The position numbers and the translations under genes were made by a program. A DNA stretch of 64,000 nucleotides from IMG/VR virus record IMGVR_UViG_3300017783_000003, positions 32,001 to 96,000 of that record; one strand, written 5' to 3'. Below, in pieces: positions 1-64,000 of the stretch (the stretch's first letter is position 1; each line of letters opens with the position of its first letter). The stretch is from a virus. A model generated the notes under the pieces. That model did no database searches. It saw only the letters and a list, made by a program, of their open reading frames with translations, and was not told the DNA's origin.

Positions 1-3000
1 ATTATTGTTGGTATGCAAGCAGTTCAGTATGAATATACTACTGACAACTTTACTAACGGTAGACTTAACCCTGGTGCTACTCCAACAACAACTCAAATTC
101 CTGCTGGTGCATATGTCAGGAGAATTATTGACTCTTCTAGAGTTGAACTTGGTGCTGCTGGCAGTTATCTGAACACAGGTCTTACTGTCAATGCTAATTC
201 TACTGGTAATGGAGCATATATTTACTTCTCCTTACCTCAAACATCTTCACCAAGTGACAGTGTAAATGCACTTAGTGGTGTGTGGTCTTCTGTATCTGCT
301 GTTAAAGATCCAACAGTTCTGCAAGATACCACAACTTGGGGTGACTTTGATCCTGATGGTTATCCTGAGTGTTCTGGTATTGCTACAACAATCCAAGGAT
401 ACTTTAGAAATGTATCTCTTATCCTCAGTCAAGGTCTTACTGTTGTAAATGGTAGATATGCCGATGCTGCTAACTTAATTGAAGCAAACAAAGCATTTAT
501 TGCTAATGAAGCACTCGAAAGAATGCTTTTAGCAAATCCAGGATTTAGTGTTCCAGGTGGAAATGTTAACTGCTTGGATGATGTTAACGGTGTTATGGAT
601 GCGTTGATTTTCAACGTACGTTACGGCGAGAACAATAAAATTTATGAAGCAGGTGAACTGTATGTTCAAAATCCAACTGTTGTCGAAGGTGAAAGAGAAG
701 AATCTGTAGAAGTTTACCTTAATGTGAGAAACATTGCCACTCAGGTGATGAGAAATGAGTCAGTTACAGTATCTGGTAGTCACGGATTGACTCAGATTAT
801 TGATAACAGCGTTATTCCTGACTACAACGCAGATGGCACTCTGGCAACGCCACTTTGTCAGGATGTTGCTGGAACCATCACTACTTTGATGGCTATTGTT
901 ACTCAGTCGATTGGTACTTCAATTCTACCTGGAAATCTTATTGGTATTACTAAGACAACTCCAGATTTTACTACCATCACTAGAGAAGAACCAACTCTAG
1001 ACACAGCAAATCTTGCTGCTAGAGCAACTCTATTCACAATTTTCGTTGATGGTGCTACCACCAACCCACACAATTTTGAAACTGGAACCCCAGTTAGACT
1101 GGTTCCAAAAGCAAAAGCGGGTACAAATCCCGACAAACGTGTTATTAGACTTCCAAAAGGTTTCGATACCAACAGTATCTATTATGTAATCGCTCCTGGA
1201 AGAAATACACAACCAGAAAATTATTCCGATTTCTCCAAATACGAAGATATCTTCAGTTCACAAGCATCAACCAAGTTAATGCTTGCATCAACTAGAGAGA
1301 ATGCTGCTGCTGGTATCTATATTTACTCTTCAGAAACAGAAGCAGTTGATTCTAATGTTGAAATTCAACTGTTCCAATATGTACTTGACAGTAAGTATGA
1401 TCTACATCAGTACACTTGTAATTTCCCATCTGGAAGAACAGATGTCATTCAAACAGATGTACCCCACATCTTTGATGTTCCTGCGTCCACAGAAACTATT
1501 CATAAGATCTTCTTCAGAACATTTGGAGAAGATAGTGAGTCTAGACTACCTTCTATTGCAGGTGCAGATCAACTAGATCCTGGTGTTTACTATTACGCAA
1601 GATACAATAGTGCTAAGACATTTAGTGTCCACACAACTATTGCAGACGCTATTGCTGGTGTACAAAATATCACATTCACACCAAATTCTGGATATAACTG
1701 GTACGTATTCTGTGATAAGCGTACATCTCCAGTTAAATTTGACGCTTCTAGAACTGATGAGGACACAAGTACTGGTCAATGGTACATGCAAGTTAAAGAT
1801 GAATCTGGTAACGCAGACAACATCCTTAACAGATACCATGAACTAGGAAGCACTCTTAAAGATAAAAGATCCAAGAACGCTTATTACACCAGACTTAAAG
1901 ATGAAAGACCTGCGGAAGATAGAATCTATCGTCTCCGTTATGTTATTCCTAAGTATGCAGAAGGTGTACGTGATCCCCTTAACGGTTTTGTCATTAAAGT
2001 AAGATCAGACACAACCAGAAAACTACTACCACAGAAGATTGTTCTAGCACCAGTTGCAACAGGATCTCCTGATGTTGCTACATTCAATATCCCTATTGTT
2101 GATGATCAAGGCAATACTATTCAACAACAATTAGGTTTAACTTCCAGTCAACTTGATCCAAGTTTCTCCTATGATCCTTACAACATCAATAGTGTTAAGG
2201 TTATTCCTAGTGATAAAACTACATCTAAGGTTTCGTTCAGTATTCAGTCTGCTCGACAAGTAACTGTTGGTTCTGATCAACGTCTAGAACTATCTGTTTT
2301 CGATCATACAATTACTAATGATGCATTAAGGAACGATACCTTCGTTACTGTTCGTATTGAAGCTCCACAAAATGATACATTTAGATCTAATTCTGGTTTA
2401 AATGAGATCACTTGGTCTGGTAATTCTACTGGTTCTGGTCTTGTTCAGGCATATTTAACTGTCCCTGGAACAGATCTTCATTATCTCATCATCAGAAACA
2501 TTTCTGGTAACATTTCATACAACAATCTGATCGATACTACATTCTATCAGACTCTACTAGATGCAAACAATGATCCTGTTATTGATCCAGCAACTGGTAA
2601 TGAACAGCAAATCTTTGCTAAACTGGTCAAGAAACAAAATAGTGTTGGTTCTGAAGACGAATCTTTAAGTAAGTCTATTAAGGCAGACTATCTCTACAGC
2701 AATAAACTTGCTAATGTTCTCACCATGACTCCTGGTGATATCATTGAAGATGACACTAATACTTCTTATCGTATTATCTCAGTCGAAGATGCTGGAGAAA
2801 TCGAAGATAGTTTCTACATCTTTGATATTGATGAAATCCAGAGACGTATTCCTAATCAGCAGGAAGGTGTCTATTATCTAACATGTCTGCGTGGTAATAT
2901 TTCACCATTCCCAACTGGTGCTGGTGTTGGTCAGAACTTCAGAAACTTTAAGTTCTCTCAACCAATTTCTCAACTATATCCTCTCAATTACAAGAATGAT

Positions 3001-6000
3001 CCTTTATGGTTCCAGGTTGTTGACAACAATGGATCTAGAGATGAAACTATTCTTGATGTTCCACCTACAATTTGTGCTGCTGATAACTACATTCACGGTC
3101 TTGTTACAACTAACGACTATAAGAACAGTGAAACTAAGGAAGTTATTCTTGATCTGATTCAGAACCCTGCTCTTGCACGTTATGAGTATGGAAGTACAAT
3201 CAAAGCACAAGCAGGTAACGCTACTTCTGGTTCTGAAGATCGTAAGATCTCTATCTCTGGTGACTCTCCATATCCTACAGAGAACAAACTCTACGTCGAA
3301 CTGCGTCGTCCTTCTATTGCTAGATCTGGTAACCACACATTTGAGTATCTTGGATTCGGTCCTGGTAACTACTCAACTGGTTTCCCCCTACGTCAGGAAG
3401 TCGTCTTAGAAGACCTTCAGGACTTCTATGCTCAAAGTAAGAAAGAAGATGGTGGTATCGTCTTCTACACGGGTCTGAACTCCAACGGCGACCTTTATAT
3501 TGGTAACCGTAAGATCAACGCTATTACAGGCGAAGAGACATTCCTTGAGCAAGCAAGACTTAATGACTCCGATGATGAAGGTGGAGATCTCGGAAACCTT
3601 GTTACAACGTTTGAACTACCTGTTGTATTTGAAAAAGAAATTACCGTTGATGGTGATGCAGTATTCAATAATCCTGTATCAATCAATGTAGAACCAAATG
3701 AAGGCAATGCTCTAACTATCTTCTCTAACATTGACACCAATGCTGGTGATGATGGAACTTTAGATAGCAACAAATTTGCATTGAGTAACATACCTTCGGA
3801 AGGTAATATTACTCTAAGCAAGAACAGAATTTATTCTGCTATCTACGCATTAAATCCAAGAGGTAGTGATCTAGCATCAGGTCAAAATTATTCTATTAGA
3901 ACTCATGTTGATCAGTCAAATGGCGATCAACCATCTAATATCCAACCTGATCAATCCGATACAATTGGCAAAGCGGTATCATTTGGTTCCGACTTACCAA
4001 TTTCTGGTGATATTCTATTCAAAGGTAGAGAAGTTAACAGAACTGGTTCTCTTGGTTGGATCTTTGCCAACTATTATAGTGTTGTAAGTAATGATTTCTT
4101 GAGTGTACAGGTTATCAGTGCATTCCAGATTGAATTCACTACTATTACAGGAACTACTCTAGATGCTCTATCTGGAAACGTCAGTATTACTGCTGGTGGT
4201 GAAGTAAGATTGACTTCATTTGGTGGAGATTTAGAACCCATTAATGGTGTACGTAGAGTATTCAGTGTTGCTTCTGATAACAGATCGTTCATCGTTCAGT
4301 CTCCTGTAGAGATTAGTCCTAGTGCTATTCTCACAATGCCAGGTGCTCAATCTAATCCTGATAATCCAACAGCAGTTCTTGAAGTAGGCACTCTACAATG
4401 GAAAGAGTTTGGTGTACTTGGTGCTGAAGCACTTAGAACTAATACTAATGATGATGGTATCTATTCTCTTGGTGTTAACACTCTTGCCCGTGCGGAGCAT
4501 AGTGATGCAAACAATGCATTTACTTCAGATGCTACTACCCCTAGAGCAACTTTAGATGTTGTTGGTAACACATGGATCAGTGGTAAGTCTCTTGATGCAA
4601 ATAATTGGACTGCTAATCCTTCACTGGTAAACAGAACATTCAATGGAATTTCTGAAGCCTTCATGGTTGGTGGTGATAGCACAACATCGGCAAATGTAGC
4701 AACCCTAAGAGTTTCTACACTAGATGATCGTGTTGGTATTAATGCAACTGCTCCTCAACTTGATAGAACTTTGGTTGTGTACGGTGATGCAAGAATCACC
4801 AGCAATTTAAGACTTCAATCAAATATGGAATTAAATGGTGGTAATCTAACCACCACTTCAACTTCCTTTAACTTAGCAACAACCAATGCATTATCTGCTG
4901 TAGCATTTAGTGTAGCAACTAACATTGCTATTGGTAACTCTGCTGTTACTGCACAAACATTCACATTTGGTTTCAATGCACCAGAGCAGGAAATCAACTT
5001 CGCTTCATTCTCACCAACCACAAGATTCAATGTACACACAGGTGCAGAGACTTCCTTCATTAAAATGGGTCTGGTTGGTAATGATCAGACACCAACTACA
5101 GCTGCTCCTAAGATTAGTGTTGTTGAATTTGGTGGTGGTTATCTAAATGATGGTGATAGTCTACTAACAGGTTCTGTATTCAAAATTTACAACAGATATA
5201 CAGAAGTAGATGGAGATTTGAGAATTGGTTCTAGATTTGACCCTGGTTCTGGCACTGCTAAACTTAATTCTAACGCAAGAGTTGTTGAGATGTTCTCACT
5301 CAACACTTCTAGATTAAGCATTGGTGCTAGTGCTGGTGACCTAGAGTTTGGTGCTAAAGGTGGTACAACTACTATCAATAACTCTTTGGTTGTTGAAGCA
5401 AATGGAACTGTTAAAGGTGACTTTACTCACTCTGGTGGTCTTAACACTGGTCAATATTCAATTAGAAGAGGTTCGTTCTCTACACCTACATTAAGTCATG
5501 ATCAAGGATCTATTGATACCACTAATCTTGACTTGTTCTCGAAGCAAACTATTAACAGAACACTGGATACAGGTGGTTTGGGAACTTGGAATATTAATGA
5601 GTGGAAAGTTGATCCAACTGATTCACAAGAAGATGAATACTTCATGCCTATTGGTCAAATAAGTAGCACCATTCAGTTTGAAATTGGTTCTTACATTTTG
5701 ATCGATAGAACTACTTCAGTAGCTGGTCAAAATTCCACAGTATCTCCTGTTGGTGAAGAGTTCAGTGAACTTGTACTTATTACTGGTTTAACTAACTTAA
5801 ATGACCAATCTGGCGGTAAGAAAATTACTTTAAGGGTTAGAAGAGCACAGAACCAACTAAATGGTGATGGCACTTTAATTGCAGATGTAAATCAAGCATC
5901 TGGATATAAGTATCTACGCAATGATCACCCCGACAACGCTGTTCTGGTTAGATATGATCTTTCCGAAAATGTAAGTTTCATCAATAATCCAGATGGTCTT

Positions 6001-7119
6001 GCCAACTCGGGTGCTGGAACACTGGATAATCTAACAACTGGTGTGTTCTCTGGCACAGTTAAACAAGGAGACATCTTTAGATTAACTGATAGTGAACTCG
6101 CATTCTTGAATGAAATTAATGTCACTAATCCTCAGATGTTGAGAGTTACTGATGGCACAACTTTAGATGTATTCACAGTTGAATCTACTACTGGTGATAC
6201 TATGGTTCTGGGTGATTTGGATATCTACTCCAATTTCTTCCAGCATGGTTCTAACACTCCAGATTTCCAAGAATTGGTAGTCTTTGATGGAAGTGATAGA
6301 AGAAGATTTACAGTTGATAGTGCTACTGGAAACACTAAGATCTTTGGTACTCTAAATATTGGTAATACCCAACTTTATGATAGATTAACTGTAGAGTCAA
6401 ATACTGGTGATTTGACAATGCGTGGTGGAGATTTGTTAATCTCTGGTGATAACCTCACCGATACCAAATTGTTCTTACAGAACAATACTGGCAACTTGAC
6501 AATCAGCGGTTTGTTTACTTCCGAAGATACGGAAGGTGAAAACACATTCAACACTGACTTAGTTGTCAATGGCGACAACTTTACCGTCAACAAAGTTAGA
6601 AATATCGGTGGCGTAGATACTCCAACCGAGATGTTTAGAACTCGTTGGATTGATGCTGATACCAACAGACCCGAAGGTGCAGCAATTAACTTTGCTGGTC
6701 AAGAAGGATTCCTCACACAAACAGGTGCTAGAAAATGGGTTTACGTTCCAACGGGTGCCGACATTATTGATGCAACTTCTAATGTCAACTACTTTATTGC
6801 TCCTACTGCAGACACTGTAATCAAACTACCAGATAATCCTCTAACTGGTGATATGATTAGATTCGTTGATACTGGTGGAAATCTAACATATAACGTCTCA
6901 CTCAAGTTTAGAGCACCTAACGGTGTTGCAATCCAAGGAGATGATACTAACTCTGGTACTTCACCAGATCCTGGTACTGATTACATTAGTGGTGGTGAAT
7001 TAGTTGTTCAAACACCAAACGCAGCATTAGGTCTTGTATTCATTGGATCTGTAAACTATGATGGAACCACAACTGGTGCTCCATCTAGTCAACAGGGTTG
7101 GTGGTTAATGGAGATTTAA
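1..7119 (+). CDS. Giant virion structural / fibre-like protein, 5' truncated by the window edge
   Basis: Frame is open from base 1 (I-I-V-G-M...). More than 2368 aa, G/T/S/N/D-rich. Conserved cyanomyovirus segments (ELRRPSIARSGNHTFEYLGFGPGNYSTGFP). C-terminal LPDNPLTGDMIRFVDTGGNL resembles the T4 gp9/gp10-type domain. Confidence 0.8.
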   Translation: MIVGMQAVQYEYTTDNFTNGRLNPGATPTTTQIPAGAYVRRIIDSSRVELGAAGSYLNTGLTVNANSTGNGAYIYFSLPQTSSPSDSVNALSGVWSSVSAVKDPTVLQDTTTWGDFDPDGYPECSGIATTIQGYFRNVSLILSQGLTVVNGRYADAANLIEANKAFIANEALERMLLANPGFSVPGGNVNCLDDVNGVMDALIFNVRYGENNKIYEAGELYVQNPTVVEGEREESVEVYLNVRNIATQVMRNESVTVSGSHGLTQIIDNSVIPDYNADGTLATPLCQDVAGTITTLMAIVTQSIGTSILPGNLIGITKTTPDFTTITREEPTLDTANLAARATLFTIFVDGATTNPHNFETGTPVRLVPKAKAGTNPDKRVIRLPKGFDTNSIYYVIAPGRNTQPENYSDFSKYEDIFSSQASTKLMLASTRENAAAGIYIYSSETEAVDSNVEIQLFQYVLDSKYDLHQYTCNFPSGRTDVIQTDVPHIFDVPASTETIHKIFFRTFGEDSESRLPSIAGADQLDPGVYYYARYNSAKTFSVHTTIADAIAGVQNITFTPNSGYNWYVFCDKRTSPVKFDASRTDEDTSTGQWYMQVKDESGNADNILNRYHELGSTLKDKRSKNAYYTRLKDERPAEDRIYRLRYVIPKYAEGVRDPLNGFVIKVRSDTTRKLLPQKIVLAPVATGSPDVATFNIPIVDDQGNTIQQQLGLTSSQLDPSFSYDPYNINSVKVIPSDKTTSKVSFSIQSARQVTVGSDQRLELSVFDHTITNDALRNDTFVTVRIEAPQNDTFRSNSGLNEITWSGNSTGSGLVQAYLTVPGTDLHYLIIRNISGNISYNNLIDTTFYQTLLDANNDPVIDPATGNEQQIFAKLVKKQNSVGSEDESLSKSIKADYLYSNKLANVLTMTPGDIIEDDTNTSYRIISVEDAGEIEDSFYIFDIDEIQRRIPNQQEGVYYLTCLRGNISPFPTGAGVGQNFRNFKFSQPISQLYPLNYKNDPLWFQVVDNNGSRDETILDVPPTICAADNYIHGLVTTNDYKNSETKEVILDLIQNPALARYEYGSTIKAQAGNATSGSEDRKISISGDSPYPTENKLYVELRRPSIARSGNHTFEYLGFGPGNYSTGFPLRQEVVLEDLQDFYAQSKKEDGGIVFYTGLNSNGDLYIGNRKINAITGEETFLEQARLNDSDDEGGDLGNLVTTFELPVVFEKEITVDGDAVFNNPVSINVEPNEGNALTIFSNIDTNAGDDGTLDSNKFALSNIPSEGNITLSKNRIYSAIYALNPRGSDLASGQNYSIRTHVDQSNGDQPSNIQPDQSDTIGKAVSFGSDLPISGDILFKGREVNRTGSLGWIFANYYSVVSNDFLSVQVISAFQIEFTTITGTTLDALSGNVSITAGGEVRLTSFGGDLEPINGVRRVFSVASDNRSFIVQSPVEISPSAILTMPGAQSNPDNPTAVLEVGTLQWKEFGVLGAEALRTNTNDDGIYSLGVNTLARAEHSDANNAFTSDATTPRATLDVVGNTWISGKSLDANNWTANPSLVNRTFNGISEAFMVGGDSTTSANVATLRVSTLDDRVGINATAPQLDRTLVVYGDARITSNLRLQSNMELNGGNLTTTSTSFNLATTNALSAVAFSVATNIAIGNSAVTAQTFTFGFNAPEQEINFASFSPTTRFNVHTGAETSFIKMGLVGNDQTPTTAAPKISVVEFGGGYLNDGDSLLTGSVFKIYNRYTEVDGDLRIGSRFDPGSGTAKLNSNARVVEMFSLNTSRLSIGASAGDLEFGAKGGTTTINNSLVVEANGTVKGDFTHSGGLNTGQYSIRRGSFSTPTLSHDQGSIDTTNLDLFSKQTINRTLDTGGLGTWNINEWKVDPTDSQEDEYFMPIGQISSTIQFEIGSYILIDRTTSVAGQNSTVSPVGEEFSELVLITGLTNLNDQSGGKKITLRVRRAQNQLNGDGTLIADVNQASGYKYLRNDHPDNAVLVRYDLSENVSFINNPDGLANSGAGTLDNLTTGVFSGTVKQGDIFRLTDSELAFLNEINVTNPQMLRVTDGTTLDVFTVESTTGDTMVLGDLDIYSNFFQHGSNTPDFQELVVFDGSDRRRFTVDSATGNTKIFGTLNIGNTQLYDRLTVESNTGDLTMRGGDLLISGDNLTDTKLFLQNNTGNLTISGLFTSEDTEGENTFNTDLVVNGDNFTVNKVRNIGGVDTPTEMFRTRWIDADTNRPEGAAINFAGQEGFLTQTGARKWVYVPTGADIIDATSNVNYFIAPTADTVIKLPDNPLTGDMIRFVDTGGNLTYNVSLKFRAPNGVAIQGDDTNSGTSPDPGTDYISGGELVVQTPNAALGLVFIGSVNYDGTTTGAPSSQQGWWLMEI

Positions 7120-7122
7120 TAG

Positions 7123-8832
7123 ATGCAGTCATACACAGCAATCAGAACAATGAAAGGGTTGCCCATTGGGTCTGTGCAACCCTGGACGGGAGATCTGTCT
7201 CGTATCCCCAATGGTTGGTTATTGGCTAATGGTGCTGAATTGAACGCAGTTGATTACCCTCTACTTGCACGTATTTTAAAAGATACTTATGGTGGAGTAA
7301 ACTTCACAGGAGTCTTTCCAAATTACGACGGAACATTTAGATTACCACCCACAAATCAAAAAGGACTATCAGACATTGATTCTAGTTACTTCAATGACGA
7401 TGACGTTTCTACTGGTCTAAGAAATAATGTATTCGATACTGTTGAAGCAGGAGCACAAGTATCACAATTTATTGGTGCTGTTGGTGATTTAGGTATCCCT
7501 TCATCTTTAAACGCTGTTACTGATTTACTATTCAGTTATACTCCAGACCCAGATGGTGTTATTTTAACTACAACTTATTCTGGCACTGCTCCTTCCACAG
7601 ATGTTGCTCAAGTATATGAACCAGGAGATCTAAGTGTCACTACTAATGGGAGTGGAACTGGAGCAGCGTTTCGTGTTGTTCAGAATACCAACAACACATT
7701 CTCAATTAAAATGGTATCTGGTGGTCAATTGTATGTTCAAGAAGATACAATTACTATCTTGGGAACATCTTTTAATAAGGGAGAAGTTGCTGGTAGTGAA
7801 GTTTTGGGCACAAGTCCAACAAATGATTTAAACGTCGTAGTTGAAGCAACTGGAGATGGTTTCTTTGAAGGAACTATTGAAGGTCAGTCTGTTATTGCTG
7901 GATTTGGTATCAAACCAATTTTTATTGTTGGTAGAAAATTATCTAGAGATCATTTCCCACAACATTTTCATGTTAATGATACTGGTTTCGCAACTATCAA
8001 CAAAAATGATTCTGGAGACTTCCCTGGATTTGGTGTAGGTGTATTTGATACCCCCGAGATTCAAATTCAAGCATATTGGTATAGAAGAACAGGTTGTGAA
8101 ATTCCTTTCGATGTTGTTGGTTGTAATGATGAAGAGAGAAGAAAGAATAGATCTAAACCAAAAACTATTGAAATTATGTGGAGTGGTCAAACTGGTAGTG
8201 AAAATGATTTCAGTACCACTGTTGGTGGTAATGGTATGGTACAACCATTCCAAACAGGTCAGGGTAGATATGCTATTGCAATGGTCGAAGGTACAAAACC
8301 AATTAAAGAACACAGACCAAATAGAACTGGACCAGATCGTCATGGTGTAGGTAAAAATTGGTTTACTGAAGGACAAAAACTTAGAGTTACTGACAGTATC
8401 ACTAGTAGCAACACTAGTTGGTTATCGAGTTTGAAAGCAGACGGTAAAATTCTTGCAGGATTAACACGTCTACCATTTTCAGATACATCTAATGCAGCAA
8501 ATGCACCTAACTATGATGATGGTGGTGGTGATGGTAATGCTACTGGTTTGAGTGATGGTTTGGTTAATCCTCAACAAGTTTTAATGAACGGTGATTTAAT
8601 TCATTACAATACTACAGAAAATGCTCCTGGGTTAACTCAAGTTATTCAGGCACATAATCATGGTGGTGAATTTAACGTCCTATATAATGGAGAAGCACTG
8701 CAAGCAAAATCTCCACTTACTGCCGTAGCAGCACCTAATGTAACACCAGATGATATTTTTGATGCGTTTCAGATTACATTTACTACGACATCACCTTCTA
8801 TGGCATGTATTCACTTAATTAGAGCATACTAA
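7123..8832 (+). CDS. Tail-collar-domain fibre protein
   Basis: N-terminal PIGSVQPWTG..IPNGWLLANG..YPLLARIL...FRLP collar motif; HxH motifs (QHFH, AHNH) like T4 gp12/gp37 tips. Confidence 0.8.
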   Translation: MQSYTAIRTMKGLPIGSVQPWTGDLSRIPNGWLLANGAELNAVDYPLLARILKDTYGGVNFTGVFPNYDGTFRLPPTNQKGLSDIDSSYFNDDDVSTGLRNNVFDTVEAGAQVSQFIGAVGDLGIPSSLNAVTDLLFSYTPDPDGVILTTTYSGTAPSTDVAQVYEPGDLSVTTNGSGTGAAFRVVQNTNNTFSIKMVSGGQLYVQEDTITILGTSFNKGEVAGSEVLGTSPTNDLNVVVEATGDGFFEGTIEGQSVIAGFGIKPIFIVGRKLSRDHFPQHFHVNDTGFATINKNDSGDFPGFGVGVFDTPEIQIQAYWYRRTGCEIPFDVVGCNDEERRKNRSKPKTIEIMWSGQTGSENDFSTTVGGNGMVQPFQTGQGRYAIAMVEGTKPIKEHRPNRTGPDRHGVGKNWFTEGQKLRVTDSITSSNTSWLSSLKADGKILAGLTRLPFSDTSNAANAPNYDDGGGDGNATGLSDGLVNPQQVLMNGDLIHYNTTENAPGLTQVIQAHNHGGEFNVLYNGEALQAKSPLTAVAAPNVTPDDIFDAFQITFTTTSPSMACIHLIRAY

Positions 8833-9698
8833 TGACAGTATACTACACAAAACAAAAAGCAAAATTTGGAGGAGTTACGGGAACAATCATTCCATTTCCT
8901 GTTTCCATTGAAATCCCATCATTTAGAGATGAGATTTTACCTGCAGGATTTTTAAAATGTGATGGAAAAATTTTAAAAGCAGATATATATCCTGCATTGG
9001 CAGCAACAATTGGTATTGGATCTGATTGCAAATTTGCTAAAGATCCAGACAATATGGCACCAGATGAAATTCAATTGCCAGATTTAGGATCGAAGTATGT
9101 TAGATCTTCTACGGCATCAGGTGAGTATTTAAACGATACATTAAATCAGAATCCTTTAATCAAAAAAGTCGGTACTGAAATTGAAATTGTATCCTTGATT
9201 GGTAGTGAAGCTACTATTTCATACAGTGGTTTGTTCCAAATTCAAGGTCAAAGTGGTATTGGATTTAATGGTAGATCCATATTAGAATTACAATCTCCAA
9301 CTACATTGAATGATCAGTTATCTGAAGAAAATTTTCAGGCACATGGACATAATGCAGACACTGCTGTTATGACATATACTGGTAGATGGACAGATAACTT
9401 TTTTGTCGCAGATTTTGGTGCTAGAGGTGGTAATGCGGCACAAACAGAAGCACAGAATGATTACGTACTACTGCCATCCCCAGAGGGTGCGTCAACTTTA
9501 GTATCACATAATCATGATATTAATTTACCAACATCTAGTGAATTACGTGCAAACAATACCCAAACAATGTTCTTTGACACATTCAACATTCCTGCTGATG
9601 GTCTAACTAGTACTGTTACAGTTACTACAGAAGATACTATTAAACTAGATGACATAACATCACCATATTATCTTGTAGAGTACATTATTAAAGTCTGA
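8832..9698 (+). CDS. Tail-collar-domain short fibre protein
   Basis: GTIIPF..PAGFLKCDG..YPALA..IG..LPDLGSKYVR collar motif; AHGH and SHNH motifs; ends PYYLVEYIIKV. Confidence 0.8.
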   Translation: MTVYYTKQKAKFGGVTGTIIPFPVSIEIPSFRDEILPAGFLKCDGKILKADIYPALAATIGIGSDCKFAKDPDNMAPDEIQLPDLGSKYVRSSTASGEYLNDTLNQNPLIKKVGTEIEIVSLIGSEATISYSGLFQIQGQSGIGFNGRSILELQSPTTLNDQLSEENFQAHGHNADTAVMTYTGRWTDNFFVADFGARGGNAAQTEAQNDYVLLPSPEGASTLVSHNHDINLPTSSELRANNTQTMFFDTFNIPADGLTSTVTVTTEDTIKLDDITSPYYLVEYIIKV

Positions 9699-9700
9699 AC

Positions 9701-11092
9701 ATGGCAATATTAGCATCCAATTTTAATTCTAGATCAGTAAACAGGGATAATACAAATTATCCTACTATTAGTAATGCTGCATCAGCTTGGTCTACGTTTA
9801 TGAACACGTATGCAGTGTATCAACGTGGTTTATATGAATGGGATATTGAGGTCAATGATTGGGGATTGCAGAAATTTCAAGTCGCTGCAGACAACTTAGC
9901 ATATGTTTATTTGGATGGAGAATATATTGGTGATGCAGGATCTTATAATACTTCGGGTAATATTTTAACCTCCACAGAGTATTATAATTTTACCGATATA
10001 ATGCGGTTGACTATTATTAATAGTGATACTGGAGTAAAACCAATGGGTGTTGCTGCTAAATTTTATGGAGCTGTATATTCCCCTCTAAATTTATCATCAT
10101 TCACAGTTGCCCCTTTAGTAGCACAAAATACTACTCAAGTAGAATTACTTTGGGTAGTTCAAAATGCTGTCAAGGTAGAAATTGATCAAGGTGTTGGTGA
10201 TGTTACTGGACAATCAAATATAACTGTAGATACATATCTAAAATCTAATAATAATTTCCAATCCCCCGCTAGAAAAACTTATACTATTAAAGCATGGGGT
10301 GCAGTAGAAGAAGATACAGATACTCTACCATTAGAAGCACTGGTTAAAAATGATAATAGACCAGATGCATTTGAAATTCCAATTTTCGCCAGTCAAGAAC
10401 CTGATACCACTATCATATATAATGTCAACCCAATAACTGGATTTGATGTCCCAATCAATGTAAGTGGTGATGGTTTTGTTTTAGTTGCAGAAGGAGGTAG
10501 TTCAGCATTTACAAGTTCTATTACACTAAATCCATTAAATCAAGGATTTAGAATTAGATTCACTACTTTACCATTTAATCCTTCTCCAGATACTACAGTT
10601 AATTCGATAGTTCGTCATGTTGATGTAGGTCCAGATAGAAAATACTTTCAAATATCTACAAGAGCGCCAGATGATGCAGAGATATTTGATTTTGGAGATC
10701 TAACTCAAGAAGTTCCATTTCCAGTTCCCCCTGGCAACTCAGAATTACAGACACCACAAATTCAATCTCCAACTACAGTTGAACTTACTGTCGCAGCATG
10801 GCAGGTAGAATTGCAAGATACTGATAGAGTTAATGAGTTGGACGGTGTTGAAGTTAGAGCAGATGATACTGACCTTGAGGTTCGTGTCAAACCTTTAGGA
10901 TCATCATGGTTGGGGTGGCAAAATCCCGACAATATATATAACACAGTTGGTGATCAAGCACCAAGGTTGATTGATAACATGGACTTTAGTCCACTAACTG
11001 CACGTAGTGGTAGTGTTGCTAATCAATTTCCAACACGTATTCGTACTAGAGTTGTAGGAACATTAACCGCAAAAAATATACTAGAAAGCTAA
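9701..11092 (+). CDS. Virion structural protein with a lectin/PA14-like N-terminus
   Basis: FQVAADNLAYVYLDG...PMGVAA motif; C-terminal half is paralogous to the next gene. Confidence 0.6.
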   Translation: MAILASNFNSRSVNRDNTNYPTISNAASAWSTFMNTYAVYQRGLYEWDIEVNDWGLQKFQVAADNLAYVYLDGEYIGDAGSYNTSGNILTSTEYYNFTDIMRLTIINSDTGVKPMGVAAKFYGAVYSPLNLSSFTVAPLVAQNTTQVELLWVVQNAVKVEIDQGVGDVTGQSNITVDTYLKSNNNFQSPARKTYTIKAWGAVEEDTDTLPLEALVKNDNRPDAFEIPIFASQEPDTTIIYNVNPITGFDVPINVSGDGFVLVAEGGSSAFTSSITLNPLNQGFRIRFTTLPFNPSPDTTVNSIVRHVDVGPDRKYFQISTRAPDDAEIFDFGDLTQEVPFPVPPGNSELQTPQIQSPTTVELTVAAWQVELQDTDRVNELDGVEVRADDTDLEVRVKPLGSSWLGWQNPDNIYNTVGDQAPRLIDNMDFSPLTARSGSVANQFPTRIRTRVVGTLTAKNILES

Positions 11093-12996
11093 TGCCATAC
11101 GCAACTGAGACAGGAGAAAACGGAGAACGTGGTGATCAAGGTTCCTCTAAAACTACCACTATTGACACGCCGACGTTTAAAAACGGTCGTGTAAAGAGGA
11201 TATATGGCGCTGCAGTCGGTGCAGGCGGTGGTGGTGGTCCCAGAGGTGGTGGACGTGATAATGGCGGCGGAGGCGGCGGAGGCGGTCTGTCGGATGGTAC
11301 TCTTGATGCTTTGATTGATGGAGAAATTCAAATTATTGGAGGAGGTGGTGGAAAAGGATCTACCTCCACTCGTAGAGGATCAACTCCTGGTCGTGAAGGT
11401 GATTCCAGTTATGTAAACACTGGTGCTGGTAACATCGAAGGTGGAGGTGGCGAAGGTGGTCGTACTGCTAGAGGTGGTGATGGTGGTAATGGCACTGTGA
11501 GAGATGGTGGAGAAGGTGGATCTGAAAATAATGGACAATATGGTGGCGGAGGAGCAGGATTTCAAGGTACTGCTCCAGAAAGCGGTAACCGTGCTGGTGG
11601 TGGTATTGATTGGGACCCAGGAGATAGTAGTGGAAAATTAAAAACAGATCTCGAATCTGCTTCTGGTAAGAATGGAAGAAGTGGTGGAGGAGGTGCCGAA
11701 GGTCATGATAGTGGATCTCACGATTGTGGAGGCGGTGGAGGTGGTAAAGCATATGCTGGATGGATTATACTAGAGACTGATGATGATAAAAAAGTTCTTC
11801 GTTCAAATGAACCTATTGATATTGAGTACAATGATTCTGTAGATAGAGATGGAACAGTAACTTTTAACGGATACGAAAATAACACCGATGGACCAGAGGA
11901 TATAGTTTATACTTTTACTGATGAAAATGGTGCTCAATCAGAATATTTTTTTGGAATAATACCTAAAGTTCAAGTATTTTTTAGCAGCAGTGTGCCAGAA
12001 CCACAACAAAGTTTAGATGCTGTACCAAAATACGAAACTTTTCTCACATTTGAAGGCGTTTCATTTTTTGAAGCAGAGATTCAGAAAAAAATTGGTGGTG
12101 AGTGGGTTTCAACAGATCCAGTACATGAATATGAGGAGTTAGAACCAAACGATTCATTTGATGATGATAGTATAGAGTATGAACGAAGTAAATCTCGTAA
12201 TAACATTACACAAAAAGTTACTGACATGAAGCAGTCAAATGCTGATAATGCGGCAAGATCTCCTAGAAAAACACTTTATCGCTTACAAGCAACTGATGGA
12301 TATAATACTATCAATCACAATATTGAAACAAATGCATATAATGATGATTTTGCCACAGATCCTTCAATTCCAGATTTAATTGGGAGAGAACCATTAGAAG
12401 AAGTTCTTATCAGATTTACACTATCTGGTGTTGATATGCCAACGAGAATTACTGGAACAAATTGTTTTGTACGAGATCCATTCACTCTAAGTTATACAAC
12501 AACTGCTATATACACTAACGGTAGTACAGTTGAGATTAAAACAACAACATTGCCATTTAACACAGATGAAAATGGTCTAATTAACGAAAGAACTGACAGT
12601 CTATTGATTGGAAGAACTGAAGTTTCATGGGTGACCCAAACTAGAGCACCAGTTGTAAACGAAATTTTTGATTTCGGTAACAACGTTCAAAAAGTTCCAT
12701 TCCCACAAGGAGCACAAGGAGCATTAGAAAGTTATACTGGATCACAAACTCCACAAGAATACATTAAATCACCAACAGTAATTTACCCACCAACTGATAT
12801 TGATAACTGGGAAGTTGAATTAGAAAACCCATGGGGTGTGCAAATCAAAGCAGCAGATATCAAACGACAAAATAAAGGTGACGTGAGAGATAATTTCTCT
12901 AATTTATCAGGCGGCAACACAGATCTAGAAGTTAATGTACAAAGGTTTGGTGATACTCCAAACACCAACTGGAGAAAACCTAACATCTCACCATAA
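11092..12996 (+). CDS. Glycine-rich virion/adhesin-like protein
   Basis: N-terminal ~230 aa of GGGG repeats; C-terminus shared with 9701..11092. Confidence 0.65.
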   Translation: MPYATETGENGERGDQGSSKTTTIDTPTFKNGRVKRIYGAAVGAGGGGGPRGGGRDNGGGGGGGGLSDGTLDALIDGEIQIIGGGGGKGSTSTRRGSTPGREGDSSYVNTGAGNIEGGGGEGGRTARGGDGGNGTVRDGGEGGSENNGQYGGGGAGFQGTAPESGNRAGGGIDWDPGDSSGKLKTDLESASGKNGRSGGGGAEGHDSGSHDCGGGGGGKAYAGWIILETDDDKKVLRSNEPIDIEYNDSVDRDGTVTFNGYENNTDGPEDIVYTFTDENGAQSEYFFGIIPKVQVFFSSSVPEPQQSLDAVPKYETFLTFEGVSFFEAEIQKKIGGEWVSTDPVHEYEELEPNDSFDDDSIEYERSKSRNNITQKVTDMKQSNADNAARSPRKTLYRLQATDGYNTINHNIETNAYNDDFATDPSIPDLIGREPLEEVLIRFTLSGVDMPTRITGTNCFVRDPFTLSYTTTAIYTNGSTVEIKTTTLPFNTDENGLINERTDSLLIGRTEVSWVTQTRAPVVNEIFDFGNNVQKVPFPQGAQGALESYTGSQTPQEYIKSPTVIYPPTDIDNWEVELENPWGVQIKAADIKRQNKGDVRDNFSNLSGGNTDLEVNVQRFGDTPNTNWRKPNISP

Positions 12997-12999
12997 ATA
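12992..12999 (+). promoter_or_regulatory. T4-type late promoter (CATAAATA)
   Basis: One mismatch to TATAAATA, 8 nt before ATG 13008. Confidence 0.55.
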
Positions 13000-13007
13000 T
13001 TATAAAA

Positions 13008-13271
13008 ATGGTTAAAAAATTATACAAATTTACTACAATATATTTTAACATAGAGGGTGATGATACTCAGTATGGATATGTAGAATTTTATTATCATATT
13101 CTCGATGATAATGGTGTCATAATGAGTACAGATTTATACAGACTCCAACCATCCACAGATTATTCTGGTTACGAAGAGACAGTTAGAACTCTGTGTGACG
13201 CAGCATTCTCAACTATGTCTCAATGTCCAGAAATCCCCGAAAGTGAAACAGCTAAAGCAGTAATCCAATGA
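13008..13271 (+). CDS. Hypothetical protein (87 aa)
   Basis: Tightly packed ORF; its stop overlaps the next start (ATGA). Confidence 0.6.
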   Translation: MVKKLYKFTTIYFNIEGDDTQYGYVEFYYHILDDNGVIMSTDLYRLQPSTDYSGYEETVRTLCDAAFSTMSQCPEIPESETAKAVIQ

Positions 13272-13444
13272 AATTTACAGACCAATATTCCAACAACCAA
13301 AAACCAGATGATTTTTTCATCTCTAAGATTGTTGAGATAGATGACTTACCTAACGAAAAAAAGCAAGAATTAAAATCTAATGTTCCCATTGAAGTCAAAA
13401 TAAACAATGGAGAATGGGTTTTAATTGATCCTTCAGACCTATAA
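13268..13444 (+). CDS. Small hypothetical protein (58 aa, MKFTDQYSNN...KSNVPIEVKINNGEWVLIDPSDL)
   Basis: Translated by hand; ATGA coupling to the upstream gene; below the ORF-track cutoff. Confidence 0.55.
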   Translation: MKFTDQYSNNQKPDDFFISKIVEIDDLPNEKKQELKSNVPIEVKINNGEWVLIDPSDL

Positions 13445-13447
13445 ATA
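13440..13447 (+). promoter_or_regulatory. T4-type late promoter TATAAATA
   Basis: Exact gp55 consensus upstream of ATG 13479. Confidence 0.8.
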
Positions 13448-13478
13448 AGAAGAGACTATCTGAACAGACGAGCATTTT

Positions 13479-16400
13479 ATGGCTAGGATTTTAGTAGGTA
13501 GGGGTGATCAGGTTCAGATCAGATATCCTACACCATCCACATGGAATACACAAACTACGGTCCAGGTCCAAATTGGTACTGGATTAGATCCTACTGACGT
13601 TACATTTGGTACTAGAATACCTGATGCTACTGTAGATCAGTTTACTTTCGTCAATCAAAATGGTACTGATGTAAATGGTGCTGCTCGACAAACATTTGAG
13701 AAAGATAGTTTTTACTACTCCAATCAAATTTTATTGACTGGTATTGAAATTGTTATTCCAGCAACTATTAATGTAACTACTTCTGGTCCTCAAAACCCCA
13801 ACGGTGGTGGAAGAGATTTAACGAGCAATAGGTCATCAGCAGCATTTGAAGTTAATAATAGTGGTACATGGGTAACTAGTGCCAATGTACAGAATGATGA
13901 TCTGATTAGATTAAGAGTTAAAACAGAGGATTGGTATACAACCACAACAAATATTGAACTAGAAATTGGTGACGAAACTTTTGGTACTGGTATTGGAGAA
14001 CCATCTACTGTTGTTGTAGATACTTGGTCTGTTACAACTAGAGATCAAAAGCAATCTATTGGTCCAATTGTATTTACAGACTTTGTTGATGTAAATGAAG
14101 ATGAATTGGGTTCATGGAAAACAAAAACATTAAGCACGTCATTAATTGATGATGATGTTGTCCTTAGAGCAACTGCTACTGAAGATGGACAGGTATCTAA
14201 AGATAATGTAAATTGGACACAAGATCTTAGAAATGTTGTACTTGGCGACACGATATATTGTAGAGTTGCTATTGGTACTTGGACTGAGAAAACAGAAACA
14301 GATATTAGAGTATTTGCTGTTCCTAGTGAAAAATATACAGGTGGTTATGATAATAATGAACCAGGAACATATGGCAGACCAGATTTAGGTCTCAGTAGAC
14401 GATATACAGTTGTTCAAGAGACAGGAGATGAGGATGATGATTGGAATGTGTGGACGGAAGTAAAACGTTATCCAGATGCAGTTGAATGTAAACCAATTTA
14501 CGCCATATCTGATGGTGATGAAGTAATAGTATCTAGCGAAAACAATTATAATTTTGCTAACATATCCATTCAAGACGATTTTGGAGTAGTTGCATTTGGT
14601 TACTACTATGCAGACCTTTTAGTTAGTGGTCTTGGTGTGGAATATGTTGGTGGTGCATATGCAGATCTACAACAACCAGTAGATATCACAAGAAATGGTA
14701 TCGTTAATTTACAACCAACTGGAACAATTAAAGATAATTTTAGTGTTGGTGGTAATGATCCTCTTAATTTAAATGATGTGCAAGTCCTTGCCCGTGTATC
14801 AAACGGCAATGCGGACATGAGAAAGAAAGCAGTTGGTGGTGCGTGGGTACAATCCATGTACGTAAAGAATGGAGATGTTGTAACAATCAGACAACGTTCA
14901 CCATTACAATATAATACCACATTCACAAGTACATTGTTATTTGAAGGTCCTCCATTTGGTGGTCCCAATGGCAACCCAACTGAAGGTCCTAGTGTTGCTG
15001 AAAGATCTAGAGATAATGTCACCGATACCATTACAATTAAAAATAGGTTAGCAAGGACTACCCCATATCCATTTAAAGCATCTAATGTTTATAATGCAGA
15101 TCCTGGTCAAGTTGTAGAAACACAATTCACTGTTGAAGGTATTGATCTACCAGTTACTGTAAGTGTTTATGATCAAAGTTCTGCTGCTTCAGCACAACTT
15201 AGTTCAGATGGTATTAATTACAATGGTGCCAACATCACAAATGTGTATGAAGGAACTACAATGGCGTTGAGGTTTTCTGCTTCAACAACTAGAGGTAGTT
15301 TTACATATGTAACCATCAAAATTGGAACTAGATATGATACTGTGTATTGTTACACAGGTAAAGAAAATTTTGACTATATTCTCTATTCTAACCTAGGTGA
15401 TGTTAGTGCTCCAATTACTGTAAACATCCCCACTTTTGCGGAAGAAGTTGATTATGTAGTTACTGGTGGCGGTGGTGGTAATGGTGGAGATGATGCTCCA
15501 AATAGTTTTGGTGGTGCTGGTGCTGCTGGAAATGAACTTAGAGGTACATTAACTTTATCTACTGCATATTTACTCGCAAGTCCAACTATTAAATTATATC
15601 CTGGTGCTGGAGGTGATAATGGTCTTTCATTCACCGCAGGTGCGGCGGGTGGTTCAGGTGGATGGGGATATTCTATAGGTGGAGATGGCGGAGATTCTGG
15701 TCCTGGTGATCGTTCTGGTTCTGGTGGTGGTGGAGGAGGTGCTACTGGTGTCACATTAAATGATGGTACATTGCTATTTTTTGCAGGTGGAGGCGGAGGC
15801 GGTGCGGGTGCTGGTAACGATACTGAGATTCCCCCCGACGAAATGCACGGAAACTACACCACGCCAGGACCACTTAAAACTTCTACTTCTGGTCTTGGTG
15901 CCACCAGTGGTGCTGATGTGTTGACACAAGGTGGTGGTCCAGGTGGCGGTGGTGGTGGATTTGGAGAGGCAGGTCAAATTCTCACGACTAGAGATGATGA
16001 ATTTGACGTAGAAGTACAAACAACTGACCTGGATTCCACTGCTGGACAAGGTGGTGGTGCATATTATAACCCAACATATGCAACATTAGCTGCAAATTTA
16101 GGTCTAGGTTCAGTTGATGGACTCCCAGTTCCACCAATGCAAGGTTCAAAGCAAGGTGATGGTGGTATTATCTTACTAGGATTCCCCCCACAAGATAGAG
16201 ATCCAGAACCTGTTACATTTGATACAGTACCTGCCGATATTAATACAGTAGTACTATCTAATATCGTACAAGTTAGAGGTATTACTGGTCTTATTCAAGC
16301 AAGAGTTCTAGAAAATAGTGCTAGAATTAGAGTATATGATACTGATGGTGTAACATTATTGCAAGACTGGACTGCACCAAATGTATTAGTTGGTAATGAA

Positions 16401-19022
16401 ATGTGGATTCAGTTGGAAATGACAACTGGATTAGATTATTATTCAGACTATGTAAGTACATTAGATCTTGGTATAAAAAGATTTACATGGACAGTGCAAA
16501 CTGGTGAACCACCAGATACACTCCCCAATCCATTTGAAATTCCAGGAGTAAATGATGTAGAACCAAGTATTACTGGCAACCCAAATTTAGTAGAATCAGA
16601 ACCAATCCACATCACTGGTATTAATACACCAGTAGACATTTTTACTATTGGTAATGCTGCAGAAATTGCTATCTGTACTGATATAAGCACATGTGGCAAT
16701 TATTTTACTTATTCTTCTGGTACTCCTGGACAAATTAATAATAATCAATACTTTAAAGTAAGAATTCCAGCATCTGAAAATTATGCAACTGATTCATCAA
16801 CAACAGTTCAAGTTGGTTCCACCCCAGTAGAACCTGCTAAAAGATTTGTTGTTCGTACAATGGATGAACCTGATATTACTCCAGATAATTTCATCTTCTT
16901 CCCAATGGAAGATCAACCATTAGAAACACAAATTATTTCAAAAAACTCCGTTACTATTAGAGGTATTGATACTCCAACATTCTTTAGAATTACTAGAAAC
17001 GGAGGTAACACGCCAAATGCAACTATTATTCTCAATGGCGACGATACTGGACTATCTGAAGTAAATGTAGAACAAAATTCTGTAATTAAGTTAACATATT
17101 TAACATCAAATGTTCTTGGTGATAATGTAGAATTTACTATTGAATGTGGTACGTATACTACATTCTGGCAAGTTGAGAATGAAGGTAATTTTGGTGTCAA
17201 TCCAGATCCATTCTTGTTCTCAGATGTATATGCAGACGTGTTACAATATGGTGTGTCTAATGAGATTGTTACTGTTAACGGTATTAATGTTGCAGTACCA
17301 ATTTATGGCACTAATGGTATACAATTTGATATTGGATTGACGGGATCATATTCAACAATTGAACCATTAGATTCTGTAACTATTACTAATGGCACACAAT
17401 TTAGAGTTAGATTATTAGCATCTGCTGTTGCTGGTTTTGATACTAGTGGTATTGTCACAGTTGGTTCATACCAAACCCCATTTATTGTATATGCTAATGC
17501 AGCAGTACAAGATCCCATCAAAGGACAATGGTATAGTAGTATTCAAACTATTAAACCAGGAGCATCAGGTCAGATTAGATATTCCACTAAGTTTGAAGGT
17601 CTACCTATTGCAACTATCATGCCAGTCTTCCAAGACTCAACTGCAGTTAATGAAGATGGAGCAGCAGATAATTGGGGTGTTTTATCTGGTAAAGCAGATT
17701 CTAGATTCCATGGTTGGGTATATTGTGATGGTAGATATGTAAGCAAGACTGAGTTCCCACTATTATTTGAAATTATTGGATATCAATATGGTGCAACTGG
17801 TGGAGATACAGATCTGTTTAGAGTTCCTGATATGAGGAACAGAAGAATCTGTGGTACTGGTCCTATTGATGGAAACTCTTCATCTTCTCCTATTCTAAAT
17901 CCATTATATGGTCCTGCCAAATCATCTTTAAATGCATCAGGTAACAGACCAGGATCCCAAGGTGGACAGTGGTTCGTCAAGACAATTGATGATCCTGGTG
18001 TTGATACATCAGGTGATAACAATGAATTTGAACAGATCATTACTCCTGGTGAAGGACAACCAGCACAATCCAGTCCATTCTTTACTATCGCAAACGTTAA
18101 AACTACAGGATACAGTAATATATCAGATCAAGTTGAATTTGTTGCTGCTGGTCAAATGGGTGGTGTTGTCACACTAGATACAACTCCTGTTCGTGATATC
18201 CCACGCCACTTCCACGAACTAGTTGCTGGTCGCCCAGATCCAAATAGAACTAAAGGATATGTTACATGGGGTGGTGTTGGTGGTTTTGGTACAACCATCT
18301 CTCTCACTAGTAAAGCAGGTGTAGATGGTCCATCTGTTCAACCAAATAATGCCAGAATTAATATCTGGGGATATTGTACAGGAGATTATGATATTCAATA
18401 TCCTAATAATGTTCCTCAGGTTTCAATTTCATCTGATGATGATGGAAATATACCTATTTTTGCAACTTCTATGTCTTCATGGGATGGTCAATCGGGTGCT
18501 GGTCCTGGTGGCAGTGGTGATGGATACATTGGCGACTATGCCTCTGGGGGCGCATCTAGTATCACTGTTGAACAACCAAACTTGGATGGTTCGGAGCAAA
18601 CAGAAATTGAAGGATACATTAATCTTACATGGTCTGGTGGTAATGTTGATGAGTCTGGTAGTACTCTAAGATACATTGCAGCAGTTGATGTTCCTGAGAA
18701 GTTTATTAGTGTTCAAGCATATCGTCCAAGTAGAACTGAACATTCTCATTACATTAGTTTGTCTGACCCTGGTGATCAACAAGAAACGTTTAGTTGGGGT
18801 AAAGGTGAAGGTGCTGGTGTAATAACTCCTGGTAGTGAATTTGCTACAACTGAAGTTGATGTTAGATTTGATTCATTTGAAGTTGGTATGGAAATTCTTC
18901 CTGGAACATTCACACTTAAACAAACCAAACAGTTAATTCCTGTACCAGAATTATCTCCACAAGATACTATTCCATTGATGACACCATATACATACGTCCA
19001 CTGGATGATCAAATCATTCTAA
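13479..19022 (+). CDS. Large tail fibre protein (repeats, Gly-rich domain, C-terminal collar/needle)
   Basis: Repeated PDxF.F / ITGI modules; central Gly-rich block; C-terminal GWVYCDG..FPLLFEIIG..FRVPDMR collar with RHFH and EHSH motifs. Confidence 0.8.
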   Translation: MARILVGRGDQVQIRYPTPSTWNTQTTVQVQIGTGLDPTDVTFGTRIPDATVDQFTFVNQNGTDVNGAARQTFEKDSFYYSNQILLTGIEIVIPATINVTTSGPQNPNGGGRDLTSNRSSAAFEVNNSGTWVTSANVQNDDLIRLRVKTEDWYTTTTNIELEIGDETFGTGIGEPSTVVVDTWSVTTRDQKQSIGPIVFTDFVDVNEDELGSWKTKTLSTSLIDDDVVLRATATEDGQVSKDNVNWTQDLRNVVLGDTIYCRVAIGTWTEKTETDIRVFAVPSEKYTGGYDNNEPGTYGRPDLGLSRRYTVVQETGDEDDDWNVWTEVKRYPDAVECKPIYAISDGDEVIVSSENNYNFANISIQDDFGVVAFGYYYADLLVSGLGVEYVGGAYADLQQPVDITRNGIVNLQPTGTIKDNFSVGGNDPLNLNDVQVLARVSNGNADMRKKAVGGAWVQSMYVKNGDVVTIRQRSPLQYNTTFTSTLLFEGPPFGGPNGNPTEGPSVAERSRDNVTDTITIKNRLARTTPYPFKASNVYNADPGQVVETQFTVEGIDLPVTVSVYDQSSAASAQLSSDGINYNGANITNVYEGTTMALRFSASTTRGSFTYVTIKIGTRYDTVYCYTGKENFDYILYSNLGDVSAPITVNIPTFAEEVDYVVTGGGGGNGGDDAPNSFGGAGAAGNELRGTLTLSTAYLLASPTIKLYPGAGGDNGLSFTAGAAGGSGGWGYSIGGDGGDSGPGDRSGSGGGGGGATGVTLNDGTLLFFAGGGGGGAGAGNDTEIPPDEMHGNYTTPGPLKTSTSGLGATSGADVLTQGGGPGGGGGGFGEAGQILTTRDDEFDVEVQTTDLDSTAGQGGGAYYNPTYATLAANLGLGSVDGLPVPPMQGSKQGDGGIILLGFPPQDRDPEPVTFDTVPADINTVVLSNIVQVRGITGLIQARVLENSARIRVYDTDGVTLLQDWTAPNVLVGNEMWIQLEMTTGLDYYSDYVSTLDLGIKRFTWTVQTGEPPDTLPNPFEIPGVNDVEPSITGNPNLVESEPIHITGINTPVDIFTIGNAAEIAICTDISTCGNYFTYSSGTPGQINNNQYFKVRIPASENYATDSSTTVQVGSTPVEPAKRFVVRTMDEPDITPDNFIFFPMEDQPLETQIISKNSVTIRGIDTPTFFRITRNGGNTPNATIILNGDDTGLSEVNVEQNSVIKLTYLTSNVLGDNVEFTIECGTYTTFWQVENEGNFGVNPDPFLFSDVYADVLQYGVSNEIVTVNGINVAVPIYGTNGIQFDIGLTGSYSTIEPLDSVTITNGTQFRVRLLASAVAGFDTSGIVTVGSYQTPFIVYANAAVQDPIKGQWYSSIQTIKPGASGQIRYSTKFEGLPIATIMPVFQDSTAVNEDGAADNWGVLSGKADSRFHGWVYCDGRYVSKTEFPLLFEIIGYQYGATGGDTDLFRVPDMRNRRICGTGPIDGNSSSSPILNPLYGPAKSSLNASGNRPGSQGGQWFVKTIDDPGVDTSGDNNEFEQIITPGEGQPAQSSPFFTIANVKTTGYSNISDQVEFVAAGQMGGVVTLDTTPVRDIPRHFHELVAGRPDPNRTKGYVTWGGVGGFGTTISLTSKAGVDGPSVQPNNARINIWGYCTGDYDIQYPNNVPQVSISSDDDGNIPIFATSMSSWDGQSGAGPGGSGDGYIGDYASGGASSITVEQPNLDGSEQTEIEGYINLTWSGGNVDESGSTLRYIAAVDVPEKFISVQAYRPSRTEHSHYISLSDPGDQQETFSWGKGEGAGVITPGSEFATTEVDVRFDSFEVGMEILPGTFTLKQTKQLIPVPELSPQDTIPLMTPYTYVHWMIKSF

Positions 19023-19025
19023 ATA
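19018..19025 (+). promoter_or_regulatory. Late promoter (TCTAAATA)
   Basis: TAAATA core 16 nt before ATG 19042. Confidence 0.55.
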
Positions 19026-19041
19026 CATATAAACCACGACA

Positions 19042-19980
19042 ATGGCATTTAATCCAAACGACTTTATTTTACAAGATATGTCTCCAGTTCCAGAGGGATT
19101 GGAGAAATCTTTACTTGAATATGATTCTAAAGCAAAGTTGATCCTGGTACGTACTACCGACGACACTAACGGTGGATTTAAATACCAGTCTGTCTTCTTG
19201 AATAGCAAACTTAATGAAAACTTACTCAATAATATTCCTGATGAGTATTCTCATCCAAAGGATAAATTATTGTTCTTTGCTATCTATGAAGATGGATCTT
19301 TCTATGCTATGAAAGAGAAAATGAAGTACAGTTTCAAGCAAGATAAATCGTTTTTAGTCAAATATGACGTTGACGATTTTACGACTGAAGATGCCAAAGA
19401 AATCTTTGAAACTATGAAAACAACAGTCTTCGTACAGATGACTGTTAACGAGAACGCTAGAAACAAAGCAGCATTGGCAGTACTTGAGAAGAGAGAATAT
19501 CTAGATGACGTATATAATACTATGCTTTCTGAAAGAGATACTTTTTTAAGAGAATCTGATCACAGAATTTTGGATGATTATCCAGAGACTTTTGATGGTG
19601 AGAAAGTATTGTGGACACAATGGAGAGCAAAATTAAGAGAAATTGTCAAGGGACCTGATTCATTTGAATCAAATATAGATTATCTAATTTATGTTGAAGA
19701 ATTTAAATGGCCTGTTGATCCTGTAGTATATCATGTTGATTATAGGGACAGCGGTAGATACTTAGAGACTGATGATCAGTATAATAAGCAACCAAATGCA
19801 ATCTCATCTCCAAGACAGCAAAAAATTATTATACAACAGGATGCTATCATCAATAGTAAGAAATTACGTGATGAAAGAGGTGTACCAGTCTCTAAACAAA
19901 TTCTTGAAATTATTGAAAAGTATGAACTTTGTGAAGGACTATTTGATTTTGACATTAACGAACTATCATTAGGAGTTTAA
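19042..19980 (+). CDS. Tail/fibre assembly chaperone-like protein
   Basis: ERDTFLRESDHRILDDYP...WTQWRAKLRE motif typical of phage tail assembly chaperone domains; follows the fibre gene. Confidence 0.55.
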   Translation: MAFNPNDFILQDMSPVPEGLEKSLLEYDSKAKLILVRTTDDTNGGFKYQSVFLNSKLNENLLNNIPDEYSHPKDKLLFFAIYEDGSFYAMKEKMKYSFKQDKSFLVKYDVDDFTTEDAKEIFETMKTTVFVQMTVNENARNKAALAVLEKREYLDDVYNTMLSERDTFLRESDHRILDDYPETFDGEKVLWTQWRAKLREIVKGPDSFESNIDYLIYVEEFKWPVDPVVYHVDYRDSGRYLETDDQYNKQPNAISSPRQQKIIIQQDAIINSKKLRDERGVPVSKQILEIIEKYELCEGLFDFDINELSLGV

Positions 19981-19982
19981 TC

Positions 19983-20360
19983 ATGCAAGTACACGATTTT
20001 CTTAGTTTTGCTAATGATCTTACTGGACAAGACGATGAAAAAAGATATCTAATGATTTTAAGGACTGTTGGTCCTGATGGTGTAGAGGATGCTGAAAAGG
20101 CAAATAAAATCTATTCTGCATATCATAATAATCTATCAGAATACCCTGGTATGTTTGATAAACTATTATATAACGAATTTGTATTCATCTATTGGGATAC
20201 TGAAGCGGAAGCAAGAGCATTTGTTAGAGAAAATTTACCAGAACATGCTACAGACTTGAGTGATCCTGATTATTTCGTTCAATATTATTTGTTCTCGGAA
20301 GGTATGTTCTTGGCAGGTAATAACAGTATTAAAGGATTAACAGAGCTACCTTATCAGTGA
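19983..20360 (+). CDS. Hypothetical protein (125 aa)
   Basis: AGGAG Shine-Dalgarno; last gene of the late block. Confidence 0.7.
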   Translation: MQVHDFLSFANDLTGQDDEKRYLMILRTVGPDGVEDAEKANKIYSAYHNNLSEYPGMFDKLLYNEFVFIYWDTEAEARAFVRENLPEHATDLSDPDYFVQYYLFSEGMFLAGNNSIKGLTELPYQ

Positions 20361-20374
20361 ACCTTGGCAGAGTT

Positions 20375-20403
20375 ATTCTACTGGTTTACTGAGGTTTTGT
20401 CAA
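20375..20403 (-). promoter_or_regulatory. Sigma70-type promoter facing antisense into the late tail genes
   Basis: Minus strand TTGACA-N17-TAGAAT. Confidence 0.7.
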
Positions 20404-20407
20404 GGGG

Positions 20408-20438
20408 TTGACAGATCAAGCATTTTGTGGGATACTAT
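20408..20438 (+). promoter_or_regulatory. Sigma70-type promoter for the helicase operon
   Basis: TTGACA-N17-GATACT (overlapping TACTAT). Confidence 0.65.
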
Positions 20439-20458
20439 GTATGTAATCACCACATGCA

Positions 20459-21676
20459 ATGCAACTCCATCCACACCAGAACCGAGCACTCAACGCTCTG
20501 TCCACGTATACTCATGGTCAGATCATTGCTCCAACAGGTGCTGGTAAGACCTTGATGATGATCTTTGATGCTCTTCGTCGCATCAAGAACGCTACCACAC
20601 CACAGACTATCGTTGTCTGTGCTCCACGTATCTTGCTTGCAGAGCAACTCTGCTGTGAGTTCATGGAGTTTATTGACTGTGCTAACGTTTTGCACGTTCA
20701 CAGTGGAGAGACACAGTATAAGAGCACTACCAAAGCATCTGTGATTCAAGAATGGGATGAGATTGTTGATAATCACAAGATCATCTTCACTACATATAAT
20801 TCTCTCCGTCGTATCAATGAGTCTGAGATTGATATCAGTGTTGCTTACTTCGATGAAGCACATAATGGCGTACGCAAAGACTTTTTTGATTATGTCAGTG
20901 TTTGTAATGCTGACAACTATTATTACTTCACTGCTACTCCTAAGTACAGAAAGAATGGCAATGGTATGAACAATCATATCGTCTTCGGACGTGTGATTGC
21001 TAATATACCTGCACCAGAACTTGTAGAACAAGGCAGCATTCTTCGTCCTACTATTGATATCCATGAGGTTGACATTGAGAGATGTAAGACAAATGCTGCT
21101 GAGAATGATGCAGATACCTTAATCAACATGATTGACAGACTGGACGCCAGAAACGCCCAGAAGGTCCTTGTTGCTGCTCCTAGCACAAAGGTACTGTGGA
21201 ACATGTTATCGACCACACAAGTCCTTACAGACCTGTCTCAGCGTGGTTACGATGTTATGCACATCACCAGTAAGCATGGTGCATATGTTAATCAACAAAA
21301 AGTAACCCGTGATCAGTTTTTCCAGACTCTTAATGAATGGGGTGCTGATCATGAGCGTAAATTTATTATCTTCCACTACAGCATTCTATCTGAAGGTATC
21401 AACGTGCAGGGTCTGACTCACACAATTCTCCTTCGTAATCTCCCCATCATTGAGATGGCACAGACTATCGGTCGTGTGATTCGTCTTAACAAGGAAGATT
21501 CTGCTGATATTCAATCTGGCAAGATTGCTGCTGGTAACTTCTCCATGTATCGCAAGCGTACTGGGTTTGTTACTGTACCTGTATTCAAAAACTATGGTAA
21601 GAATACTCGTCAACGTTTGAATGATGTGGTCTCTACTATCTTTGATAAAGGTGAACCCGCTATTGATATTAAATAG
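20459..21676 (+). CDS. Superfamily 2 DEAH helicase (ResIII-like N-domain)
   Basis: Walker A APTGAGKT, DEAH, TAT, SEGINV, QTIGRVIR motifs. Confidence 0.9.
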   Translation: MQLHPHQNRALNALSTYTHGQIIAPTGAGKTLMMIFDALRRIKNATTPQTIVVCAPRILLAEQLCCEFMEFIDCANVLHVHSGETQYKSTTKASVIQEWDEIVDNHKIIFTTYNSLRRINESEIDISVAYFDEAHNGVRKDFFDYVSVCNADNYYYFTATPKYRKNGNGMNNHIVFGRVIANIPAPELVEQGSILRPTIDIHEVDIERCKTNAAENDADTLINMIDRLDARNAQKVLVAAPSTKVLWNMLSTTQVLTDLSQRGYDVMHITSKHGAYVNQQKVTRDQFFQTLNEWGADHERKFIIFHYSILSEGINVQGLTHTILLRNLPIIEMAQTIGRVIRLNKEDSADIQSGKIAAGNFSMYRKRTGFVTVPVFKNYGKNTRQRLNDVVSTIFDKGEPAIDIK

Positions 21677-21688
21677 TATAGTTGAAGG

Positions 21689-21913
21689 ATGTATATGTAT
21701 GAATCATTAAATTGTTTTGAAGAGGCACTTAAACACTTTGGAACCCGTGTTGAAATGATTACATGTATGGAGATGGCACGTAAGATCTCTTCTGAGGATG
21801 CATACCAAATGATCAAAGATGAACTGAAAGCAGTTAAAAAATGTCGTAAACATTTTAATATACAAAAAAAAGCAATCGAGTATTTGAGTTTTGAAGATGA
21901 TGATAATATATAA
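21689..21913 (+). CDS. Conserved cyanophage hypothetical protein
   Basis: MYESLNCFEEALKHFGTRVE...EDAYQMIK; ATTAAATA late-type site at 21668-21675. Confidence 0.7.
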   Translation: MYMYESLNCFEEALKHFGTRVEMITCMEMARKISSEDAYQMIKDELKAVKKCRKHFNIQKKAIEYLSFEDDDNI

Positions 21914-22151
21914 TAATTGGTTATGGTTCTGTGCTCTTGTACTTTTAGTATATGTGTTCGCAAGTGATCGAAATGTTTCCGACTACATAGTATTGAGAAT
22001 TAAATTAGTATCAATAAACATTAAAAGATATTGGTACATTATTCAATTTCATCCTAGCAATAAAATCTCTCGTTGGTTTTTTGAGAGGCGCTTACGTAAA
22101 TTAATTAAATCTTTTGATAATGAAATTCACCGATCTGATCTGGACAACTGA
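21891..22151 (+). CDS. Small membrane protein
   Basis: Hydrophobic N-terminus WLWFCALVLLVYVFA; true start probably a few codons in. Confidence 0.55.
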   Translation: MKMMIIYNNWLWFCALVLLVYVFASDRNVSDYIVLRIKLVSINIKRYWYIIQFHPSNKISRWFFERRLRKLIKSFDNEIHRSDLDN

Positions 22152-22749
22152 CAATGCACTGAGTGCTTCTTTTTGTAAGAAAACTATTAAAAAATTTGAA
22201 GAGCGTGTAGAAGACCAAAAACATGGTATTGTTGGTGGAGGATATGTTCCGAGTATAAAGAGATCTACAGACCTTCATATATCAGGAAACGATGCTTGGA
22301 CTATTGAAGATAAAGTGTTTTATGAATCTCTCAACAAACACTATGACATATACAGAAAACATGTAAACCATAGTGGTTTGTATGAAGAAATGGGGAGAAA
22401 TTGTAATGATGTTGGTTATCAATTACAAAAGACTGTTCCAGGAGAATATTATCATTGGCATCATGATTCAATTCCAGAATGGAATATACAAATTGAGACA
22501 CTATCAAATCGTATTGTAACTTTCATTTGGTATCTTAATGATGTTACTGATGATAATGGTGGTTACACTGAGTTTATTGATGGGACAAGAATACAACCAA
22601 AGCAGGGTAAAATGCTATTTTTTCCCTCTACTTGGAATTATGTGCATCGAGGAGTTTCTCCTGTTGATGAAATTAAGTATATTTGTACTGGATGGATGTA
22701 CACAGATTTTACTATTTTCTCTCAAAACCTCCAAGTAACGGGAGGTTAG
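22120..22749 (+). CDS. 2OG-Fe(II) oxygenase (prolyl 4-hydroxylase-like)
   Basis: YHWHHD, RIVTFIWYLND, GGYTEF, FPSTWNYVHRG, KYICTGW. Confidence 0.9.
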   Translation: MKFTDLIWTTDNALSASFCKKTIKKFEERVEDQKHGIVGGGYVPSIKRSTDLHISGNDAWTIEDKVFYESLNKHYDIYRKHVNHSGLYEEMGRNCNDVGYQLQKTVPGEYYHWHHDSIPEWNIQIETLSNRIVTFIWYLNDVTDDNGGYTEFIDGTRIQPKQGKMLFFPSTWNYVHRGVSPVDEIKYICTGWMYTDFTIFSQNLQVTGG

Positions 22750-22750
22750 C

Positions 22751-23134
22751 ATGGGAATGTTTGATATTGTACGTTCATCGTACAAATTGGGTAAAAAATT
22801 TGAAGGTGTCAATCAAACAAAAGATATTAGATGTGATGGTGGATCATTAATAGAACATTGGATTGATCCATCTGGTAAACTGTGGATGATTGATACTTCT
22901 GATACACAAGATTTTGTTCTTGATGAAGACAATCTGTTATATTATAGATGGGAACCAAATGGTAGACATGGTAGAGTTACACCACTATACATCACAGGAT
23001 CTGTTAAAATCTATCCAGAGAAATATTATGGTCCACCACAAGACCTTCCCACATGCACTATCAATTTTATTGGTGGCATTATAAAATCATTCAGTTTACA
23101 TCCAAAACACTATTATGAAATTCATTGGACTTAG
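22751..23134 (+). CDS. Conserved cyanophage hypothetical protein
   Basis: MGMFDIVRSSY...QTKDI...WIDPSGKLW; GGAGG Shine-Dalgarno. Confidence 0.7.
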   Translation: MGMFDIVRSSYKLGKKFEGVNQTKDIRCDGGSLIEHWIDPSGKLWMIDTSDTQDFVLDEDNLLYYRWEPNGRHGRVTPLYITGSVKIYPEKYYGPPQDLPTCTINFIGGIIKSFSLHPKHYYEIHWT

Positions 23135-24614
23135 ATTATGTGAGCATGACTCTAATGTTACTTACACTGATGGAGTAAAGGTAAGATATTATAAATTAGA
23201 ACGTGACTCACAAATCAAACACCATGGATATGATGATCTGACATCATGGAGTTATCTTATCAAACGATGGGACATTACACCATCTGAAGTGGATGCTATT
23301 GGTATTGTCATTGATGGTGATCAGTATCCAGATCTCAAGATTGATGAGTCTATTACTCATCAATATATTGATATACCTGATTTTGAAAGATTAGGGTTTG
23401 AATGTCCAGTGCATAGAATAGACCATCACATGGCACATGCTTTAAGTTTGTGGACAGAAGGTGAAGAAGCACATTTAGGCATGGTATTTGATGGGTTTGG
23501 TGATGACAATGCATCACACTCTATATTCTGGAATACTGATAGAAGAACAGTATATAATAATGATGATTGCATGAGTCTTGGACAGATCATGCCACATTAT
23601 GCAGGAAACTACATGAATATTGAAGGCAGTCCTTATGATCTTGCTGGTAAATTGATGGCATTGAAGGGATTCTCTAAGATATTAGATAATAATCATTTAC
23701 TTGGTCAATTAGAATGCTTATCAATTGAACATCTTAATCATGTATGGGGTGTGTATGGATTTGGAAGGATGTCATGGGAGCGTAAATGTGATTTCATTGG
23801 TTTATGGCATGAAGCAACTGAACGCATTTTTGCAAAATACTTTGCTTCGCAAGATGCATATACAATATCATTTAGTGGAGGTGTTGCACAGAATACATTA
23901 ATCAATACTGCCATTAAAGATGCATGTGCTCTTAGAAATAAAAGATTAATTGTACCACCACATAGTAGTGATGAAGGTCTTAGTCTTGGTATTGTAGAAT
24001 ATCTTAGACAACACCATGACCAGGAAGAGTTTGACCGCACTGGTTTCCCATTCTGGCAGGATGATGAGGTTCCAGACAGTGTGCCATCAGATAAAACTAT
24101 AAACGAAGTTGCACACATGCTTGCAAATGGTGCTATAGTTGGATGGTATCAAGGACATGGGGAGGTTGGATCAAGAGCACTAGGCAACCGTAGCATACTA
24201 ATGGATCCATCAATAAAAAATGGTAAAGACATTATAAACAAGAAAGTTAAGCATCGTGAGTGGTTTAGACCATTTGGTGCATCTATTCTTGAAGATGATG
24301 TTGATATCTATTTCAAATGGACGGATCCTTCGCCATATATGTTATATGTTGCTAATACAAGAGAACCTGATCGATTTCCATCTGTTGCACATATAGATGG
24401 GACATGTAGAATACAAACTGTTGATCAATCACATACACATTTTCATAGATTGATTGACAAATTTAAAACTATCACAGGAATGCCAATGTTATTGAACACA
24501 TCATTAAATAATAATGGTAAACCTATTGCAGGACACATTCAAGATGCTGTAAATCTATTACATACATCTGAATTAGATTGTGTAGTTGCTGGTAACGAGA
24601 TTATTAAACGATGA
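23115..24614 (+). CDS. Carbamoyltransferase (NodU/CmcH family)
   Basis: HDS, DHHMAHA, DGFGD, GKLMAL, SGGVAQN, RALGNRSIL, KHREWFRPFGAS, HIDGTCRIQT, LLNTSLN. Confidence 0.92.
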   Translation: MKFIGLRLCEHDSNVTYTDGVKVRYYKLERDSQIKHHGYDDLTSWSYLIKRWDITPSEVDAIGIVIDGDQYPDLKIDESITHQYIDIPDFERLGFECPVHRIDHHMAHALSLWTEGEEAHLGMVFDGFGDDNASHSIFWNTDRRTVYNNDDCMSLGQIMPHYAGNYMNIEGSPYDLAGKLMALKGFSKILDNNHLLGQLECLSIEHLNHVWGVYGFGRMSWERKCDFIGLWHEATERIFAKYFASQDAYTISFSGGVAQNTLINTAIKDACALRNKRLIVPPHSSDEGLSLGIVEYLRQHHDQEEFDRTGFPFWQDDEVPDSVPSDKTINEVAHMLANGAIVGWYQGHGEVGSRALGNRSILMDPSIKNGKDIINKKVKHREWFRPFGASILEDDVDIYFKWTDPSPYMLYVANTREPDRFPSVAHIDGTCRIQTVDQSHTHFHRLIDKFKTITGMPMLLNTSLNNNGKPIAGHIQDAVNLLHTSELDCVVAGNEIIKR

Positions 24615-24823
24615 ACAAAACCTTTATCACCACAGTACAACAGTATGGCAACACGGAAGACTACTTCATCGAAATCCCCGAAGAAATCACCAAAGAAAAC
24701 GGATGGGAAGAAGGTGACACGATCGATTGGAAAATCGAAAACAACACCATCATCATTACCAAAGTCAAAGAAACCGACACCAACACCAAGGAAGAGGAAG
24801 ACAACAAAGAAACAACCATTTAA
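24611..24823 (+). CDS. AbrB/SpoVT-like small DNA-binding protein
   Basis: YFIEIPEEI...GWEEGDTIDWKIENNTIIITK pattern; ATGA-coupled to the upstream gene. Confidence 0.6.
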   Translation: MNKTFITTVQQYGNTEDYFIEIPEEITKENGWEEGDTIDWKIENNTIIITKVKETDTNTKEEEDNKETTI

Positions 24824-25016
24824 GGTCATGAATAGTAGGAAGAAAGAACTCTTCCCATGGATAGAAACATTCCCATACTTCCTGCAAGATCTTACTGAGA
24901 ATAAAAAATGTTGGTTTACATGTGAAGAACATGCTGAGAAATATGTTGATAGATATAACTGTAAATATAAACTCTACAAATACACAGGAACATATATAAA
25001 AGAACCTGTGGTATGA
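24645..25016 (+). CDS. Basic K/T/S-rich hypothetical protein overlapping the AbrB-like gene
   Basis: C-terminal ETFPYFLQDLTENKKCWFTCEEHAEKYVDRY is protein-like; the start may be further downstream. Confidence 0.6.
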   Translation: MATRKTTSSKSPKKSPKKTDGKKVTRSIGKSKTTPSSLPKSKKPTPTPRKRKTTKKQPFKVMNSRKKELFPWIETFPYFLQDLTENKKCWFTCEEHAEKYVDRYNCKYKLYKYTGTYIKEPVV

Positions 25017-25020
25017 AATA

Positions 25021-25161
25021 ATGCAATACGAGGACTTACAAGACTACATTACATCACTTGAGGACAGGATTTATAGATTAGAGGAAGAGGATGTTGTCAC
25101 ATCTAATCTCTTGTATGAATTAGAAAATAGACTGACCATTTTAGAGAAGGATAATAAATAA
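25021..25161 (+). CDS. Small coiled-coil hypothetical protein (46 aa)
   Basis: MQYEDLQDYITSLEDRIYRLEEEDVVTSNLLYELENRL...; translated by hand. Confidence 0.6.
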   Translation: MQYEDLQDYITSLEDRIYRLEEEDVVTSNLLYELENRLTILEKDNK

Positions 25162-25188
25162 CGTTGTAATAGTTCATTTATATTAATT

Positions 25189-25317
25189 ATGAATACTTTT
25201 TTAACAATTATTGCCACTAGTGTTATTTCTGTAGGTGGTTGGGAAATTGCTCATGGAGCATTTCATCTAGATGGCATTAATATCCATTGTCACACAGATA
25301 TTTGTCATTCTCACTAA
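25189..25317 (+). CDS. Small His/Cys-rich membrane peptide (42 aa)
   Basis: MNTFLTIIATSVISVGGWEIAHGAFHLDGINIHCHTDICHSH; AATAAATA at 25153-25160 upstream. Confidence 0.55.
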   Translation: MNTFLTIIATSVISVGGWEIAHGAFHLDGINIHCHTDICHSH

Positions 25318-25322
25318 TTATA

Positions 25323-25379
25323 GACAGTTTAAGAACTGACACATGGGGGGCAGACGCCCTCCTTTTTTGTGTGTATATT
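25323..25379 (+). promoter_or_regulatory. Early promoter with palindromic element (copy 1)
   Basis: GACAGT-N6-ACTGACAC, then TATATT at 25374. Confidence 0.7.
25345..25368 (+). terminator. Intrinsic terminator overlapping the early promoter
   Basis: GGGGGGC-AGAC-GCCCTCC followed by T6. Confidence 0.55.
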
Positions 25380-25401
25380 ATCAATGTCTGCTATATACAT
25401 C

Positions 25402-25605
25402 ATGCAACTAACTTCCGATGAATGTGACTTCTTGATTGAACTTCTTCAACGTGCTCTCCCGAGTGACGTGGAAGAATGTGAGAAATTCTTTGAGGTTGAC
25501 GCCCTGGTTATTCAGGGTAAACTGTGGGACCAGTCTGAAGAACAGACTCGGTTCCGTTTTGATGATGTTTCTTTTGATGATGTCTGTGAAGTTCTCCACC
25601 GTTGA
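25402..25605 (+). CDS. Early hypothetical protein (MQLTSDECDF...)
   Basis: Start reassigned downstream of the promoter. Confidence 0.6.
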   Translation: MQLTSDECDFLIELLQRALPSDVEECEKFFEVDALVIQGKLWDQSEEQTRFRFDDVSFDDVCEVLHR

Positions 25606-25780
25606 CAACAAGGTTCTCACTCAACTTATTGAGAACCTTGACATTGCTATTAAAAAATGTTATGATGAGCCCCAGAACGATCCTGACTGCGGGTATGCTT
25701 ATGCCACTGGTTACGCTAGTTCATGTATGACAACCACTAAAGAAATTCTCTCTCATGTATTACACTCTCAAGCAACTTAA
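25577..25780 (+). CDS. Early hypothetical protein (..GYAYATGYASSCM..)
   Basis: Start reassigned to MMSVKFSTVD; GY.YA.GYS-type motif seen in cyanophage early genes. Confidence 0.6.
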   Translation: MMSVKFSTVDNKVLTQLIENLDIAIKKCYDEPQNDPDCGYAYATGYASSCMTTTKEILSHVLHSQAT

Positions 25781-26054
25781 AGAATTTGTAGACGATAGAT
25801 TACAATTATTTCCAGAGGAAAGTCCTATTGCAATCTATTACCTCTTGCCTGAAGACATTACTGCAAAACATCATATCACTGGTGAAACTATCAGTGTGAC
25901 TAATGAGCAGAAAAATCTTATGCTACAAAAGATTGGTAATATGGGAGAACCTGATCAAATTATCAGTCATGCTAAGTATGAAGAAATTGACAAGATTACA
26001 TCACTATTCCAAAGCACTTTAGTTGAAGAAGAACCCAACACCGATGATGATTAA
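25755..26054 (+). CDS. Hypothetical protein
   Basis: ORF track; tight packing. Confidence 0.55.
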   Translation: MYYTLKQLKEFVDDRLQLFPEESPIAIYYLLPEDITAKHHITGETISVTNEQKNLMLQKIGNMGEPDQIISHAKYEEIDKITSLFQSTLVEEEPNTDDD

Positions 26055-26298
26055 TCTAGACAGTCTAACACATGAGTTTAAGGAGCAACTTGCGGAAGAC
26101 TGTGAAGACTATCTTCTTCACAGACATATTCCGCTACACTCACACAGTTATGATAACATCATCCGTCAAGCATTTAAGGAAGGTTATCAAGTAGATCGCT
26201 TTGATCGGTTTGTTAACAAACCTTATGCTAAAGTTTCCGCTGCTTCAGATCAAAATGTAGCACTGACTGAACTTAGAGAAATGTTTGACGCTCTATGA
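26044..26298 (+). CDS. Hypothetical protein
   Basis: MMINLDSLTHEFKEQLAEDCEDYLLHRHIPL... Confidence 0.6.
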   Translation: MMINLDSLTHEFKEQLAEDCEDYLLHRHIPLHSHSYDNIIRQAFKEGYQVDRFDRFVNKPYAKVSAASDQNVALTELREMFDAL

Positions 26299-26313
26299 TT
26301 ACGGAATAATCAC

Positions 26314-26517
26314 ATGAACCACGGACCCCACTATCAAATCTTGCATCTACCCACAAATCAACCTATTAGATACAAGGGTGATATTGGGTTCAATTCTTGT
26401 GATGAAGCAAAGAGAGTGATGAATGAATTTCATAAGGAAGAGATTAACGGTAGATTGGAGACCAATGTAAGATATAATGATTGTCGCATAGTTGCAAGAC
26501 ACGGTTATCTATTCTAA
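26314..26517 (+). CDS. Hypothetical protein
   Basis: ORF track; ends at the next promoter element. Confidence 0.5.
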   Translation: MNHGPHYQILHLPTNQPIRYKGDIGFNSCDEAKRVMNEFHKEEINGRLETNVRYNDCRIVARHGYLF

Positions 26518-26573
26518 CCACTTGCTGAACTGTCCACTCAATCGCCATAGGGCATGAAAATGCTCTATATTAT
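26517..26573 (+). promoter_or_regulatory. Early promoter with palindromic element (copy 2)
   Basis: ACCACT-N6-ACTGTCCAC, then TATATT/TATTAT at 26566-26573. Confidence 0.7.
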
Positions 26574-26597
26574 ATTCATACCAAAGGGAACCACCCA

Positions 26598-27005
26598 ATG
26601 AACACCACACTCACCAATGAACTTGTGGAAGACTACACAGTCATGTTGTGTGATGCTCTCTACATGAACTTCAAAGAGTACCAGATCCGTGCTCACAAGC
26701 GTAGCATCGCTAATGACATCAACATGGACTATCATCAGTCCAAGATCGATTACATCATGGACAATGGTGCAGACATCGAATTCTATGTTAAGCGTGGTCG
26801 TCGTTACCTGAAGGTCATGATGAAGGATAGTGGTGGACATGGGTCTGTTCATGCCTTCATTGATCGTAGCAGTGGTAATGTGTTTAAACCCGCATCTATC
26901 AATGCACCAGCGAAAGGAATACGCTATAATATCCTTAAGGAAGGCGATCGTGAGTATCTCTACACTCATGCCGACTGGTCTGGTGGTTATCTGTATGTCA
27001 GATAA
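26598..27005 (+). CDS. Conserved phage early protein
   Basis: GRRYLKV...SVHAFID..G.VFKPAS..APAKGIRYN...ADWSGGYLY, a motif widespread in marine phages. Confidence 0.8.
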   Translation: MNTTLTNELVEDYTVMLCDALYMNFKEYQIRAHKRSIANDINMDYHQSKIDYIMDNGADIEFYVKRGRRYLKVMMKDSGGHGSVHAFIDRSSGNVFKPASINAPAKGIRYNILKEGDREYLYTHADWSGGYLYVR

Positions 27006-27040
27006 TCAACACATTTTCTACACAATTCACTGATTTTATC

Positions 27041-27229
27041 ATGCAATTTCAAAAGAAACCTTTCCCTCTTGGCACCAGCAATCCTTACATTGTACGTGGC
27101 ATCATTGGTTCTCATAAATGGGAACTAATCATTCGTGAATCACGTATTCGTATTGGCACTTATGCTAGTGAAAACGATGCTATTGATGTGCGTCGTATCA
27201 TGCTCCGTCGTGAAGGTTACGACGCATGA
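27041..27229 (+). CDS. Hypothetical protein
   Basis: ORF track; ATGA coupling to the next gene. Confidence 0.6.
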   Translation: MQFQKKPFPLGTSNPYIVRGIIGSHKWELIIRESRIRIGTYASENDAIDVRRIMLRREGYDA

Positions 27230-27366
27230 TTTGTGAAGTAAAACTGTACAAGGCAGGCAAAGTATTTGTCGAGACTGTACATGCAAGTAACTACCAAGAT
27301 GCAAGAGAAACTGCTCTTGCACGTAACCCTAATGCTAGTATTGTAGGTGTCACTGCTAAACTTTAA
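27226..27366 (+). CDS. Small conserved protein (46 aa, MICEVKLYKAGKVFVETVHASNYQDARETALARNPNA..)
   Basis: Translated by hand; family recognisable from cyanophages. Confidence 0.7.
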   Translation: MICEVKLYKAGKVFVETVHASNYQDARETALARNPNASIVGVTAKL

Positions 27367-27367
27367 C

Positions 27368-27529
27368 ATGGTAACCACACTCTCATACAATGAGTCAGAA
27401 TTTCTGATCTCTGCTATGCAACATCTATCCACAAAGAATGAGGCATTTCTACAACAGCAATGTGATGTAGACTCATCTAACCTGTACCAGAAACTACTCA
27501 ACATCATGGAGATTCAATGTGATGAATGA
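27368..27529 (+). CDS. Small hypothetical protein
   Basis: MVTTLSYNESEFLISAMQHL... Confidence 0.5.
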   Translation: MVTTLSYNESEFLISAMQHLSTKNEAFLQQQCDVDSSNLYQKLLNIMEIQCDE

Positions 27530-27656
27530 AGAACAACTGGACATCCTACAGCAGTATGAAGACGGAGACATTGATTGTCTCTTTGTCAAAGCAATCGAAG
27601 AAGAAGCAGCACGTCTTGAAGTAACAGTTGATTACTTCATGTACGAGTTTCTCTAA
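27522..27656 (+). CDS. Small conserved protein (44 aa, ..EEEAARLEVTVDYFMYEFL)
   Basis: Translated by hand; AA.LEVTVDY..EF motif typical of cyanophage early peptides. Confidence 0.65.
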   Translation: MNEEQLDILQQYEDGDIDCLFVKAIEEEAARLEVTVDYFMYEFL

Positions 27657-27683
27657 ATAAATCCATTCAGACACTGAACTATC

Positions 27684-27836
27684 ATGGTCGTATCAACGGA
27701 ACAAGCAAACTCTCTCATTCACGAAATGGAAGATCTAGTTAAATTTCTCCAAGATGAAAATGCAAGACTAAGAGTCGAGAATACGATCCTAAAGGATCAA
27801 GCGGACCTACCTGCGACTTTAGAATATGATTGTTGA
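27684..27836 (+). CDS. Small coiled-coil protein (50 aa)
   Basis: MVVSTEQANSLIHEMEDLVKFLQDENARLRVEN..; CTAAATA at 27653 upstream. Confidence 0.55.
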   Translation: MVVSTEQANSLIHEMEDLVKFLQDENARLRVENTILKDQADLPATLEYDC

Positions 27837-28083
27837 TGTAGTACATGATTTCGATAAACATCTCCAATCAGGACATGTTTATGAACTTAACATTGATTTG
27901 CCCATGAGTGACGGGGAGAGTGACACTTTCTATTCCGTCAACACATATGTTATTGCGTCATCACCCGAACAAGCACACTACATTGCTGCCTGTTTGTATC
28001 CAGACTCTCTCAGCATATGCTATGAAGAACAACCGATCACCGAGCGAAGATATGTATCCAGTCGGAGCACATGTGAAGATTAA
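27826..28083 (+). CDS. Hypothetical protein
   Basis: ORF track. Confidence 0.6.
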   Translation: MIVDVVHDFDKHLQSGHVYELNIDLPMSDGESDTFYSVNTYVIASSPEQAHYIAACLYPDSLSICYEEQPITERRYVSSRSTCED

Positions 28084-28225
28084 TGGTGTTCTTGGTCGTG
28101 TAGTCTTTTCTGATCCAGAATTACATACTATGTCTATCTGTATTCATGAACATCCTACTGACAGAAGCAAGAACACATGCCTTATCCATCAACCAGGACT
28201 CTCAAACGTTATTGAACCAGCATGA
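28052..28225 (+). CDS. Small hypothetical protein (MYPVGAHVKINGVLGRVVF..)
   Basis: Start reassigned within track ORF 27908..28225. Confidence 0.5.
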   Translation: MYPVGAHVKINGVLGRVVFSDPELHTMSICIHEHPTDRSKNTCLIHQPGLSNVIEPA

Positions 28226-28365
28226 CTTATCAAGAAGATCTCACTGTCGATTATTACAATGACGAAACACTTCGTCTCAAGATCCTACATGAAGCAGAGG
28301 AAATGATCTGCTACCAACCACAAGAAGATGAAGACCTGATTCAACTGCTTGACAATTTCGATTAA
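28222..28365 (+). CDS. Small acidic protein (47 aa)
   Basis: MTYQEDLTVDYYNDETLRLKIL..; ATGA coupling. Confidence 0.5.
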   Translation: MTYQEDLTVDYYNDETLRLKILHEAEEMICYQPQEDEDLIQLLDNFD

Positions 28366-28377
28366 CTCTGCTACAAT
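28349..28377 (+). promoter_or_regulatory. Host-like sigma70 promoter
   Basis: TTGACA-N17-TACAAT with TG extension; AGGAGG Shine-Dalgarno downstream. Confidence 0.8.
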
Positions 28378-28404
28378 CTGAAGACACCACTCTAGGAGGA
28401 ACCC

Positions 28405-28641
28405 ATGGTCTATGATGACTGTATGTACATTGTTGTAGGAAATATAGCGTTGGCGATAGACTACTCTGGTACAGCAATTTCTGCAGACATCATTCAAGAT
28501 GGTGACGTGGAATATGTTGACTGGGATGGTGCTGATCCTATTGATTGGATTGACCTACCACCAACACAATATGAATATTTTAAATCTTGTGTAGACTTCC
28601 TACAACAATTCTCTAACCAACCACAGGTATTCACTAAATGA
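28405..28641 (+). CDS. Hypothetical protein
   Basis: Strong AGGAGG Shine-Dalgarno. Confidence 0.7.
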   Translation: MVYDDCMYIVVGNIALAIDYSGTAISADIIQDGDVEYVDWDGADPIDWIDLPPTQYEYFKSCVDFLQQFSNQPQVFTK

Positions 28642-28856
28642 GACCATCCATTGTTGCCGATCACTTGAAAGAACTTATGGTTATTGTGGATGATAAACCA
28701 CAACCTAGAGAAGATCTCTCTACTAGAGAAAGAACTCTCTATTGGAGATATCATGGATATTTCCCTAATGAGTTTGCAAGAGCAGTTGCTGACATGATTG
28801 CTCCTAAGAAATTTATCTCTTATGATCATCTTCAGAATGTACTGACTTATGAATAG
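28638..28856 (+). CDS. Conserved cyanophage hypothetical protein
   Basis: KPQPREDLSTRE..YW..HGYFPNEFARA..YDHL.N motif; ATGA coupling. Confidence 0.65.
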   Translation: MRPSIVADHLKELMVIVDDKPQPREDLSTRERTLYWRYHGYFPNEFARAVADMIAPKKFISYDHLQNVLTYE

Positions 28857-29052
28857 TAAACAAACAAAAGAACAAGAGTCTGTTTCTAGACAGTCTGACC
28901 AAATCCTCCTATATTTCCAAGATCGTTTCCAAGAACTTATGGAAGATGATCGTATGGAAGATGCTATCGCCATTGGTGATGAATACTTAGAGTGGATTAA
29001 AGGTGATGATGATACTGTCTTCCTATATTACAATGAACACGAACTTAAATGA
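28849..29052 (+). CDS. Small acidic hypothetical protein
   Basis: ORF track; coupled starts and stops. Confidence 0.6.
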   Translation: MNSKQTKEQESVSRQSDQILLYFQDRFQELMEDDRMEDAIAIGDEYLEWIKGDDDTVFLYYNEHELK

Positions 29053-29639
29053 TTGACCTGTTTCCCACACCACTCTACATTGAACCAATTACAATAGAAG
29101 AAAACAATTGGGATAATATACGTATGGAGTCGTGTGGGAATGGTCTCACATCTGTTAGTCGAAACATTTTAAATATTCTCCCACTGTTAACTCAACAAGT
29201 ATACTATCATATAGATCAATACTTACAGTTGACAGGACATAAGACAAAAATTAATATTACATCATCATGGTTGAACTTTCATCGTTACATGGACTATGCT
29301 CAAACTCATTACCATTCTAACTCAATCATCTCTGGTGTGATATTCATTGTAATACCACCTAACAGTGGTAATTTCTGTATTCGTAAACCACACTCATTTA
29401 CCAAAGATTTCTCTATGGTAACTAAACTGAATACAACACATGATACATCATACAATACAGAAGAATTCATACTTAAACCAATGAATAATACCATTGCATT
29501 GTTTCCTTCTGTACTACAACATGATGTAACACCTAATTACACTGATCATACTCGAATTACCTTAGCATTTGACTGTGTACCAGCAGAATTATGCACATCA
29601 TATGGTAACTCACCATTAAACATCAGTTATTATTCTTAA
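29049..29639 (+). CDS. Putative 2OG-Fe(II) oxygenase (TIGR02466-like)
   Basis: LFPTP.Y, SWLN, HYHSNSIISGV, FPSVLQHDVTPN, RITLAFD. Confidence 0.85.
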   Translation: MIDLFPTPLYIEPITIEENNWDNIRMESCGNGLTSVSRNILNILPLLTQQVYYHIDQYLQLTGHKTKINITSSWLNFHRYMDYAQTHYHSNSIISGVIFIVIPPNSGNFCIRKPHSFTKDFSMVTKLNTTHDTSYNTEEFILKPMNNTIALFPSVLQHDVTPNYTDHTRITLAFDCVPAELCTSYGNSPLNISYYS

Positions 29640-29645
29640 GAATGT

Positions 29646-29757
29646 TTTTACACAGTTACTCAGTATACTCCGTAAAGGCACTCCGTAGTGACTGTAAGGG
29701 TTATTTGTGATACACTTTGAGGTTTTCAACAGGGTCTGTGGAAAAACCTGTGGAAAA
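29646..29757. promoter_or_regulatory. Cluster of DnaA-box-like 9-mers
   Basis: TTTTACACA 29646, TTTTCAACA 29723, TGTGGAAAA (=TTTTCCACA on minus) at 29737 and 29749. Confidence 0.5.
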
Positions 29758-29810
29758 CTAAATGTATTAAAAAACATAGGTAATGTATTGTAATGTACGG
29801 AGGTCTAGTT

Positions 29811-29839
29811 GCCTTAGCACGCCAGTCACCGAAAGTCAA
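29811..29839 (-). promoter_or_regulatory. Possible leftward sigma70 promoter
   Basis: Minus strand TTGACT-N17-TAAGGC with TG extension; the -10 is imperfect. Confidence 0.4.
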
Positions 29840-29849
29840 GGAGCAATAT

Positions 29850-29905
29850 GACAGTCCTCCAAGTGGCACAGAGACCTTGACAAACCCTCGGAAATCGAGT
29901 ATATT
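29850..29905 (+). promoter_or_regulatory. Early promoter with palindromic element (copy 3)
   Basis: GACAGT-N6-AGTGGCAC, then TTGACA-N17-TATATT. Confidence 0.8.
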
Positions 29906-30027
29906 GGGTACATCGAGGTTGAGGGATTGGCAACTTTCCTAAAAGTTCGATAAATCAGAAATCTCAAAAACTTAAAAAGTTTAAATAATGAGATTTTTTA
30001 ATTTTAAAAGTTAACCATTAACCATCT

Positions 30028-30264
30028 ATGACTTCTTTCACTAATTTGACTTCATCTGCTATTAACAAAGTAGAAGTAAATGACAGTAATGTTATGATTA
30101 CTTACACTACTAGTGGTAATGAATACAAATATGCTCTAAATGGTATTAATAGTGTTGATTTTGTCAATACTATGAATGATATTGTCCAAAATGGTCGTTC
30201 TGTTGGCAAATTCGTCAACAAATCGATCAAAGAGGACAAAACTCTTCAGATTATCTCAATCTGA
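30028..30264 (+). CDS. KTSC-like small protein
   Basis: TSSAI..V....V.ITY..G.EY.Y......SVGKFVNKSIK pattern. Confidence 0.55.
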   Translation: MTSFTNLTSSAINKVEVNDSNVMITYTTSGNEYKYALNGINSVDFVNTMNDIVQNGRSVGKFVNKSIKEDKTLQIISI

Positions 30265-30293
30265 CTCTAAATAGTACACAATTTCACCGAACA

Positions 30294-30455
30294 ATGGCAA
30301 AATCGAGTCAAAAATACACTGAATCCCCTAAAGAAACCTTTCGGGATGATTACGAGGATTTCGGTTATCAAGTCCAGAATAAGAAGCGTTATTCAAAAAG
30401 AAATAAACGCAAATCTAAATTCAAAGACGATGATGTGTACGCAGACTATGAATGA
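30294..30455 (+). CDS. Small charged protein (53 aa, MAKSSQKYTESPK..KKRYSKRNKRKSKFKDDD..)
   Basis: Translated by hand; CTAAATA late site at 30267. Confidence 0.6.
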   Translation: MAKSSQKYTESPKETFRDDYEDFGYQVQNKKRYSKRNKRKSKFKDDDVYADYE

Positions 30456-30488
30456 TACCAAAGTATGATGAATGATGCATCCCACCCA

Positions 30489-30544
30489 ACCAGTTCTAGA
30501 GGTGGCACACAGTCGCTTCCAGAGGGGTCTGGTGGGACTATTGT
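30489..30544 (+). promoter_or_regulatory. Early promoter with palindromic element (copy 4)
   Basis: ACCAGT-N6-GGTGGCAC, then TATTGT at 30539. Confidence 0.7.
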
Positions 30545-30569
30545 AGACAAGAGTCAACCAACGAATTCA

Positions 30570-30737
30570 ATGAAGGACTACGGCAACGGCATCCACGCTT
30601 CAAGTGACTGGTTAGCAGACATTGCTCGTCAGTGCATTGAGCGTGAGATGATGCAACGTCAAGCACGTCTAGCATCATACAAAGATGACGATGACAGTGG
30701 ACAGTGGGGAATCTGGAACATCAGCGACAGACATTGA
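30570..30737 (+). CDS. Early small protein (MKDYGNGIHASS..GQWGIWNISDRH)
   Basis: Start reassigned downstream of promoter copy 4. Confidence 0.6.
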   Translation: MKDYGNGIHASSDWLADIARQCIEREMMQRQARLASYKDDDDSGQWGIWNISDRH

Positions 30738-30755
30738 CCCCTGACCCTGTAGACT
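30700..30755 (+). promoter_or_regulatory. Early promoter with degenerate palindromic element (copy 5), inside the upstream CDS
   Basis: GACAGT-N6-TCTGGAAC, then TAGACT at 30750 with the same spacing as the other copies. Confidence 0.55.
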
Positions 30756-30779
30756 AATCAAGTAAACAAACACAAGACC

Positions 30780-31001
30780 ATGAACGACACGCTGATCAAC
30801 TTCCGAGACGAAGCACTCCGCCTAGTGGAAGAGGGACACGATGCCCAGCACATGTTGCTCTGCTGCTTAAAGTACATGAGTCAGGATGATGTTGAGGACA
30901 TGCTTAAGATGAATGAATTCATGAATCCTCCAGAAATGGAAGAAGATGAAGATGATTGGTTTACTGATCCTAACAGTGTTGCAAGTTATCATCATTATTG
31001 A
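30780..31001 (+). CDS. Conserved cyanophage early protein
   Basis: RDEALRLVEEG...LLCCLKYMSQDDVEDMLKMNE motif. Confidence 0.7.
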   Translation: MNDTLINFRDEALRLVEEGHDAQHMLLCCLKYMSQDDVEDMLKMNEFMNPPEMEEDEDDWFTDPNSVASYHHY

Positions 31002-31018
31002 AAACTTGTAAAAGTCAG

Positions 31019-31058
31019 AAAGTGAGATTTTTAAGAAAGTTAATTATCTCACTTTTTT
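31019..31058 (+). terminator. Hairpin with T-run after the early operon
   Basis: AAAGTGAGAT / ATCTCACTTT 10-bp stem followed by Ts. Confidence 0.45.
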
Positions 31059-31161
31059 CAATATTAAACTTTAAACATATTCTTTTACTATTAAACTTTA
31101 ACTGTTAAACTATAATAAGAAAATAGATTATTAAATAACAATATATTAACAATATACAATA

Positions 31162-31281
31162 TATTACTAATATAAACATACTGTCTATTACTAATACTAA
31201 CTCTCTAAGTATTACTAATACAAACTCACTGTCTATTACTAATACTAACTCACTGTGTATTAGTAATACTAATCCAATCTA
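31162..31281. repeat. Tandem array of five 24-bp units (TATTACTAATACTAACTCACTGTC-like)
   Basis: Units start at 31162, 31186, 31210, 31234, 31258; preceded by an AT-rich tract 31060-31160. Confidence 0.9.
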
Positions 31282-31295
31282 ATTGCATTCTTATT

Positions 31296-31481
31296 ATGAA
31301 CCCAACTCTAATGATTTCACTCCTCCGTAAAGGAAGAAATGGGGAAGAAATCCTCTCCATTCTTGATATCATCACCGACAATCCTAGCACCAAAGTGATG
31401 CAAACTGTCGAGGCGTTAGGTGACACTATCTCTCGGGGAGTTAGTATCAATCAAGGTAGTCCAGAACCCGTGGAAATCTAG
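31296..31481 (+). CDS. Small hypothetical protein (MNPTLMISLLRKGRNGEEILSILDII)
   Basis: ORF track; L+..+NG.E+L.ILD motif seen in cyanophages. Confidence 0.6.
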   Translation: MNPTLMISLLRKGRNGEEILSILDIITDNPSTKVMQTVEALGDTISRGVSINQGSPEPVEI

Positions 31482-31488
31482 TTACCAT

Positions 31489-31545
31489 GTGACACTAATA
31501 CTAGTGGCACAAACATTTACTTTTTGGGTGTGGATGCTGTATTGT
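31489..31545 (+). promoter_or_regulatory. Early promoter with palindromic element (copy 6)
   Basis: GTGACACT-N6-AGTGGCAC, TTTACT, then TATTGT at 31540. Confidence 0.75.
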
Positions 31546-31574
31546 AGTTTCAAGTCAAACAATTGTTTAAAACA

Positions 31575-32303
31575 ATGCTTCGCTTTTCACACGGTAACGC
31601 AAAACTTAACCGTAACACGGTTATTTTCAACTTGCCTGCAGGATTCACTTGCCCTGGTGCTTTAAATTGTCTCTCAATGGCGGTTTTAGGTGACAACGGC
31701 AAAAGGACAATTAAAGACGGTAAATTCACTGAATTCCGTTGTTTTGCTGCCTCCAGTGAGGTTCAATACGACGCAGTTTATAACAACCGTCAAGACAATT
31801 TCAAAACAATTGTTAAAGCATTGCGTGATGGAAATGCTGCTGATCTTATTAACGAAGGTTTGCAGAATGCACGTAAGAAAGCAACAACTAAGGTCAGGAT
31901 TCACGAGTCTGGCGATTTCTTCAATGCCGAGTATTTGATGGCGTGGGTGTTAGTTGCACAGCACAATCCTGATCTTAAGTTTTACTGCTACTCAAAGAAT
32001 CTTCCACTATTTGTTGGTTTGCAGTTGCCCTCTAATTTTTACTTAACAGCATCATATGGGGGTAAGTTTGACAACTTAATCGATGACGGGTTGTTTACAC
32101 GTTACGCTAAAGTTTTCATGTCTGAAGATGATGCAAACCGTGCGGGTCTTAAAGTAGACTCACAGGATAATTCTTGCTTCGAGAATGGTCCTTTCGCCCT
32201 GTTAGTTCATGGTACTCAACCCAAGGGATCTGACTGGGGGAAAGCATCACGAAACAACCGCAAGATTCAGAAGGCAAAAGTAAAACAACCTGTTGCCGCT
32301 TAA
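31575..32303 (+). CDS. GP88-like protein (Cys-triad, radical-SAM-like)
   Basis: GNAKL...FNLPAGFTCPGALNC...RCFAA...VRIHESGDFF...YCYSK motifs of the GP88 family. Confidence 0.7.
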   Translation: MLRFSHGNAKLNRNTVIFNLPAGFTCPGALNCLSMAVLGDNGKRTIKDGKFTEFRCFAASSEVQYDAVYNNRQDNFKTIVKALRDGNAADLINEGLQNARKKATTKVRIHESGDFFNAEYLMAWVLVAQHNPDLKFYCYSKNLPLFVGLQLPSNFYLTASYGGKFDNLIDDGLFTRYAKVFMSEDDANRAGLKVDSQDNSCFENGPFALLVHGTQPKGSDWGKASRNNRKIQKAKVKQPVAA

Positions 32304-32316
32304 GTGTAAACAATGT

Positions 32317-32373
32317 GTGCCACATGTATTTGTGGCACTAACATTTACCATTTGATTTTAAATCGTGTATTGT
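32317..32373 (+). promoter_or_regulatory. Early promoter with perfect palindrome (copy 7)
   Basis: GTGCCACA-N6-TGTGGCAC, TTTACC, then TATTGT at 32368. Confidence 0.8.
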
Positions 32374-32398
32374 ATATACAAGTTAATCAATTCTTTAC

Positions 32399-32608
32399 AT
32401 GTTGACCGCAAACTGGGCAGTTCAACCATCATCATGGAGCAATTTTGATCCTCACGGGTGTACGTGGGCAACCGACATTAATCACGCCTATCGTTTATTC
32501 AGTGCATGGAGTGAGGATGTAACAGTGTGGATTATTCCTCACAATGGTAATCCTTACCGTTGGACCACTAAGTTATACATAGAGGGGCAAAAAGATATTT
32601 CAAACTAA
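32399..32608 (+). CDS. Trp-rich small early protein
   Basis: NWAVQPSSWSNFDPHGCTWATDINHAY..GNPYRW. Confidence 0.6.
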   Translation: MLTANWAVQPSSWSNFDPHGCTWATDINHAYRLFSAWSEDVTVWIIPHNGNPYRWTTKLYIEGQKDISN

Positions 32609-32619
32609 TATCCAAAACG

Positions 32620-32671
32620 GTAGCAACCGATACCGTTTCACGGTTGCACCCTGCATCAAAACTGCTATGAT
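32620..32671 (+). promoter_or_regulatory. NtcA-type box upstream of a sigma70 -10
   Basis: GTA-GCAACCGA-TAC (GTA-N8-TAC) within CGGTA..TACCG; TATGAT at 32666. Confidence 0.5.
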
Positions 32672-32728
32672 ACGGATAAGCGAGGGGGGAGGAAACAACC
32701 CCACCGCCTAACACTTTCTTTAGATTTC

Positions 32729-33031
32729 ATGATCGCTTCAACTCGTTTCTTCGTTCTCACTAACAACGCAGAATCTCTTGCTCACGCTGTCATCAACAAC
32801 CCCAAAATTGTTGGACGCCGCCGTGCTGCTATGCTCTTTAATCTTGCCTTCTTGGGTAACACTAAAGCAGAACGAAAATTGGGTCGTGATGCACTCAAAT
32901 CCGCTGCAAAAGCAGCGAACCGTCATAAAGTTTTCTTTCGTGGCGAGGTGTTACATAGTGACCGTGTTTTCAACAAAGCATCAAACGCTAGGTTGCAGAA
33001 TTGGGCACAAAATGTTAACACCCCTGTCTAA
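32729..33031 (+). CDS. Basic hypothetical protein (100 aa)
   Basis: First ATG after the promoter; R/K/A-rich. Confidence 0.55.
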   Translation: MIASTRFFVLTNNAESLAHAVINNPKIVGRRRAAMLFNLAFLGNTKAERKLGRDALKSAAKAANRHKVFFRGEVLHSDRVFNKASNARLQNWAQNVNTPV

Positions 33032-33047
33032 GGGTTAGCATCACATA

Positions 33048-33063
33048 GGGGGAGCAATCCCCC
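33048..33063 (+). other. GC stem with GCAA tetraloop (intergenic hairpin)
   Basis: GGGGGA-GCAA-TCCCCC; no immediate T-run. Confidence 0.5.
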
Positions 33064-33089
33064 ACCTATTAATCACACTTTTCTTTCAA

Positions 33090-33365
33090 ATGTCTCTCTC
33101 CTTCGATATCGCTGATTCCATGATCTTTCGTGAGTTCAGTGATAGTGAATCATCTGCAATCCATTGTCTCTCAGTGTTACATAACAACGTAACAATTGGA
33201 TTCAAAAGTGATATCTCAAAGCAGTATATCTTCCGAGGTAGTGTTAAGTTTATCGCACACATTCGTGCCCTCTTAACTAACTGGAATTCCGATGAAATTA
33301 GCATCGGTTCAGTGATAGCGAAAGCACGTAAATCAGGAGATCTCGAAATTATCAACAATTTCTAA
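33090..33365 (+). CDS. Second KTSC-like small protein
   Basis: ESSAI..L.V....V.I.F.S...KQY.F......SIGSVIAKARK pattern. Confidence 0.5.
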   Translation: MSLSFDIADSMIFREFSDSESSAIHCLSVLHNNVTIGFKSDISKQYIFRGSVKFIAHIRALLTNWNSDEISIGSVIAKARKSGDLEIINNF

Positions 33366-33393
33366 TCTCTTATCTATTAATAATAGACAGTAG

Positions 33394-33421
33394 GCGATGT
33401 ATTCTTTACATCGCTTTTTTT
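33394..33421 (+). terminator. Intrinsic terminator closing the early region
   Basis: GCGATGTA-TTCTT-TACATCGC followed by T7. Confidence 0.75.
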
Positions 33422-33445
33422 ATGTGTAAAAATATAATGTTAATC

Positions 33446-33552
33446 AGCACTGTTTAATTATAATTACATAGCACTGTTTAATAGTTATTACACAGCACTG
33501 TTTAATTAATAACACAGTTAATCGTTATTAGCCCTTAATTGTTATTAAGCCC
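33446..33552. repeat. Three AGCACTGTTTAAT repeats at 24-bp period plus two TTAATYGTTATTA(A)GCCC repeats
   Basis: Starts at 33446, 33470, 33494; then 33518 and 33535. Confidence 0.85.
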
Positions 33553-33606
33553 GAGCGCCCCCAAAAAAGTACCTTCTTTCTAAGCTATAAACGTTTCCAG
33601 ACGCTC

Positions 33607-33614
33607 GATAAATA
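33607..33614 (+). promoter_or_regulatory. Late promoter (GATAAATA)
   Basis: TAAATA core upstream of the baseplate-associated operon. Confidence 0.5.
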
Positions 33615-33676
33615 TTAAGAGGAAATCCCAATCCAAAAAAATTCGCCCAGAAAAAAATACCCCCCAGAGTCGAGCA

Positions 33677-33895
33677 ATGAAAAACCGAGTTACTTACAAG
33701 ACTAAAGATGGTTCATTGAAAGAGCAAGTATTCGACGACTTCAATGAATTCGCAGATCTCGTACAGGATGCGGCAGTGGATTACTTCGCCACTGGCATGG
33801 TGCCTGAGATGAGTGTACTAAGTCAATACGATAATATGACAAAACAAGAAAAGGTGACTAATAATGAGCAACCAGAAAGAGAATTCCTTGACTGA
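33677..33895 (+). CDS. Hypothetical protein
   Basis: ORF track. Confidence 0.65.
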   Translation: MKNRVTYKTKDGSLKEQVFDDFNEFADLVQDAAVDYFATGMVPEMSVLSQYDNMTKQEKVTNNEQPEREFLD

Positions 33896-34040
33896 GAGGA
33901 TTGAGGCACTCGAAAATGTGCTCATGAATTTAAAGTTAATGTACAAACCCCCTGGCGGGGAGCATAAAAATATCACAGAATACTTAGATACGGTGGAGGA
34001 ACGATTAAATGCCCTTTCTAGTCGGCAAGACATCAGTTGA
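33864..34040 (+). CDS. Small conserved protein (58 aa, ..LMYKPPGGEHKNITEYLD..)
   Basis: Translated by hand; overlaps both neighbours. Confidence 0.55.
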   Translation: MSNQKENSLTERIEALENVLMNLKLMYKPPGGEHKNITEYLDTVEERLNALSSRQDIS

Positions 34041-34377
34041 TACTGCTGAGACTGATGGAAACTGCATATATCCTGCAAAGCCCTTGGGCGGGGCACCTAC
34101 CGTGTCTCCGAATGTCTTTGTGAACGGGTCACCGTTAGAAAGTTATGACGTTACGTCAGTACCTGACCAAGTTGATGGTATCAAAGTCAACCCATTGATT
34201 CCAGTACCGTGTATACCTGGAGTTAGGGTGGTGACTCCTGCTGTGAACCTTACAGTGTTTATAAACGGCACATTACCTGCAGTGCAGGGAGATGATTCAT
34301 CTAGGGTGGGTGGTATACCGAGAAAAATTGTAGGACCGTTTCAGCATCTGAATGTTCATATTGGATCTAACTTATGA
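34009..34377 (+). CDS. PAAR-like spike tip protein (gp5.4-like)
   Basis: SPNVFVNG..., TVFINGTLPAVQGD repeats; position upstream of gp25. Confidence 0.6.
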   Translation: MPFLVGKTSVDTAETDGNCIYPAKPLGGAPTVSPNVFVNGSPLESYDVTSVPDQVDGIKVNPLIPVPCIPGVRVVTPAVNLTVFINGTLPAVQGDDSSRVGGIPRKIVGPFQHLNVHIGSNL

Positions 34378-34880
34378 GTTTAATATATTATGACCAAGTA
34401 TTTGAAGATTTAAAAGATCTCGAATATATTTGTAGGACGAGAGAGTGGGTAAAGCATGAGAGACATGTAGAGCGTATGAGTTGTGCTCTAAGACCTTCTG
34501 AGCGTCTCGATCCTCATGAGATATACAATGTGTATACAAAGTATATTGGAGAGTACCATACATTCAAATTAAACCCAAGCAATGTCGATTGTAAGTTAGC
34601 ACAATACAAAGTAGGACAGTCCATGGGATGGCATGATGACTATGGTAGTCCTATTCCATATACAAATCAAAAGAATCCAGGTGGACGTAGACAAATTACG
34701 AGTATTACTTATATTAATGACGATTATGATGGAGGTGAGACAGAATTTAAGAATGGTACGTTAATTACTCCGAGGGCAGGATACACTCTTATATTCCCGT
34801 CACACTGGTCGTTCAGGCATAGAGGTAAGGAAGTAACCAAAGGGACCAAATGGATCTTTGTAGAGCACCTGTGGGGTTGA
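34374..34880 (+). CDS. 2OG-Fe(II) oxygenase
   Basis: MGWHDD, RQITSITYINDDYDGGETEF, FPSHWSFRHRG, TKW. Confidence 0.88.
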   Translation: MSLIYYDQVFEDLKDLEYICRTREWVKHERHVERMSCALRPSERLDPHEIYNVYTKYIGEYHTFKLNPSNVDCKLAQYKVGQSMGWHDDYGSPIPYTNQKNPGGRRQITSITYINDDYDGGETEFKNGTLITPRAGYTLIFPSHWSFRHRGKEVTKGTKWIFVEHLWG

Positions 34881-34925
34881 CAGGAGCGTTATGGGCGTGT
34901 TATACTGAGCGAGTTCAACTAAATA
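34877..34925 (+). promoter_or_regulatory. Tandem sigma70 (TTGACA-N18-TATACT) and late (ACTAAATA) promoters
   Basis: -35 at 34877, -10 at 34901, late box at 34918. Confidence 0.65.
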
Positions 34926-34932
34926 GTAAGTT

Positions 34933-35079
34933 ATGGCAAAACGTCCGTCGCTCACATCAAATGGTGTTTTTATCGAGTCTACTCCAAAGAAGTCTAGGCA
35001 GGGTCAAGGAAAGAATACAAAGTATGCAGCGTCTTCTAGGAATGGAGCAAAGAAGCCTTATAGAGGTCAGGGTAGATGA
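34933..35079 (+). CDS. Small basic conserved protein (48 aa, ..PKKSRQGQGKNTKYAASSRNGAKKPYRGQGR)
   Basis: Translated by hand; the YRGQG family is conserved near gp25 in cyanomyoviruses. Confidence 0.75.
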   Translation: MAKRPSLTSNGVFIESTPKKSRQGQGKNTKYAASSRNGAKKPYRGQGR

Positions 35080-35488
35080 GTGGATTCGCCGTTTAACGAA
35101 ACCCCAATTCAAAATGGGCGGATATAGCATCTGTCCATATGCTAGTAATGCCAAATATATTGTAATAGAATCGACAATTAGCGATGTCACTCCAGTTGTT
35201 GGAGTCGATGTCGCTATTTTTGTAATCAATCATGATATTACATTTGATCATTTGGTAGATTGGCGGAACTCGTTAAATAGGAGATATAAAGATTATATCT
35301 TTCTTGAGGATCACAAAGACGATCCCACTTTTATTAATGGAATTCAGACAAATTTCAACAAGGGAAATTTGATGCTTTGTCAAGAACGTACGGGTCTTTT
35401 AAAAGCAAGGAATACTTTGTCTAAAACAGAGTATTACGAATATTGGTCAACCGAAATGCATAGGAGGATTGTTAAAGATGGCAAATAG
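35017..35488 (+). CDS. Hypothetical protein (GGYSICPYA motif)
   Basis: Track ORF 34850..35488; the upstream part overlaps promoters, so the start is uncertain. Confidence 0.55.
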
Positions 35489-35651
35489 TCCAACAGACGT
35501 GAGTAGCGAATTTATCGAAGCGGGGATGACTCTGATATCACAACCAGCGAGCGACCGCTGGTTGAAGTTATCGAGTGACCGCAAAAAAACGAGGGAATTA
35601 AATCAGTTTCTTAGCAAATCAGAATGGAACGATGGATACGTTGGGAAATGA
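35478..35651 (+). CDS. Conserved small protein (MANSPTD..FIEAGMTLI)
   Basis: GGAGG Shine-Dalgarno. Confidence 0.65.
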   Translation: MANSPTDVSSEFIEAGMTLISQPASDRWLKLSSDRKKTRELNQFLSKSEWNDGYVGK

Positions 35652-35653
35652 AG

Positions 35654-35661
35654 ACTAAATA
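35654..35661 (+). promoter_or_regulatory. Late promoter (ACTAAATA)
   Basis: Directly upstream of gp25. Confidence 0.6.
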
Positions 35662-35673
35662 ATAAGAAACGTT

Positions 35674-36075
35674 TTGTGTCCAGTGCCGCAATTTCAGACT
35701 TTCAAAGATCTTTCCATCACTTTTAGAAAGCATCCCATCACAGACGACTTGATTGTTGTCAAAGGGGATGCTGCAATTAAACAAGCGGTTGTCAATTTAT
35801 TATTGACTAATCGTGGGGAAAGACTCTTTAATTCTGAAATTGGGTCTGGAATTACCAATTTATTATTTGAACCTCTAGATTATGGTACTGCAGCGTTAGT
35901 AAACGCAGAAATTACACGAACTTTAGAAGATTACGAACCAAGAATTCGTATCGAAACTCTAACAGTTGTGCCTAACTTTGAAGATAATGGTTTTGAAGTA
36001 GGTCTTGAATTTGAAGTTGTCGGTCGTGATGATTTACCACTAAACGTAGAATTCTTCTTAGAGAGATCACGATAA
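35674..36075 (+). CDS. gp25: Baseplate wedge subunit gp25
   Basis: FKDLSITF..HPITDDL..AIKQAV.NLLLT.RGERLFN..GS..LFEP..YEPRI. Confidence 0.92.
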   Translation: MCPVPQFQTFKDLSITFRKHPITDDLIVVKGDAAIKQAVVNLLLTNRGERLFNSEIGSGITNLLFEPLDYGTAALVNAEITRTLEDYEPRIRIETLTVVPNFEDNGFEVGLEFEVVGRDDLPLNVEFFLERSR

Positions 36076-37869
36076 ATGCCATACGCACAAGTCTCAAATT
36101 TAGATTTTGATGATATCAAGGTAGCACTCAAAGATTACTTGAGAGCACAGACTGATTTCACTGATTACGATTTTGAAGGATCTACCTGGAGCGTCCTGCT
36201 GGATGTTCTTGCTTACAATACATATTACACAGCATTTAACACTAACTTAGTTGTTAACGAGTTGTTCTTGGACTCTGCGAGTTTAAGAGACAATGTAGTT
36301 TCAATCGCTAAACAACTAGGTTACTCACCTAAGTCTGTAAGCGCCCCTATGGCGTCCATAACCTTCGAGGCTACCTTTGCTACCACATCACCCTCTGTCG
36401 CTGTTCTAAGGGCAGGTAGTGCCTTTACAACGGTCTTTGATGGCACATTATATCAGTATACTATTCTAGATGACGTATCAGCACCTGTATCTAACGGTGT
36501 TGCAACTTTCCAGAACGTTCAGATCTATGAAGGGTCTTTGATCAAAAATTCTTACCTTATTAATACAGCACTTAAGTCTACTCGTTACCTAATCCAAAAT
36601 CAGGGTGTAGACACTTCTAAGTTAAGAGTTAAGGTTTTTCCACAACAAGGATCGACTGCGTTTAATTATTTCAAACCAGCAGCAAATATTTTAGATATTA
36701 ACTCCCAGAGTGATGCATACTTCATCAATGAGATTGAAGATGAGAATTATGAACTTTTCTTTGGTGACGGTATTCTAGGTAAGAAATTAGAAAATGGACA
36801 GTTTGTTGAGGTTCAATACCTCGTTTCTAATGGAGCAGCAACAAATGGAGCAAAAACTTTCGTATTCAATGGTGTAATTGAAGATAAAAATGGAAACCCT
36901 TTCCAGTTAAGCACTACAATCACCTCAGTGACCCCTGCAACAGGCGGAGAGGCGGTTGAAACCATTGATAAGATCAAGTACAACGCTCCACGTTTCTACG
37001 GCACACAGAACCGTGCGGTGACCGCTCAGGACTATGCCGCTATTGTAAGAAATATTTACCCATCGGTTGCAGACATCATCACATATGGTGGTGAGATGGA
37101 GCAACCTCCAGAATACGGCAAAGTTAAGATTGTCGTTAAACCATCTAATAGTGATTTACTGTCTTCGTTTGTTAAAAACGAAATTAAGACAGAATTAAAG
37201 AAATATATGGTTGGATCTGTCATTGCAGACATTATCGACCCCTCTATTTTATATGTTGAGTTAACTTCCAAAATTTTCTATGATGGACAGAAGACTACTC
37301 TAATTGGTGAGGAGATTGTATCTAAAGTTAGATCTACTATTGAAAATTACATTGAAGTCTCTAATACAGAAAAATTCAATGGCAAATTCAGATATAGTAA
37401 GTATGTTGGTGTTATTGACGATGCCGACAGAGCAATCAATTCAAATCAGACTTCAGTCATGATGAGAAAGGATTTTTATCCTTTTATCAATTCTACAACT
37501 TATTACGAAGTTTGTTTTCAAAATGCTTTCTATCAAGATTGTGACGAACCTTCCGTTGTATCTACTGGGTTTAGAATCTCCGAATACCCAGACTATACCG
37601 TATATTTTGAAGATAGGGATGGCAGAATCGTCCTATATAGAATAGATGAATTTAATGGTCTAAAACTAGTATTAAATGATAATGCTGGTTACGTGAAGTA
37701 TGATGAAGGTGAAGTTGTAATAACTGATTTAACTGTTATTAAAGGGTCTTTTGAAGATAATAAAATTTCTATTAGAGTTCGTCCTTTAAGTAATGATATC
37801 AATGCCTTGAGAGAAGTTTATCTGGACGTTGATATGTCCCAAAGTAAGTTCACTGCATACAAAGAGTAA
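36076..37869 (+). CDS. gp6: Baseplate wedge subunit gp6
   Basis: LDFDDIK..DYDFEGS..LLDVLAYNTYY..FLDSASLR; FGDGILGK; QNRAVTAQDY. Confidence 0.93.
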   Translation: MPYAQVSNLDFDDIKVALKDYLRAQTDFTDYDFEGSTWSVLLDVLAYNTYYTAFNTNLVVNELFLDSASLRDNVVSIAKQLGYSPKSVSAPMASITFEATFATTSPSVAVLRAGSAFTTVFDGTLYQYTILDDVSAPVSNGVATFQNVQIYEGSLIKNSYLINTALKSTRYLIQNQGVDTSKLRVKVFPQQGSTAFNYFKPAANILDINSQSDAYFINEIEDENYELFFGDGILGKKLENGQFVEVQYLVSNGAATNGAKTFVFNGVIEDKNGNPFQLSTTITSVTPATGGEAVETIDKIKYNAPRFYGTQNRAVTAQDYAAIVRNIYPSVADIITYGGEMEQPPEYGKVKIVVKPSNSDLLSSFVKNEIKTELKKYMVGSVIADIIDPSILYVELTSKIFYDGQKTTLIGEEIVSKVRSTIENYIEVSNTEKFNGKFRYSKYVGVIDDADRAINSNQTSVMMRKDFYPFINSTTYYEVCFQNAFYQDCDEPSVVSTGFRISEYPDYTVYFEDRDGRIVLYRIDEFNGLKLVLNDNAGYVKYDEGEVVITDLTVIKGSFEDNKISIRVRPLSNDINALREVYLDVDMSQSKFTAYKE

Positions 37870-37874
37870 TCTAA

Positions 37875-40800
37875 ATGGCATCCGTTACGACTAGGAATAT
37901 TTCTACTCTTATTGAGAGTCAGTTACCTGCTTTCATTGCAAGTGAGTACGAAAGTTTTTCTAAATTTGTAGAGAAATATTACGAACATTTAGAAACCAGA
38001 GGTGGACCTCTAGACATCATTACGAATGTCACAAAATATCGTGATATTAACTTCTATGAAAAGAATCTCCTAAAGCAAACCACAAAGGTCACTCAGTTTG
38101 TTCAGGAAGCAGCAACCACTATTACTGTTGAGGATGCATCATCATTTCCAGAAGAGAATGGATATATCAAGATTGGAAACGAAATTTGTTTATATAAAAG
38201 TAGAACTGATACAGAATTCTTAGAAGTTAGTAGAGGCATCAGTGGAAATACCACTCTTGGTGACTTGTATGGAGAGTCTAACTTTGTTACTACCCAGGCA
38301 GAACCTCATTATGTAAACAATGAAGTTTACAATATCAGTAATCTGTTCTTGTATGCTCTGGTAAAGAACTTTGAATCTCAGTATCTTGGAGGATTCCCAG
38401 AAAAGTATCTTAAGGGTGAAGTAGATAAGAGAACCCTGATTAAGAATATCAGTAGTTTCTATAAGTCTAAAGGTACTGATAAGTCTATCAAGTTTATCTT
38501 CAACGCTATTGTAGCGAAAGACGAAGAGGATATCCCCGAGGTATACAATCCTAAGGACTATACTTTAAAAGCATCAACTTCCGACTGGATCAGTAATTAC
38601 AGTCTCAAAGTAAAAATTCTGTTCGGAGACTCGCAAAATCTAGTTGGCAGAAAGATTGTTCAGCGTAATCAAGATAATTATGCTTCTGCCGTAGTAGATG
38701 CCGTAAGATATGGTGGTGCTAACGGTGTATTTGAAGTTATTCTATCACCATCTTCTATTAATGGAAATTTTGATATTGCAGCACAAACAACACTGAAGAC
38801 AGACGTTAACGTTGGTGCTGGAGAGGGAGATAGAGTAGATGTTGGTTCTACTACTGGTTGGACAGGAAAGCAAGGAACATTTGTTATTAACACAGAGAAT
38901 TTCACATTCAATGATAAGAATGTAACTCAATTTATTTTATCAGGCAGATCAAATCCAAATACTACTCACATTGCTGGAACTCCTGTTTATAGTGGCGACA
39001 GTATCACCGCAGAAACAGAGAATGGCATTATCAGTCTTCTTGCACTGGGTCTAGTATATAATATCAACCCAAGTTCTCCACAACCATATTCTACTAGTGG
39101 TGATAAAGTTCAAATCTCTAAACCTGGATTTGAGTCAGTACACCCCGCTATTGATGGTTCGGATTGGTTTGTTAACTATAACTACAGAAAAGCATTCTCT
39201 CCACTAAATTCAGCAATTTCTTCGGTAATTAACAATCTAAATTCTGATGTCTCTGCGATTTATGAAGATGATCAGTATTTTTATATCTGCTCGACTGGAT
39301 ATCCTCATCATGCTATATTAAAAGAAACTTCTCCTGTCAATCTAGTTGACGGTAAACTATTAAAACTTATTAGAAAATATCCTTCTAATACCACAGAAAT
39401 TTACGAAACCTCTAAAAGAGACGTTGCTATATTCCTTGATGGTTCTACGGCATTTGGATATCGTGATAATGACGAAATTGCTGTTGGAAAAATTGTTTCT
39501 ACTAATTTAGTAAACAAAGGTGTTGGATATCAGTCTGCACCTTTTGTACTGATTAACAACGAACCTTACAAGGCAACTGCTATTGTAGCAGGTGAAGTTA
39601 TTCAAAGTATCAGAATTGATGAAGAAGAGGTGTATAATGCCGATCCAGAGATCACTATTACTTCTGGTAGAGGAGCAAAAGTAAAACCAATTGTAACCTC
39701 TGGTGAAATTACAAGCATTATCGTCACGGAACCTGGAGAATATTATTCTTCACCTCCGCAGATTAGAATCTTTGATGCTCTAGGAAAAGGTTCATTTGCG
39801 GAATTTGAAGCAGTATTAACTACAGATGGACGACTTGCCTCATGTAAGAAGATCAATGGCGGACGTTTATACAATAGAAACACCCTAATTGTTGATATTG
39901 TATCTGTTGGTAGTGGTGCTTATGCGGAAGCATCCGTAAAAAGATGGATTAAAGATCGTTACAAATTGCATTTCAGTGAACTTGACGATAACAATGGTCT
40001 TACTGTTGATGAGTATAGCGGAAGAGGTAAGCAATATGCGGTAATTGCCAACCCAGGAAACTTGAGATATCGTCTTGGAGACAATATTAATAATGTATTG
40101 TCCGAAAACCCCGCACCACATACACACTCACCAATTATTGGATGGGCATATGATGGCAATCCAATATATGGACCATATGCTTATTCTAATCCTGGAGACG
40201 CTAATTCCACTATTGCTAGAATGAATAGTGGTTATGTACTACAGAATAACAGAGTTAATGGTCCAGACATCAATCAATATGAAGTCGGAACATTTATTGA
40301 TGATTGGAAGTGGACTCCTTCTGTCAATAGCGGCAAGACTGAATTAGATGCTAACAATGGTAGATTTTGTGTTACCCCCGAGTATCCATCTGGTACATAT
40401 GCATACTTCATAAGTATTGATGCTAACGGAGATCCAAAGTTCCCATATATCTTGGGTTCTAATTTCTACTCTCTACCTGTTGACTCCAACTACAATTCCA
40501 AGATGAGTCAGGATGACCTTCCTAAGAATGTGAGAAGACTTAGATCAGATACTCTGGATGTCAATGGTATTGATACTCTTGCTACTATTGCGGATGTAAT
40601 TAAGGGCAATATTAATAAAGCATATGCAGATGCTTCCGCAGAAACGTTCTCTATTGGTAGTGAACTGTTTGTAGACAATGATGGTTCTGGTGGTTCTGGA
40701 GCAAAAGCATTAGTTTCTGAGGTAACTGGAGAACCAGTTGTCAATTTAGAGTCGATTGATACTAAAGCAACTATCATCGACACAGTAACTTCTGCGTACT

Positions 40801-43800
40801 TTTTCGCAGGCGATACGGTTTATCAGGGAGAAGGTGTAACTCAGACAGAATTGATTACGGACAACCGAGTTGTTACCGCATTTGAATTCTCAAGTTCTCC
40901 TGATGTAAAAGTTGTTAATGACCTTATTCTCCAACCACCCGATGGAGAATTCCGTGTTATCAAAGAAATTGTTTCAGACATTGTTCAAGGTGAGGTTATC
41001 GGTGACGTTGTAAACAACAACAGAGTGGTGCTTAGGAACGTCCAGGGCACGTTTGATTCCACTATTCCTATCTTTGCTGCCATCAAGGTCGTAAACCTGC
41101 TCCTAGAGACAGATGCAACGTACTCTCAGGGTGCAACCTTATCTTTGATCAATGATGAATCAGGATTAACGTTTGCGACAGGTAAAGTTGTAGATGGGAC
41201 ATTTAAACAAAATTCAGTTAAGATCAGAATTCAAACTGGCGATTTCTTCAATGATGAAGGGTATACTGTAAAGAGTGATGTCCTAGAAGATACTTCAAAA
41301 TCTATTGTTATCTCCACATCTTCCCTTAGTGAGAATATCCAAGTGGTTTCCACTAATGATAATGTTGCTATGATTCAGACTATCGGGGAGCATAATCTGG
41401 GTGAAGGTGATAAAGTAAATGTTAATATTTTTCCAGAAGATAACGAAACAACTACAACATATTACGTAAGAAAGAGACTCTACCAAACAGTCAAAATTGA
41501 CTCTATATCTATTTCTTCTAACATTAAAGATACTGGTATTGGTAGATTTGATTTGATGAATAGTGGTTCTGGTTATCAAGAAGGTTCGTACAGTAATGTG
41601 GAACTATATTTTCAAGATCAAACCAAAGTCAGAAGAAATATTGGTAGACCTGGAGATCCCAACAATGCTAGAGCAAACATCACTGTTTATAATCTAGGTG
41701 GTGGATTTGGTCGTGTAAGTTTCATTGAATTAGTAAACAAAGGATCTGATTATAGAAAAGGTGATATTCTTACAGTAGATGACGAAATTTTAAACAGAAG
41801 TCCTGATACCACTTCTTCCCAACGCTTAACGTTATTCGTAGATCACTCTGGTTTTGGCGCAGATGAAACTATTCTGAACGTATCTTCTGCCACAGACATC
41901 TCTAATGAAGATGTATTGAGAATTGGACGAGAGATTGTTAAAGTAACTGCGGTAAATCGTCAAGATAATCAACTAACTGTTATTAGAGGAGAAAATAATA
42001 CTGACGCTATTGATCATTACAACAATCAACCGCTTGAAATTGAAGAGTCTTCTTATAAATTAGATACAAATTATCAACCACTTGGATCTGATATCAACAA
42101 ACCTTATGTTGTTAATTACGACGAATCTACTCGTACTCTAATTACAGCATTCAACTACACTACAGCATCGCCAATTACGTTCCTACAGAGTAGCATTTTC
42201 TTCGATCAAAATGTTCCTTCAAAGTTTGTTCGCATTAAATCTATAGAGGAGTCACAGTATAAACTAGAGTTTAGTACAGATAATATTAACTTCACTGTTA
42301 ATCCACAGATTGAAGTTCAAAAATACTATAATTATGTGTTTGATACTAGTCATCCTTCAATGAACAACACGTTCTTGGATTTTTCTGCTAGTGTAAACTA
42401 TAATCTACTAACTTCCGAAAAATCAGTAAGCACAAATCTTCCTGGAACTGCAGGAGCGTTTGTTTCCTTGAAACTAGGTTTTGGTCCTAATATCAGTACG
42501 AACACTTATGAAAATGAAGTACCTGTCAATTTCAACAATTACTATTACTTTATTAAAGCTTCTGATAATGTAAACACTGATGGTGCTTCTTTAAAAGTTA
42601 TTCAAGATCCTCTTGCAGGTGAGCAAAGGGTTGTTTACTCCACCAGTAATAGATTTGTATATGAACTTTCTTCTATTCCTCAATTTGATGGTACTGGAAA
42701 TGTTTCATATACAACAAGTGGTGCATTTGCTATCGGTAATATTTCTAATATTGGTATTATTGACACGGGATCTAATTATACTGAACTACCTATTTGTAAA
42801 GGTGTACTTCCAACAATAACATATCAAGCAGAAACAGAAACAATTATTGACACATCTAATGGTAGTATTGGTTCTGTACGTGTTATCAATCAAGGTGTTA
42901 ACTATTCAAAACCAATTGCTTTAGTAACTAATGGTGATGGCACTGGAGCAAGGTTTGATTGTCTTATTGAAAATGGAAAAATTAAATCTATCCTCACTCT
43001 TAATGGTGGAAGAGATTACACATTTGCTGAAGTAAAAGTATTTGAATCTGATGTAGACATTTTCTTTACTAGTAATAATATTGGTATTCCTAAAAATGCT
43101 AAGATTATTAGATCTGGATACGGTTATACGTCTGACTATACTACACTACCAAAATTTACTTCTACATTAGTATTAGCACTAAAAGATTTTGGCGATACTG
43201 TGTTTTTCAGTGGAGAAGAAATCAAACAGTATGTAGATGGTGTTGTTGTAGCAAAAGGTAGAGTAACTAAGAACGGATGGAGAATTGGAAGTAACCTTCT
43301 CAAATTAGAAAACGTTGTAGGTATTTTTAGAGAGAATTCTCTTATTGAAGGATTTTATTCTGGAAAGAGTGCAACTATTGTAAAACAGATTGCGACAGAT
43401 TTTACTTCTGATCTTAGAACATATTCTGATAACCTTGGTAGATATAATTCAGAAAGAGGTCACCTTAGTAAGAATTCACAGAAACTAGCAGATTCTTATT
43501 TTTATCAGGATTATTCTTATGTAGTTAGATCTAAGTCTTCTATTGATGTTTGGAGAGACTTAATTAAAGAAACTACTCACCCAGCAGGATTTAAACTGTT
43601 TGGTGAGATGATTATTGAATCTGAGGCACAAAGTGCAATGCCTCAAGAATCTAGAGTTATCGAAACTCATTCATTTATTAATTTAGAACCAAAAAATATC
43701 TCTGTTGTAGATACTAAGAAATTTGTTAAGCAAAGTATTATACTTTCTACTGGTCTCAACATCCAACGTGGTATTGGTTCAGTTTCAGTTGATACTTTTG

Positions 43801-46800
43801 ATACTGGAGAGACTGTTGCTAAAGAATTAATTCTTGACAGACCTTTCAATGGTGATTATAATGAGGATAGTGGCGTTCTTTTTGGAGACACTGTATACAC
43901 TCTAATTGATCCCAGAGAAGGTACAGCATACACTCCATACAGCGAAAACGGTCTTATTGTAACTATCGATGGTGTACTACAAGAACCTGGAGTATCTTTC
44001 ACGATTGATCGTAATAAAATTGTATTCTCAGAACCTCCTCTTGGACTTAGAATTGCAGAGGGTCAGGAAGTTGTAGCACAAAAGTTTTATTGTTTATCAA
44101 TTAAATTTAAAGATAATAAACTTAACGATCAATACATTAGAAAAATTGCAAGTATTAGTGACCAGTTTGATGGATCTAAAACTTTATTCAGTCTATACAA
44201 TGAAGATGGTACTATTGTTAAAACATTACCTAATGAAAAATTAATTGTTACTCTAAATGGCGTTTTACAAAGAGCACGTAAGGATGAAGAAAATCCTTTT
44301 GGTAATTCTTATGCAATTATTAGATCTGTAGATCCAAATAGAACCGATCAAATTCAATTCACCGAACCACCTATTAGTCATGGTGAATTGTATGAAAGCA
44401 CTGATGATATCAATATCGCTGAGAAGTGCTTCATTTATAGTGTAGGTTCTTATACACGTCTTGTAATTGATGAGAAAACTATTAAGTATAGAGGGCAAGG
44501 TCCATTCCTTCTTAGAGATGAAGTTACAAATGATGTCGTTAAAGTTGACAGTCCAGAGTATGCTGTCGTCTTTGTAGACGGTGTTCTACAGATTCCTGGT
44601 AAGTCTTACAATATTGTGGGACCGACCATTACATTTGATGCTCCTTTATCATATTATGAAGAAGAAGATGGAACTTTCTTCCCTCAAAAAGTTGATATTC
44701 TTCTTTTATATGGAAGAGATAAAGAAAAATCTTTAACATTCTTTGATTACGAACCAGACACCTTCCTTGCTGAAGCAACGGTAAAAATTTCTAATGCATT
44801 ATCAGATGCTAGTTCTTCTAGCGATTTGGGTAATTTAGAAAATTGGTTTATTAACAGAGTACCTAATGATGTAAAATTAAATCAAAAAAATGACACTCTT
44901 GGTAAGATCAAGCGTGTAGCATTTGAAGATGAAGTTATTGATGGAACTGCATATAGAACATTATCTCTACTAATTGTTACACCATACTTCTTTGATCTTA
45001 AATATGGATCAGATGATCTAGATTTTTACTTTGACGATCCAAAAACTGGTTCGACAATTATTCTACCAATTGAAAATGGTTTCTTGCCTGGACCTGGAAA
45101 TATTCCTACGCAAGTTAGATCAGTCAGTTTTCAAACCGATTCTGATGGCAATCCTGAACTAGGTTTAGATCTCCCATCATGGTTGAAAGGAACTGAATTA
45201 GGTTATCAAGCATATCTCAATAAGTCTTCACTATATGCCAATCTTAGTATTGGTGACCTAATCCGCATTGATGGTGAAAAAACTTATAGAGAAGTTTTAG
45301 ATCTTCCTGATAAAGTTAAATCTAAACAGTTTAACAAAAATGAATACTTATCTTCGGACATTTATGCAAATATTAAGACTACCAATTATAATGATATTGT
45401 AAGAGGTGCAGGTCTTGCTATCACTGCAGAGATTGATGCCAATGGTTCTGTTACTAAGTTAAATTGGAATCGTAGGGATCTTAACTTATATTTTGAGAAT
45501 GATATTCTCATTCAATCTTCGGCATATCAGTATTTCACTCCACCTATTGTTGAATTCATCCCAACAACCAATGCTGGTGGTGGTGCTAAAGCACAGGTTA
45601 TTGCTACTGGCGGTAACATAATTGATCTCGTCTTACTTGAAGGTGGTTATGGGTATGAAGAAGTACCTAGAGTTCGTGTTGCAAGAGGATTCGATAGAAT
45701 CAAAGGTAATACCAGAACTATTAAGAGTACATCTATTCTTGATATCTCTCCACCAATTTCATTCCCTGCAGATCCAGGTGCTCGCAACTCGTCTAGTGGT
45801 GGTGGCGGAGAAAGTGGTAGAGGAACTGGTACATATCTTGCTACTTACACCGAAGTTGTAATCAGTCAGACAGGTGAAGCGGGTGAGTCTTTATTCATCT
45901 ATGTTGACCTTAGTTCAGTAGTTGGCAACTTAGATACAACCAAACAGATTACTATTATACCAGCAGCAGGAGCAACTACTGTTTCTATGCCATCTGCCAG
46001 CATCAATGAAAGTGAAGTTGCATTTACTGGCATTGAGAAATCTGTCAGTAGCAGTGTTCGGGTCTTCCAACCTGCAGAAATTAACATCTTCACTGATCCA
46101 GTTCCATTCTCTGGTGTTCAGCAGGTTGAAAGCACGGCAACTGTAAGTGATGTTTCAACACAAATCACCACTACTTTACCCGCTACAGTTATTACTGAAG
46201 CAGTTTATCAAGTAGACACAGCATCTATTAATGATGTTGGAGCATTCTTGGATGCACCCGTCGAGATCGATGATACAATCATCTTTGTACCAAATACTAG
46301 AAGGTTCCCTCAAGCAAGTAGACTTCTTATTGGTAAAGAGATTGTTACTTACACAAAGACTAAGCAAGACAGATTCATGTATGTCGAAAGAGGAACTTTC
46401 GGCACTACAGCAGAATTCCATAATGCAGGTGATTATCTCAGACATCTACCAGAACTCATCAGTGTTATTCCTATTGGTAATATTGAAGTCTTTACTATCG
46501 AGACTTCTGTTCGTGTCCAGGAAAGTCATACTCAAGCAACAACAGTTACCGCTACAAGTTTTTCGGATGTTAAGTCTGTAAGCGAACTTGAGTTTACAAC
46601 TCAGATTGAGCGTGAAACTCAAATTGAAGAGAAATATGAAGGATTCTTCGTATCAGAAGAAGTTATTGTTATTCCTCCTGAATTTATTACTCCTACTATT
46701 ACTACTATTCATAATAGTAAGAGTGAAGTTAAGTCGGTTATTCCTCCTGCTGGCATTGAAGGTGCGGTATCTTCTGGTGTAGTCACCTTAGAAGATACTA

Positions 46801-48836
46801 CTATCAGAATTGTCAATACGTTTGATCTTGGTATCAACTACGACATTATCGTATCTAAGCAGATTGTTTCTGAAACTGACTACGATTTCTCTTCTGTAAC
46901 ATCACTGAAGACTACTGTTACTAAGACAGTCAACTCTCAGGATCAGTTTATTAATGTAGTACAACGTGAACTTGACTTTACTGAGTTTAATCACTCTATC
47001 GTTATTACCGCTGAAGTTAATGACATCGATTCAATCACTTCAGTTCTACCTGGAGTTGAGGAAGTAAATCGATTTATTGTTTCTACTTACGCCACAAGTG
47101 AGTCTGATATCAAGGCATTTAATACTGAGTGGAAACAAACTGCACAACTGACTCAACGTGGTGCAATTGAAGATAATGTATCACTAATTAATGTAACATC
47201 TGATGTCCCAACTCTCAATGTTGAGGTTCTTCAGATTGAGACCCTCACCGAAATTCAGAAGATTACTCATACCCGTGTAACTCTTTCTGAAAGGGAAGAA
47301 GTACTTGAGGCACTAACTTCTGCGTCTGTAGTTGGCGTAGAGGTCACTGGCGTTGGTGTGGAAGGAATTGTATCTTCCGCTAGAATTGATACCAATGCCG
47401 TTAGAGAGTCTCTCAAAGTTTTGAGACTTGATATTAATCATGAATTAGTAATCTCAACAGAAGTGGTTAGAGATCCATTTGAAACTGACTATCAGCAGAC
47501 TGTTACATCCAACTTCTTTAGAGTTGAATATGAAGCAACTGTAGTACAAGGCGGCGTAGACATCTATGCCGATCCATCTGTTAAAGTAGTAAGTAGTCAA
47601 CATATCATCAAACCTCAAGTTGATATTGCAACTAATAGTCAGGTTACTACTACAATCCAAAGCATTAACAAGCAGGTTACTATCAAACCCGCTGATTCTA
47701 TTATGGCGGTGGAGGTTGAATACGGAATTACCCGTGTCTTCTACTTCAATGCACCTCCATTAGAACTTGCTTCTATTGAAGAAGTTACAATTACTGGTGT
47801 TGATAGGCAAATTTCAGTTGGTACAATAGTAAGAGAAAGTGCTGAAAGTATTCTTTCTTCACAGACTACTGCAGTTAATGATAATTTGAGTGCTATTGCA
47901 AGCACAGTCGTTTCCTCAAATTATGAAACTCATCATACAGTTGCAAATACTGTTACATATGACATTGATACGACGATTAGAGCATCCTCTACTACCATCA
48001 CGGATCAGGTAGATTCCTTAGATACTACATCTTCATTGATGACAGTTTCTAAGACTGCTGAGATCCCTGCGTTCTTCACTATTGAACCTACAGTCTTCTC
48101 TAGACTTACCGCAACATCATCAAATATTGTTGCTACTACACGACCAGATGAGATTCAGCATACCATTAGTATTACTACTGGTCTTGCTGCAGATGAAGAT
48201 CAGCAAGGTGCATCTAGAGAAATTGATTACGAAATTGGTATTCTCGACTTCTTCACTGAACTATATGTTCTACCTCCGAAGATCAAGACGAGAAATCAAG
48301 GCGAGTTTGACCTTGGCGATCCTATCAATGAGGTCTTCACTAGAGAGCAAGGAATTATTCTTGTTCTTAACGCCAATAGAGCCCGTGAGGAGTTCTATGA
48401 TGGATACACAGTGGGTAATGCAGGATTTACTATGACAGGATTTGAAAATAACATGATGATTGATACTGGTGCTTTTAGAGTATCAGGTGATATCGCTGCT
48501 ATCACTATGATGTTCCCTGATATGACTATTCAGGACTTCACCGAAAGGCGTAGTTCTGCTGTAACCATGACTGGAGAACGCTTCAATATGGGTATTCCAA
48601 CTATTAATGAGATTGGATCGGTTCTTTCCGCATCTATTACAAATGAGACAAGTTTGGATATAAATAATGCGGGTCCCTTCCCAGATTCTGGACTAATTCT
48701 CATTGGAACTGAATTGATTAAGTATACCAGCAAGTCTGGCAATACATTGCAAGATCTAACAAGAGGATATGAGGGAACCGTTTCTGTGGGTCATTCCGCA
48801 GGAGACTATGTGAGAACATTTGGATCTTCTAGTTGA
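37875..48836 (+). CDS. gp7: Baseplate wedge initiator gp7-like protein with a long C-terminal extension (3653 aa)
   Basis: ESQLPAFI, FYKSKGT, HSPIIGWAYDGNPIYGPY (YHYH-like), DSYFYQDYSYVV..HPAGFKLFG; lies between gp6 and gp8. Confidence 0.8.
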   Translation: MASVTTRNISTLIESQLPAFIASEYESFSKFVEKYYEHLETRGGPLDIITNVTKYRDINFYEKNLLKQTTKVTQFVQEAATTITVEDASSFPEENGYIKIGNEICLYKSRTDTEFLEVSRGISGNTTLGDLYGESNFVTTQAEPHYVNNEVYNISNLFLYALVKNFESQYLGGFPEKYLKGEVDKRTLIKNISSFYKSKGTDKSIKFIFNAIVAKDEEDIPEVYNPKDYTLKASTSDWISNYSLKVKILFGDSQNLVGRKIVQRNQDNYASAVVDAVRYGGANGVFEVILSPSSINGNFDIAAQTTLKTDVNVGAGEGDRVDVGSTTGWTGKQGTFVINTENFTFNDKNVTQFILSGRSNPNTTHIAGTPVYSGDSITAETENGIISLLALGLVYNINPSSPQPYSTSGDKVQISKPGFESVHPAIDGSDWFVNYNYRKAFSPLNSAISSVINNLNSDVSAIYEDDQYFYICSTGYPHHAILKETSPVNLVDGKLLKLIRKYPSNTTEIYETSKRDVAIFLDGSTAFGYRDNDEIAVGKIVSTNLVNKGVGYQSAPFVLINNEPYKATAIVAGEVIQSIRIDEEEVYNADPEITITSGRGAKVKPIVTSGEITSIIVTEPGEYYSSPPQIRIFDALGKGSFAEFEAVLTTDGRLASCKKINGGRLYNRNTLIVDIVSVGSGAYAEASVKRWIKDRYKLHFSELDDNNGLTVDEYSGRGKQYAVIANPGNLRYRLGDNINNVLSENPAPHTHSPIIGWAYDGNPIYGPYAYSNPGDANSTIARMNSGYVLQNNRVNGPDINQYEVGTFIDDWKWTPSVNSGKTELDANNGRFCVTPEYPSGTYAYFISIDANGDPKFPYILGSNFYSLPVDSNYNSKMSQDDLPKNVRRLRSDTLDVNGIDTLATIADVIKGNINKAYADASAETFSIGSELFVDNDGSGGSGAKALVSEVTGEPVVNLESIDTKATIIDTVTSAYFFAGDTVYQGEGVTQTELITDNRVVTAFEFSSSPDVKVVNDLILQPPDGEFRVIKEIVSDIVQGEVIGDVVNNNRVVLRNVQGTFDSTIPIFAAIKVVNLLLETDATYSQGATLSLINDESGLTFATGKVVDGTFKQNSVKIRIQTGDFFNDEGYTVKSDVLEDTSKSIVISTSSLSENIQVVSTNDNVAMIQTIGEHNLGEGDKVNVNIFPEDNETTTTYYVRKRLYQTVKIDSISISSNIKDTGIGRFDLMNSGSGYQEGSYSNVELYFQDQTKVRRNIGRPGDPNNARANITVYNLGGGFGRVSFIELVNKGSDYRKGDILTVDDEILNRSPDTTSSQRLTLFVDHSGFGADETILNVSSATDISNEDVLRIGREIVKVTAVNRQDNQLTVIRGENNTDAIDHYNNQPLEIEESSYKLDTNYQPLGSDINKPYVVNYDESTRTLITAFNYTTASPITFLQSSIFFDQNVPSKFVRIKSIEESQYKLEFSTDNINFTVNPQIEVQKYYNYVFDTSHPSMNNTFLDFSASVNYNLLTSEKSVSTNLPGTAGAFVSLKLGFGPNISTNTYENEVPVNFNNYYYFIKASDNVNTDGASLKVIQDPLAGEQRVVYSTSNRFVYELSSIPQFDGTGNVSYTTSGAFAIGNISNIGIIDTGSNYTELPICKGVLPTITYQAETETIIDTSNGSIGSVRVINQGVNYSKPIALVTNGDGTGARFDCLIENGKIKSILTLNGGRDYTFAEVKVFESDVDIFFTSNNIGIPKNAKIIRSGYGYTSDYTTLPKFTSTLVLALKDFGDTVFFSGEEIKQYVDGVVVAKGRVTKNGWRIGSNLLKLENVVGIFRENSLIEGFYSGKSATIVKQIATDFTSDLRTYSDNLGRYNSERGHLSKNSQKLADSYFYQDYSYVVRSKSSIDVWRDLIKETTHPAGFKLFGEMIIESEAQSAMPQESRVIETHSFINLEPKNISVVDTKKFVKQSIILSTGLNIQRGIGSVSVDTFDTGETVAKELILDRPFNGDYNEDSGVLFGDTVYTLIDPREGTAYTPYSENGLIVTIDGVLQEPGVSFTIDRNKIVFSEPPLGLRIAEGQEVVAQKFYCLSIKFKDNKLNDQYIRKIASISDQFDGSKTLFSLYNEDGTIVKTLPNEKLIVTLNGVLQRARKDEENPFGNSYAIIRSVDPNRTDQIQFTEPPISHGELYESTDDINIAEKCFIYSVGSYTRLVIDEKTIKYRGQGPFLLRDEVTNDVVKVDSPEYAVVFVDGVLQIPGKSYNIVGPTITFDAPLSYYEEEDGTFFPQKVDILLLYGRDKEKSLTFFDYEPDTFLAEATVKISNALSDASSSSDLGNLENWFINRVPNDVKLNQKNDTLGKIKRVAFEDEVIDGTAYRTLSLLIVTPYFFDLKYGSDDLDFYFDDPKTGSTIILPIENGFLPGPGNIPTQVRSVSFQTDSDGNPELGLDLPSWLKGTELGYQAYLNKSSLYANLSIGDLIRIDGEKTYREVLDLPDKVKSKQFNKNEYLSSDIYANIKTTNYNDIVRGAGLAITAEIDANGSVTKLNWNRRDLNLYFENDILIQSSAYQYFTPPIVEFIPTTNAGGGAKAQVIATGGNIIDLVLLEGGYGYEEVPRVRVARGFDRIKGNTRTIKSTSILDISPPISFPADPGARNSSSGGGGESGRGTGTYLATYTEVVISQTGEAGESLFIYVDLSSVVGNLDTTKQITIIPAAGATTVSMPSASINESEVAFTGIEKSVSSSVRVFQPAEINIFTDPVPFSGVQQVESTATVSDVSTQITTTLPATVITEAVYQVDTASINDVGAFLDAPVEIDDTIIFVPNTRRFPQASRLLIGKEIVTYTKTKQDRFMYVERGTFGTTAEFHNAGDYLRHLPELISVIPIGNIEVFTIETSVRVQESHTQATTVTATSFSDVKSVSELEFTTQIERETQIEEKYEGFFVSEEVIVIPPEFITPTITTIHNSKSEVKSVIPPAGIEGAVSSGVVTLEDTTIRIVNTFDLGINYDIIVSKQIVSETDYDFSSVTSLKTTVTKTVNSQDQFINVVQRELDFTEFNHSIVITAEVNDIDSITSVLPGVEEVNRFIVSTYATSESDIKAFNTEWKQTAQLTQRGAIEDNVSLINVTSDVPTLNVEVLQIETLTEIQKITHTRVTLSEREEVLEALTSASVVGVEVTGVGVEGIVSSARIDTNAVRESLKVLRLDINHELVISTEVVRDPFETDYQQTVTSNFFRVEYEATVVQGGVDIYADPSVKVVSSQHIIKPQVDIATNSQVTTTIQSINKQVTIKPADSIMAVEVEYGITRVFYFNAPPLELASIEEVTITGVDRQISVGTIVRESAESILSSQTTAVNDNLSAIASTVVSSNYETHHTVANTVTYDIDTTIRASSTTITDQVDSLDTTSSLMTVSKTAEIPAFFTIEPTVFSRLTATSSNIVATTRPDEIQHTISITTGLAADEDQQGASREIDYEIGILDFFTELYVLPPKIKTRNQGEFDLGDPINEVFTREQGIILVLNANRAREEFYDGYTVGNAGFTMTGFENNMMIDTGAFRVSGDIAAITMMFPDMTIQDFTERRSSAVTMTGERFNMGIPTINEIGSVLSASITNETSLDINNAGPFPDSGLILIGTELIKYTSKSGNTLQDLTRGYEGTVSVGHSAGDYVRTFGSSS

Positions 48837-48844
48837 TTTATCAT

Positions 48845-48858
48845 TATAAATATAAATA
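48845..48858 (+). promoter_or_regulatory. Double late promoter TATAAATATAAATA
   Basis: Two overlapping exact TATAAATA boxes. Confidence 0.85.
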
Positions 48859-48893
48859 ACCAAATACAAAAACGTTTCTAAGAGAGATTTTCA

Positions 48894-50723
48894 ATGGCCG
48901 CAATTATTTCAGATAAATTTCGCATTTTTAATGCGAAACAATTCCTAGAATCTCTATCTGAAGGCTCCTCCGATACGGGCAACGAGCGTACAAGAATGTA
49001 CTTCTTTGTTGGTCGTCCTCAACGCTGGGATGCTTACGTAGAGATCTATAACCAGAACGACACAGCTTTCGTAGCAGGTAACGAAGTTTATGTTGGTGCT
49101 AACTATGCTGCTGCAACCTTTAAAGGTGTAGTAAGAGCAGTATACGAAGATTCCATTTTACTTTACAACATCGGACCTTCTACTACTAGCGTACCTGCAG
49201 CAGGTTCAACCCTTAAGGGTTACAATGGCACTGCAGACACTAATGCTGAAGCTATTTCTGGTGTTTACCGCTATGCTACCGAGGACGTTCCCCCCGTACC
49301 TCTCGACAACCAAAAAGAAAAATTCGATCTGTACGACGACATCATCGCTGCTAAGCGTATTACTGATGACTTCGCCCGTGCAGTTATCCGTCGCTATAAC
49401 TGGGATCTAGTTGCTAATCCTAAGTTCGACATGTGGAAACCTGACTATTCCTCTACTCCTGGTAGCGGTGGTCAAATTGGTAAAACTGCAGCAACTGGCG
49501 CTACATCTATTGGTGAAGCGAAGTTCTATGTAATCAACTCCCAGTACGAAGTATTCAAGTGCCTCTATAACGGCGAGAATCCTTCCAATCCTTCTGGTCA
49601 GAACGCAACCGACGAACCCAAGACTACACCTTCTGCTGGTCAAGGTTCGTATGCTAGCAATATCTTCACCGAAGAAGCTGGCAATGCTGGTTATATCTGG
49701 AAGTATATGTACACCATTCCTACGAATGATGTTCTTCGCTTCCTCTCTACTGACTTCATGCCTATTGTTGCTGCTTCGGATCCAACCCGTCAAGCAACTG
49801 AAGCAGCAGCAGTCAATGGCAGCATTGACGTTGCTCTAGTAGAATCCGCTGGTGCTAACCTCCCCAACGTTATCCACTATGCTCCTGTCCTCGGTGATGG
49901 AACTGGTGGTAAGGTCAAGATTGTTGTAACTGCTCAGGCAATCACTGCAGCAACACTTGAAGATGCTGGTTCTGGATACACCTACGCATCTGTAGCACTT
50001 AAGACTGGTACTGGTTCTGGTGCTACTGCATACGGTATCTTCAGCGATTCTGCTTTGACTAGTAGTGTAACTGTCGGAAGTACCGCATCTGGTGCTGTTG
50101 AAGTTGTTCTTCCTCCCCAAGGTGGACATGGTTCTGACATGGAGTTGGAATTGAACGCTAAGCGTATCATGACCAATATCCGTCTAACCTATGCTGAAGG
50201 TTCTGGTGACTTCCCCGTTGACAACGACTTCCGTCGTATCGGCATCCTCAAGGATCCATATGTCTTCGGCAGCACAACCTTCGCAACTGTTGATACCGTT
50301 AACGGTCTGTATGCAGTCAAGTTGAACAGTGCTTCTTCTAACTACCAGCCTGATGAAACTATCGAGCAGACTGTAGCAGGTGGTACTGCTAAAGGTACTG
50401 TTGTTTCCTGGACCCTTGACAGTGGTTCAACCACTGAAGGTGTTCTGAAGTACATCCAGTCTCCCGACCTCCACGCAGACAACGGCGTTGTTCGTGCGTT
50501 TGAGAGTGATGCAGGTAACTCAGTCAATGGTGGAACTTCTCTAACTGCAGCAACCGTTGACACTGCTGATAACAGCAATGTCCTTGGAGTTCAGTTTGCA
50601 AGTGGTCTTGCAAACCCCGAGATTGCTGCCAACTCTGGTGAGATGATCTACGTCGAGAACCGTCGTTTGATCACCCGTGCTCCTGACCAGATTGAAGACA
50701 TCAAACTTGTCATCGAGTTCTGA
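48894..50723 (+). CDS. gp8: Baseplate wedge subunit gp8
   Basis: MAAIISDKFRIFNA, VFKCLYN, GYIWKYMYTI, YVENRRLITRAPDQIEDIKLVIEF. Confidence 0.9.
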   Translation: MAAIISDKFRIFNAKQFLESLSEGSSDTGNERTRMYFFVGRPQRWDAYVEIYNQNDTAFVAGNEVYVGANYAAATFKGVVRAVYEDSILLYNIGPSTTSVPAAGSTLKGYNGTADTNAEAISGVYRYATEDVPPVPLDNQKEKFDLYDDIIAAKRITDDFARAVIRRYNWDLVANPKFDMWKPDYSSTPGSGGQIGKTAATGATSIGEAKFYVINSQYEVFKCLYNGENPSNPSGQNATDEPKTTPSAGQGSYASNIFTEEAGNAGYIWKYMYTIPTNDVLRFLSTDFMPIVAASDPTRQATEAAAVNGSIDVALVESAGANLPNVIHYAPVLGDGTGGKVKIVVTAQAITAATLEDAGSGYTYASVALKTGTGSGATAYGIFSDSALTSSVTVGSTASGAVEVVLPPQGGHGSDMELELNAKRIMTNIRLTYAEGSGDFPVDNDFRRIGILKDPYVFGSTTFATVDTVNGLYAVKLNSASSNYQPDETIEQTVAGGTAKGTVVSWTLDSGSTTEGVLKYIQSPDLHADNGVVRAFESDAGNSVNGGTSLTAATVDTADNSNVLGVQFASGLANPEIAANSGEMIYVENRRLITRAPDQIEDIKLVIEF

Positions 50724-50745
50724 TCTTTTCAAACATATCTTTCAG

Positions 50746-50773
50746 ATCCCCCGAGAAATCGGGGGATTTTTTT
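50746..50773 (+). terminator. Intrinsic terminator
   Basis: ATCCCCCGA-GAAA-TCGGGGGAT followed by a T-run. Confidence 0.9.
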
Positions 50774-50780
50774 TATCCCT

Positions 50781-50788
50781 GCTAAATA
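50781..50788 (+). promoter_or_regulatory. Late promoter (GCTAAATA)
   Basis: Immediately after the terminator, upstream of ATG 50828. Confidence 0.6.
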
Positions 50789-50827
50789 ATAGAGGGAAAC
50801 AGGATCAACTAGAGAGACTCATTTACG

Positions 50828-53800
50828 ATGCCACAGAAGACTAACCTAAACGTATCTCCATATTTTGATGATTTTGATACTGACAAGAATTTTTACAAGG
50901 TTCTTTTTAGACCTGGATATTCTGTGCAAACTAGGGAATTAACATCCCTACAGTCTATCCTACAAAACCAAATAGAAAGTTACGGTAAATATCGATTTAA
51001 ACAAGGACAATTAGTAATACCTGGCGAAGTGGGTTTGAACAACAGACTCAATTTTGTCAAGCTTTCTTCTGTTTCCGAAGTTGCTGTAAATGAAAACGGT
51101 GCTATTGTCTACAAAAAATATGACATTAAGCAACTAATCGGATCCACCTTGAGAGGCATCAACTCTGGAGTCTCTGCTGTAGTTGTTGAAGTTAAATATG
51201 CAACAGAAGAATCTGCAGATCTCATTTTTGTAAATTACATCAACAGTGGCGATGATGGGAATGAATCCACTTTCAGACAAGGCGAAACTTTAGAAGTTGT
51301 TGGTGGTGTCAATACTCCCCTGTTAGTTGTTGGTACTGACGGAAGTGTATTGCCAACATCAATTCAAATTATTGATCCTGATACTGGAGATAATTCTTCT
51401 CTCAGCAGTCCTGCAATGGGATATGCAACTGCATTAAAAGTAGAAGAAGGTATTTACTTTGTTAATGGATTTTTTGTTCGCAATGACGAACAATTAATTG
51501 TTCTCAATAATTACTACGATAAAGCCTCTGTTAAAGTAGGATTTGCTATTGTAGAAGATATTATTACTCCAGAAGAAGATGCTTCTTTGTATGATAATGC
51601 AAGAGGATACTCAAACTCTTCTGCCCCTGGTGCTCACCGACTTAAAATTAAATTAGAACTTAAGAAGTTTGAATATAAGGCACTAACAGATAAAAATTTT
51701 ATTCAGATTATTCAGATCAAGAATGGTGTAGTTGAAAAGCAAATTAAACCTGCAGACTATACTCTTCTTGAAGAAACTTTAGCAAGAAGAACTTATGACG
51801 AATCTGGCGACTATGTAGTTAAAGATTTTACTATTGATACTAGAGAGTATTATCAACGTAATGGAAACAATGGTATTTACAAGCAAGGAGATAATGGACT
51901 TGTAAAGGGTCTTTCTGCAACAGAAGCAGAAACAAAACTTGTTGTTAGTGTAAGTCCTGGTAAAGCATACGTACGTGGATTTGAAATTGTCAACAAAGAA
52001 GTCAAATATCTTACTATTGAGAAAGCTAGAGATACTTTAACTAGAGATAATGTAACTGTTAAATCTAGAGGTGCTTCTGCATTTAAAGTTAGTAACGTAT
52101 ATGGAACTGTACCTCTCAATACTGTTGCTGGAGAACTGAGTGCATATCCAGACGTATATTTGAATGCAGTATTTAATGATGGTAGTATTGGTTTTAATGG
52201 TCTAGAAGAAGAAACTAGTTATAAATTTACTACCTCCAGACGTGCAATTGAGTTTGGATTGGATAAGGGTCTCAAGACCATTATGATTAACGTTACTGAG
52301 GGTAATGCAGATCCAGTAGTAAAATCAGACTTCCCAACTAAACTATGGTATGTAAAATCTAGAAGTGGTAGTACACCAACGTCTGCTGGGTATATTGATA
52401 TTGTAGCATTCTCTAATGCAAACGATATTAATGTTGCAGGCACAACTTCATATTTTGTTGAAGCAACTATCTATGGAGAAAGATCTGTTCTGGATGAGTA
52501 TTTTGTTGAGTATGATGAAGGTGATCCATCCAAGTATAGAATTTTGTATAAAACTGAAGCGGATGTTCTGCCTCCAGAAGGATACACCCCAGAGCTTTCT
52601 TATGGTAGATTGGTTTCATATACAAACACAATTACCCCTACTATTGGTGTAGTAAAACCAAAAGATTTCAGTCTATCTGATAGACCTGACGGATTTAGTC
52701 AAGACACAGATAAAATTATTTCCAGAGGAAAATCTGGTGTAAACGCACAACCATATAGTGGTATCTTCAATTTTGGATACTTTAATCCAACATTCTTTAC
52801 TAGAATAACCTTAGAGACCACACCAGCAGAAGGATTTGGATCTGGTAAATATATCTACGGCAAGACCAGTAATGCTGTTGGAGTCATTGAGAATGATCTA
52901 AGTTCTAACTATAGTAGTGGTTCTAAATTATTTGTCACAACAATTGCAGGTCAGTTCCATTCGGGAGAAACCATTTTTGATGAGCAAGGATTCTCAATCA
53001 AAATTGCAAAAGACAATACAATTTCCCACTTCATTTGCACAAAGCGTGGTACTGGATATGGTAGCGACGACTCTACCAGTCTTTTTATCAATGGCAATGA
53101 GATCAATAATTCTAAAGTAGCACCAAGAACTTCTGGTCAAGGAATTTATAGAATCGAAGTTCTAGATCGTTCTGCTCTTAGAGAAACTTTTATTGCACCA
53201 CCACAAGTTAAAGCATTCCCAATTCAAGAATCTGCGGCAAACAATCCATCAGTTATTCCAGTTCTGTATAAGAATACTGTTCTAACTTACACCCCGCAGA
53301 ATGTCAAATCTCTGCAGTCTACTTATAATAATTACAAATTTACTGCAGACGTTGATTTTTCTAAAACAAAATATTCAGATTATAGACCTATCACCAACTT
53401 TAGTTTCTCTGGTAAGCAGGGTTCTAAATTCCTTGAGTGTAGTGGTTTTGGAGCAAATCTATCTAAAGACCTTATTCAAGGTGATATCATTCAGTATACT
53501 GATGGCGATGATAATATTGTCAAGAATATTGTTCAATGGACTAGTGATGCAGAAGGTACAGTTAAATCTAGAATCTATTTAACTTATTCATTGAGAGATG
53601 ATGTTACAAACATTTCTGTTGTTAGAGTAAGACCTTTAGTATCTAATGTAAATGCTTCATTAATTTTTCCAACTGGAAGTAAGCAAATTGCATCTCTAGT
53701 TAGAGATAGTTCTGATACAAAAATTAAATACTATGTTAGAAAAGATTTTACTTCTGATCTAAATGCTGCTGGCGGTGTCATCACCTTCACAGCACAACTT

Positions 53801-56800
53801 CCTGTAGGATTCCAAAGATTTGTTGCTTTTAATGAAAATGCTTATGTTCTCACAGTTCTAGAAAAAGGAGATTCTGATGTTGTAGAAACTGGTGATATTG
53901 TATACATTGATCCTAAATTTGTATCTATTAATTCATCTACTTCAGATAGCACAGGAGTAACAGCAGGTTCTCTTGTTATCCAAATGCCACAGAACTTCTT
54001 TGGTATTGGTCTCACCGTATATCCAAAATTAAAACTTACTGCTAGTGTTGAGATTGATCAAGCTAAACCAAGACTCAAGACTGCTATCAGAAACCAAAGG
54101 ATCGTTATAATCTCTGGCGGAGACCGTGTTATTCCTTTGCGTGGTTCTGACTATGATGGTGTGGCAACCGCCATTCTTTCATATTCAGACGCATTCAAAC
54201 TAAGATATGTTTATGAAGGTTCTTCAACTACACCACCTGATGTAGATTCTGCGGGTAATCTTATTAGTGGAACCGATGTAACTTACAAGTTCTCATTCGA
54301 TGATGGTCAAAGAGATACCTTGTATGATGTTTCGAGATTGGTTCTTAAACCAGGATTTGAATCCACCCAAGGTCAACTTGTCGTTGCATTTGATTATTTT
54401 GAACATTCTTCAGGAGATTTCTGTACTGTAGATTCCTATACTCATGAAGCAGGTGTAGAAGGTAGTGAAGTTCCTTCATTCAACTCTTCTGTACATGGCA
54501 TCGTCTCACTAAAAGATGTTCTTGACTTTAGACCTAAAGTAGATTCTTCTACTACTGTTACAGGTTTCCAAGATGTCTCTATACTGTCTAATCCTTCTGG
54601 TGCTAGTTACATTAACTTTACTGGGGACTCTGGTGTTACCGCTTTAACTCCAGCATCTGATCCTGGATTAGAGTACAGCATGTCCTTCAGTGAAACTCAA
54701 TACTTAGATCGTATTGATGGTATCTTCTTAAATAAAAAAGGAGAATTTGTTGTTAAGAAAGGAAATGCTTCTCTAAATCCAGCAAAACCAGATAACGTAG
54801 ATGATGCTATTACTATTGCATATCTACATATTCCAGCGTTCACTAAGAGCAACAAAGATGTTCGTATCGTTCCCGTAGATAACCGTCGTTATACGATGCG
54901 TGACATCGGTAAATTAGAGAAGCGTATTGAACGTTTAGAGTATTACACTACTCTCAGTATTCTAGAGCAACAAACTCTTAATATGCAGATTAAGGATACT
55001 GTTGGTTTCGACAGATTCAAGTCTGGTTTTATTGTTGATAATTTTGAAGGTCATGGAATTGGTAATATCATTTCCGAAGACTACAAATGTTCTATTGACA
55101 CCCAACAGTCTGTTTTACGTCCATCCGTAAAAGAGAACAGTATTAATCTTAGAGAAGTTAATACTAGAAATGATCAAAGATTAATCTCTGGATATGTAAA
55201 TAACTCTAATGTTATTACTTTACCATATACTTCTCTAAAATTACTTGGTAATGAATTTGCTACAAAAACTATTAATCCAAATCCTTTCGTAGTTATTCAA
55301 TACGTAGGTGACTGCAGTATCTCCCCAACCATTGATCAATGGTACAACACAGATATTGCACCTCTTGCTCTAAACACAAATACAAATCATTACGCTATTT
55401 TCCAGGCAAAAAATGATGTTAGAGACGCTATTGGAAGCATCTTTAATTCGTTCATTGTTAATTGGACTGGTTCTGATTCTTCATTGATGTCAATTAACTC
55501 ATTCGCAACAGTTACTTCAGACAAAGTTGAATCTTTCGTTCAAAAAGCAAACATTGCTAGTTCTTCTAACGTAAGTCCACAAAACAATGAGATTGCTAAA
55601 GGTGTAACCACCAAGACTGTTAATGGAGTTAAAGTTTCTTCTTCCTTAGAGTTCTTTGCACGTTCTATTCCAGTCTTCTTTAAAGTACAAAGATTAAAAG
55701 CAGATACTAAATTAAATGTATACATTGATGGAAGAAGTGTAAATCCATGGGTAGTACCCGATAGCAACTTCAGTGGCATTGCAGGAAACTCTCTCACCAC
55801 ATTTGGTTCCGAACTTAAAACTAACAGCAATGGTGATCTAAGTGGTATGATTCTTATCCCATCTGGTTATGAACCAGTATCTAATTCTAGATGGTATGGA
55901 AATTCTGACAATGTAGATTATAATCTTGCTTCCGAAGAAATCTATATTGCTGCTGGCGAGAAAACAATTACATTTACAGATACTGATAACTATGATAACA
56001 AATCCGAGTCCAACTCGTATGCTGACGTAATATTCTATTCCACTGGAATCATTCCAGAAAATCCCTCATCTATTGTTTCTACCACAGCAGCATACTTCAA
56101 AGCAAATGAAGGTGTTCAGTCTGTAAATAGTAACACTGATAAAGAAGTAAAACCAAACCCACTTGCCCAAACTTTCAAAATTGAAAACTTTAGTGGTGGT
56201 TGTTTCACAACTGGCATTGATCTGTTCTTCAAGAACAAAGATACTTCTATTCCAATTAAGACTTATCTAACCAATGTTGATACTGGAAAACCAGGCAAGC
56301 ATGTAATTCCAGGTTCTACTTCAATTAAGTATCCAGAAACATATCTCAAAATTTTCGTAACTGGAGATAATGATACAATCTCTATTAAGAAAAATGAGTT
56401 TGTAAAAGGTTCTGCCACAAATGCTTCTGGTCCTATCCTAAGAGTTTTTGATAAGAACAATATTCAAGTTGGTGACGAAAATTCACTACAGTTCCAATTA
56501 AACAAAGAACAAGTATATACACTTATTTTAGAAAATCATAATGGAATTTCCTTTATTGCTAACGAGCAACTTATTATTCCTTCTGTTACTGAATACAACA
56601 ATACTAGAAATAAGGAAGTCTTAATTAACATTGCCAAAGATTCTGGAAAACTTGTTGAATTACAAGTAGAACAGACTGGATCTAATTATGAAACTGCAGC
56701 AATAACTATCGAAAGTCCACAACTTCCAGGTGGATCTACTGCTACAGGTAACATATATGTATCCGATGGTCAGATTTATTCTTCTGAACTAGTTCTTTCT

Positions 56801-58909
56801 GGTCGTGGATATACAGAAGCACCTTCAGTTGTTATTAAAGGTGTTGGTTTAGGTGCTGGTGATGCTATCATTACTTCTAGGATTGAGATTGATACTCCTG
56901 CAGTAAGAATGGGTGTTGCAACTGATGCAAATGCAGATACTCCTTCTACTGTACCAACACACTTCGATTTCAAGCATCCTGTATATTTACAAAATGACAC
57001 TGAGTATGCTTTAGTTGTAGAAACAGATTCTATTGAATATGATCTCTGGGTATCTAGACTTGGAGAGACTGAAGTTGCTACAAGTACAACTGTCAATTCA
57101 CAACCATTATTAGGTTCAGTATACAAGTCTCAAAATATTGATAACTGGACTGAAGATTTATTTGAGGATATTAAATTTACTCTTTACAGAGCAGAGTTTG
57201 ATACCAGTTCATTTGCTCAACTTCTACTAACTAATGAAGACCTTGGATTTGAAAAACTAGATAGCGATCCATTTGAGTCTAGTGTAAGATCTAACTCAAA
57301 CGCTACTTCAGATCTCTTTAAAAATAATAATAAACTTATTAAAGTATTCCACAGAGATCATGGATTTGAAGATACTTTATCTTCAGTATACTTTAGAGGA
57401 TCTGAAGATACTGGCGGAATCTCTTCTACTGTCTTGAATGCTAAATTATTTACTGTAAAAAATTCTGGTCTAGATAATTATGTTATTGAACTTCCAAGTA
57501 GAGCAGGTTCCAGTCTATTCGGTGGTGGTGATAAAGTATTTGCTACCTACAATAGAAAGTATGAAAAATTATACGCACAAATTTCCTACTTACAACTAGA
57601 AGGAACTACTATTGACACTGAAGTTGAGACCACAAATATTACACCTTTAGATTCCAATTCAGTCAACTTCCCGTCTTATACTCAATCTACTTTTGAGAAA
57701 ACGTTCCTAAATCAAGAGCATTTCTTCACTAATCAAAAGATTATTTCTTCTAAGATTAATGAAACTATGAATAATGTTGACAGATCTCTAACTTATAAAA
57801 TTAATTTGACCTCCACAGTTTCGTATCTGTCTCCAGTAATTGATCTCAATATTGCTTCAGTAAAAACATCTACAAACAGAATTGATAATTCTACAGGTCA
57901 AGAGAAAAGATTTGGTAAAAAATATCAGAAACTTACTTTCCTGCCTGTTTATAACTTAGGATTAAATGTTACACCAACAGGTGCAGATACTACAGTTCTT
58001 GTTCCTGGTGTAACATTAGAGGGTGTTACTAGTCAAGCATCAGGAACACTTCTATCTTACGATAGTAATATTGCTTTAATCTCACTAACTTCTTCAGTTC
58101 TCTTTAAAACGGGTGAAATTTTGATCGCCAAGAATCTTGGTGGTGTCAGACTTACTGGCATTTCATTATCTGTATCTACCCAAAATGAGCAGAAGTTTAG
58201 TTTCACCGAAGGTACTAATGTATTCTCCTACTTCCCATCAAATTTCAATTATAACTATGCCAACATTATTGACGGTAAAGTTATCTCTTGGGATTCCGAT
58301 GAGAAAGAACTCATAGTAGAAAACCCATATGCTCCTATTGATGGTAATTATGACAGTGCTATTCTCAAAGATAGTAATTTTGTAAGAAAGCAAGAAGATC
58401 AAGAATCAGATATCTTTAGAGTTGGAGATATTGTCAAGTCTCAAGATGATTATTATGTAACTATCACTGGAGCAAATTTTGAAAATGGTGCTGACTTCAC
58501 TGCCGAGACTGATTCCAAAAATAGTTCTTCTCTTGCTAAGTATGTTTCTAAAGAAGTTTCTATCAATGAACCAGGAACTTCAATCGACGTACGTTTAACA
58601 GTTAATGTTAAAACAAGAGAAAATATTCAAGTTCTTTACAAAACTAAAGAAACATCTGCTCAACTTAATTTTGAGGATATTAACTGGACTTACTTTAATG
58701 ACACTGGATATTCCGATAACAACGATCTAGCAACTGCTGAGAATTCTATCTCTGCAATTGCCGAAGATCAAGCATCTTATCAGGAATATAAATTCAGTGT
58801 ACAAGATATTTCCGAGTTTACTTCTTTTGCAATTAAAATTGTTATGAAGTCCGATGATCCTGCGTATGCACCCAAGATCCAAGATATGCGATCAGTAGCT
58901 TCCTACTAA
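50828..58909 (+). CDS. VrlC-like / DUF4815-type large virion structural protein
   Basis: MPQKTNLNVSPYFDDFD..YKVLFRPG..QTRELT.LQSILQNQ; LARRTYDESGDY; RYTMRDIGKLEKRIERLEYYT; PLAQTF. Confidence 0.85.
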   Translation: MPQKTNLNVSPYFDDFDTDKNFYKVLFRPGYSVQTRELTSLQSILQNQIESYGKYRFKQGQLVIPGEVGLNNRLNFVKLSSVSEVAVNENGAIVYKKYDIKQLIGSTLRGINSGVSAVVVEVKYATEESADLIFVNYINSGDDGNESTFRQGETLEVVGGVNTPLLVVGTDGSVLPTSIQIIDPDTGDNSSLSSPAMGYATALKVEEGIYFVNGFFVRNDEQLIVLNNYYDKASVKVGFAIVEDIITPEEDASLYDNARGYSNSSAPGAHRLKIKLELKKFEYKALTDKNFIQIIQIKNGVVEKQIKPADYTLLEETLARRTYDESGDYVVKDFTIDTREYYQRNGNNGIYKQGDNGLVKGLSATEAETKLVVSVSPGKAYVRGFEIVNKEVKYLTIEKARDTLTRDNVTVKSRGASAFKVSNVYGTVPLNTVAGELSAYPDVYLNAVFNDGSIGFNGLEEETSYKFTTSRRAIEFGLDKGLKTIMINVTEGNADPVVKSDFPTKLWYVKSRSGSTPTSAGYIDIVAFSNANDINVAGTTSYFVEATIYGERSVLDEYFVEYDEGDPSKYRILYKTEADVLPPEGYTPELSYGRLVSYTNTITPTIGVVKPKDFSLSDRPDGFSQDTDKIISRGKSGVNAQPYSGIFNFGYFNPTFFTRITLETTPAEGFGSGKYIYGKTSNAVGVIENDLSSNYSSGSKLFVTTIAGQFHSGETIFDEQGFSIKIAKDNTISHFICTKRGTGYGSDDSTSLFINGNEINNSKVAPRTSGQGIYRIEVLDRSALRETFIAPPQVKAFPIQESAANNPSVIPVLYKNTVLTYTPQNVKSLQSTYNNYKFTADVDFSKTKYSDYRPITNFSFSGKQGSKFLECSGFGANLSKDLIQGDIIQYTDGDDNIVKNIVQWTSDAEGTVKSRIYLTYSLRDDVTNISVVRVRPLVSNVNASLIFPTGSKQIASLVRDSSDTKIKYYVRKDFTSDLNAAGGVITFTAQLPVGFQRFVAFNENAYVLTVLEKGDSDVVETGDIVYIDPKFVSINSSTSDSTGVTAGSLVIQMPQNFFGIGLTVYPKLKLTASVEIDQAKPRLKTAIRNQRIVIISGGDRVIPLRGSDYDGVATAILSYSDAFKLRYVYEGSSTTPPDVDSAGNLISGTDVTYKFSFDDGQRDTLYDVSRLVLKPGFESTQGQLVVAFDYFEHSSGDFCTVDSYTHEAGVEGSEVPSFNSSVHGIVSLKDVLDFRPKVDSSTTVTGFQDVSILSNPSGASYINFTGDSGVTALTPASDPGLEYSMSFSETQYLDRIDGIFLNKKGEFVVKKGNASLNPAKPDNVDDAITIAYLHIPAFTKSNKDVRIVPVDNRRYTMRDIGKLEKRIERLEYYTTLSILEQQTLNMQIKDTVGFDRFKSGFIVDNFEGHGIGNIISEDYKCSIDTQQSVLRPSVKENSINLREVNTRNDQRLISGYVNNSNVITLPYTSLKLLGNEFATKTINPNPFVVIQYVGDCSISPTIDQWYNTDIAPLALNTNTNHYAIFQAKNDVRDAIGSIFNSFIVNWTGSDSSLMSINSFATVTSDKVESFVQKANIASSSNVSPQNNEIAKGVTTKTVNGVKVSSSLEFFARSIPVFFKVQRLKADTKLNVYIDGRSVNPWVVPDSNFSGIAGNSLTTFGSELKTNSNGDLSGMILIPSGYEPVSNSRWYGNSDNVDYNLASEEIYIAAGEKTITFTDTDNYDNKSESNSYADVIFYSTGIIPENPSSIVSTTAAYFKANEGVQSVNSNTDKEVKPNPLAQTFKIENFSGGCFTTGIDLFFKNKDTSIPIKTYLTNVDTGKPGKHVIPGSTSIKYPETYLKIFVTGDNDTISIKKNEFVKGSATNASGPILRVFDKNNIQVGDENSLQFQLNKEQVYTLILENHNGISFIANEQLIIPSVTEYNNTRNKEVLINIAKDSGKLVELQVEQTGSNYETAAITIESPQLPGGSTATGNIYVSDGQIYSSELVLSGRGYTEAPSVVIKGVGLGAGDAIITSRIEIDTPAVRMGVATDANADTPSTVPTHFDFKHPVYLQNDTEYALVVETDSIEYDLWVSRLGETEVATSTTVNSQPLLGSVYKSQNIDNWTEDLFEDIKFTLYRAEFDTSSFAQLLLTNEDLGFEKLDSDPFESSVRSNSNATSDLFKNNNKLIKVFHRDHGFEDTLSSVYFRGSEDTGGISSTVLNAKLFTVKNSGLDNYVIELPSRAGSSLFGGGDKVFATYNRKYEKLYAQISYLQLEGTTIDTEVETTNITPLDSNSVNFPSYTQSTFEKTFLNQEHFFTNQKIISSKINETMNNVDRSLTYKINLTSTVSYLSPVIDLNIASVKTSTNRIDNSTGQEKRFGKKYQKLTFLPVYNLGLNVTPTGADTTVLVPGVTLEGVTSQASGTLLSYDSNIALISLTSSVLFKTGEILIAKNLGGVRLTGISLSVSTQNEQKFSFTEGTNVFSYFPSNFNYNYANIIDGKVISWDSDEKELIVENPYAPIDGNYDSAILKDSNFVRKQEDQESDIFRVGDIVKSQDDYYVTITGANFENGADFTAETDSKNSSSLAKYVSKEVSINEPGTSIDVRLTVNVKTRENIQVLYKTKETSAQLNFEDINWTYFNDTGYSDNNDLATAENSISAIAEDQASYQEYKFSVQDISEFTSFAIKIVMKSDDPAYAPKIQDMRSVASY

Positions 58910-59106
58910 TGTACATACAAGTTGAAGGACACGAAAATTTAGTTAGAGATTCTTCTACTGGAGCAATTATCAACAAAGATAAAATCTCTGGTAGGAGAGT
59001 CTCATCTGAGTTTTACAGTATGAAACATGACATAAATACATTGAAGGAAGAACTATCTGAAATCAAACAACTTCTTAGAGAGATCGTAAGAGATGCCAGC
59101 AATTAA
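58909..59106 (+). CDS. Small conserved coiled-coil virion-associated protein
   Basis: VEGHENLVRD.STGAIIN...LKEELSEIKQLL. Confidence 0.75.
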   Translation: MYIQVEGHENLVRDSSTGAIINKDKISGRRVSSEFYSMKHDINTLKEELSEIKQLLREIVRDASN

Positions 59107-62100
59107 TGTAGCTAAAACAGATACCTTTGAAATTCAAAGGCAAAAAATTAATACGATATCAGAAAATGTATTTGCATTTGCTGCTGGTGGTAGTGATCTT
59201 GCTACAGGCAATCTGAAGTTGGGTGATGGTGAAAAGGATGTCCCATCGCTGGCATTTACTTCAGACTTGCAGTTAGGTTTATACAAATCATCGCAAAACA
59301 CAGCGACATTTGTTAGTGCAACAAAAAGAATTTTTGAATATAATAATGTAGGCTCTGTTTATTACAGAGATTTTATTATCAGGAAGACTACACTATTTAA
59401 TGAAGGAATTGAAATTCAATCAGTAGGTCAAAACTACGATGTAGGTAGTTACGAAGACATCTCTGCTTTTGGTGGTACTGGCGAGAGTGGATCGTTTAAC
59501 ATCAATGTTGCTGAATATTCTGGTTCTACTATTTCTGGTAGTAACTACGTATTCGTCGGTGCTGAAGGTGATGATCAATATAGTAATGTACCACTGCAAG
59601 GAGGTAATGGATCTGGCAATTTGGTCAACCTCACTTTTTCTAGTGGAGGATTTAGTGAAACTACAATCCAGCAATATGGTACTGGATATCAAGTAGGAGA
59701 TGTTCTTACTCTACCACCATCACAATCTGGTGTTTCTGGTACAGTTACAGAAGAACAAAATAATATAGCGGTATCTAGTATAGCTGGTATCGTCGAGGGT
59801 ATGATAGTAACCCAAACTGGTGGTGCAGGTGCTTTTGTAATACCAGAAGATATTGATGGCAACCCTTCAGATATTGTCGTTACTGGCGTTGATGCCGAGA
59901 ATACTGAGATTCAGGTAAACACCACTGCATCATCTTCAGGATCTGTAACATTAACTCTATCAGTTCCTTGGGGTAATTCTGGTAGTGGTTATTCATACAC
60001 CGTTGATAAACTTGGTGTTATCAACCAAATATCTGTTAATAACCCTGGTAATGGTTATGCAGGTGGTGATGTACTATCAGTAAATCCTCTGGACTTAACA
60101 GCATTTATTGATTACACAGTAACTACAGTTGAAGGTCAAGTAATTAACTTTACTGTAAACGTTCCTACTAATGCGTTTTCAGTAGGGTCAACTATTAGTA
60201 CAGTTGATCCATCCGATAGTGAAGCAATTGCAGCATCGGGAGATGTACTAGAAGTCACTATATCTGGTGGCGCTATCACAAGTATTTTAGTTTCATTTAC
60301 AGAAGGTAGTAGTGACGCTGGTTATAATGTTACTGGTAATGGCACATACACTGTAGATTCTGTAGACAATGCTGCTAGATATCAGATTGATACCACAGAA
60401 GATCAAAGTAACCCTCAATTATATCCAAATTTAACTTTATATAAAGATAACAAATATAGATTTGATGTTTCTAATGTTGGATCTCATCCATTCAAATTCA
60501 GTATTCATCAAGATGGTATTCACGCAGGATTTGAAGAAACTGTAACTCTTAGTGATTCTTCTGCTGATATCACAGTAGCAAGTTCTACTGGATTACTTGT
60601 TGGCATGTCGGTTACAACAAACAACAGTGCTAATGAAACAGGTGAAGTGGCAGGCGATACTGTAATTGAAGCAATCAATGGAAATACAATTACATTATCC
60701 GATATTCCACAGGTTGCTGGATCTGCTGTTCTTGTATTTGCTGGTGTTCAATATGATGAATCGGAAGTTAGTTATGCTGACGACTACGTAATTATTATAC
60801 CAGAATCCACTACACCAACACCTTTATATTACTACTGTGGTATACACCCAAAAATGGGCGGTACTGGCACACTTACTATCGACTACAACAATCCCAAAAC
60901 CTTTGGTACTGGATTTGAAGTTCTTGCAAGTGAAGTAGAAGCAGTTGATGTTATTACTGGTTCTGTTGCTGATGGAGAGTTTAATGTTTCTTCTATTACT
61001 GGTACTGATGTAACAGTAGAAAACATTCAAACAACAAATATTACTGGCACTGAAGCACAATTTACAAGAACAGTTACTCCAGAAGTTGCATTAGAAGTAA
61101 ACGCAGATAAAAGTTCATTAACTACTATCACTGCTTTAGGTGGAGAAATAATTCTTGGTGGTACATCTTTAAGTCTTGGCGACAATTTTACTGTCAATGC
61201 GGATACGGGAACTCTTAATACTAATGGTATTCTCAAGACTACTAACAAACTCAACATTAATGATTTTTTAAATATTGTTGATAATACTATTTCTGCTACC
61301 ACTAATAATAGTATTTTCATTGTTCCTGCTGCTGGTAAAATTACTAAAATTGATTCTGCAACAGCACTGATTATTCCTAAAGGTAACACAGCAGCAAGAC
61401 CTCTTGTAGGGCAGGTACAAGACGGTGCAATCCGTTTTAACAGCGAAACGAACCAGTATGAGGGTTATAGCGAAACAACGTCTTCCTGGTCCTCCCTGGG
61501 CGGTGTTAGAGACCTTGACGGTAACACATACATCGATGCAGAAGCATTCCCAGGCGCAAATGATAATACTCTGTATTTTTATAATGATAATGTTAACACT
61601 TTACAAGTAACAAGAAATTTTCTAGACTTTAGAAATACTAAAAAAATCAAATCTGCAAATACTACAGCACCAGAATATAGTAATTGGTTTGCTAACATTC
61701 CTGTAACAGTTACCACACCCACAACAAAACTCAAGTATAGAAACAATATATTTGAAGTTACTGTTGGTGGGGTAACAGCAACATCTGGAAACGAACCATC
61801 TGATACTAGTGGAGATGAATTTATCAATGGTACAGCAACTCTAAAATGGATTGCTTCTGCTGTAGATGCCCTCACATTCCAAGAAATTTCTGAAGTTCGT
61901 ATTGACCCATTTGGAGATACTCCACTTGTTATTAGTGGAGAACTTCGCTTTCTTAATAATGTAGTTTCTACAGATATTAATGATTTAGTTATTAGACCAA
62001 ATTCTGGTAAAAAAGTTTCTATTGATGCAGCAAGTTCTCTTAAAATTCCTGTTGGTGATAACAACCAAAGAGGTGCTGCAGTAATAGGTTCTATCAGATT

Positions 62101-62920
62101 CAATACAGACATTCTCCAGTATGAGGGTTATGACGGTAACAACTGGTCCTCTCTTGGTGGCGTACGTGACGTTGATGGTAATACTTACATCATTCCAGAA
62201 ACTGCTCCTGGTCTAAATGAGAATACTTTATTCTTCTACAACAACGGCGTAAACACTGTTAGAGTTACAGAGAACGAATTTGTATTTGATGGTATTGAAG
62301 ATATTTTCTCTTCCACGACAGATAATCTAAACATCAATGTAGAAAGTTTAACTTTTGAGGATGGTGCTCTTGTACTTGAGCACAGTGTACTTACTGATAC
62401 TTATCTTTATACAACTAGAGAGAACTTCGACATTGGCATGTCTCAAGGTCTCACTATTGATAAGTTCTTGAGACTGTCTAATACAGGTGACATTAAATAT
62501 AATGTAAACTTCCCTAACGGTGGTGGTGTTCCAGATTATCTAACTTTAGTTAGTGGTGATTTAAAAACGGTTGAATTTGCTGATATAAGAATTTTATCTT
62601 CTGTCGCATCTCTTCAAAAAGGAACAAACGATAGTTATGGGTTTGAAGTTTACAAGTCTACCGATAAAGGAGCAAGGATTCTAGTTACTGTTCACAATAC
62701 CACAATAAACGAGAAAGAACAAGTTGAACTTTCTGTTATAGATAATGGTACAGATATTGTATATTCCGATTACGGTAACATTAAAACAGGTAGTGAACTG
62801 TTTACAGCATCCTTTGATTATAATGCACTAAACAATGTTAGGGTTAACATAACTCTAAATTCAAGTTTAAGTCTTGGAAATCTTTGTAATGTAACAATCA
62901 CAAGTTATGTAAATAAGTAA
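59093..62920 (+). CDS. Virion structural protein with a cupredoxin-like motif and a duplicated fibre module
   Basis: MPAINVAKTDTFEIQRQKIN start; SHPF...YYYCGIHPKMGG; two IP.G....GAIRFN..YEGY..WSSLGGVRD.DGNTYI repeats. Confidence 0.75.
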   Translation: MPAINVAKTDTFEIQRQKINTISENVFAFAAGGSDLATGNLKLGDGEKDVPSLAFTSDLQLGLYKSSQNTATFVSATKRIFEYNNVGSVYYRDFIIRKTTLFNEGIEIQSVGQNYDVGSYEDISAFGGTGESGSFNINVAEYSGSTISGSNYVFVGAEGDDQYSNVPLQGGNGSGNLVNLTFSSGGFSETTIQQYGTGYQVGDVLTLPPSQSGVSGTVTEEQNNIAVSSIAGIVEGMIVTQTGGAGAFVIPEDIDGNPSDIVVTGVDAENTEIQVNTTASSSGSVTLTLSVPWGNSGSGYSYTVDKLGVINQISVNNPGNGYAGGDVLSVNPLDLTAFIDYTVTTVEGQVINFTVNVPTNAFSVGSTISTVDPSDSEAIAASGDVLEVTISGGAITSILVSFTEGSSDAGYNVTGNGTYTVDSVDNAARYQIDTTEDQSNPQLYPNLTLYKDNKYRFDVSNVGSHPFKFSIHQDGIHAGFEETVTLSDSSADITVASSTGLLVGMSVTTNNSANETGEVAGDTVIEAINGNTITLSDIPQVAGSAVLVFAGVQYDESEVSYADDYVIIIPESTTPTPLYYYCGIHPKMGGTGTLTIDYNNPKTFGTGFEVLASEVEAVDVITGSVADGEFNVSSITGTDVTVENIQTTNITGTEAQFTRTVTPEVALEVNADKSSLTTITALGGEIILGGTSLSLGDNFTVNADTGTLNTNGILKTTNKLNINDFLNIVDNTISATTNNSIFIVPAAGKITKIDSATALIIPKGNTAARPLVGQVQDGAIRFNSETNQYEGYSETTSSWSSLGGVRDLDGNTYIDAEAFPGANDNTLYFYNDNVNTLQVTRNFLDFRNTKKIKSANTTAPEYSNWFANIPVTVTTPTTKLKYRNNIFEVTVGGVTATSGNEPSDTSGDEFINGTATLKWIASAVDALTFQEISEVRIDPFGDTPLVISGELRFLNNVVSTDINDLVIRPNSGKKVSIDAASSLKIPVGDNNQRGAAVIGSIRFNTDILQYEGYDGNNWSSLGGVRDVDGNTYIIPETAPGLNENTLFFYNNGVNTVRVTENEFVFDGIEDIFSSTTDNLNINVESLTFEDGALVLEHSVLTDTYLYTTRENFDIGMSQGLTIDKFLRLSNTGDIKYNVNFPNGGGVPDYLTLVSGDLKTVEFADIRILSSVASLQKGTNDSYGFEVYKSTDKGARILVTVHNTTINEKEQVELSVIDNGTDIVYSDYGNIKTGSELFTASFDYNALNNVRVNITLNSSLSLGNLCNVTITSYVNK

Positions 62921-62921
62921 G

Positions 62922-63431
62922 ATGGCAACAAACATTACAACCTTTGATTCCGTACATGGTTTTTCTGTTGGCAACACCACTGTAGTCAATGAAACTAACG
63001 ATGCACGAAATCTAAATAGTCTAGAATTAAAAAATCAACTCTTTCTTGATAGTGCAGCAACAACATATATTCTTAGAGGATTGAACACTGCAGTTCTTTC
63101 TTTAGACGATGTTGGTTCTCAAATTACCTTACCTACTGACACCATTAATTTTATTACAGCACATATCATTGGAGTTAATGATAGCGGTGGCGGAAACATC
63201 TCAAAAAAATTTGAGTCTATCGTAACCAATAATGCTGCAGGTCAGGTGCAGATACTTTCTACCATGGAAACTATTATCAAAGATAGTATTCCATTAGGTC
63301 AAGATTGGACATGTGTTCCTTTTGATTCAGGAAGTGCTAATAAATTTAGTTATTCGACAGTTAGAGCAGGTACTACCAACGAAATTAAGTGGGTAGCAGT
63401 AGCACAAGTCATTAGTATTGAATGGACTTGA
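62922..63431 (+). CDS. Conserved structural-region hypothetical protein
   Basis: FDSVHGFSVG start; tight packing. Confidence 0.7.
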   Translation: MATNITTFDSVHGFSVGNTTVVNETNDARNLNSLELKNQLFLDSAATTYILRGLNTAVLSLDDVGSQITLPTDTINFITAHIIGVNDSGGGNISKKFESIVTNNAAGQVQILSTMETIIKDSIPLGQDWTCVPFDSGSANKFSYSTVRAGTTNEIKWVAVAQVISIEWT

Positions 63432-63432
63432 T

Positions 63433-63440
63433 GCTAAATA
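63433..63440 (+). promoter_or_regulatory. Late promoter (GCTAAATA)
   Basis: TAAATA core upstream of ATG 63477. Confidence 0.6.
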
Positions 63441-63476
63441 TACTATAGGATTATCCCCACCACCAGCGAGAGAGAA

Positions 63477-64000
63477 ATGAGTTTTCAGTTTAATTCTGAT
63501 AAGGAAATTTTAAGGGCGGTTAACCCATCAGTTATCGCAGACCAATCTTATACGATTCGTGCTGGAACTGGGTCAACAGAAAAAGAAATATTTAGAGCAC
63601 AGTTAGACTCAGTAACCAACTTACCTAGAGTTGGTATTAATAGAACTGGTAAAAGAGTTGAAAGAATTGATGTTCCTGATGGACAAGGTGGTAGTGGGTA
63701 CACCTTAGTTCCTTCAGTTGAATTATCTGCTCCAACTTTAGATGGTGGTCGTCAAGCATTAGCATCGGCTGCAATTTTTAATGGTGAAGTTAGTGCAATT
63801 ATTGTTGATGATCCAGGTGATGGTTACGAACTAGCACCAACGGTAGAAGTTACTGGTGGTAATGGTGTAGGTGCTGTTGGTATTTCATTCCTAGATACCG
63901 TTGATTTTGAACTTGATATTAATGGTGCTATTAGAACATCAACGTCTATCATTTCTGATACGGCAAGAATCCTAAACCTTGATATTGATAATTTTATCAC
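63477..64000 (+). CDS. Large structural protein, 3' truncated (MSFQFNSDKE..PRVGINRTG..GSGY..)
   Basis: Translated by hand; open to the window end; GxGY...P.V repeats as in other baseplate/fibre proteins. Confidence 0.75.
   Translation, partial: MSFQFNSDKEILRAVNPSVIADQSYTIRAGTGSTEKEIFRAQLDSVTNLPRVGINRTGKRVERIDVPDGQGGSGYTLVPSVELSAPTLDGGRQALASAAIFNGEVSAIIVDDPGDGYELAPTVEVTGGNGVGAVGISFLDTVDFELDINGAIRTSTSIISDTARILNLDIDNFI

Follow-up and report, generated by a model that had tools for sequence, protein, structure and literature searches.

Known systems and overview of the locus

Several iteron origins, such as P1 oriR, RK2 oriV, pSC101, and R6K gamma, use host DnaA boxes as helpers. DnaA also regulates promoters, as in the autoregulation of dnaA and the stimulation of lambda pR. 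Phage T4 possesses R-loop origins (oriF, oriG), and we know of no DnaA requirement in T4-type phages. R6K-type origins are also mentioned in PMC3016281. In bacteria, the basal unwinding system of oriC is composed of tandem DnaA boxes, a GC spacer, and DnaA-trios, according to the available part of PMC8287927. The cyanobacterial DnaA box has the consensus TTTTCCACA, as given in the accessible part of PMC4674748.

The window analysed here is a 64,000-nucleotide stretch (positions 32,001 to 96,000 of IMG/VR virus record IMGVR_UViG_3300017783_000003) of a 117-kb contig. Its interval 29640-33676, proposed in an initial annotation to be one composite origin-like or control locus, is made of two separate things: a DnaA-box element and 24-bp arrays. 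The element (29665-29910) is non-coding and single-copy, and, judged by its sequence, no better candidate is yet available for the site at which T4-like cyanophages start or control replication. No prior description of it was found in the literature searched. It resembles the iteron origins of plasmids and phages with helper DnaA boxes by its few boxes, short direct repeats, and AT-rich DNA, with one site per replicon. In contrast to these origins, no Rep-type initiator gene was found next to it, its TAATGT repeats are short and differ in copy number, and it belongs to a lytic T4-type phage that has a replisome of its own; the long 24-bp arrays, for their part, are 1.4-3.7 kb away from the boxes. 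With the oriC unwinding system, it shares tandem consensus boxes of the same orientation, and the identical 21-mer is found in bacterial box clusters. Its A/T-rich block, however, is located on the TTTT side, the opposite side of the boxes from that described in the available part of PMC8287927, and hosts have no counterpart to the remainder of the element. As in DnaA-regulated promoters, only a few tens of bases separate the boxes from -10-like hexamers, but these have no -35, the minus strand carries no regulated gene, and the element has extensive conserved blocks besides.

The DnaA-box cluster

Two perfect copies of TTTTCCACA are found by sequence search on the minus strand (29737-29745 and 29749-29757), forming the tandem TTTTCCACA-GGT-TTTTCCACA with a 12-bp period (29737-29757). 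A third, degenerate box with one mismatch, TTTTCAACA, is located on the plus strand (29723-29731), inverted relative to the pair. A further DnaA-like 9-mer, TTTTACACA, occupies 29646-29654; this copy is not conserved. All the DnaA-box-like 9-mers of the initial annotation are present, two of them being perfect. Perfect boxes are not enriched in the window (3 versus 1.46 expected, with 18 of 100 shuffles reaching 3); the weight rests on the adjacency of the boxes and on their conservation. Nowhere else in the 117-kb contig do perfect boxes cluster.

The 21-mer spanning the pair occurs in at least 119 viral contigs. Among the contig matches listed, 65 of 106 non-redundant instances possess a further box within 60 nt, and the box density over these 106 instances is 6.98 per kb near the pair versus 0.99 per kb at distances above 150 nt. 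The tandem 12-bp arrangement is also found in 72 of 301 cyanobacterial genomes, with no control hits; other phyla have it as well, in box clusters that resemble origins. Among the small cyanobacterial genomes sampled (1.6-2.9 Mb), few carry a perfect tandem pair, and the oriC of the true host may not use it. Matches of the element to host genomes are confined to the box pair, the remaining blocks being phage-specific; the element is not a piece of DNA taken over from the host. Such phage-specific flanks would suit a phage protein binding the repeated TGTGGAAAA, the identity of which to a DnaA box would be coincidental. This explanation is very improbable: the motif fits the host consensus without a mismatch, the cyanobacteria and other phyla just mentioned display the 12-bp tandem spacing too, and the extra boxes lie in both orientations, as in oriC regions.

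DnaA-trios were scored as runs of at least three trios (NAN) within 16 nt of a box on its CACA side, following the available part of PMC8287927. They are not enriched, at least three being found in 4 of 21 sequences, with a mean run of 2.10 versus 2.13 in shuffles. RNA structure is also absent from the element: RNAalifold energies are -2.74 kcal/mol for one strand and -0.03 kcal/mol for the other, with a double change in one of ten pairs, and Rfam gives no match at E up to 1. With so weak a consensus fold and no Rfam match, the element does not read as a structured non-coding RNA. The missing DnaA-trios, together with the absence of RNA structure, rule out a copy of the bacterial oriC unwinding module, and the oriC-like box arrangement suggested earlier does not hold.

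Conservation among cyanophages

The element is present in at least 19 named T4-like cyanophages. By blastn, it matches 54 phage records, all from cyanophages and 13 of them at ≥80% query coverage; these matches are evidence of conservation independent of the 21-row alignment, the rows of which were selected for the box pair. In that alignment, the pair is invariant (21/21, in rows chosen for carrying it). A third box (at most one mismatch, within 30 nt) accompanies it in 13 of the 21 relatives, in direct orientation in seven and inverted in six. The element is located 5-6.4 kb upstream of gp25, and a 2OG-Fe(II) oxygenase gene lies upstream of it in Sf-FR1, S-CAM1, S-RIM32, Syn1, and S-PM2. S-CAM3 has no 2OG-Fe(II) oxygenase annotation, yet its element is found in the same small-ORF context. 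None of the five complete relatives has a tight cluster of perfect boxes outside the element, except S-RIM32, where a second, inverted pair lies 1 kb downstream of it.

Boxes total 7, 12, 12, 5, and 7 in the five complete genomes versus 1, 0, 2, 5, and 2 for a reversed-pattern control (43 versus 10 in sum). These totals, and the perfect, high-affinity-type sites kept invariant in rows chosen for the pair, are what a decoy would display, with multiplying phage genomes soaking up host DnaA and thereby stopping initiation on the host chromosome. A decoy is nevertheless very improbable, as each genome has just two to three clustered boxes and a sink would need neither fixed synteny nor conserved flanks.

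Flanking blocks and transcription signals

Block A (29670-29689, plus strand) is composed of a small hairpin, CC-N5-GG, followed by CACTCCGTAGT. Most of the 21 aligned elements keep it, and its hairpin varies to CTCC/GGAG or CCCC/GGGG. Block D (29758-29782) is the conserved A/T-rich CTAAATGTATTAAAAAACATAGGTA of the alignment and harbors one -10-like hexamer per strand. The minus-strand hexamer, TAT(G/A)TT, is found 15 nt before the boxes in 21/21 aligned sequences; the plus-strand TAnnnT follows ATAGG in 17/21, and its distance to the boxes is 23 nt in 18/21. Block D is adjoined by TAATGT repeats (29781-29796, plus strand), the copy number of which varies across the aligned relatives. On the repeat side of the boxes, TAATGT ranks first among repeated non-homopolymer 6-mers (8 of 81 representatives, versus 0 of 81 on the other side). 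Blocks E-F (29808-29839) comprise GTTGCCTTAGC, a 16-nt variable spacer, and GTCAA, a spacing that, read by eye, is fixed across sequences. They have no match in 401 cyanobacterial genomes and are phage-specific.

The best promoter of the region in the promoter scan is an early sigma-70-type TTGACA-17-TATATT (29877-29905, plus strand, 11/12 consensus). Its TTGACA is aligned in about half of the relatives, the rest having an extended -10 further on. Its transcript runs into an easily unwound leader tract (29950-30049) with a GC content of 0.20, which harbors a hairpin and a U run (29957-30005, plus strand; RNA fold -22.9 kcal/mol, z -2.6), a terminator or attenuator. GC-skew displays no turning point at the locus, which, like the missing DnaA-trios and the side on which the A/T-rich block lies, counts against an origin.

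The short repeats, the AT-rich DNA, and the early promoter beside the boxes make it fair to read the cluster as origin-like or as having a control role. Because -10-like hexamers are found on both strands at the boxes, a purely transcriptional role fits equally well. DnaA would then act only as a transcription factor, its boxes between two promoters reading the replication or energy state of the host: it may block the leftward TAT(G/A)TT transcript, or replace the missing -35 of the rightward TAnnnT promoter 23 nt away. The recurrence of both hexamers and of the 23-nt distance in the counts given above is consistent with this role, as are the missing DnaA-trios and the light-dependent binding of DnaA to DNA in S. 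elongatus, reported in the available part of PMC6478999. However, the promoter scan detects no minus-strand site in 29600-29900 and calls neither hexamer, and both lack a -35; the leftward promoter of the initial annotation is thereby reduced to a hexamer invariant among the aligned sequences. Furthermore, the ORF list holds no minus-strand gene at the locus, about 100 nt of other conserved phage-specific blocks would be left unexplained, and there is one site per genome and no regulon. A purely transcriptional role is, all in all, rather unlikely.

We favor, tentatively and with somewhat less than an even chance, a box element that would serve as a host-DnaA-docking region for replication initiation and control, with the arrays as accessory sites for a putative binding protein. 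Early in infection, host DnaA would bind the boxes and cooperate with phage factors that occupy the neighboring phage-specific blocks and the TAATGT repeats. The flanking early promoter would contribute a transcript, the purine-rich start of which enters the GC 0.20 leader with its terminator hairpin. Through these combined actions, the DNA would be opened and the first replication rounds of the phage would be started or gated. Such a mechanism would be similar to that of plasmid and P1-type origins, in which DnaA boxes are helpers, and to that of T4 oriE with its early-promoter dependence.

Genes and 24-bp arrays of the interval

The first gene after the element (30028-30264, plus strand) is a KTSC-like member of phrog_4357 (PHROGs, 6.9e-21), and a second phrog_4357 paralogue is located at 33090-33365 (plus strand; PHROGs, 7e-9). 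The initial annotation had placed two KTSC-like genes near the two ends of the interval; the paralogues are indeed there, but neither ORF matched Pfam KTSC (PF13619). The Sf-FR1 homologue of the first gene is annotated as a KTSC domain protein, and Syn1 and S-PM2 possess T4-GC 805 in its place. In the divergent contig G001, the phrog_4357 homologue reaches E 0.058 and 13.6 bits against KTSC, for a cut-off of 25. As a lead only, KTSC is found in 19% of the members of the nearest named Atlas cluster (score 0.81).

An intrinsic terminator (31019-31060, plus strand; hairpin z -4.7, then a T run) closes the preceding early genes. It is followed by the tract that the GC scan reveals as the most AT-rich of the contig (31060-31160). 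GC is 0.14 over 31050-31149, and the 100 nt from 31077, at 0.12, are the lowest of the 117-kb contig (next 0.19, contig mean 0.38); three of the six most AT-rich 100-nt segments of the contig fall within 29640-33676. Array 1 (31162-31281) abuts the GC 0.12 tract and is composed of five 24-bp units with a palindromic core, TATTA-S-TAATA, as read from sequence. The repeat search returns it as four overlapping 48-nt copies, 24 nt apart, up to 31281, and TRF as 4.6 copies of period 24 (score 145, about 31162-31272). Array 1 is adjoined by a 61-aa gene (31296-31481, plus strand), a homologue of which lies beside the variant array of G001. Two twin modules of 82 nt each, 73% alike, are then found at 31488-31569 and 32316-32397 (plus strand; hairpin z -4.2 and -3.6), with a GP88-family gene (PF17338, Pfam 8.8e-40; 31575-32303, plus strand) between them. 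Besides its hairpin, the first module carries a promoter-like TTTACT-18-TATTGT, which is a reading from sequence and is absent from the promoter-scan output.

A strong intrinsic terminator (33394-33421, plus strand; z -7.8) closes the early region. An inverted array-1 unit, conserved in Sf-FR1, is located just before it (33375-33392, minus strand; 94% complementary to 31179-31196), and array 2 just after it (33446-33517, plus strand; three 24-bp units AGCACTGTTTAAT..., period 24, score 100). The two arrays are related by a common core, CACTGTyTAwT, read from sequence, and both array cores are unique in the contig. The T4 late promoter consensus is TATAAATA; a T4-late-promoter-like GATAAATA is read from sequence at 33607-33614 (plus strand), before the PAAR/gp25/gp6 module. 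The twin hairpins, the AT-rich tract, the two arrays of 24-bp period, and the inverted unit had all been recognized initially, and the present analysis recovers them.

In Sf-FR1, the core of array 1 is retained with its central C/G flipped. G001 harbors its variant array with the same neighboring genes and at the same early/late boundary, and within 2.1 kb its boxes, phrog_4357, 61-aa gene, and array follow one another as they do in the window. The equivalent interval of Syn1, S-CAM1, and S-RIM32, three genera that keep the box element, has no such arrays; they are found only in the lineage of the window and, in variant form, in one divergent contig. Relatives of the 61-aa gene occur at 26 loci, of which seven possess any tandem array (period ≥20) within 400 nt. 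The short TAATGT repeats lie within a few hundred bases of the boxes, versus 1.4 and 3.7 kb for the 24-bp arrays.

A single hybrid oriC/iteron origin, or packaging site, covering the whole of 29640-33676 and having its own small proteins is improbable. The AT-rich segments, the uniqueness of the arrays, and the order of elements kept in G001 are consistent with it, and T4 oriE, located close to the PAAR gene 5.4 where the baseplate genes begin, likewise displays even 24-bp-period repeats. The T4 repeats, however, sit within the coding sequence of gene 5, where they encode an eight-residue repeat (codon reading), and, according to PMC3016281, they have not been linked to origin activity. The array sequences are unrelated to them, the T4 site has no DnaA boxes, and repEA and repEB counterparts were not detected here. 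Furthermore, the three genera cited above lack the arrays, terminators and promoters divide the interval into ordinary early transcription units, and neither a Rep/initiator-like family in the neighboring ORFs (Pfam, PHROGs, PDB sequences, Atlas) nor a DNA-binding fold among the neighboring proteins was found. What stands of the origin-like or control locus is a box cluster that is real, unique in its genome, and conserved in many cyanomyoviruses, whereas conservation of the arrays fails beyond close kin. One composite 4-kb device served by small encoded proteins is not sustained, the arrays, AT-rich tract, and twin hairpins lying 1.4-3.7 kb from the boxes.

The arrays are an accessory module outside the conserved core. 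Grouped with the AT-rich tract, these tandem sites are lineage-restricted and have a palindromic core, to which a small phage DNA-binding protein probably binds as a dimer at the early/late boundary. The arrays might instead have no relation to replication and act as operators or insulators, through which a small repressor would set the time of the early-to-late switch in the neighboring baseplate operon. The palindromic 11-bp core with its flippable central base is typical of dimeric-regulator sites, and array 2, like the G001 array, follows the last early terminator and precedes late-promoter-like motifs. The regulator is, however, only putative and most relatives have no arrays; we assign a low probability to such an operator role.

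Implications for cyanophage replication

Cyanobacterial DnaA binds DNA only during photosynthetic electron flow, and cyanophage DNA replication is light-dependent. With a DnaA-docking element, cyanomyoviruses, and probably other cyanophages with the same box clusters, may hand the decision to start replication to host DnaA, the element then being both the missing cyanomyovirus origin and a light/energy gate. We regard this wider proposal as possible, if doubtful. If true, a DnaA gate would explain the light dependence of cyanophage DNA replication.

Genome setting

The window comes from a 116,792-base contig of a T4-like cyanomyovirus, whose closest named relative, Synechococcus phage Sf-FR1, shows 82.6% identity across 88% of 29640-33676 (megablast). 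Between 28000 and 36000, every gene taken as real is on the plus strand. Downstream of a 2OG-Fe(II) oxygenase gene (29049-29639, PF13759) come some ten small early-type ORFs, then a PAAR-like gene (34009-34377), another oxygenase gene, and gp25 (35674-36075), the last being named via synteny with Sf-FR1, Syn1, S-CAM1, and S-RIM32. The ORFs at 30028-30264 and 33090-33365, initially described as KTSC-like genes, form a pair of phrog_4357 paralogues; the description agrees with the Sf-FR1 annotation, but the Pfam and Atlas leads remain below threshold.

Other features of the region deserve mention. The GP88-family gene (31575-32303; PF17338, 8.8e-40) is flanked by two 82-nt hairpin-plus-promoter-like modules, 73% alike, an arrangement resembling a self-contained expression cassette. 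A PDB sequence search gave no match below E 0.6 for this gene or the ORF at 30028, and no solved relative of the GP88-family gene. A very basic 48-residue ORF (34933-35079) overlaps a longer ORF in a different frame (34850-35488) and may be the real gene at this place; over 48 residues it shows 66.7% identity (blastp 4.8e-18) to an ORF of a divergent contig, G001. The 16-bp unit AAAAAAATnCCCCCAG occurs twice (33636-33669) a short distance upstream of where the late-module ORFs begin, a repeat kept in Sf-FR1 and in one related contig (L001 6503-6536; L284 4718-4751).

A conserved DnaA-box element

The first oxygenase gene is followed by a non-coding element with DnaA boxes (29665-29910). S-CAM1 and S-CAM3 match 29669-29885 in megablast and no other part of the 4-kb interval. 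The more sensitive blastn search with 29660-29915 returns 54 records, every one a cyanophage, including S-PM2, Syn1, S-RIM32, S-RIM44, S-CAM1, S-CAM3, S-CAM4, S-WAM2, S-H38, DSL-LC03, four ACG-2014 phages, and five Sf phages. Most of these records carry no annotation at the element.

Its genomic place is constant in Sf-FR1, S-CAM1, S-RIM32, Syn1, and S-PM2: a 2OG-Fe(II) oxygenase gene precedes it, separated by no more than one or two small ORFs, and a small ORF of the phrog_4357 / T4-GC 805 kind lies downstream. In the window, Sf-FR1, Syn1, S-CAM1, and S-RIM32, gp25 is found 5-6.4 kb further downstream. No oxygenase is annotated within the stretch of S-CAM3 fetched around the element. In the RefSeq record of S-PM2 (NC_006820, 17673-20780), tRNA features overlap protein-coding genes and the element; these look like misplaced coordinates.

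An alignment of 21 non-identical elements, chosen for carrying a pair of boxes, displays eight successive blocks. A small hairpin with CACTCCnTAGT comes first, followed by a variable A/T-rich stretch harboring a third box in 13 of the 21 rows (7 direct, 6 inverted). The third block is the pair itself, TGTGGAAAA-ACC-TGTGGAAAA (29737-29757, minus strand), invariant in these rows selected for it. Behind it stand CTAAATGnnTTAAAAAACATAGGT, one to several TAATGT-type repeats, GTTGnCTTAGC separated from GTCAA by a 16-nt variable spacer, a further block, and finally a sigma-70-type promoter, whose window copy (TTGACA-17-TATATT, 29877-29905) matches the consensus at 11 of 12 positions. Insertions of ~10, 12, and 30 nt and single-base gaps separate the rows, making a coding function unlikely. 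An NtcA-like site, GTA-N8-TAC (29789-29802), was discarded, as relatives in the alignment do not keep it.

The reverse complement of TGTGGAAAA, TTTTCCACA, is given in PMC4674748 as the species-specific DnaA box of cyanobacteria. That a protein other than DnaA binds the motif is improbable. Box clusters were examined in this partial contig and in five complete relatives. The 117-kb contig contains five perfect boxes, and those of the pair are the only adjacent ones. Sf-FR1, S-CAM1, S-CAM3, S-RIM32, and Syn1 contain 7, 12, 12, 5, and 7 perfect boxes, respectively (1, 0, 2, 5, and 2 for the reversed-pattern control), with 3, 2, 3, 3, and 3 of them inside the element. It is the only tight cluster of perfect boxes in these genomes, bar a second, inverted pair that S-RIM32 (NC_031235) carries at 61859-61880, 1 kb downstream from its main cluster. 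One extra DnaA box stands at a similar offset in Syn1 (59749). Such a cluster might also serve as a decoy, to which we attach little probability.

Several other origins and natures were considered for the element. Rfam yields no match in it, with just three weak, chance-like hits elsewhere in 27000-37000. RNAalifold, over 300 columns, gives -2.74 kcal/mol for the plus strand and -0.03 for the minus strand, that is, no consensus fold, and a double change in just one of ten predicted pairs; single-sequence folds reach z = -1.3 and -1.2 against mononucleotide shuffles. A structured RNA was rejected on the basis of the empty Rfam result and the absent consensus fold on both strands. Matches occur in 101 of 401 cyanobacterial genomes, essentially over the box pair alone, so that derivation from the host was also rejected; the other blocks are phage-specific.

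Transcription signals around the boxes

The strong early promoter (29877-29905) points away from the boxes. Its transcript would have a purine-rich start and then enter a tract with a GC content of 0.20, which ranks in the contig's top six 100-nt windows for AT content. Inside this tract, a hairpin with a U run (29957-30005) folds at -22.9 kcal/mol (z -2.6), and this region could be an attenuator or give rise to a ~90-nt RNA or a primer-type transcript.

On the minus strand, a -10-like TAT(G/A)TT flanks the boxes in all 21 elements. The leftward promoter initially proposed here retains this conserved hexamer, but lacks a -35 and is not called by the promoter scan. On the plus strand, a -10-like TAnnnT is found in 17 of the 21, and the distance from box to hexamer is 23 nt in 18. 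Because such hexamers are conserved on both sides of the boxes, a purely transcriptional role stays alive: in this main rival explanation, the element would be a promoter switch controlled by DnaA, devoid of any replication function, which we regard as rather unlikely. Two candidates for general upstream promoter motifs were rejected, AGTGGCAC (2 occurrences in the window vs 1.23 expected) and TTAGC-N14-18-GTCAA (2 vs 0.78).

Proposed docking of DnaA and a possible role in replication

Our preferred reading, held tentatively and with somewhat less than even confidence, is that host DnaA would dock at the element and, with the help of phage factors and of the early transcription beside it, start or gate phage replication. 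In the basal unwinding system described in PMC8287927, the CACA side of the boxes has, within 16 nt, a GC spacer and a minimum of three NAN DnaA-trios; S. elongatus is listed as an example in its supplementary file 1. At least three DnaA-trios are present in only 4 of the 21 phage elements, and they are not enriched beside the boxes of these elements (mean run 2.10 vs 2.13 in shuffles); an unwinding module of the oriC type was rejected on this ground. Furthermore, the unwinding region of bacterial oriC lies on the CACA side, whereas the conserved A/T-rich block of the phage element lies on the other. DnaA would therefore be a helper or a sensor rather than the sole unwinding machine. A turning point of GC or AT skew was looked for and none was found.

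The repeat arrays and the 61-residue protein

Two arrays of 24-bp units lie further downstream. Array 1 (31162-31281), preceded by a terminator and a tract with a GC content of 0.12, has five units with an 11-bp palindromic core, TATTA-S-TAATA. This core is kept between the window and Sf-FR1, its central base flipping between C and G, as would be tolerated where a dimeric protein binds. The three units of array 2 (33446-33517) each consist of AGCACTGTTTAAT plus 11 nt; the region's strongest terminator stands before this array, and the late-promoter-like GATAAATA and the PAAR, gp25, and gp6 genes after it. Units of both arrays share CACTGTyTAwT, an inverted array-1 unit is located 54 nt upstream of array 2, and neither core has another copy in the contig. 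Array 1 as decayed coding repeats was rejected: the one frame open across it in the window is interrupted by a stop in Sf-FR1, and the ORF listing includes none with a start there.

With TRF and a scan for 8-mer clusters, arrays of this type turn up solely in the window, in Sf-FR1, and in a single IMG/VR contig from their lineage; the equivalent intervals of Syn1, S-CAM1, and S-RIM32 gave none. In the more distant G001, three DnaA boxes with matching downstream blocks precede a TTGACA-17-TATAAT promoter and small ORFs. Then come a phrog_4357-like gene (33% identity, 5.6e-11), the homologue of the 61-residue protein gene (31296-31481 in the window), a hairpin, and an array of TTATTAsTAATA(A/G)ACAG units immediately ahead of late-promoter-like motifs. 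This arrangement indicates that an array and these two genes recur at the early/late boundary.

The link between array and 61-residue protein is loose, since a tandem array (period of at least 20, within 400 nt) accompanies only 7 of the 26 related loci retrieved by an alignment-based search, and these arrays are unrelated in sequence. The single-protein search was empty, the Atlas hits are all below 0.9, and the structural model is poor (pLDDT 0.51). The protein was rejected as the array binder. The arrays are probably accessory binding sites of a lineage-restricted module.

These results bear on the initial annotation, which likened the composite locus at 29640-33676 to a hybrid oriC/iteron origin or a packaging/entry control site. 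All the features it listed are in place, and conservation in relatives holds for the box element and its position, but not, beyond close kin, for the arrays. One composite origin spanning the interval is thought very unlikely.

Comparison with T4 oriE

According to the T4 record annotation, oriE is located inside gene 5, with the PAAR gene 5.4 and gene 6 following 1.4 kb downstream. Its placement where the baseplate genes begin, at an early/late junction, is shared with the present locus and is worth noting. In PMC3016281, oriE is said to need an early promoter and to contain evenly spaced 12-nt repeats of unproven role. These repeats form six copies with an exact 24-bp period (NC_000866, ~79400-79570; fetched sequence L277, 4903-5070), the period of both arrays. 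They lie, however, in coding sequence, their codons, by our reading, giving V-x-G-N-type eight-residue repeats of gene 5. Consequently, the common period may be a coincidence, and the oriE "iterons" may be coding repeats rather than protein-binding sites. AGGTAATGT is found in the oriE repeats and also in the cyanophage element, probably by chance.

Similar box arrangements elsewhere

At least 119 IMG/VR contigs and no fewer than 121 bacterial contigs contain the exact 21-mer of the box pair, some instances among the matches listed being clearly coding repeats. For the 106 non-redundant viral instances listed, a further box (at most one mismatch) lies within 60 nt of the pair in 65, and a perfect one in 47; near the pair there are 6.98 boxes per kb, vs 0.99 per kb at distances above 150 nt. 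Among 81 representatives, TAATGT is the commonest repeated non-homopolymer 6-mer on the TTTT side (8 vs 0 on the opposite side), and a looser motif is found in 19 vs 4. Bacterial pairs, among the matches listed, often stand amid more boxes, as in Microcoleus, Acidobacteriota, and Firmicutes MAGs. If the 3-nt linker is left free, 72 of 301 sampled cyanobacterial genomes have the pair (reversed control 0), a count from which the share of marine Synechococcus is not separable; the small genomes of this sample mostly lack a perfect pair.

Several IMG/VR contigs (L009, L011, L015, L105, L116, and others) carry four to five DnaA boxes in both orientations around the 21-mer, unlike the T4-type element. 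No named phage gave a useful match to these clusters. The 5.2-kb record of Microvirus mar31 (MZ089777) has four matches to the DnaA-box repeat region. DnaA-box clusters of host type may be common in several phage groups, and their recurrence in many unrelated viral contigs suggests a widespread strategy.

Significance for cyanophage replication

All functional statements on the element and the arrays are deduced from sequence. A search of mostly openly accessible literature turned up no earlier mention of DnaA boxes in cyanophages, nor of a defined origin for them. To our knowledge, a replication origin has been defined for none of the T4-like cyanophages. These phages are among the most abundant viruses of the ocean. 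A conserved, single-copy, and easily mutated element of 250 bp with host DnaA boxes makes the origin question directly testable. Should DnaA indeed act at this site, a T4-type phage would, unexpectedly, rely on the host initiator. According to PMC6478999, DnaA of S. elongatus binds less to oriC in darkness and with DCMU or DBMIB, hence a bolder reading of the element as a light gate: if DnaA acts here, phage replication would be coupled to the light-dependent DnaA activity of the host.
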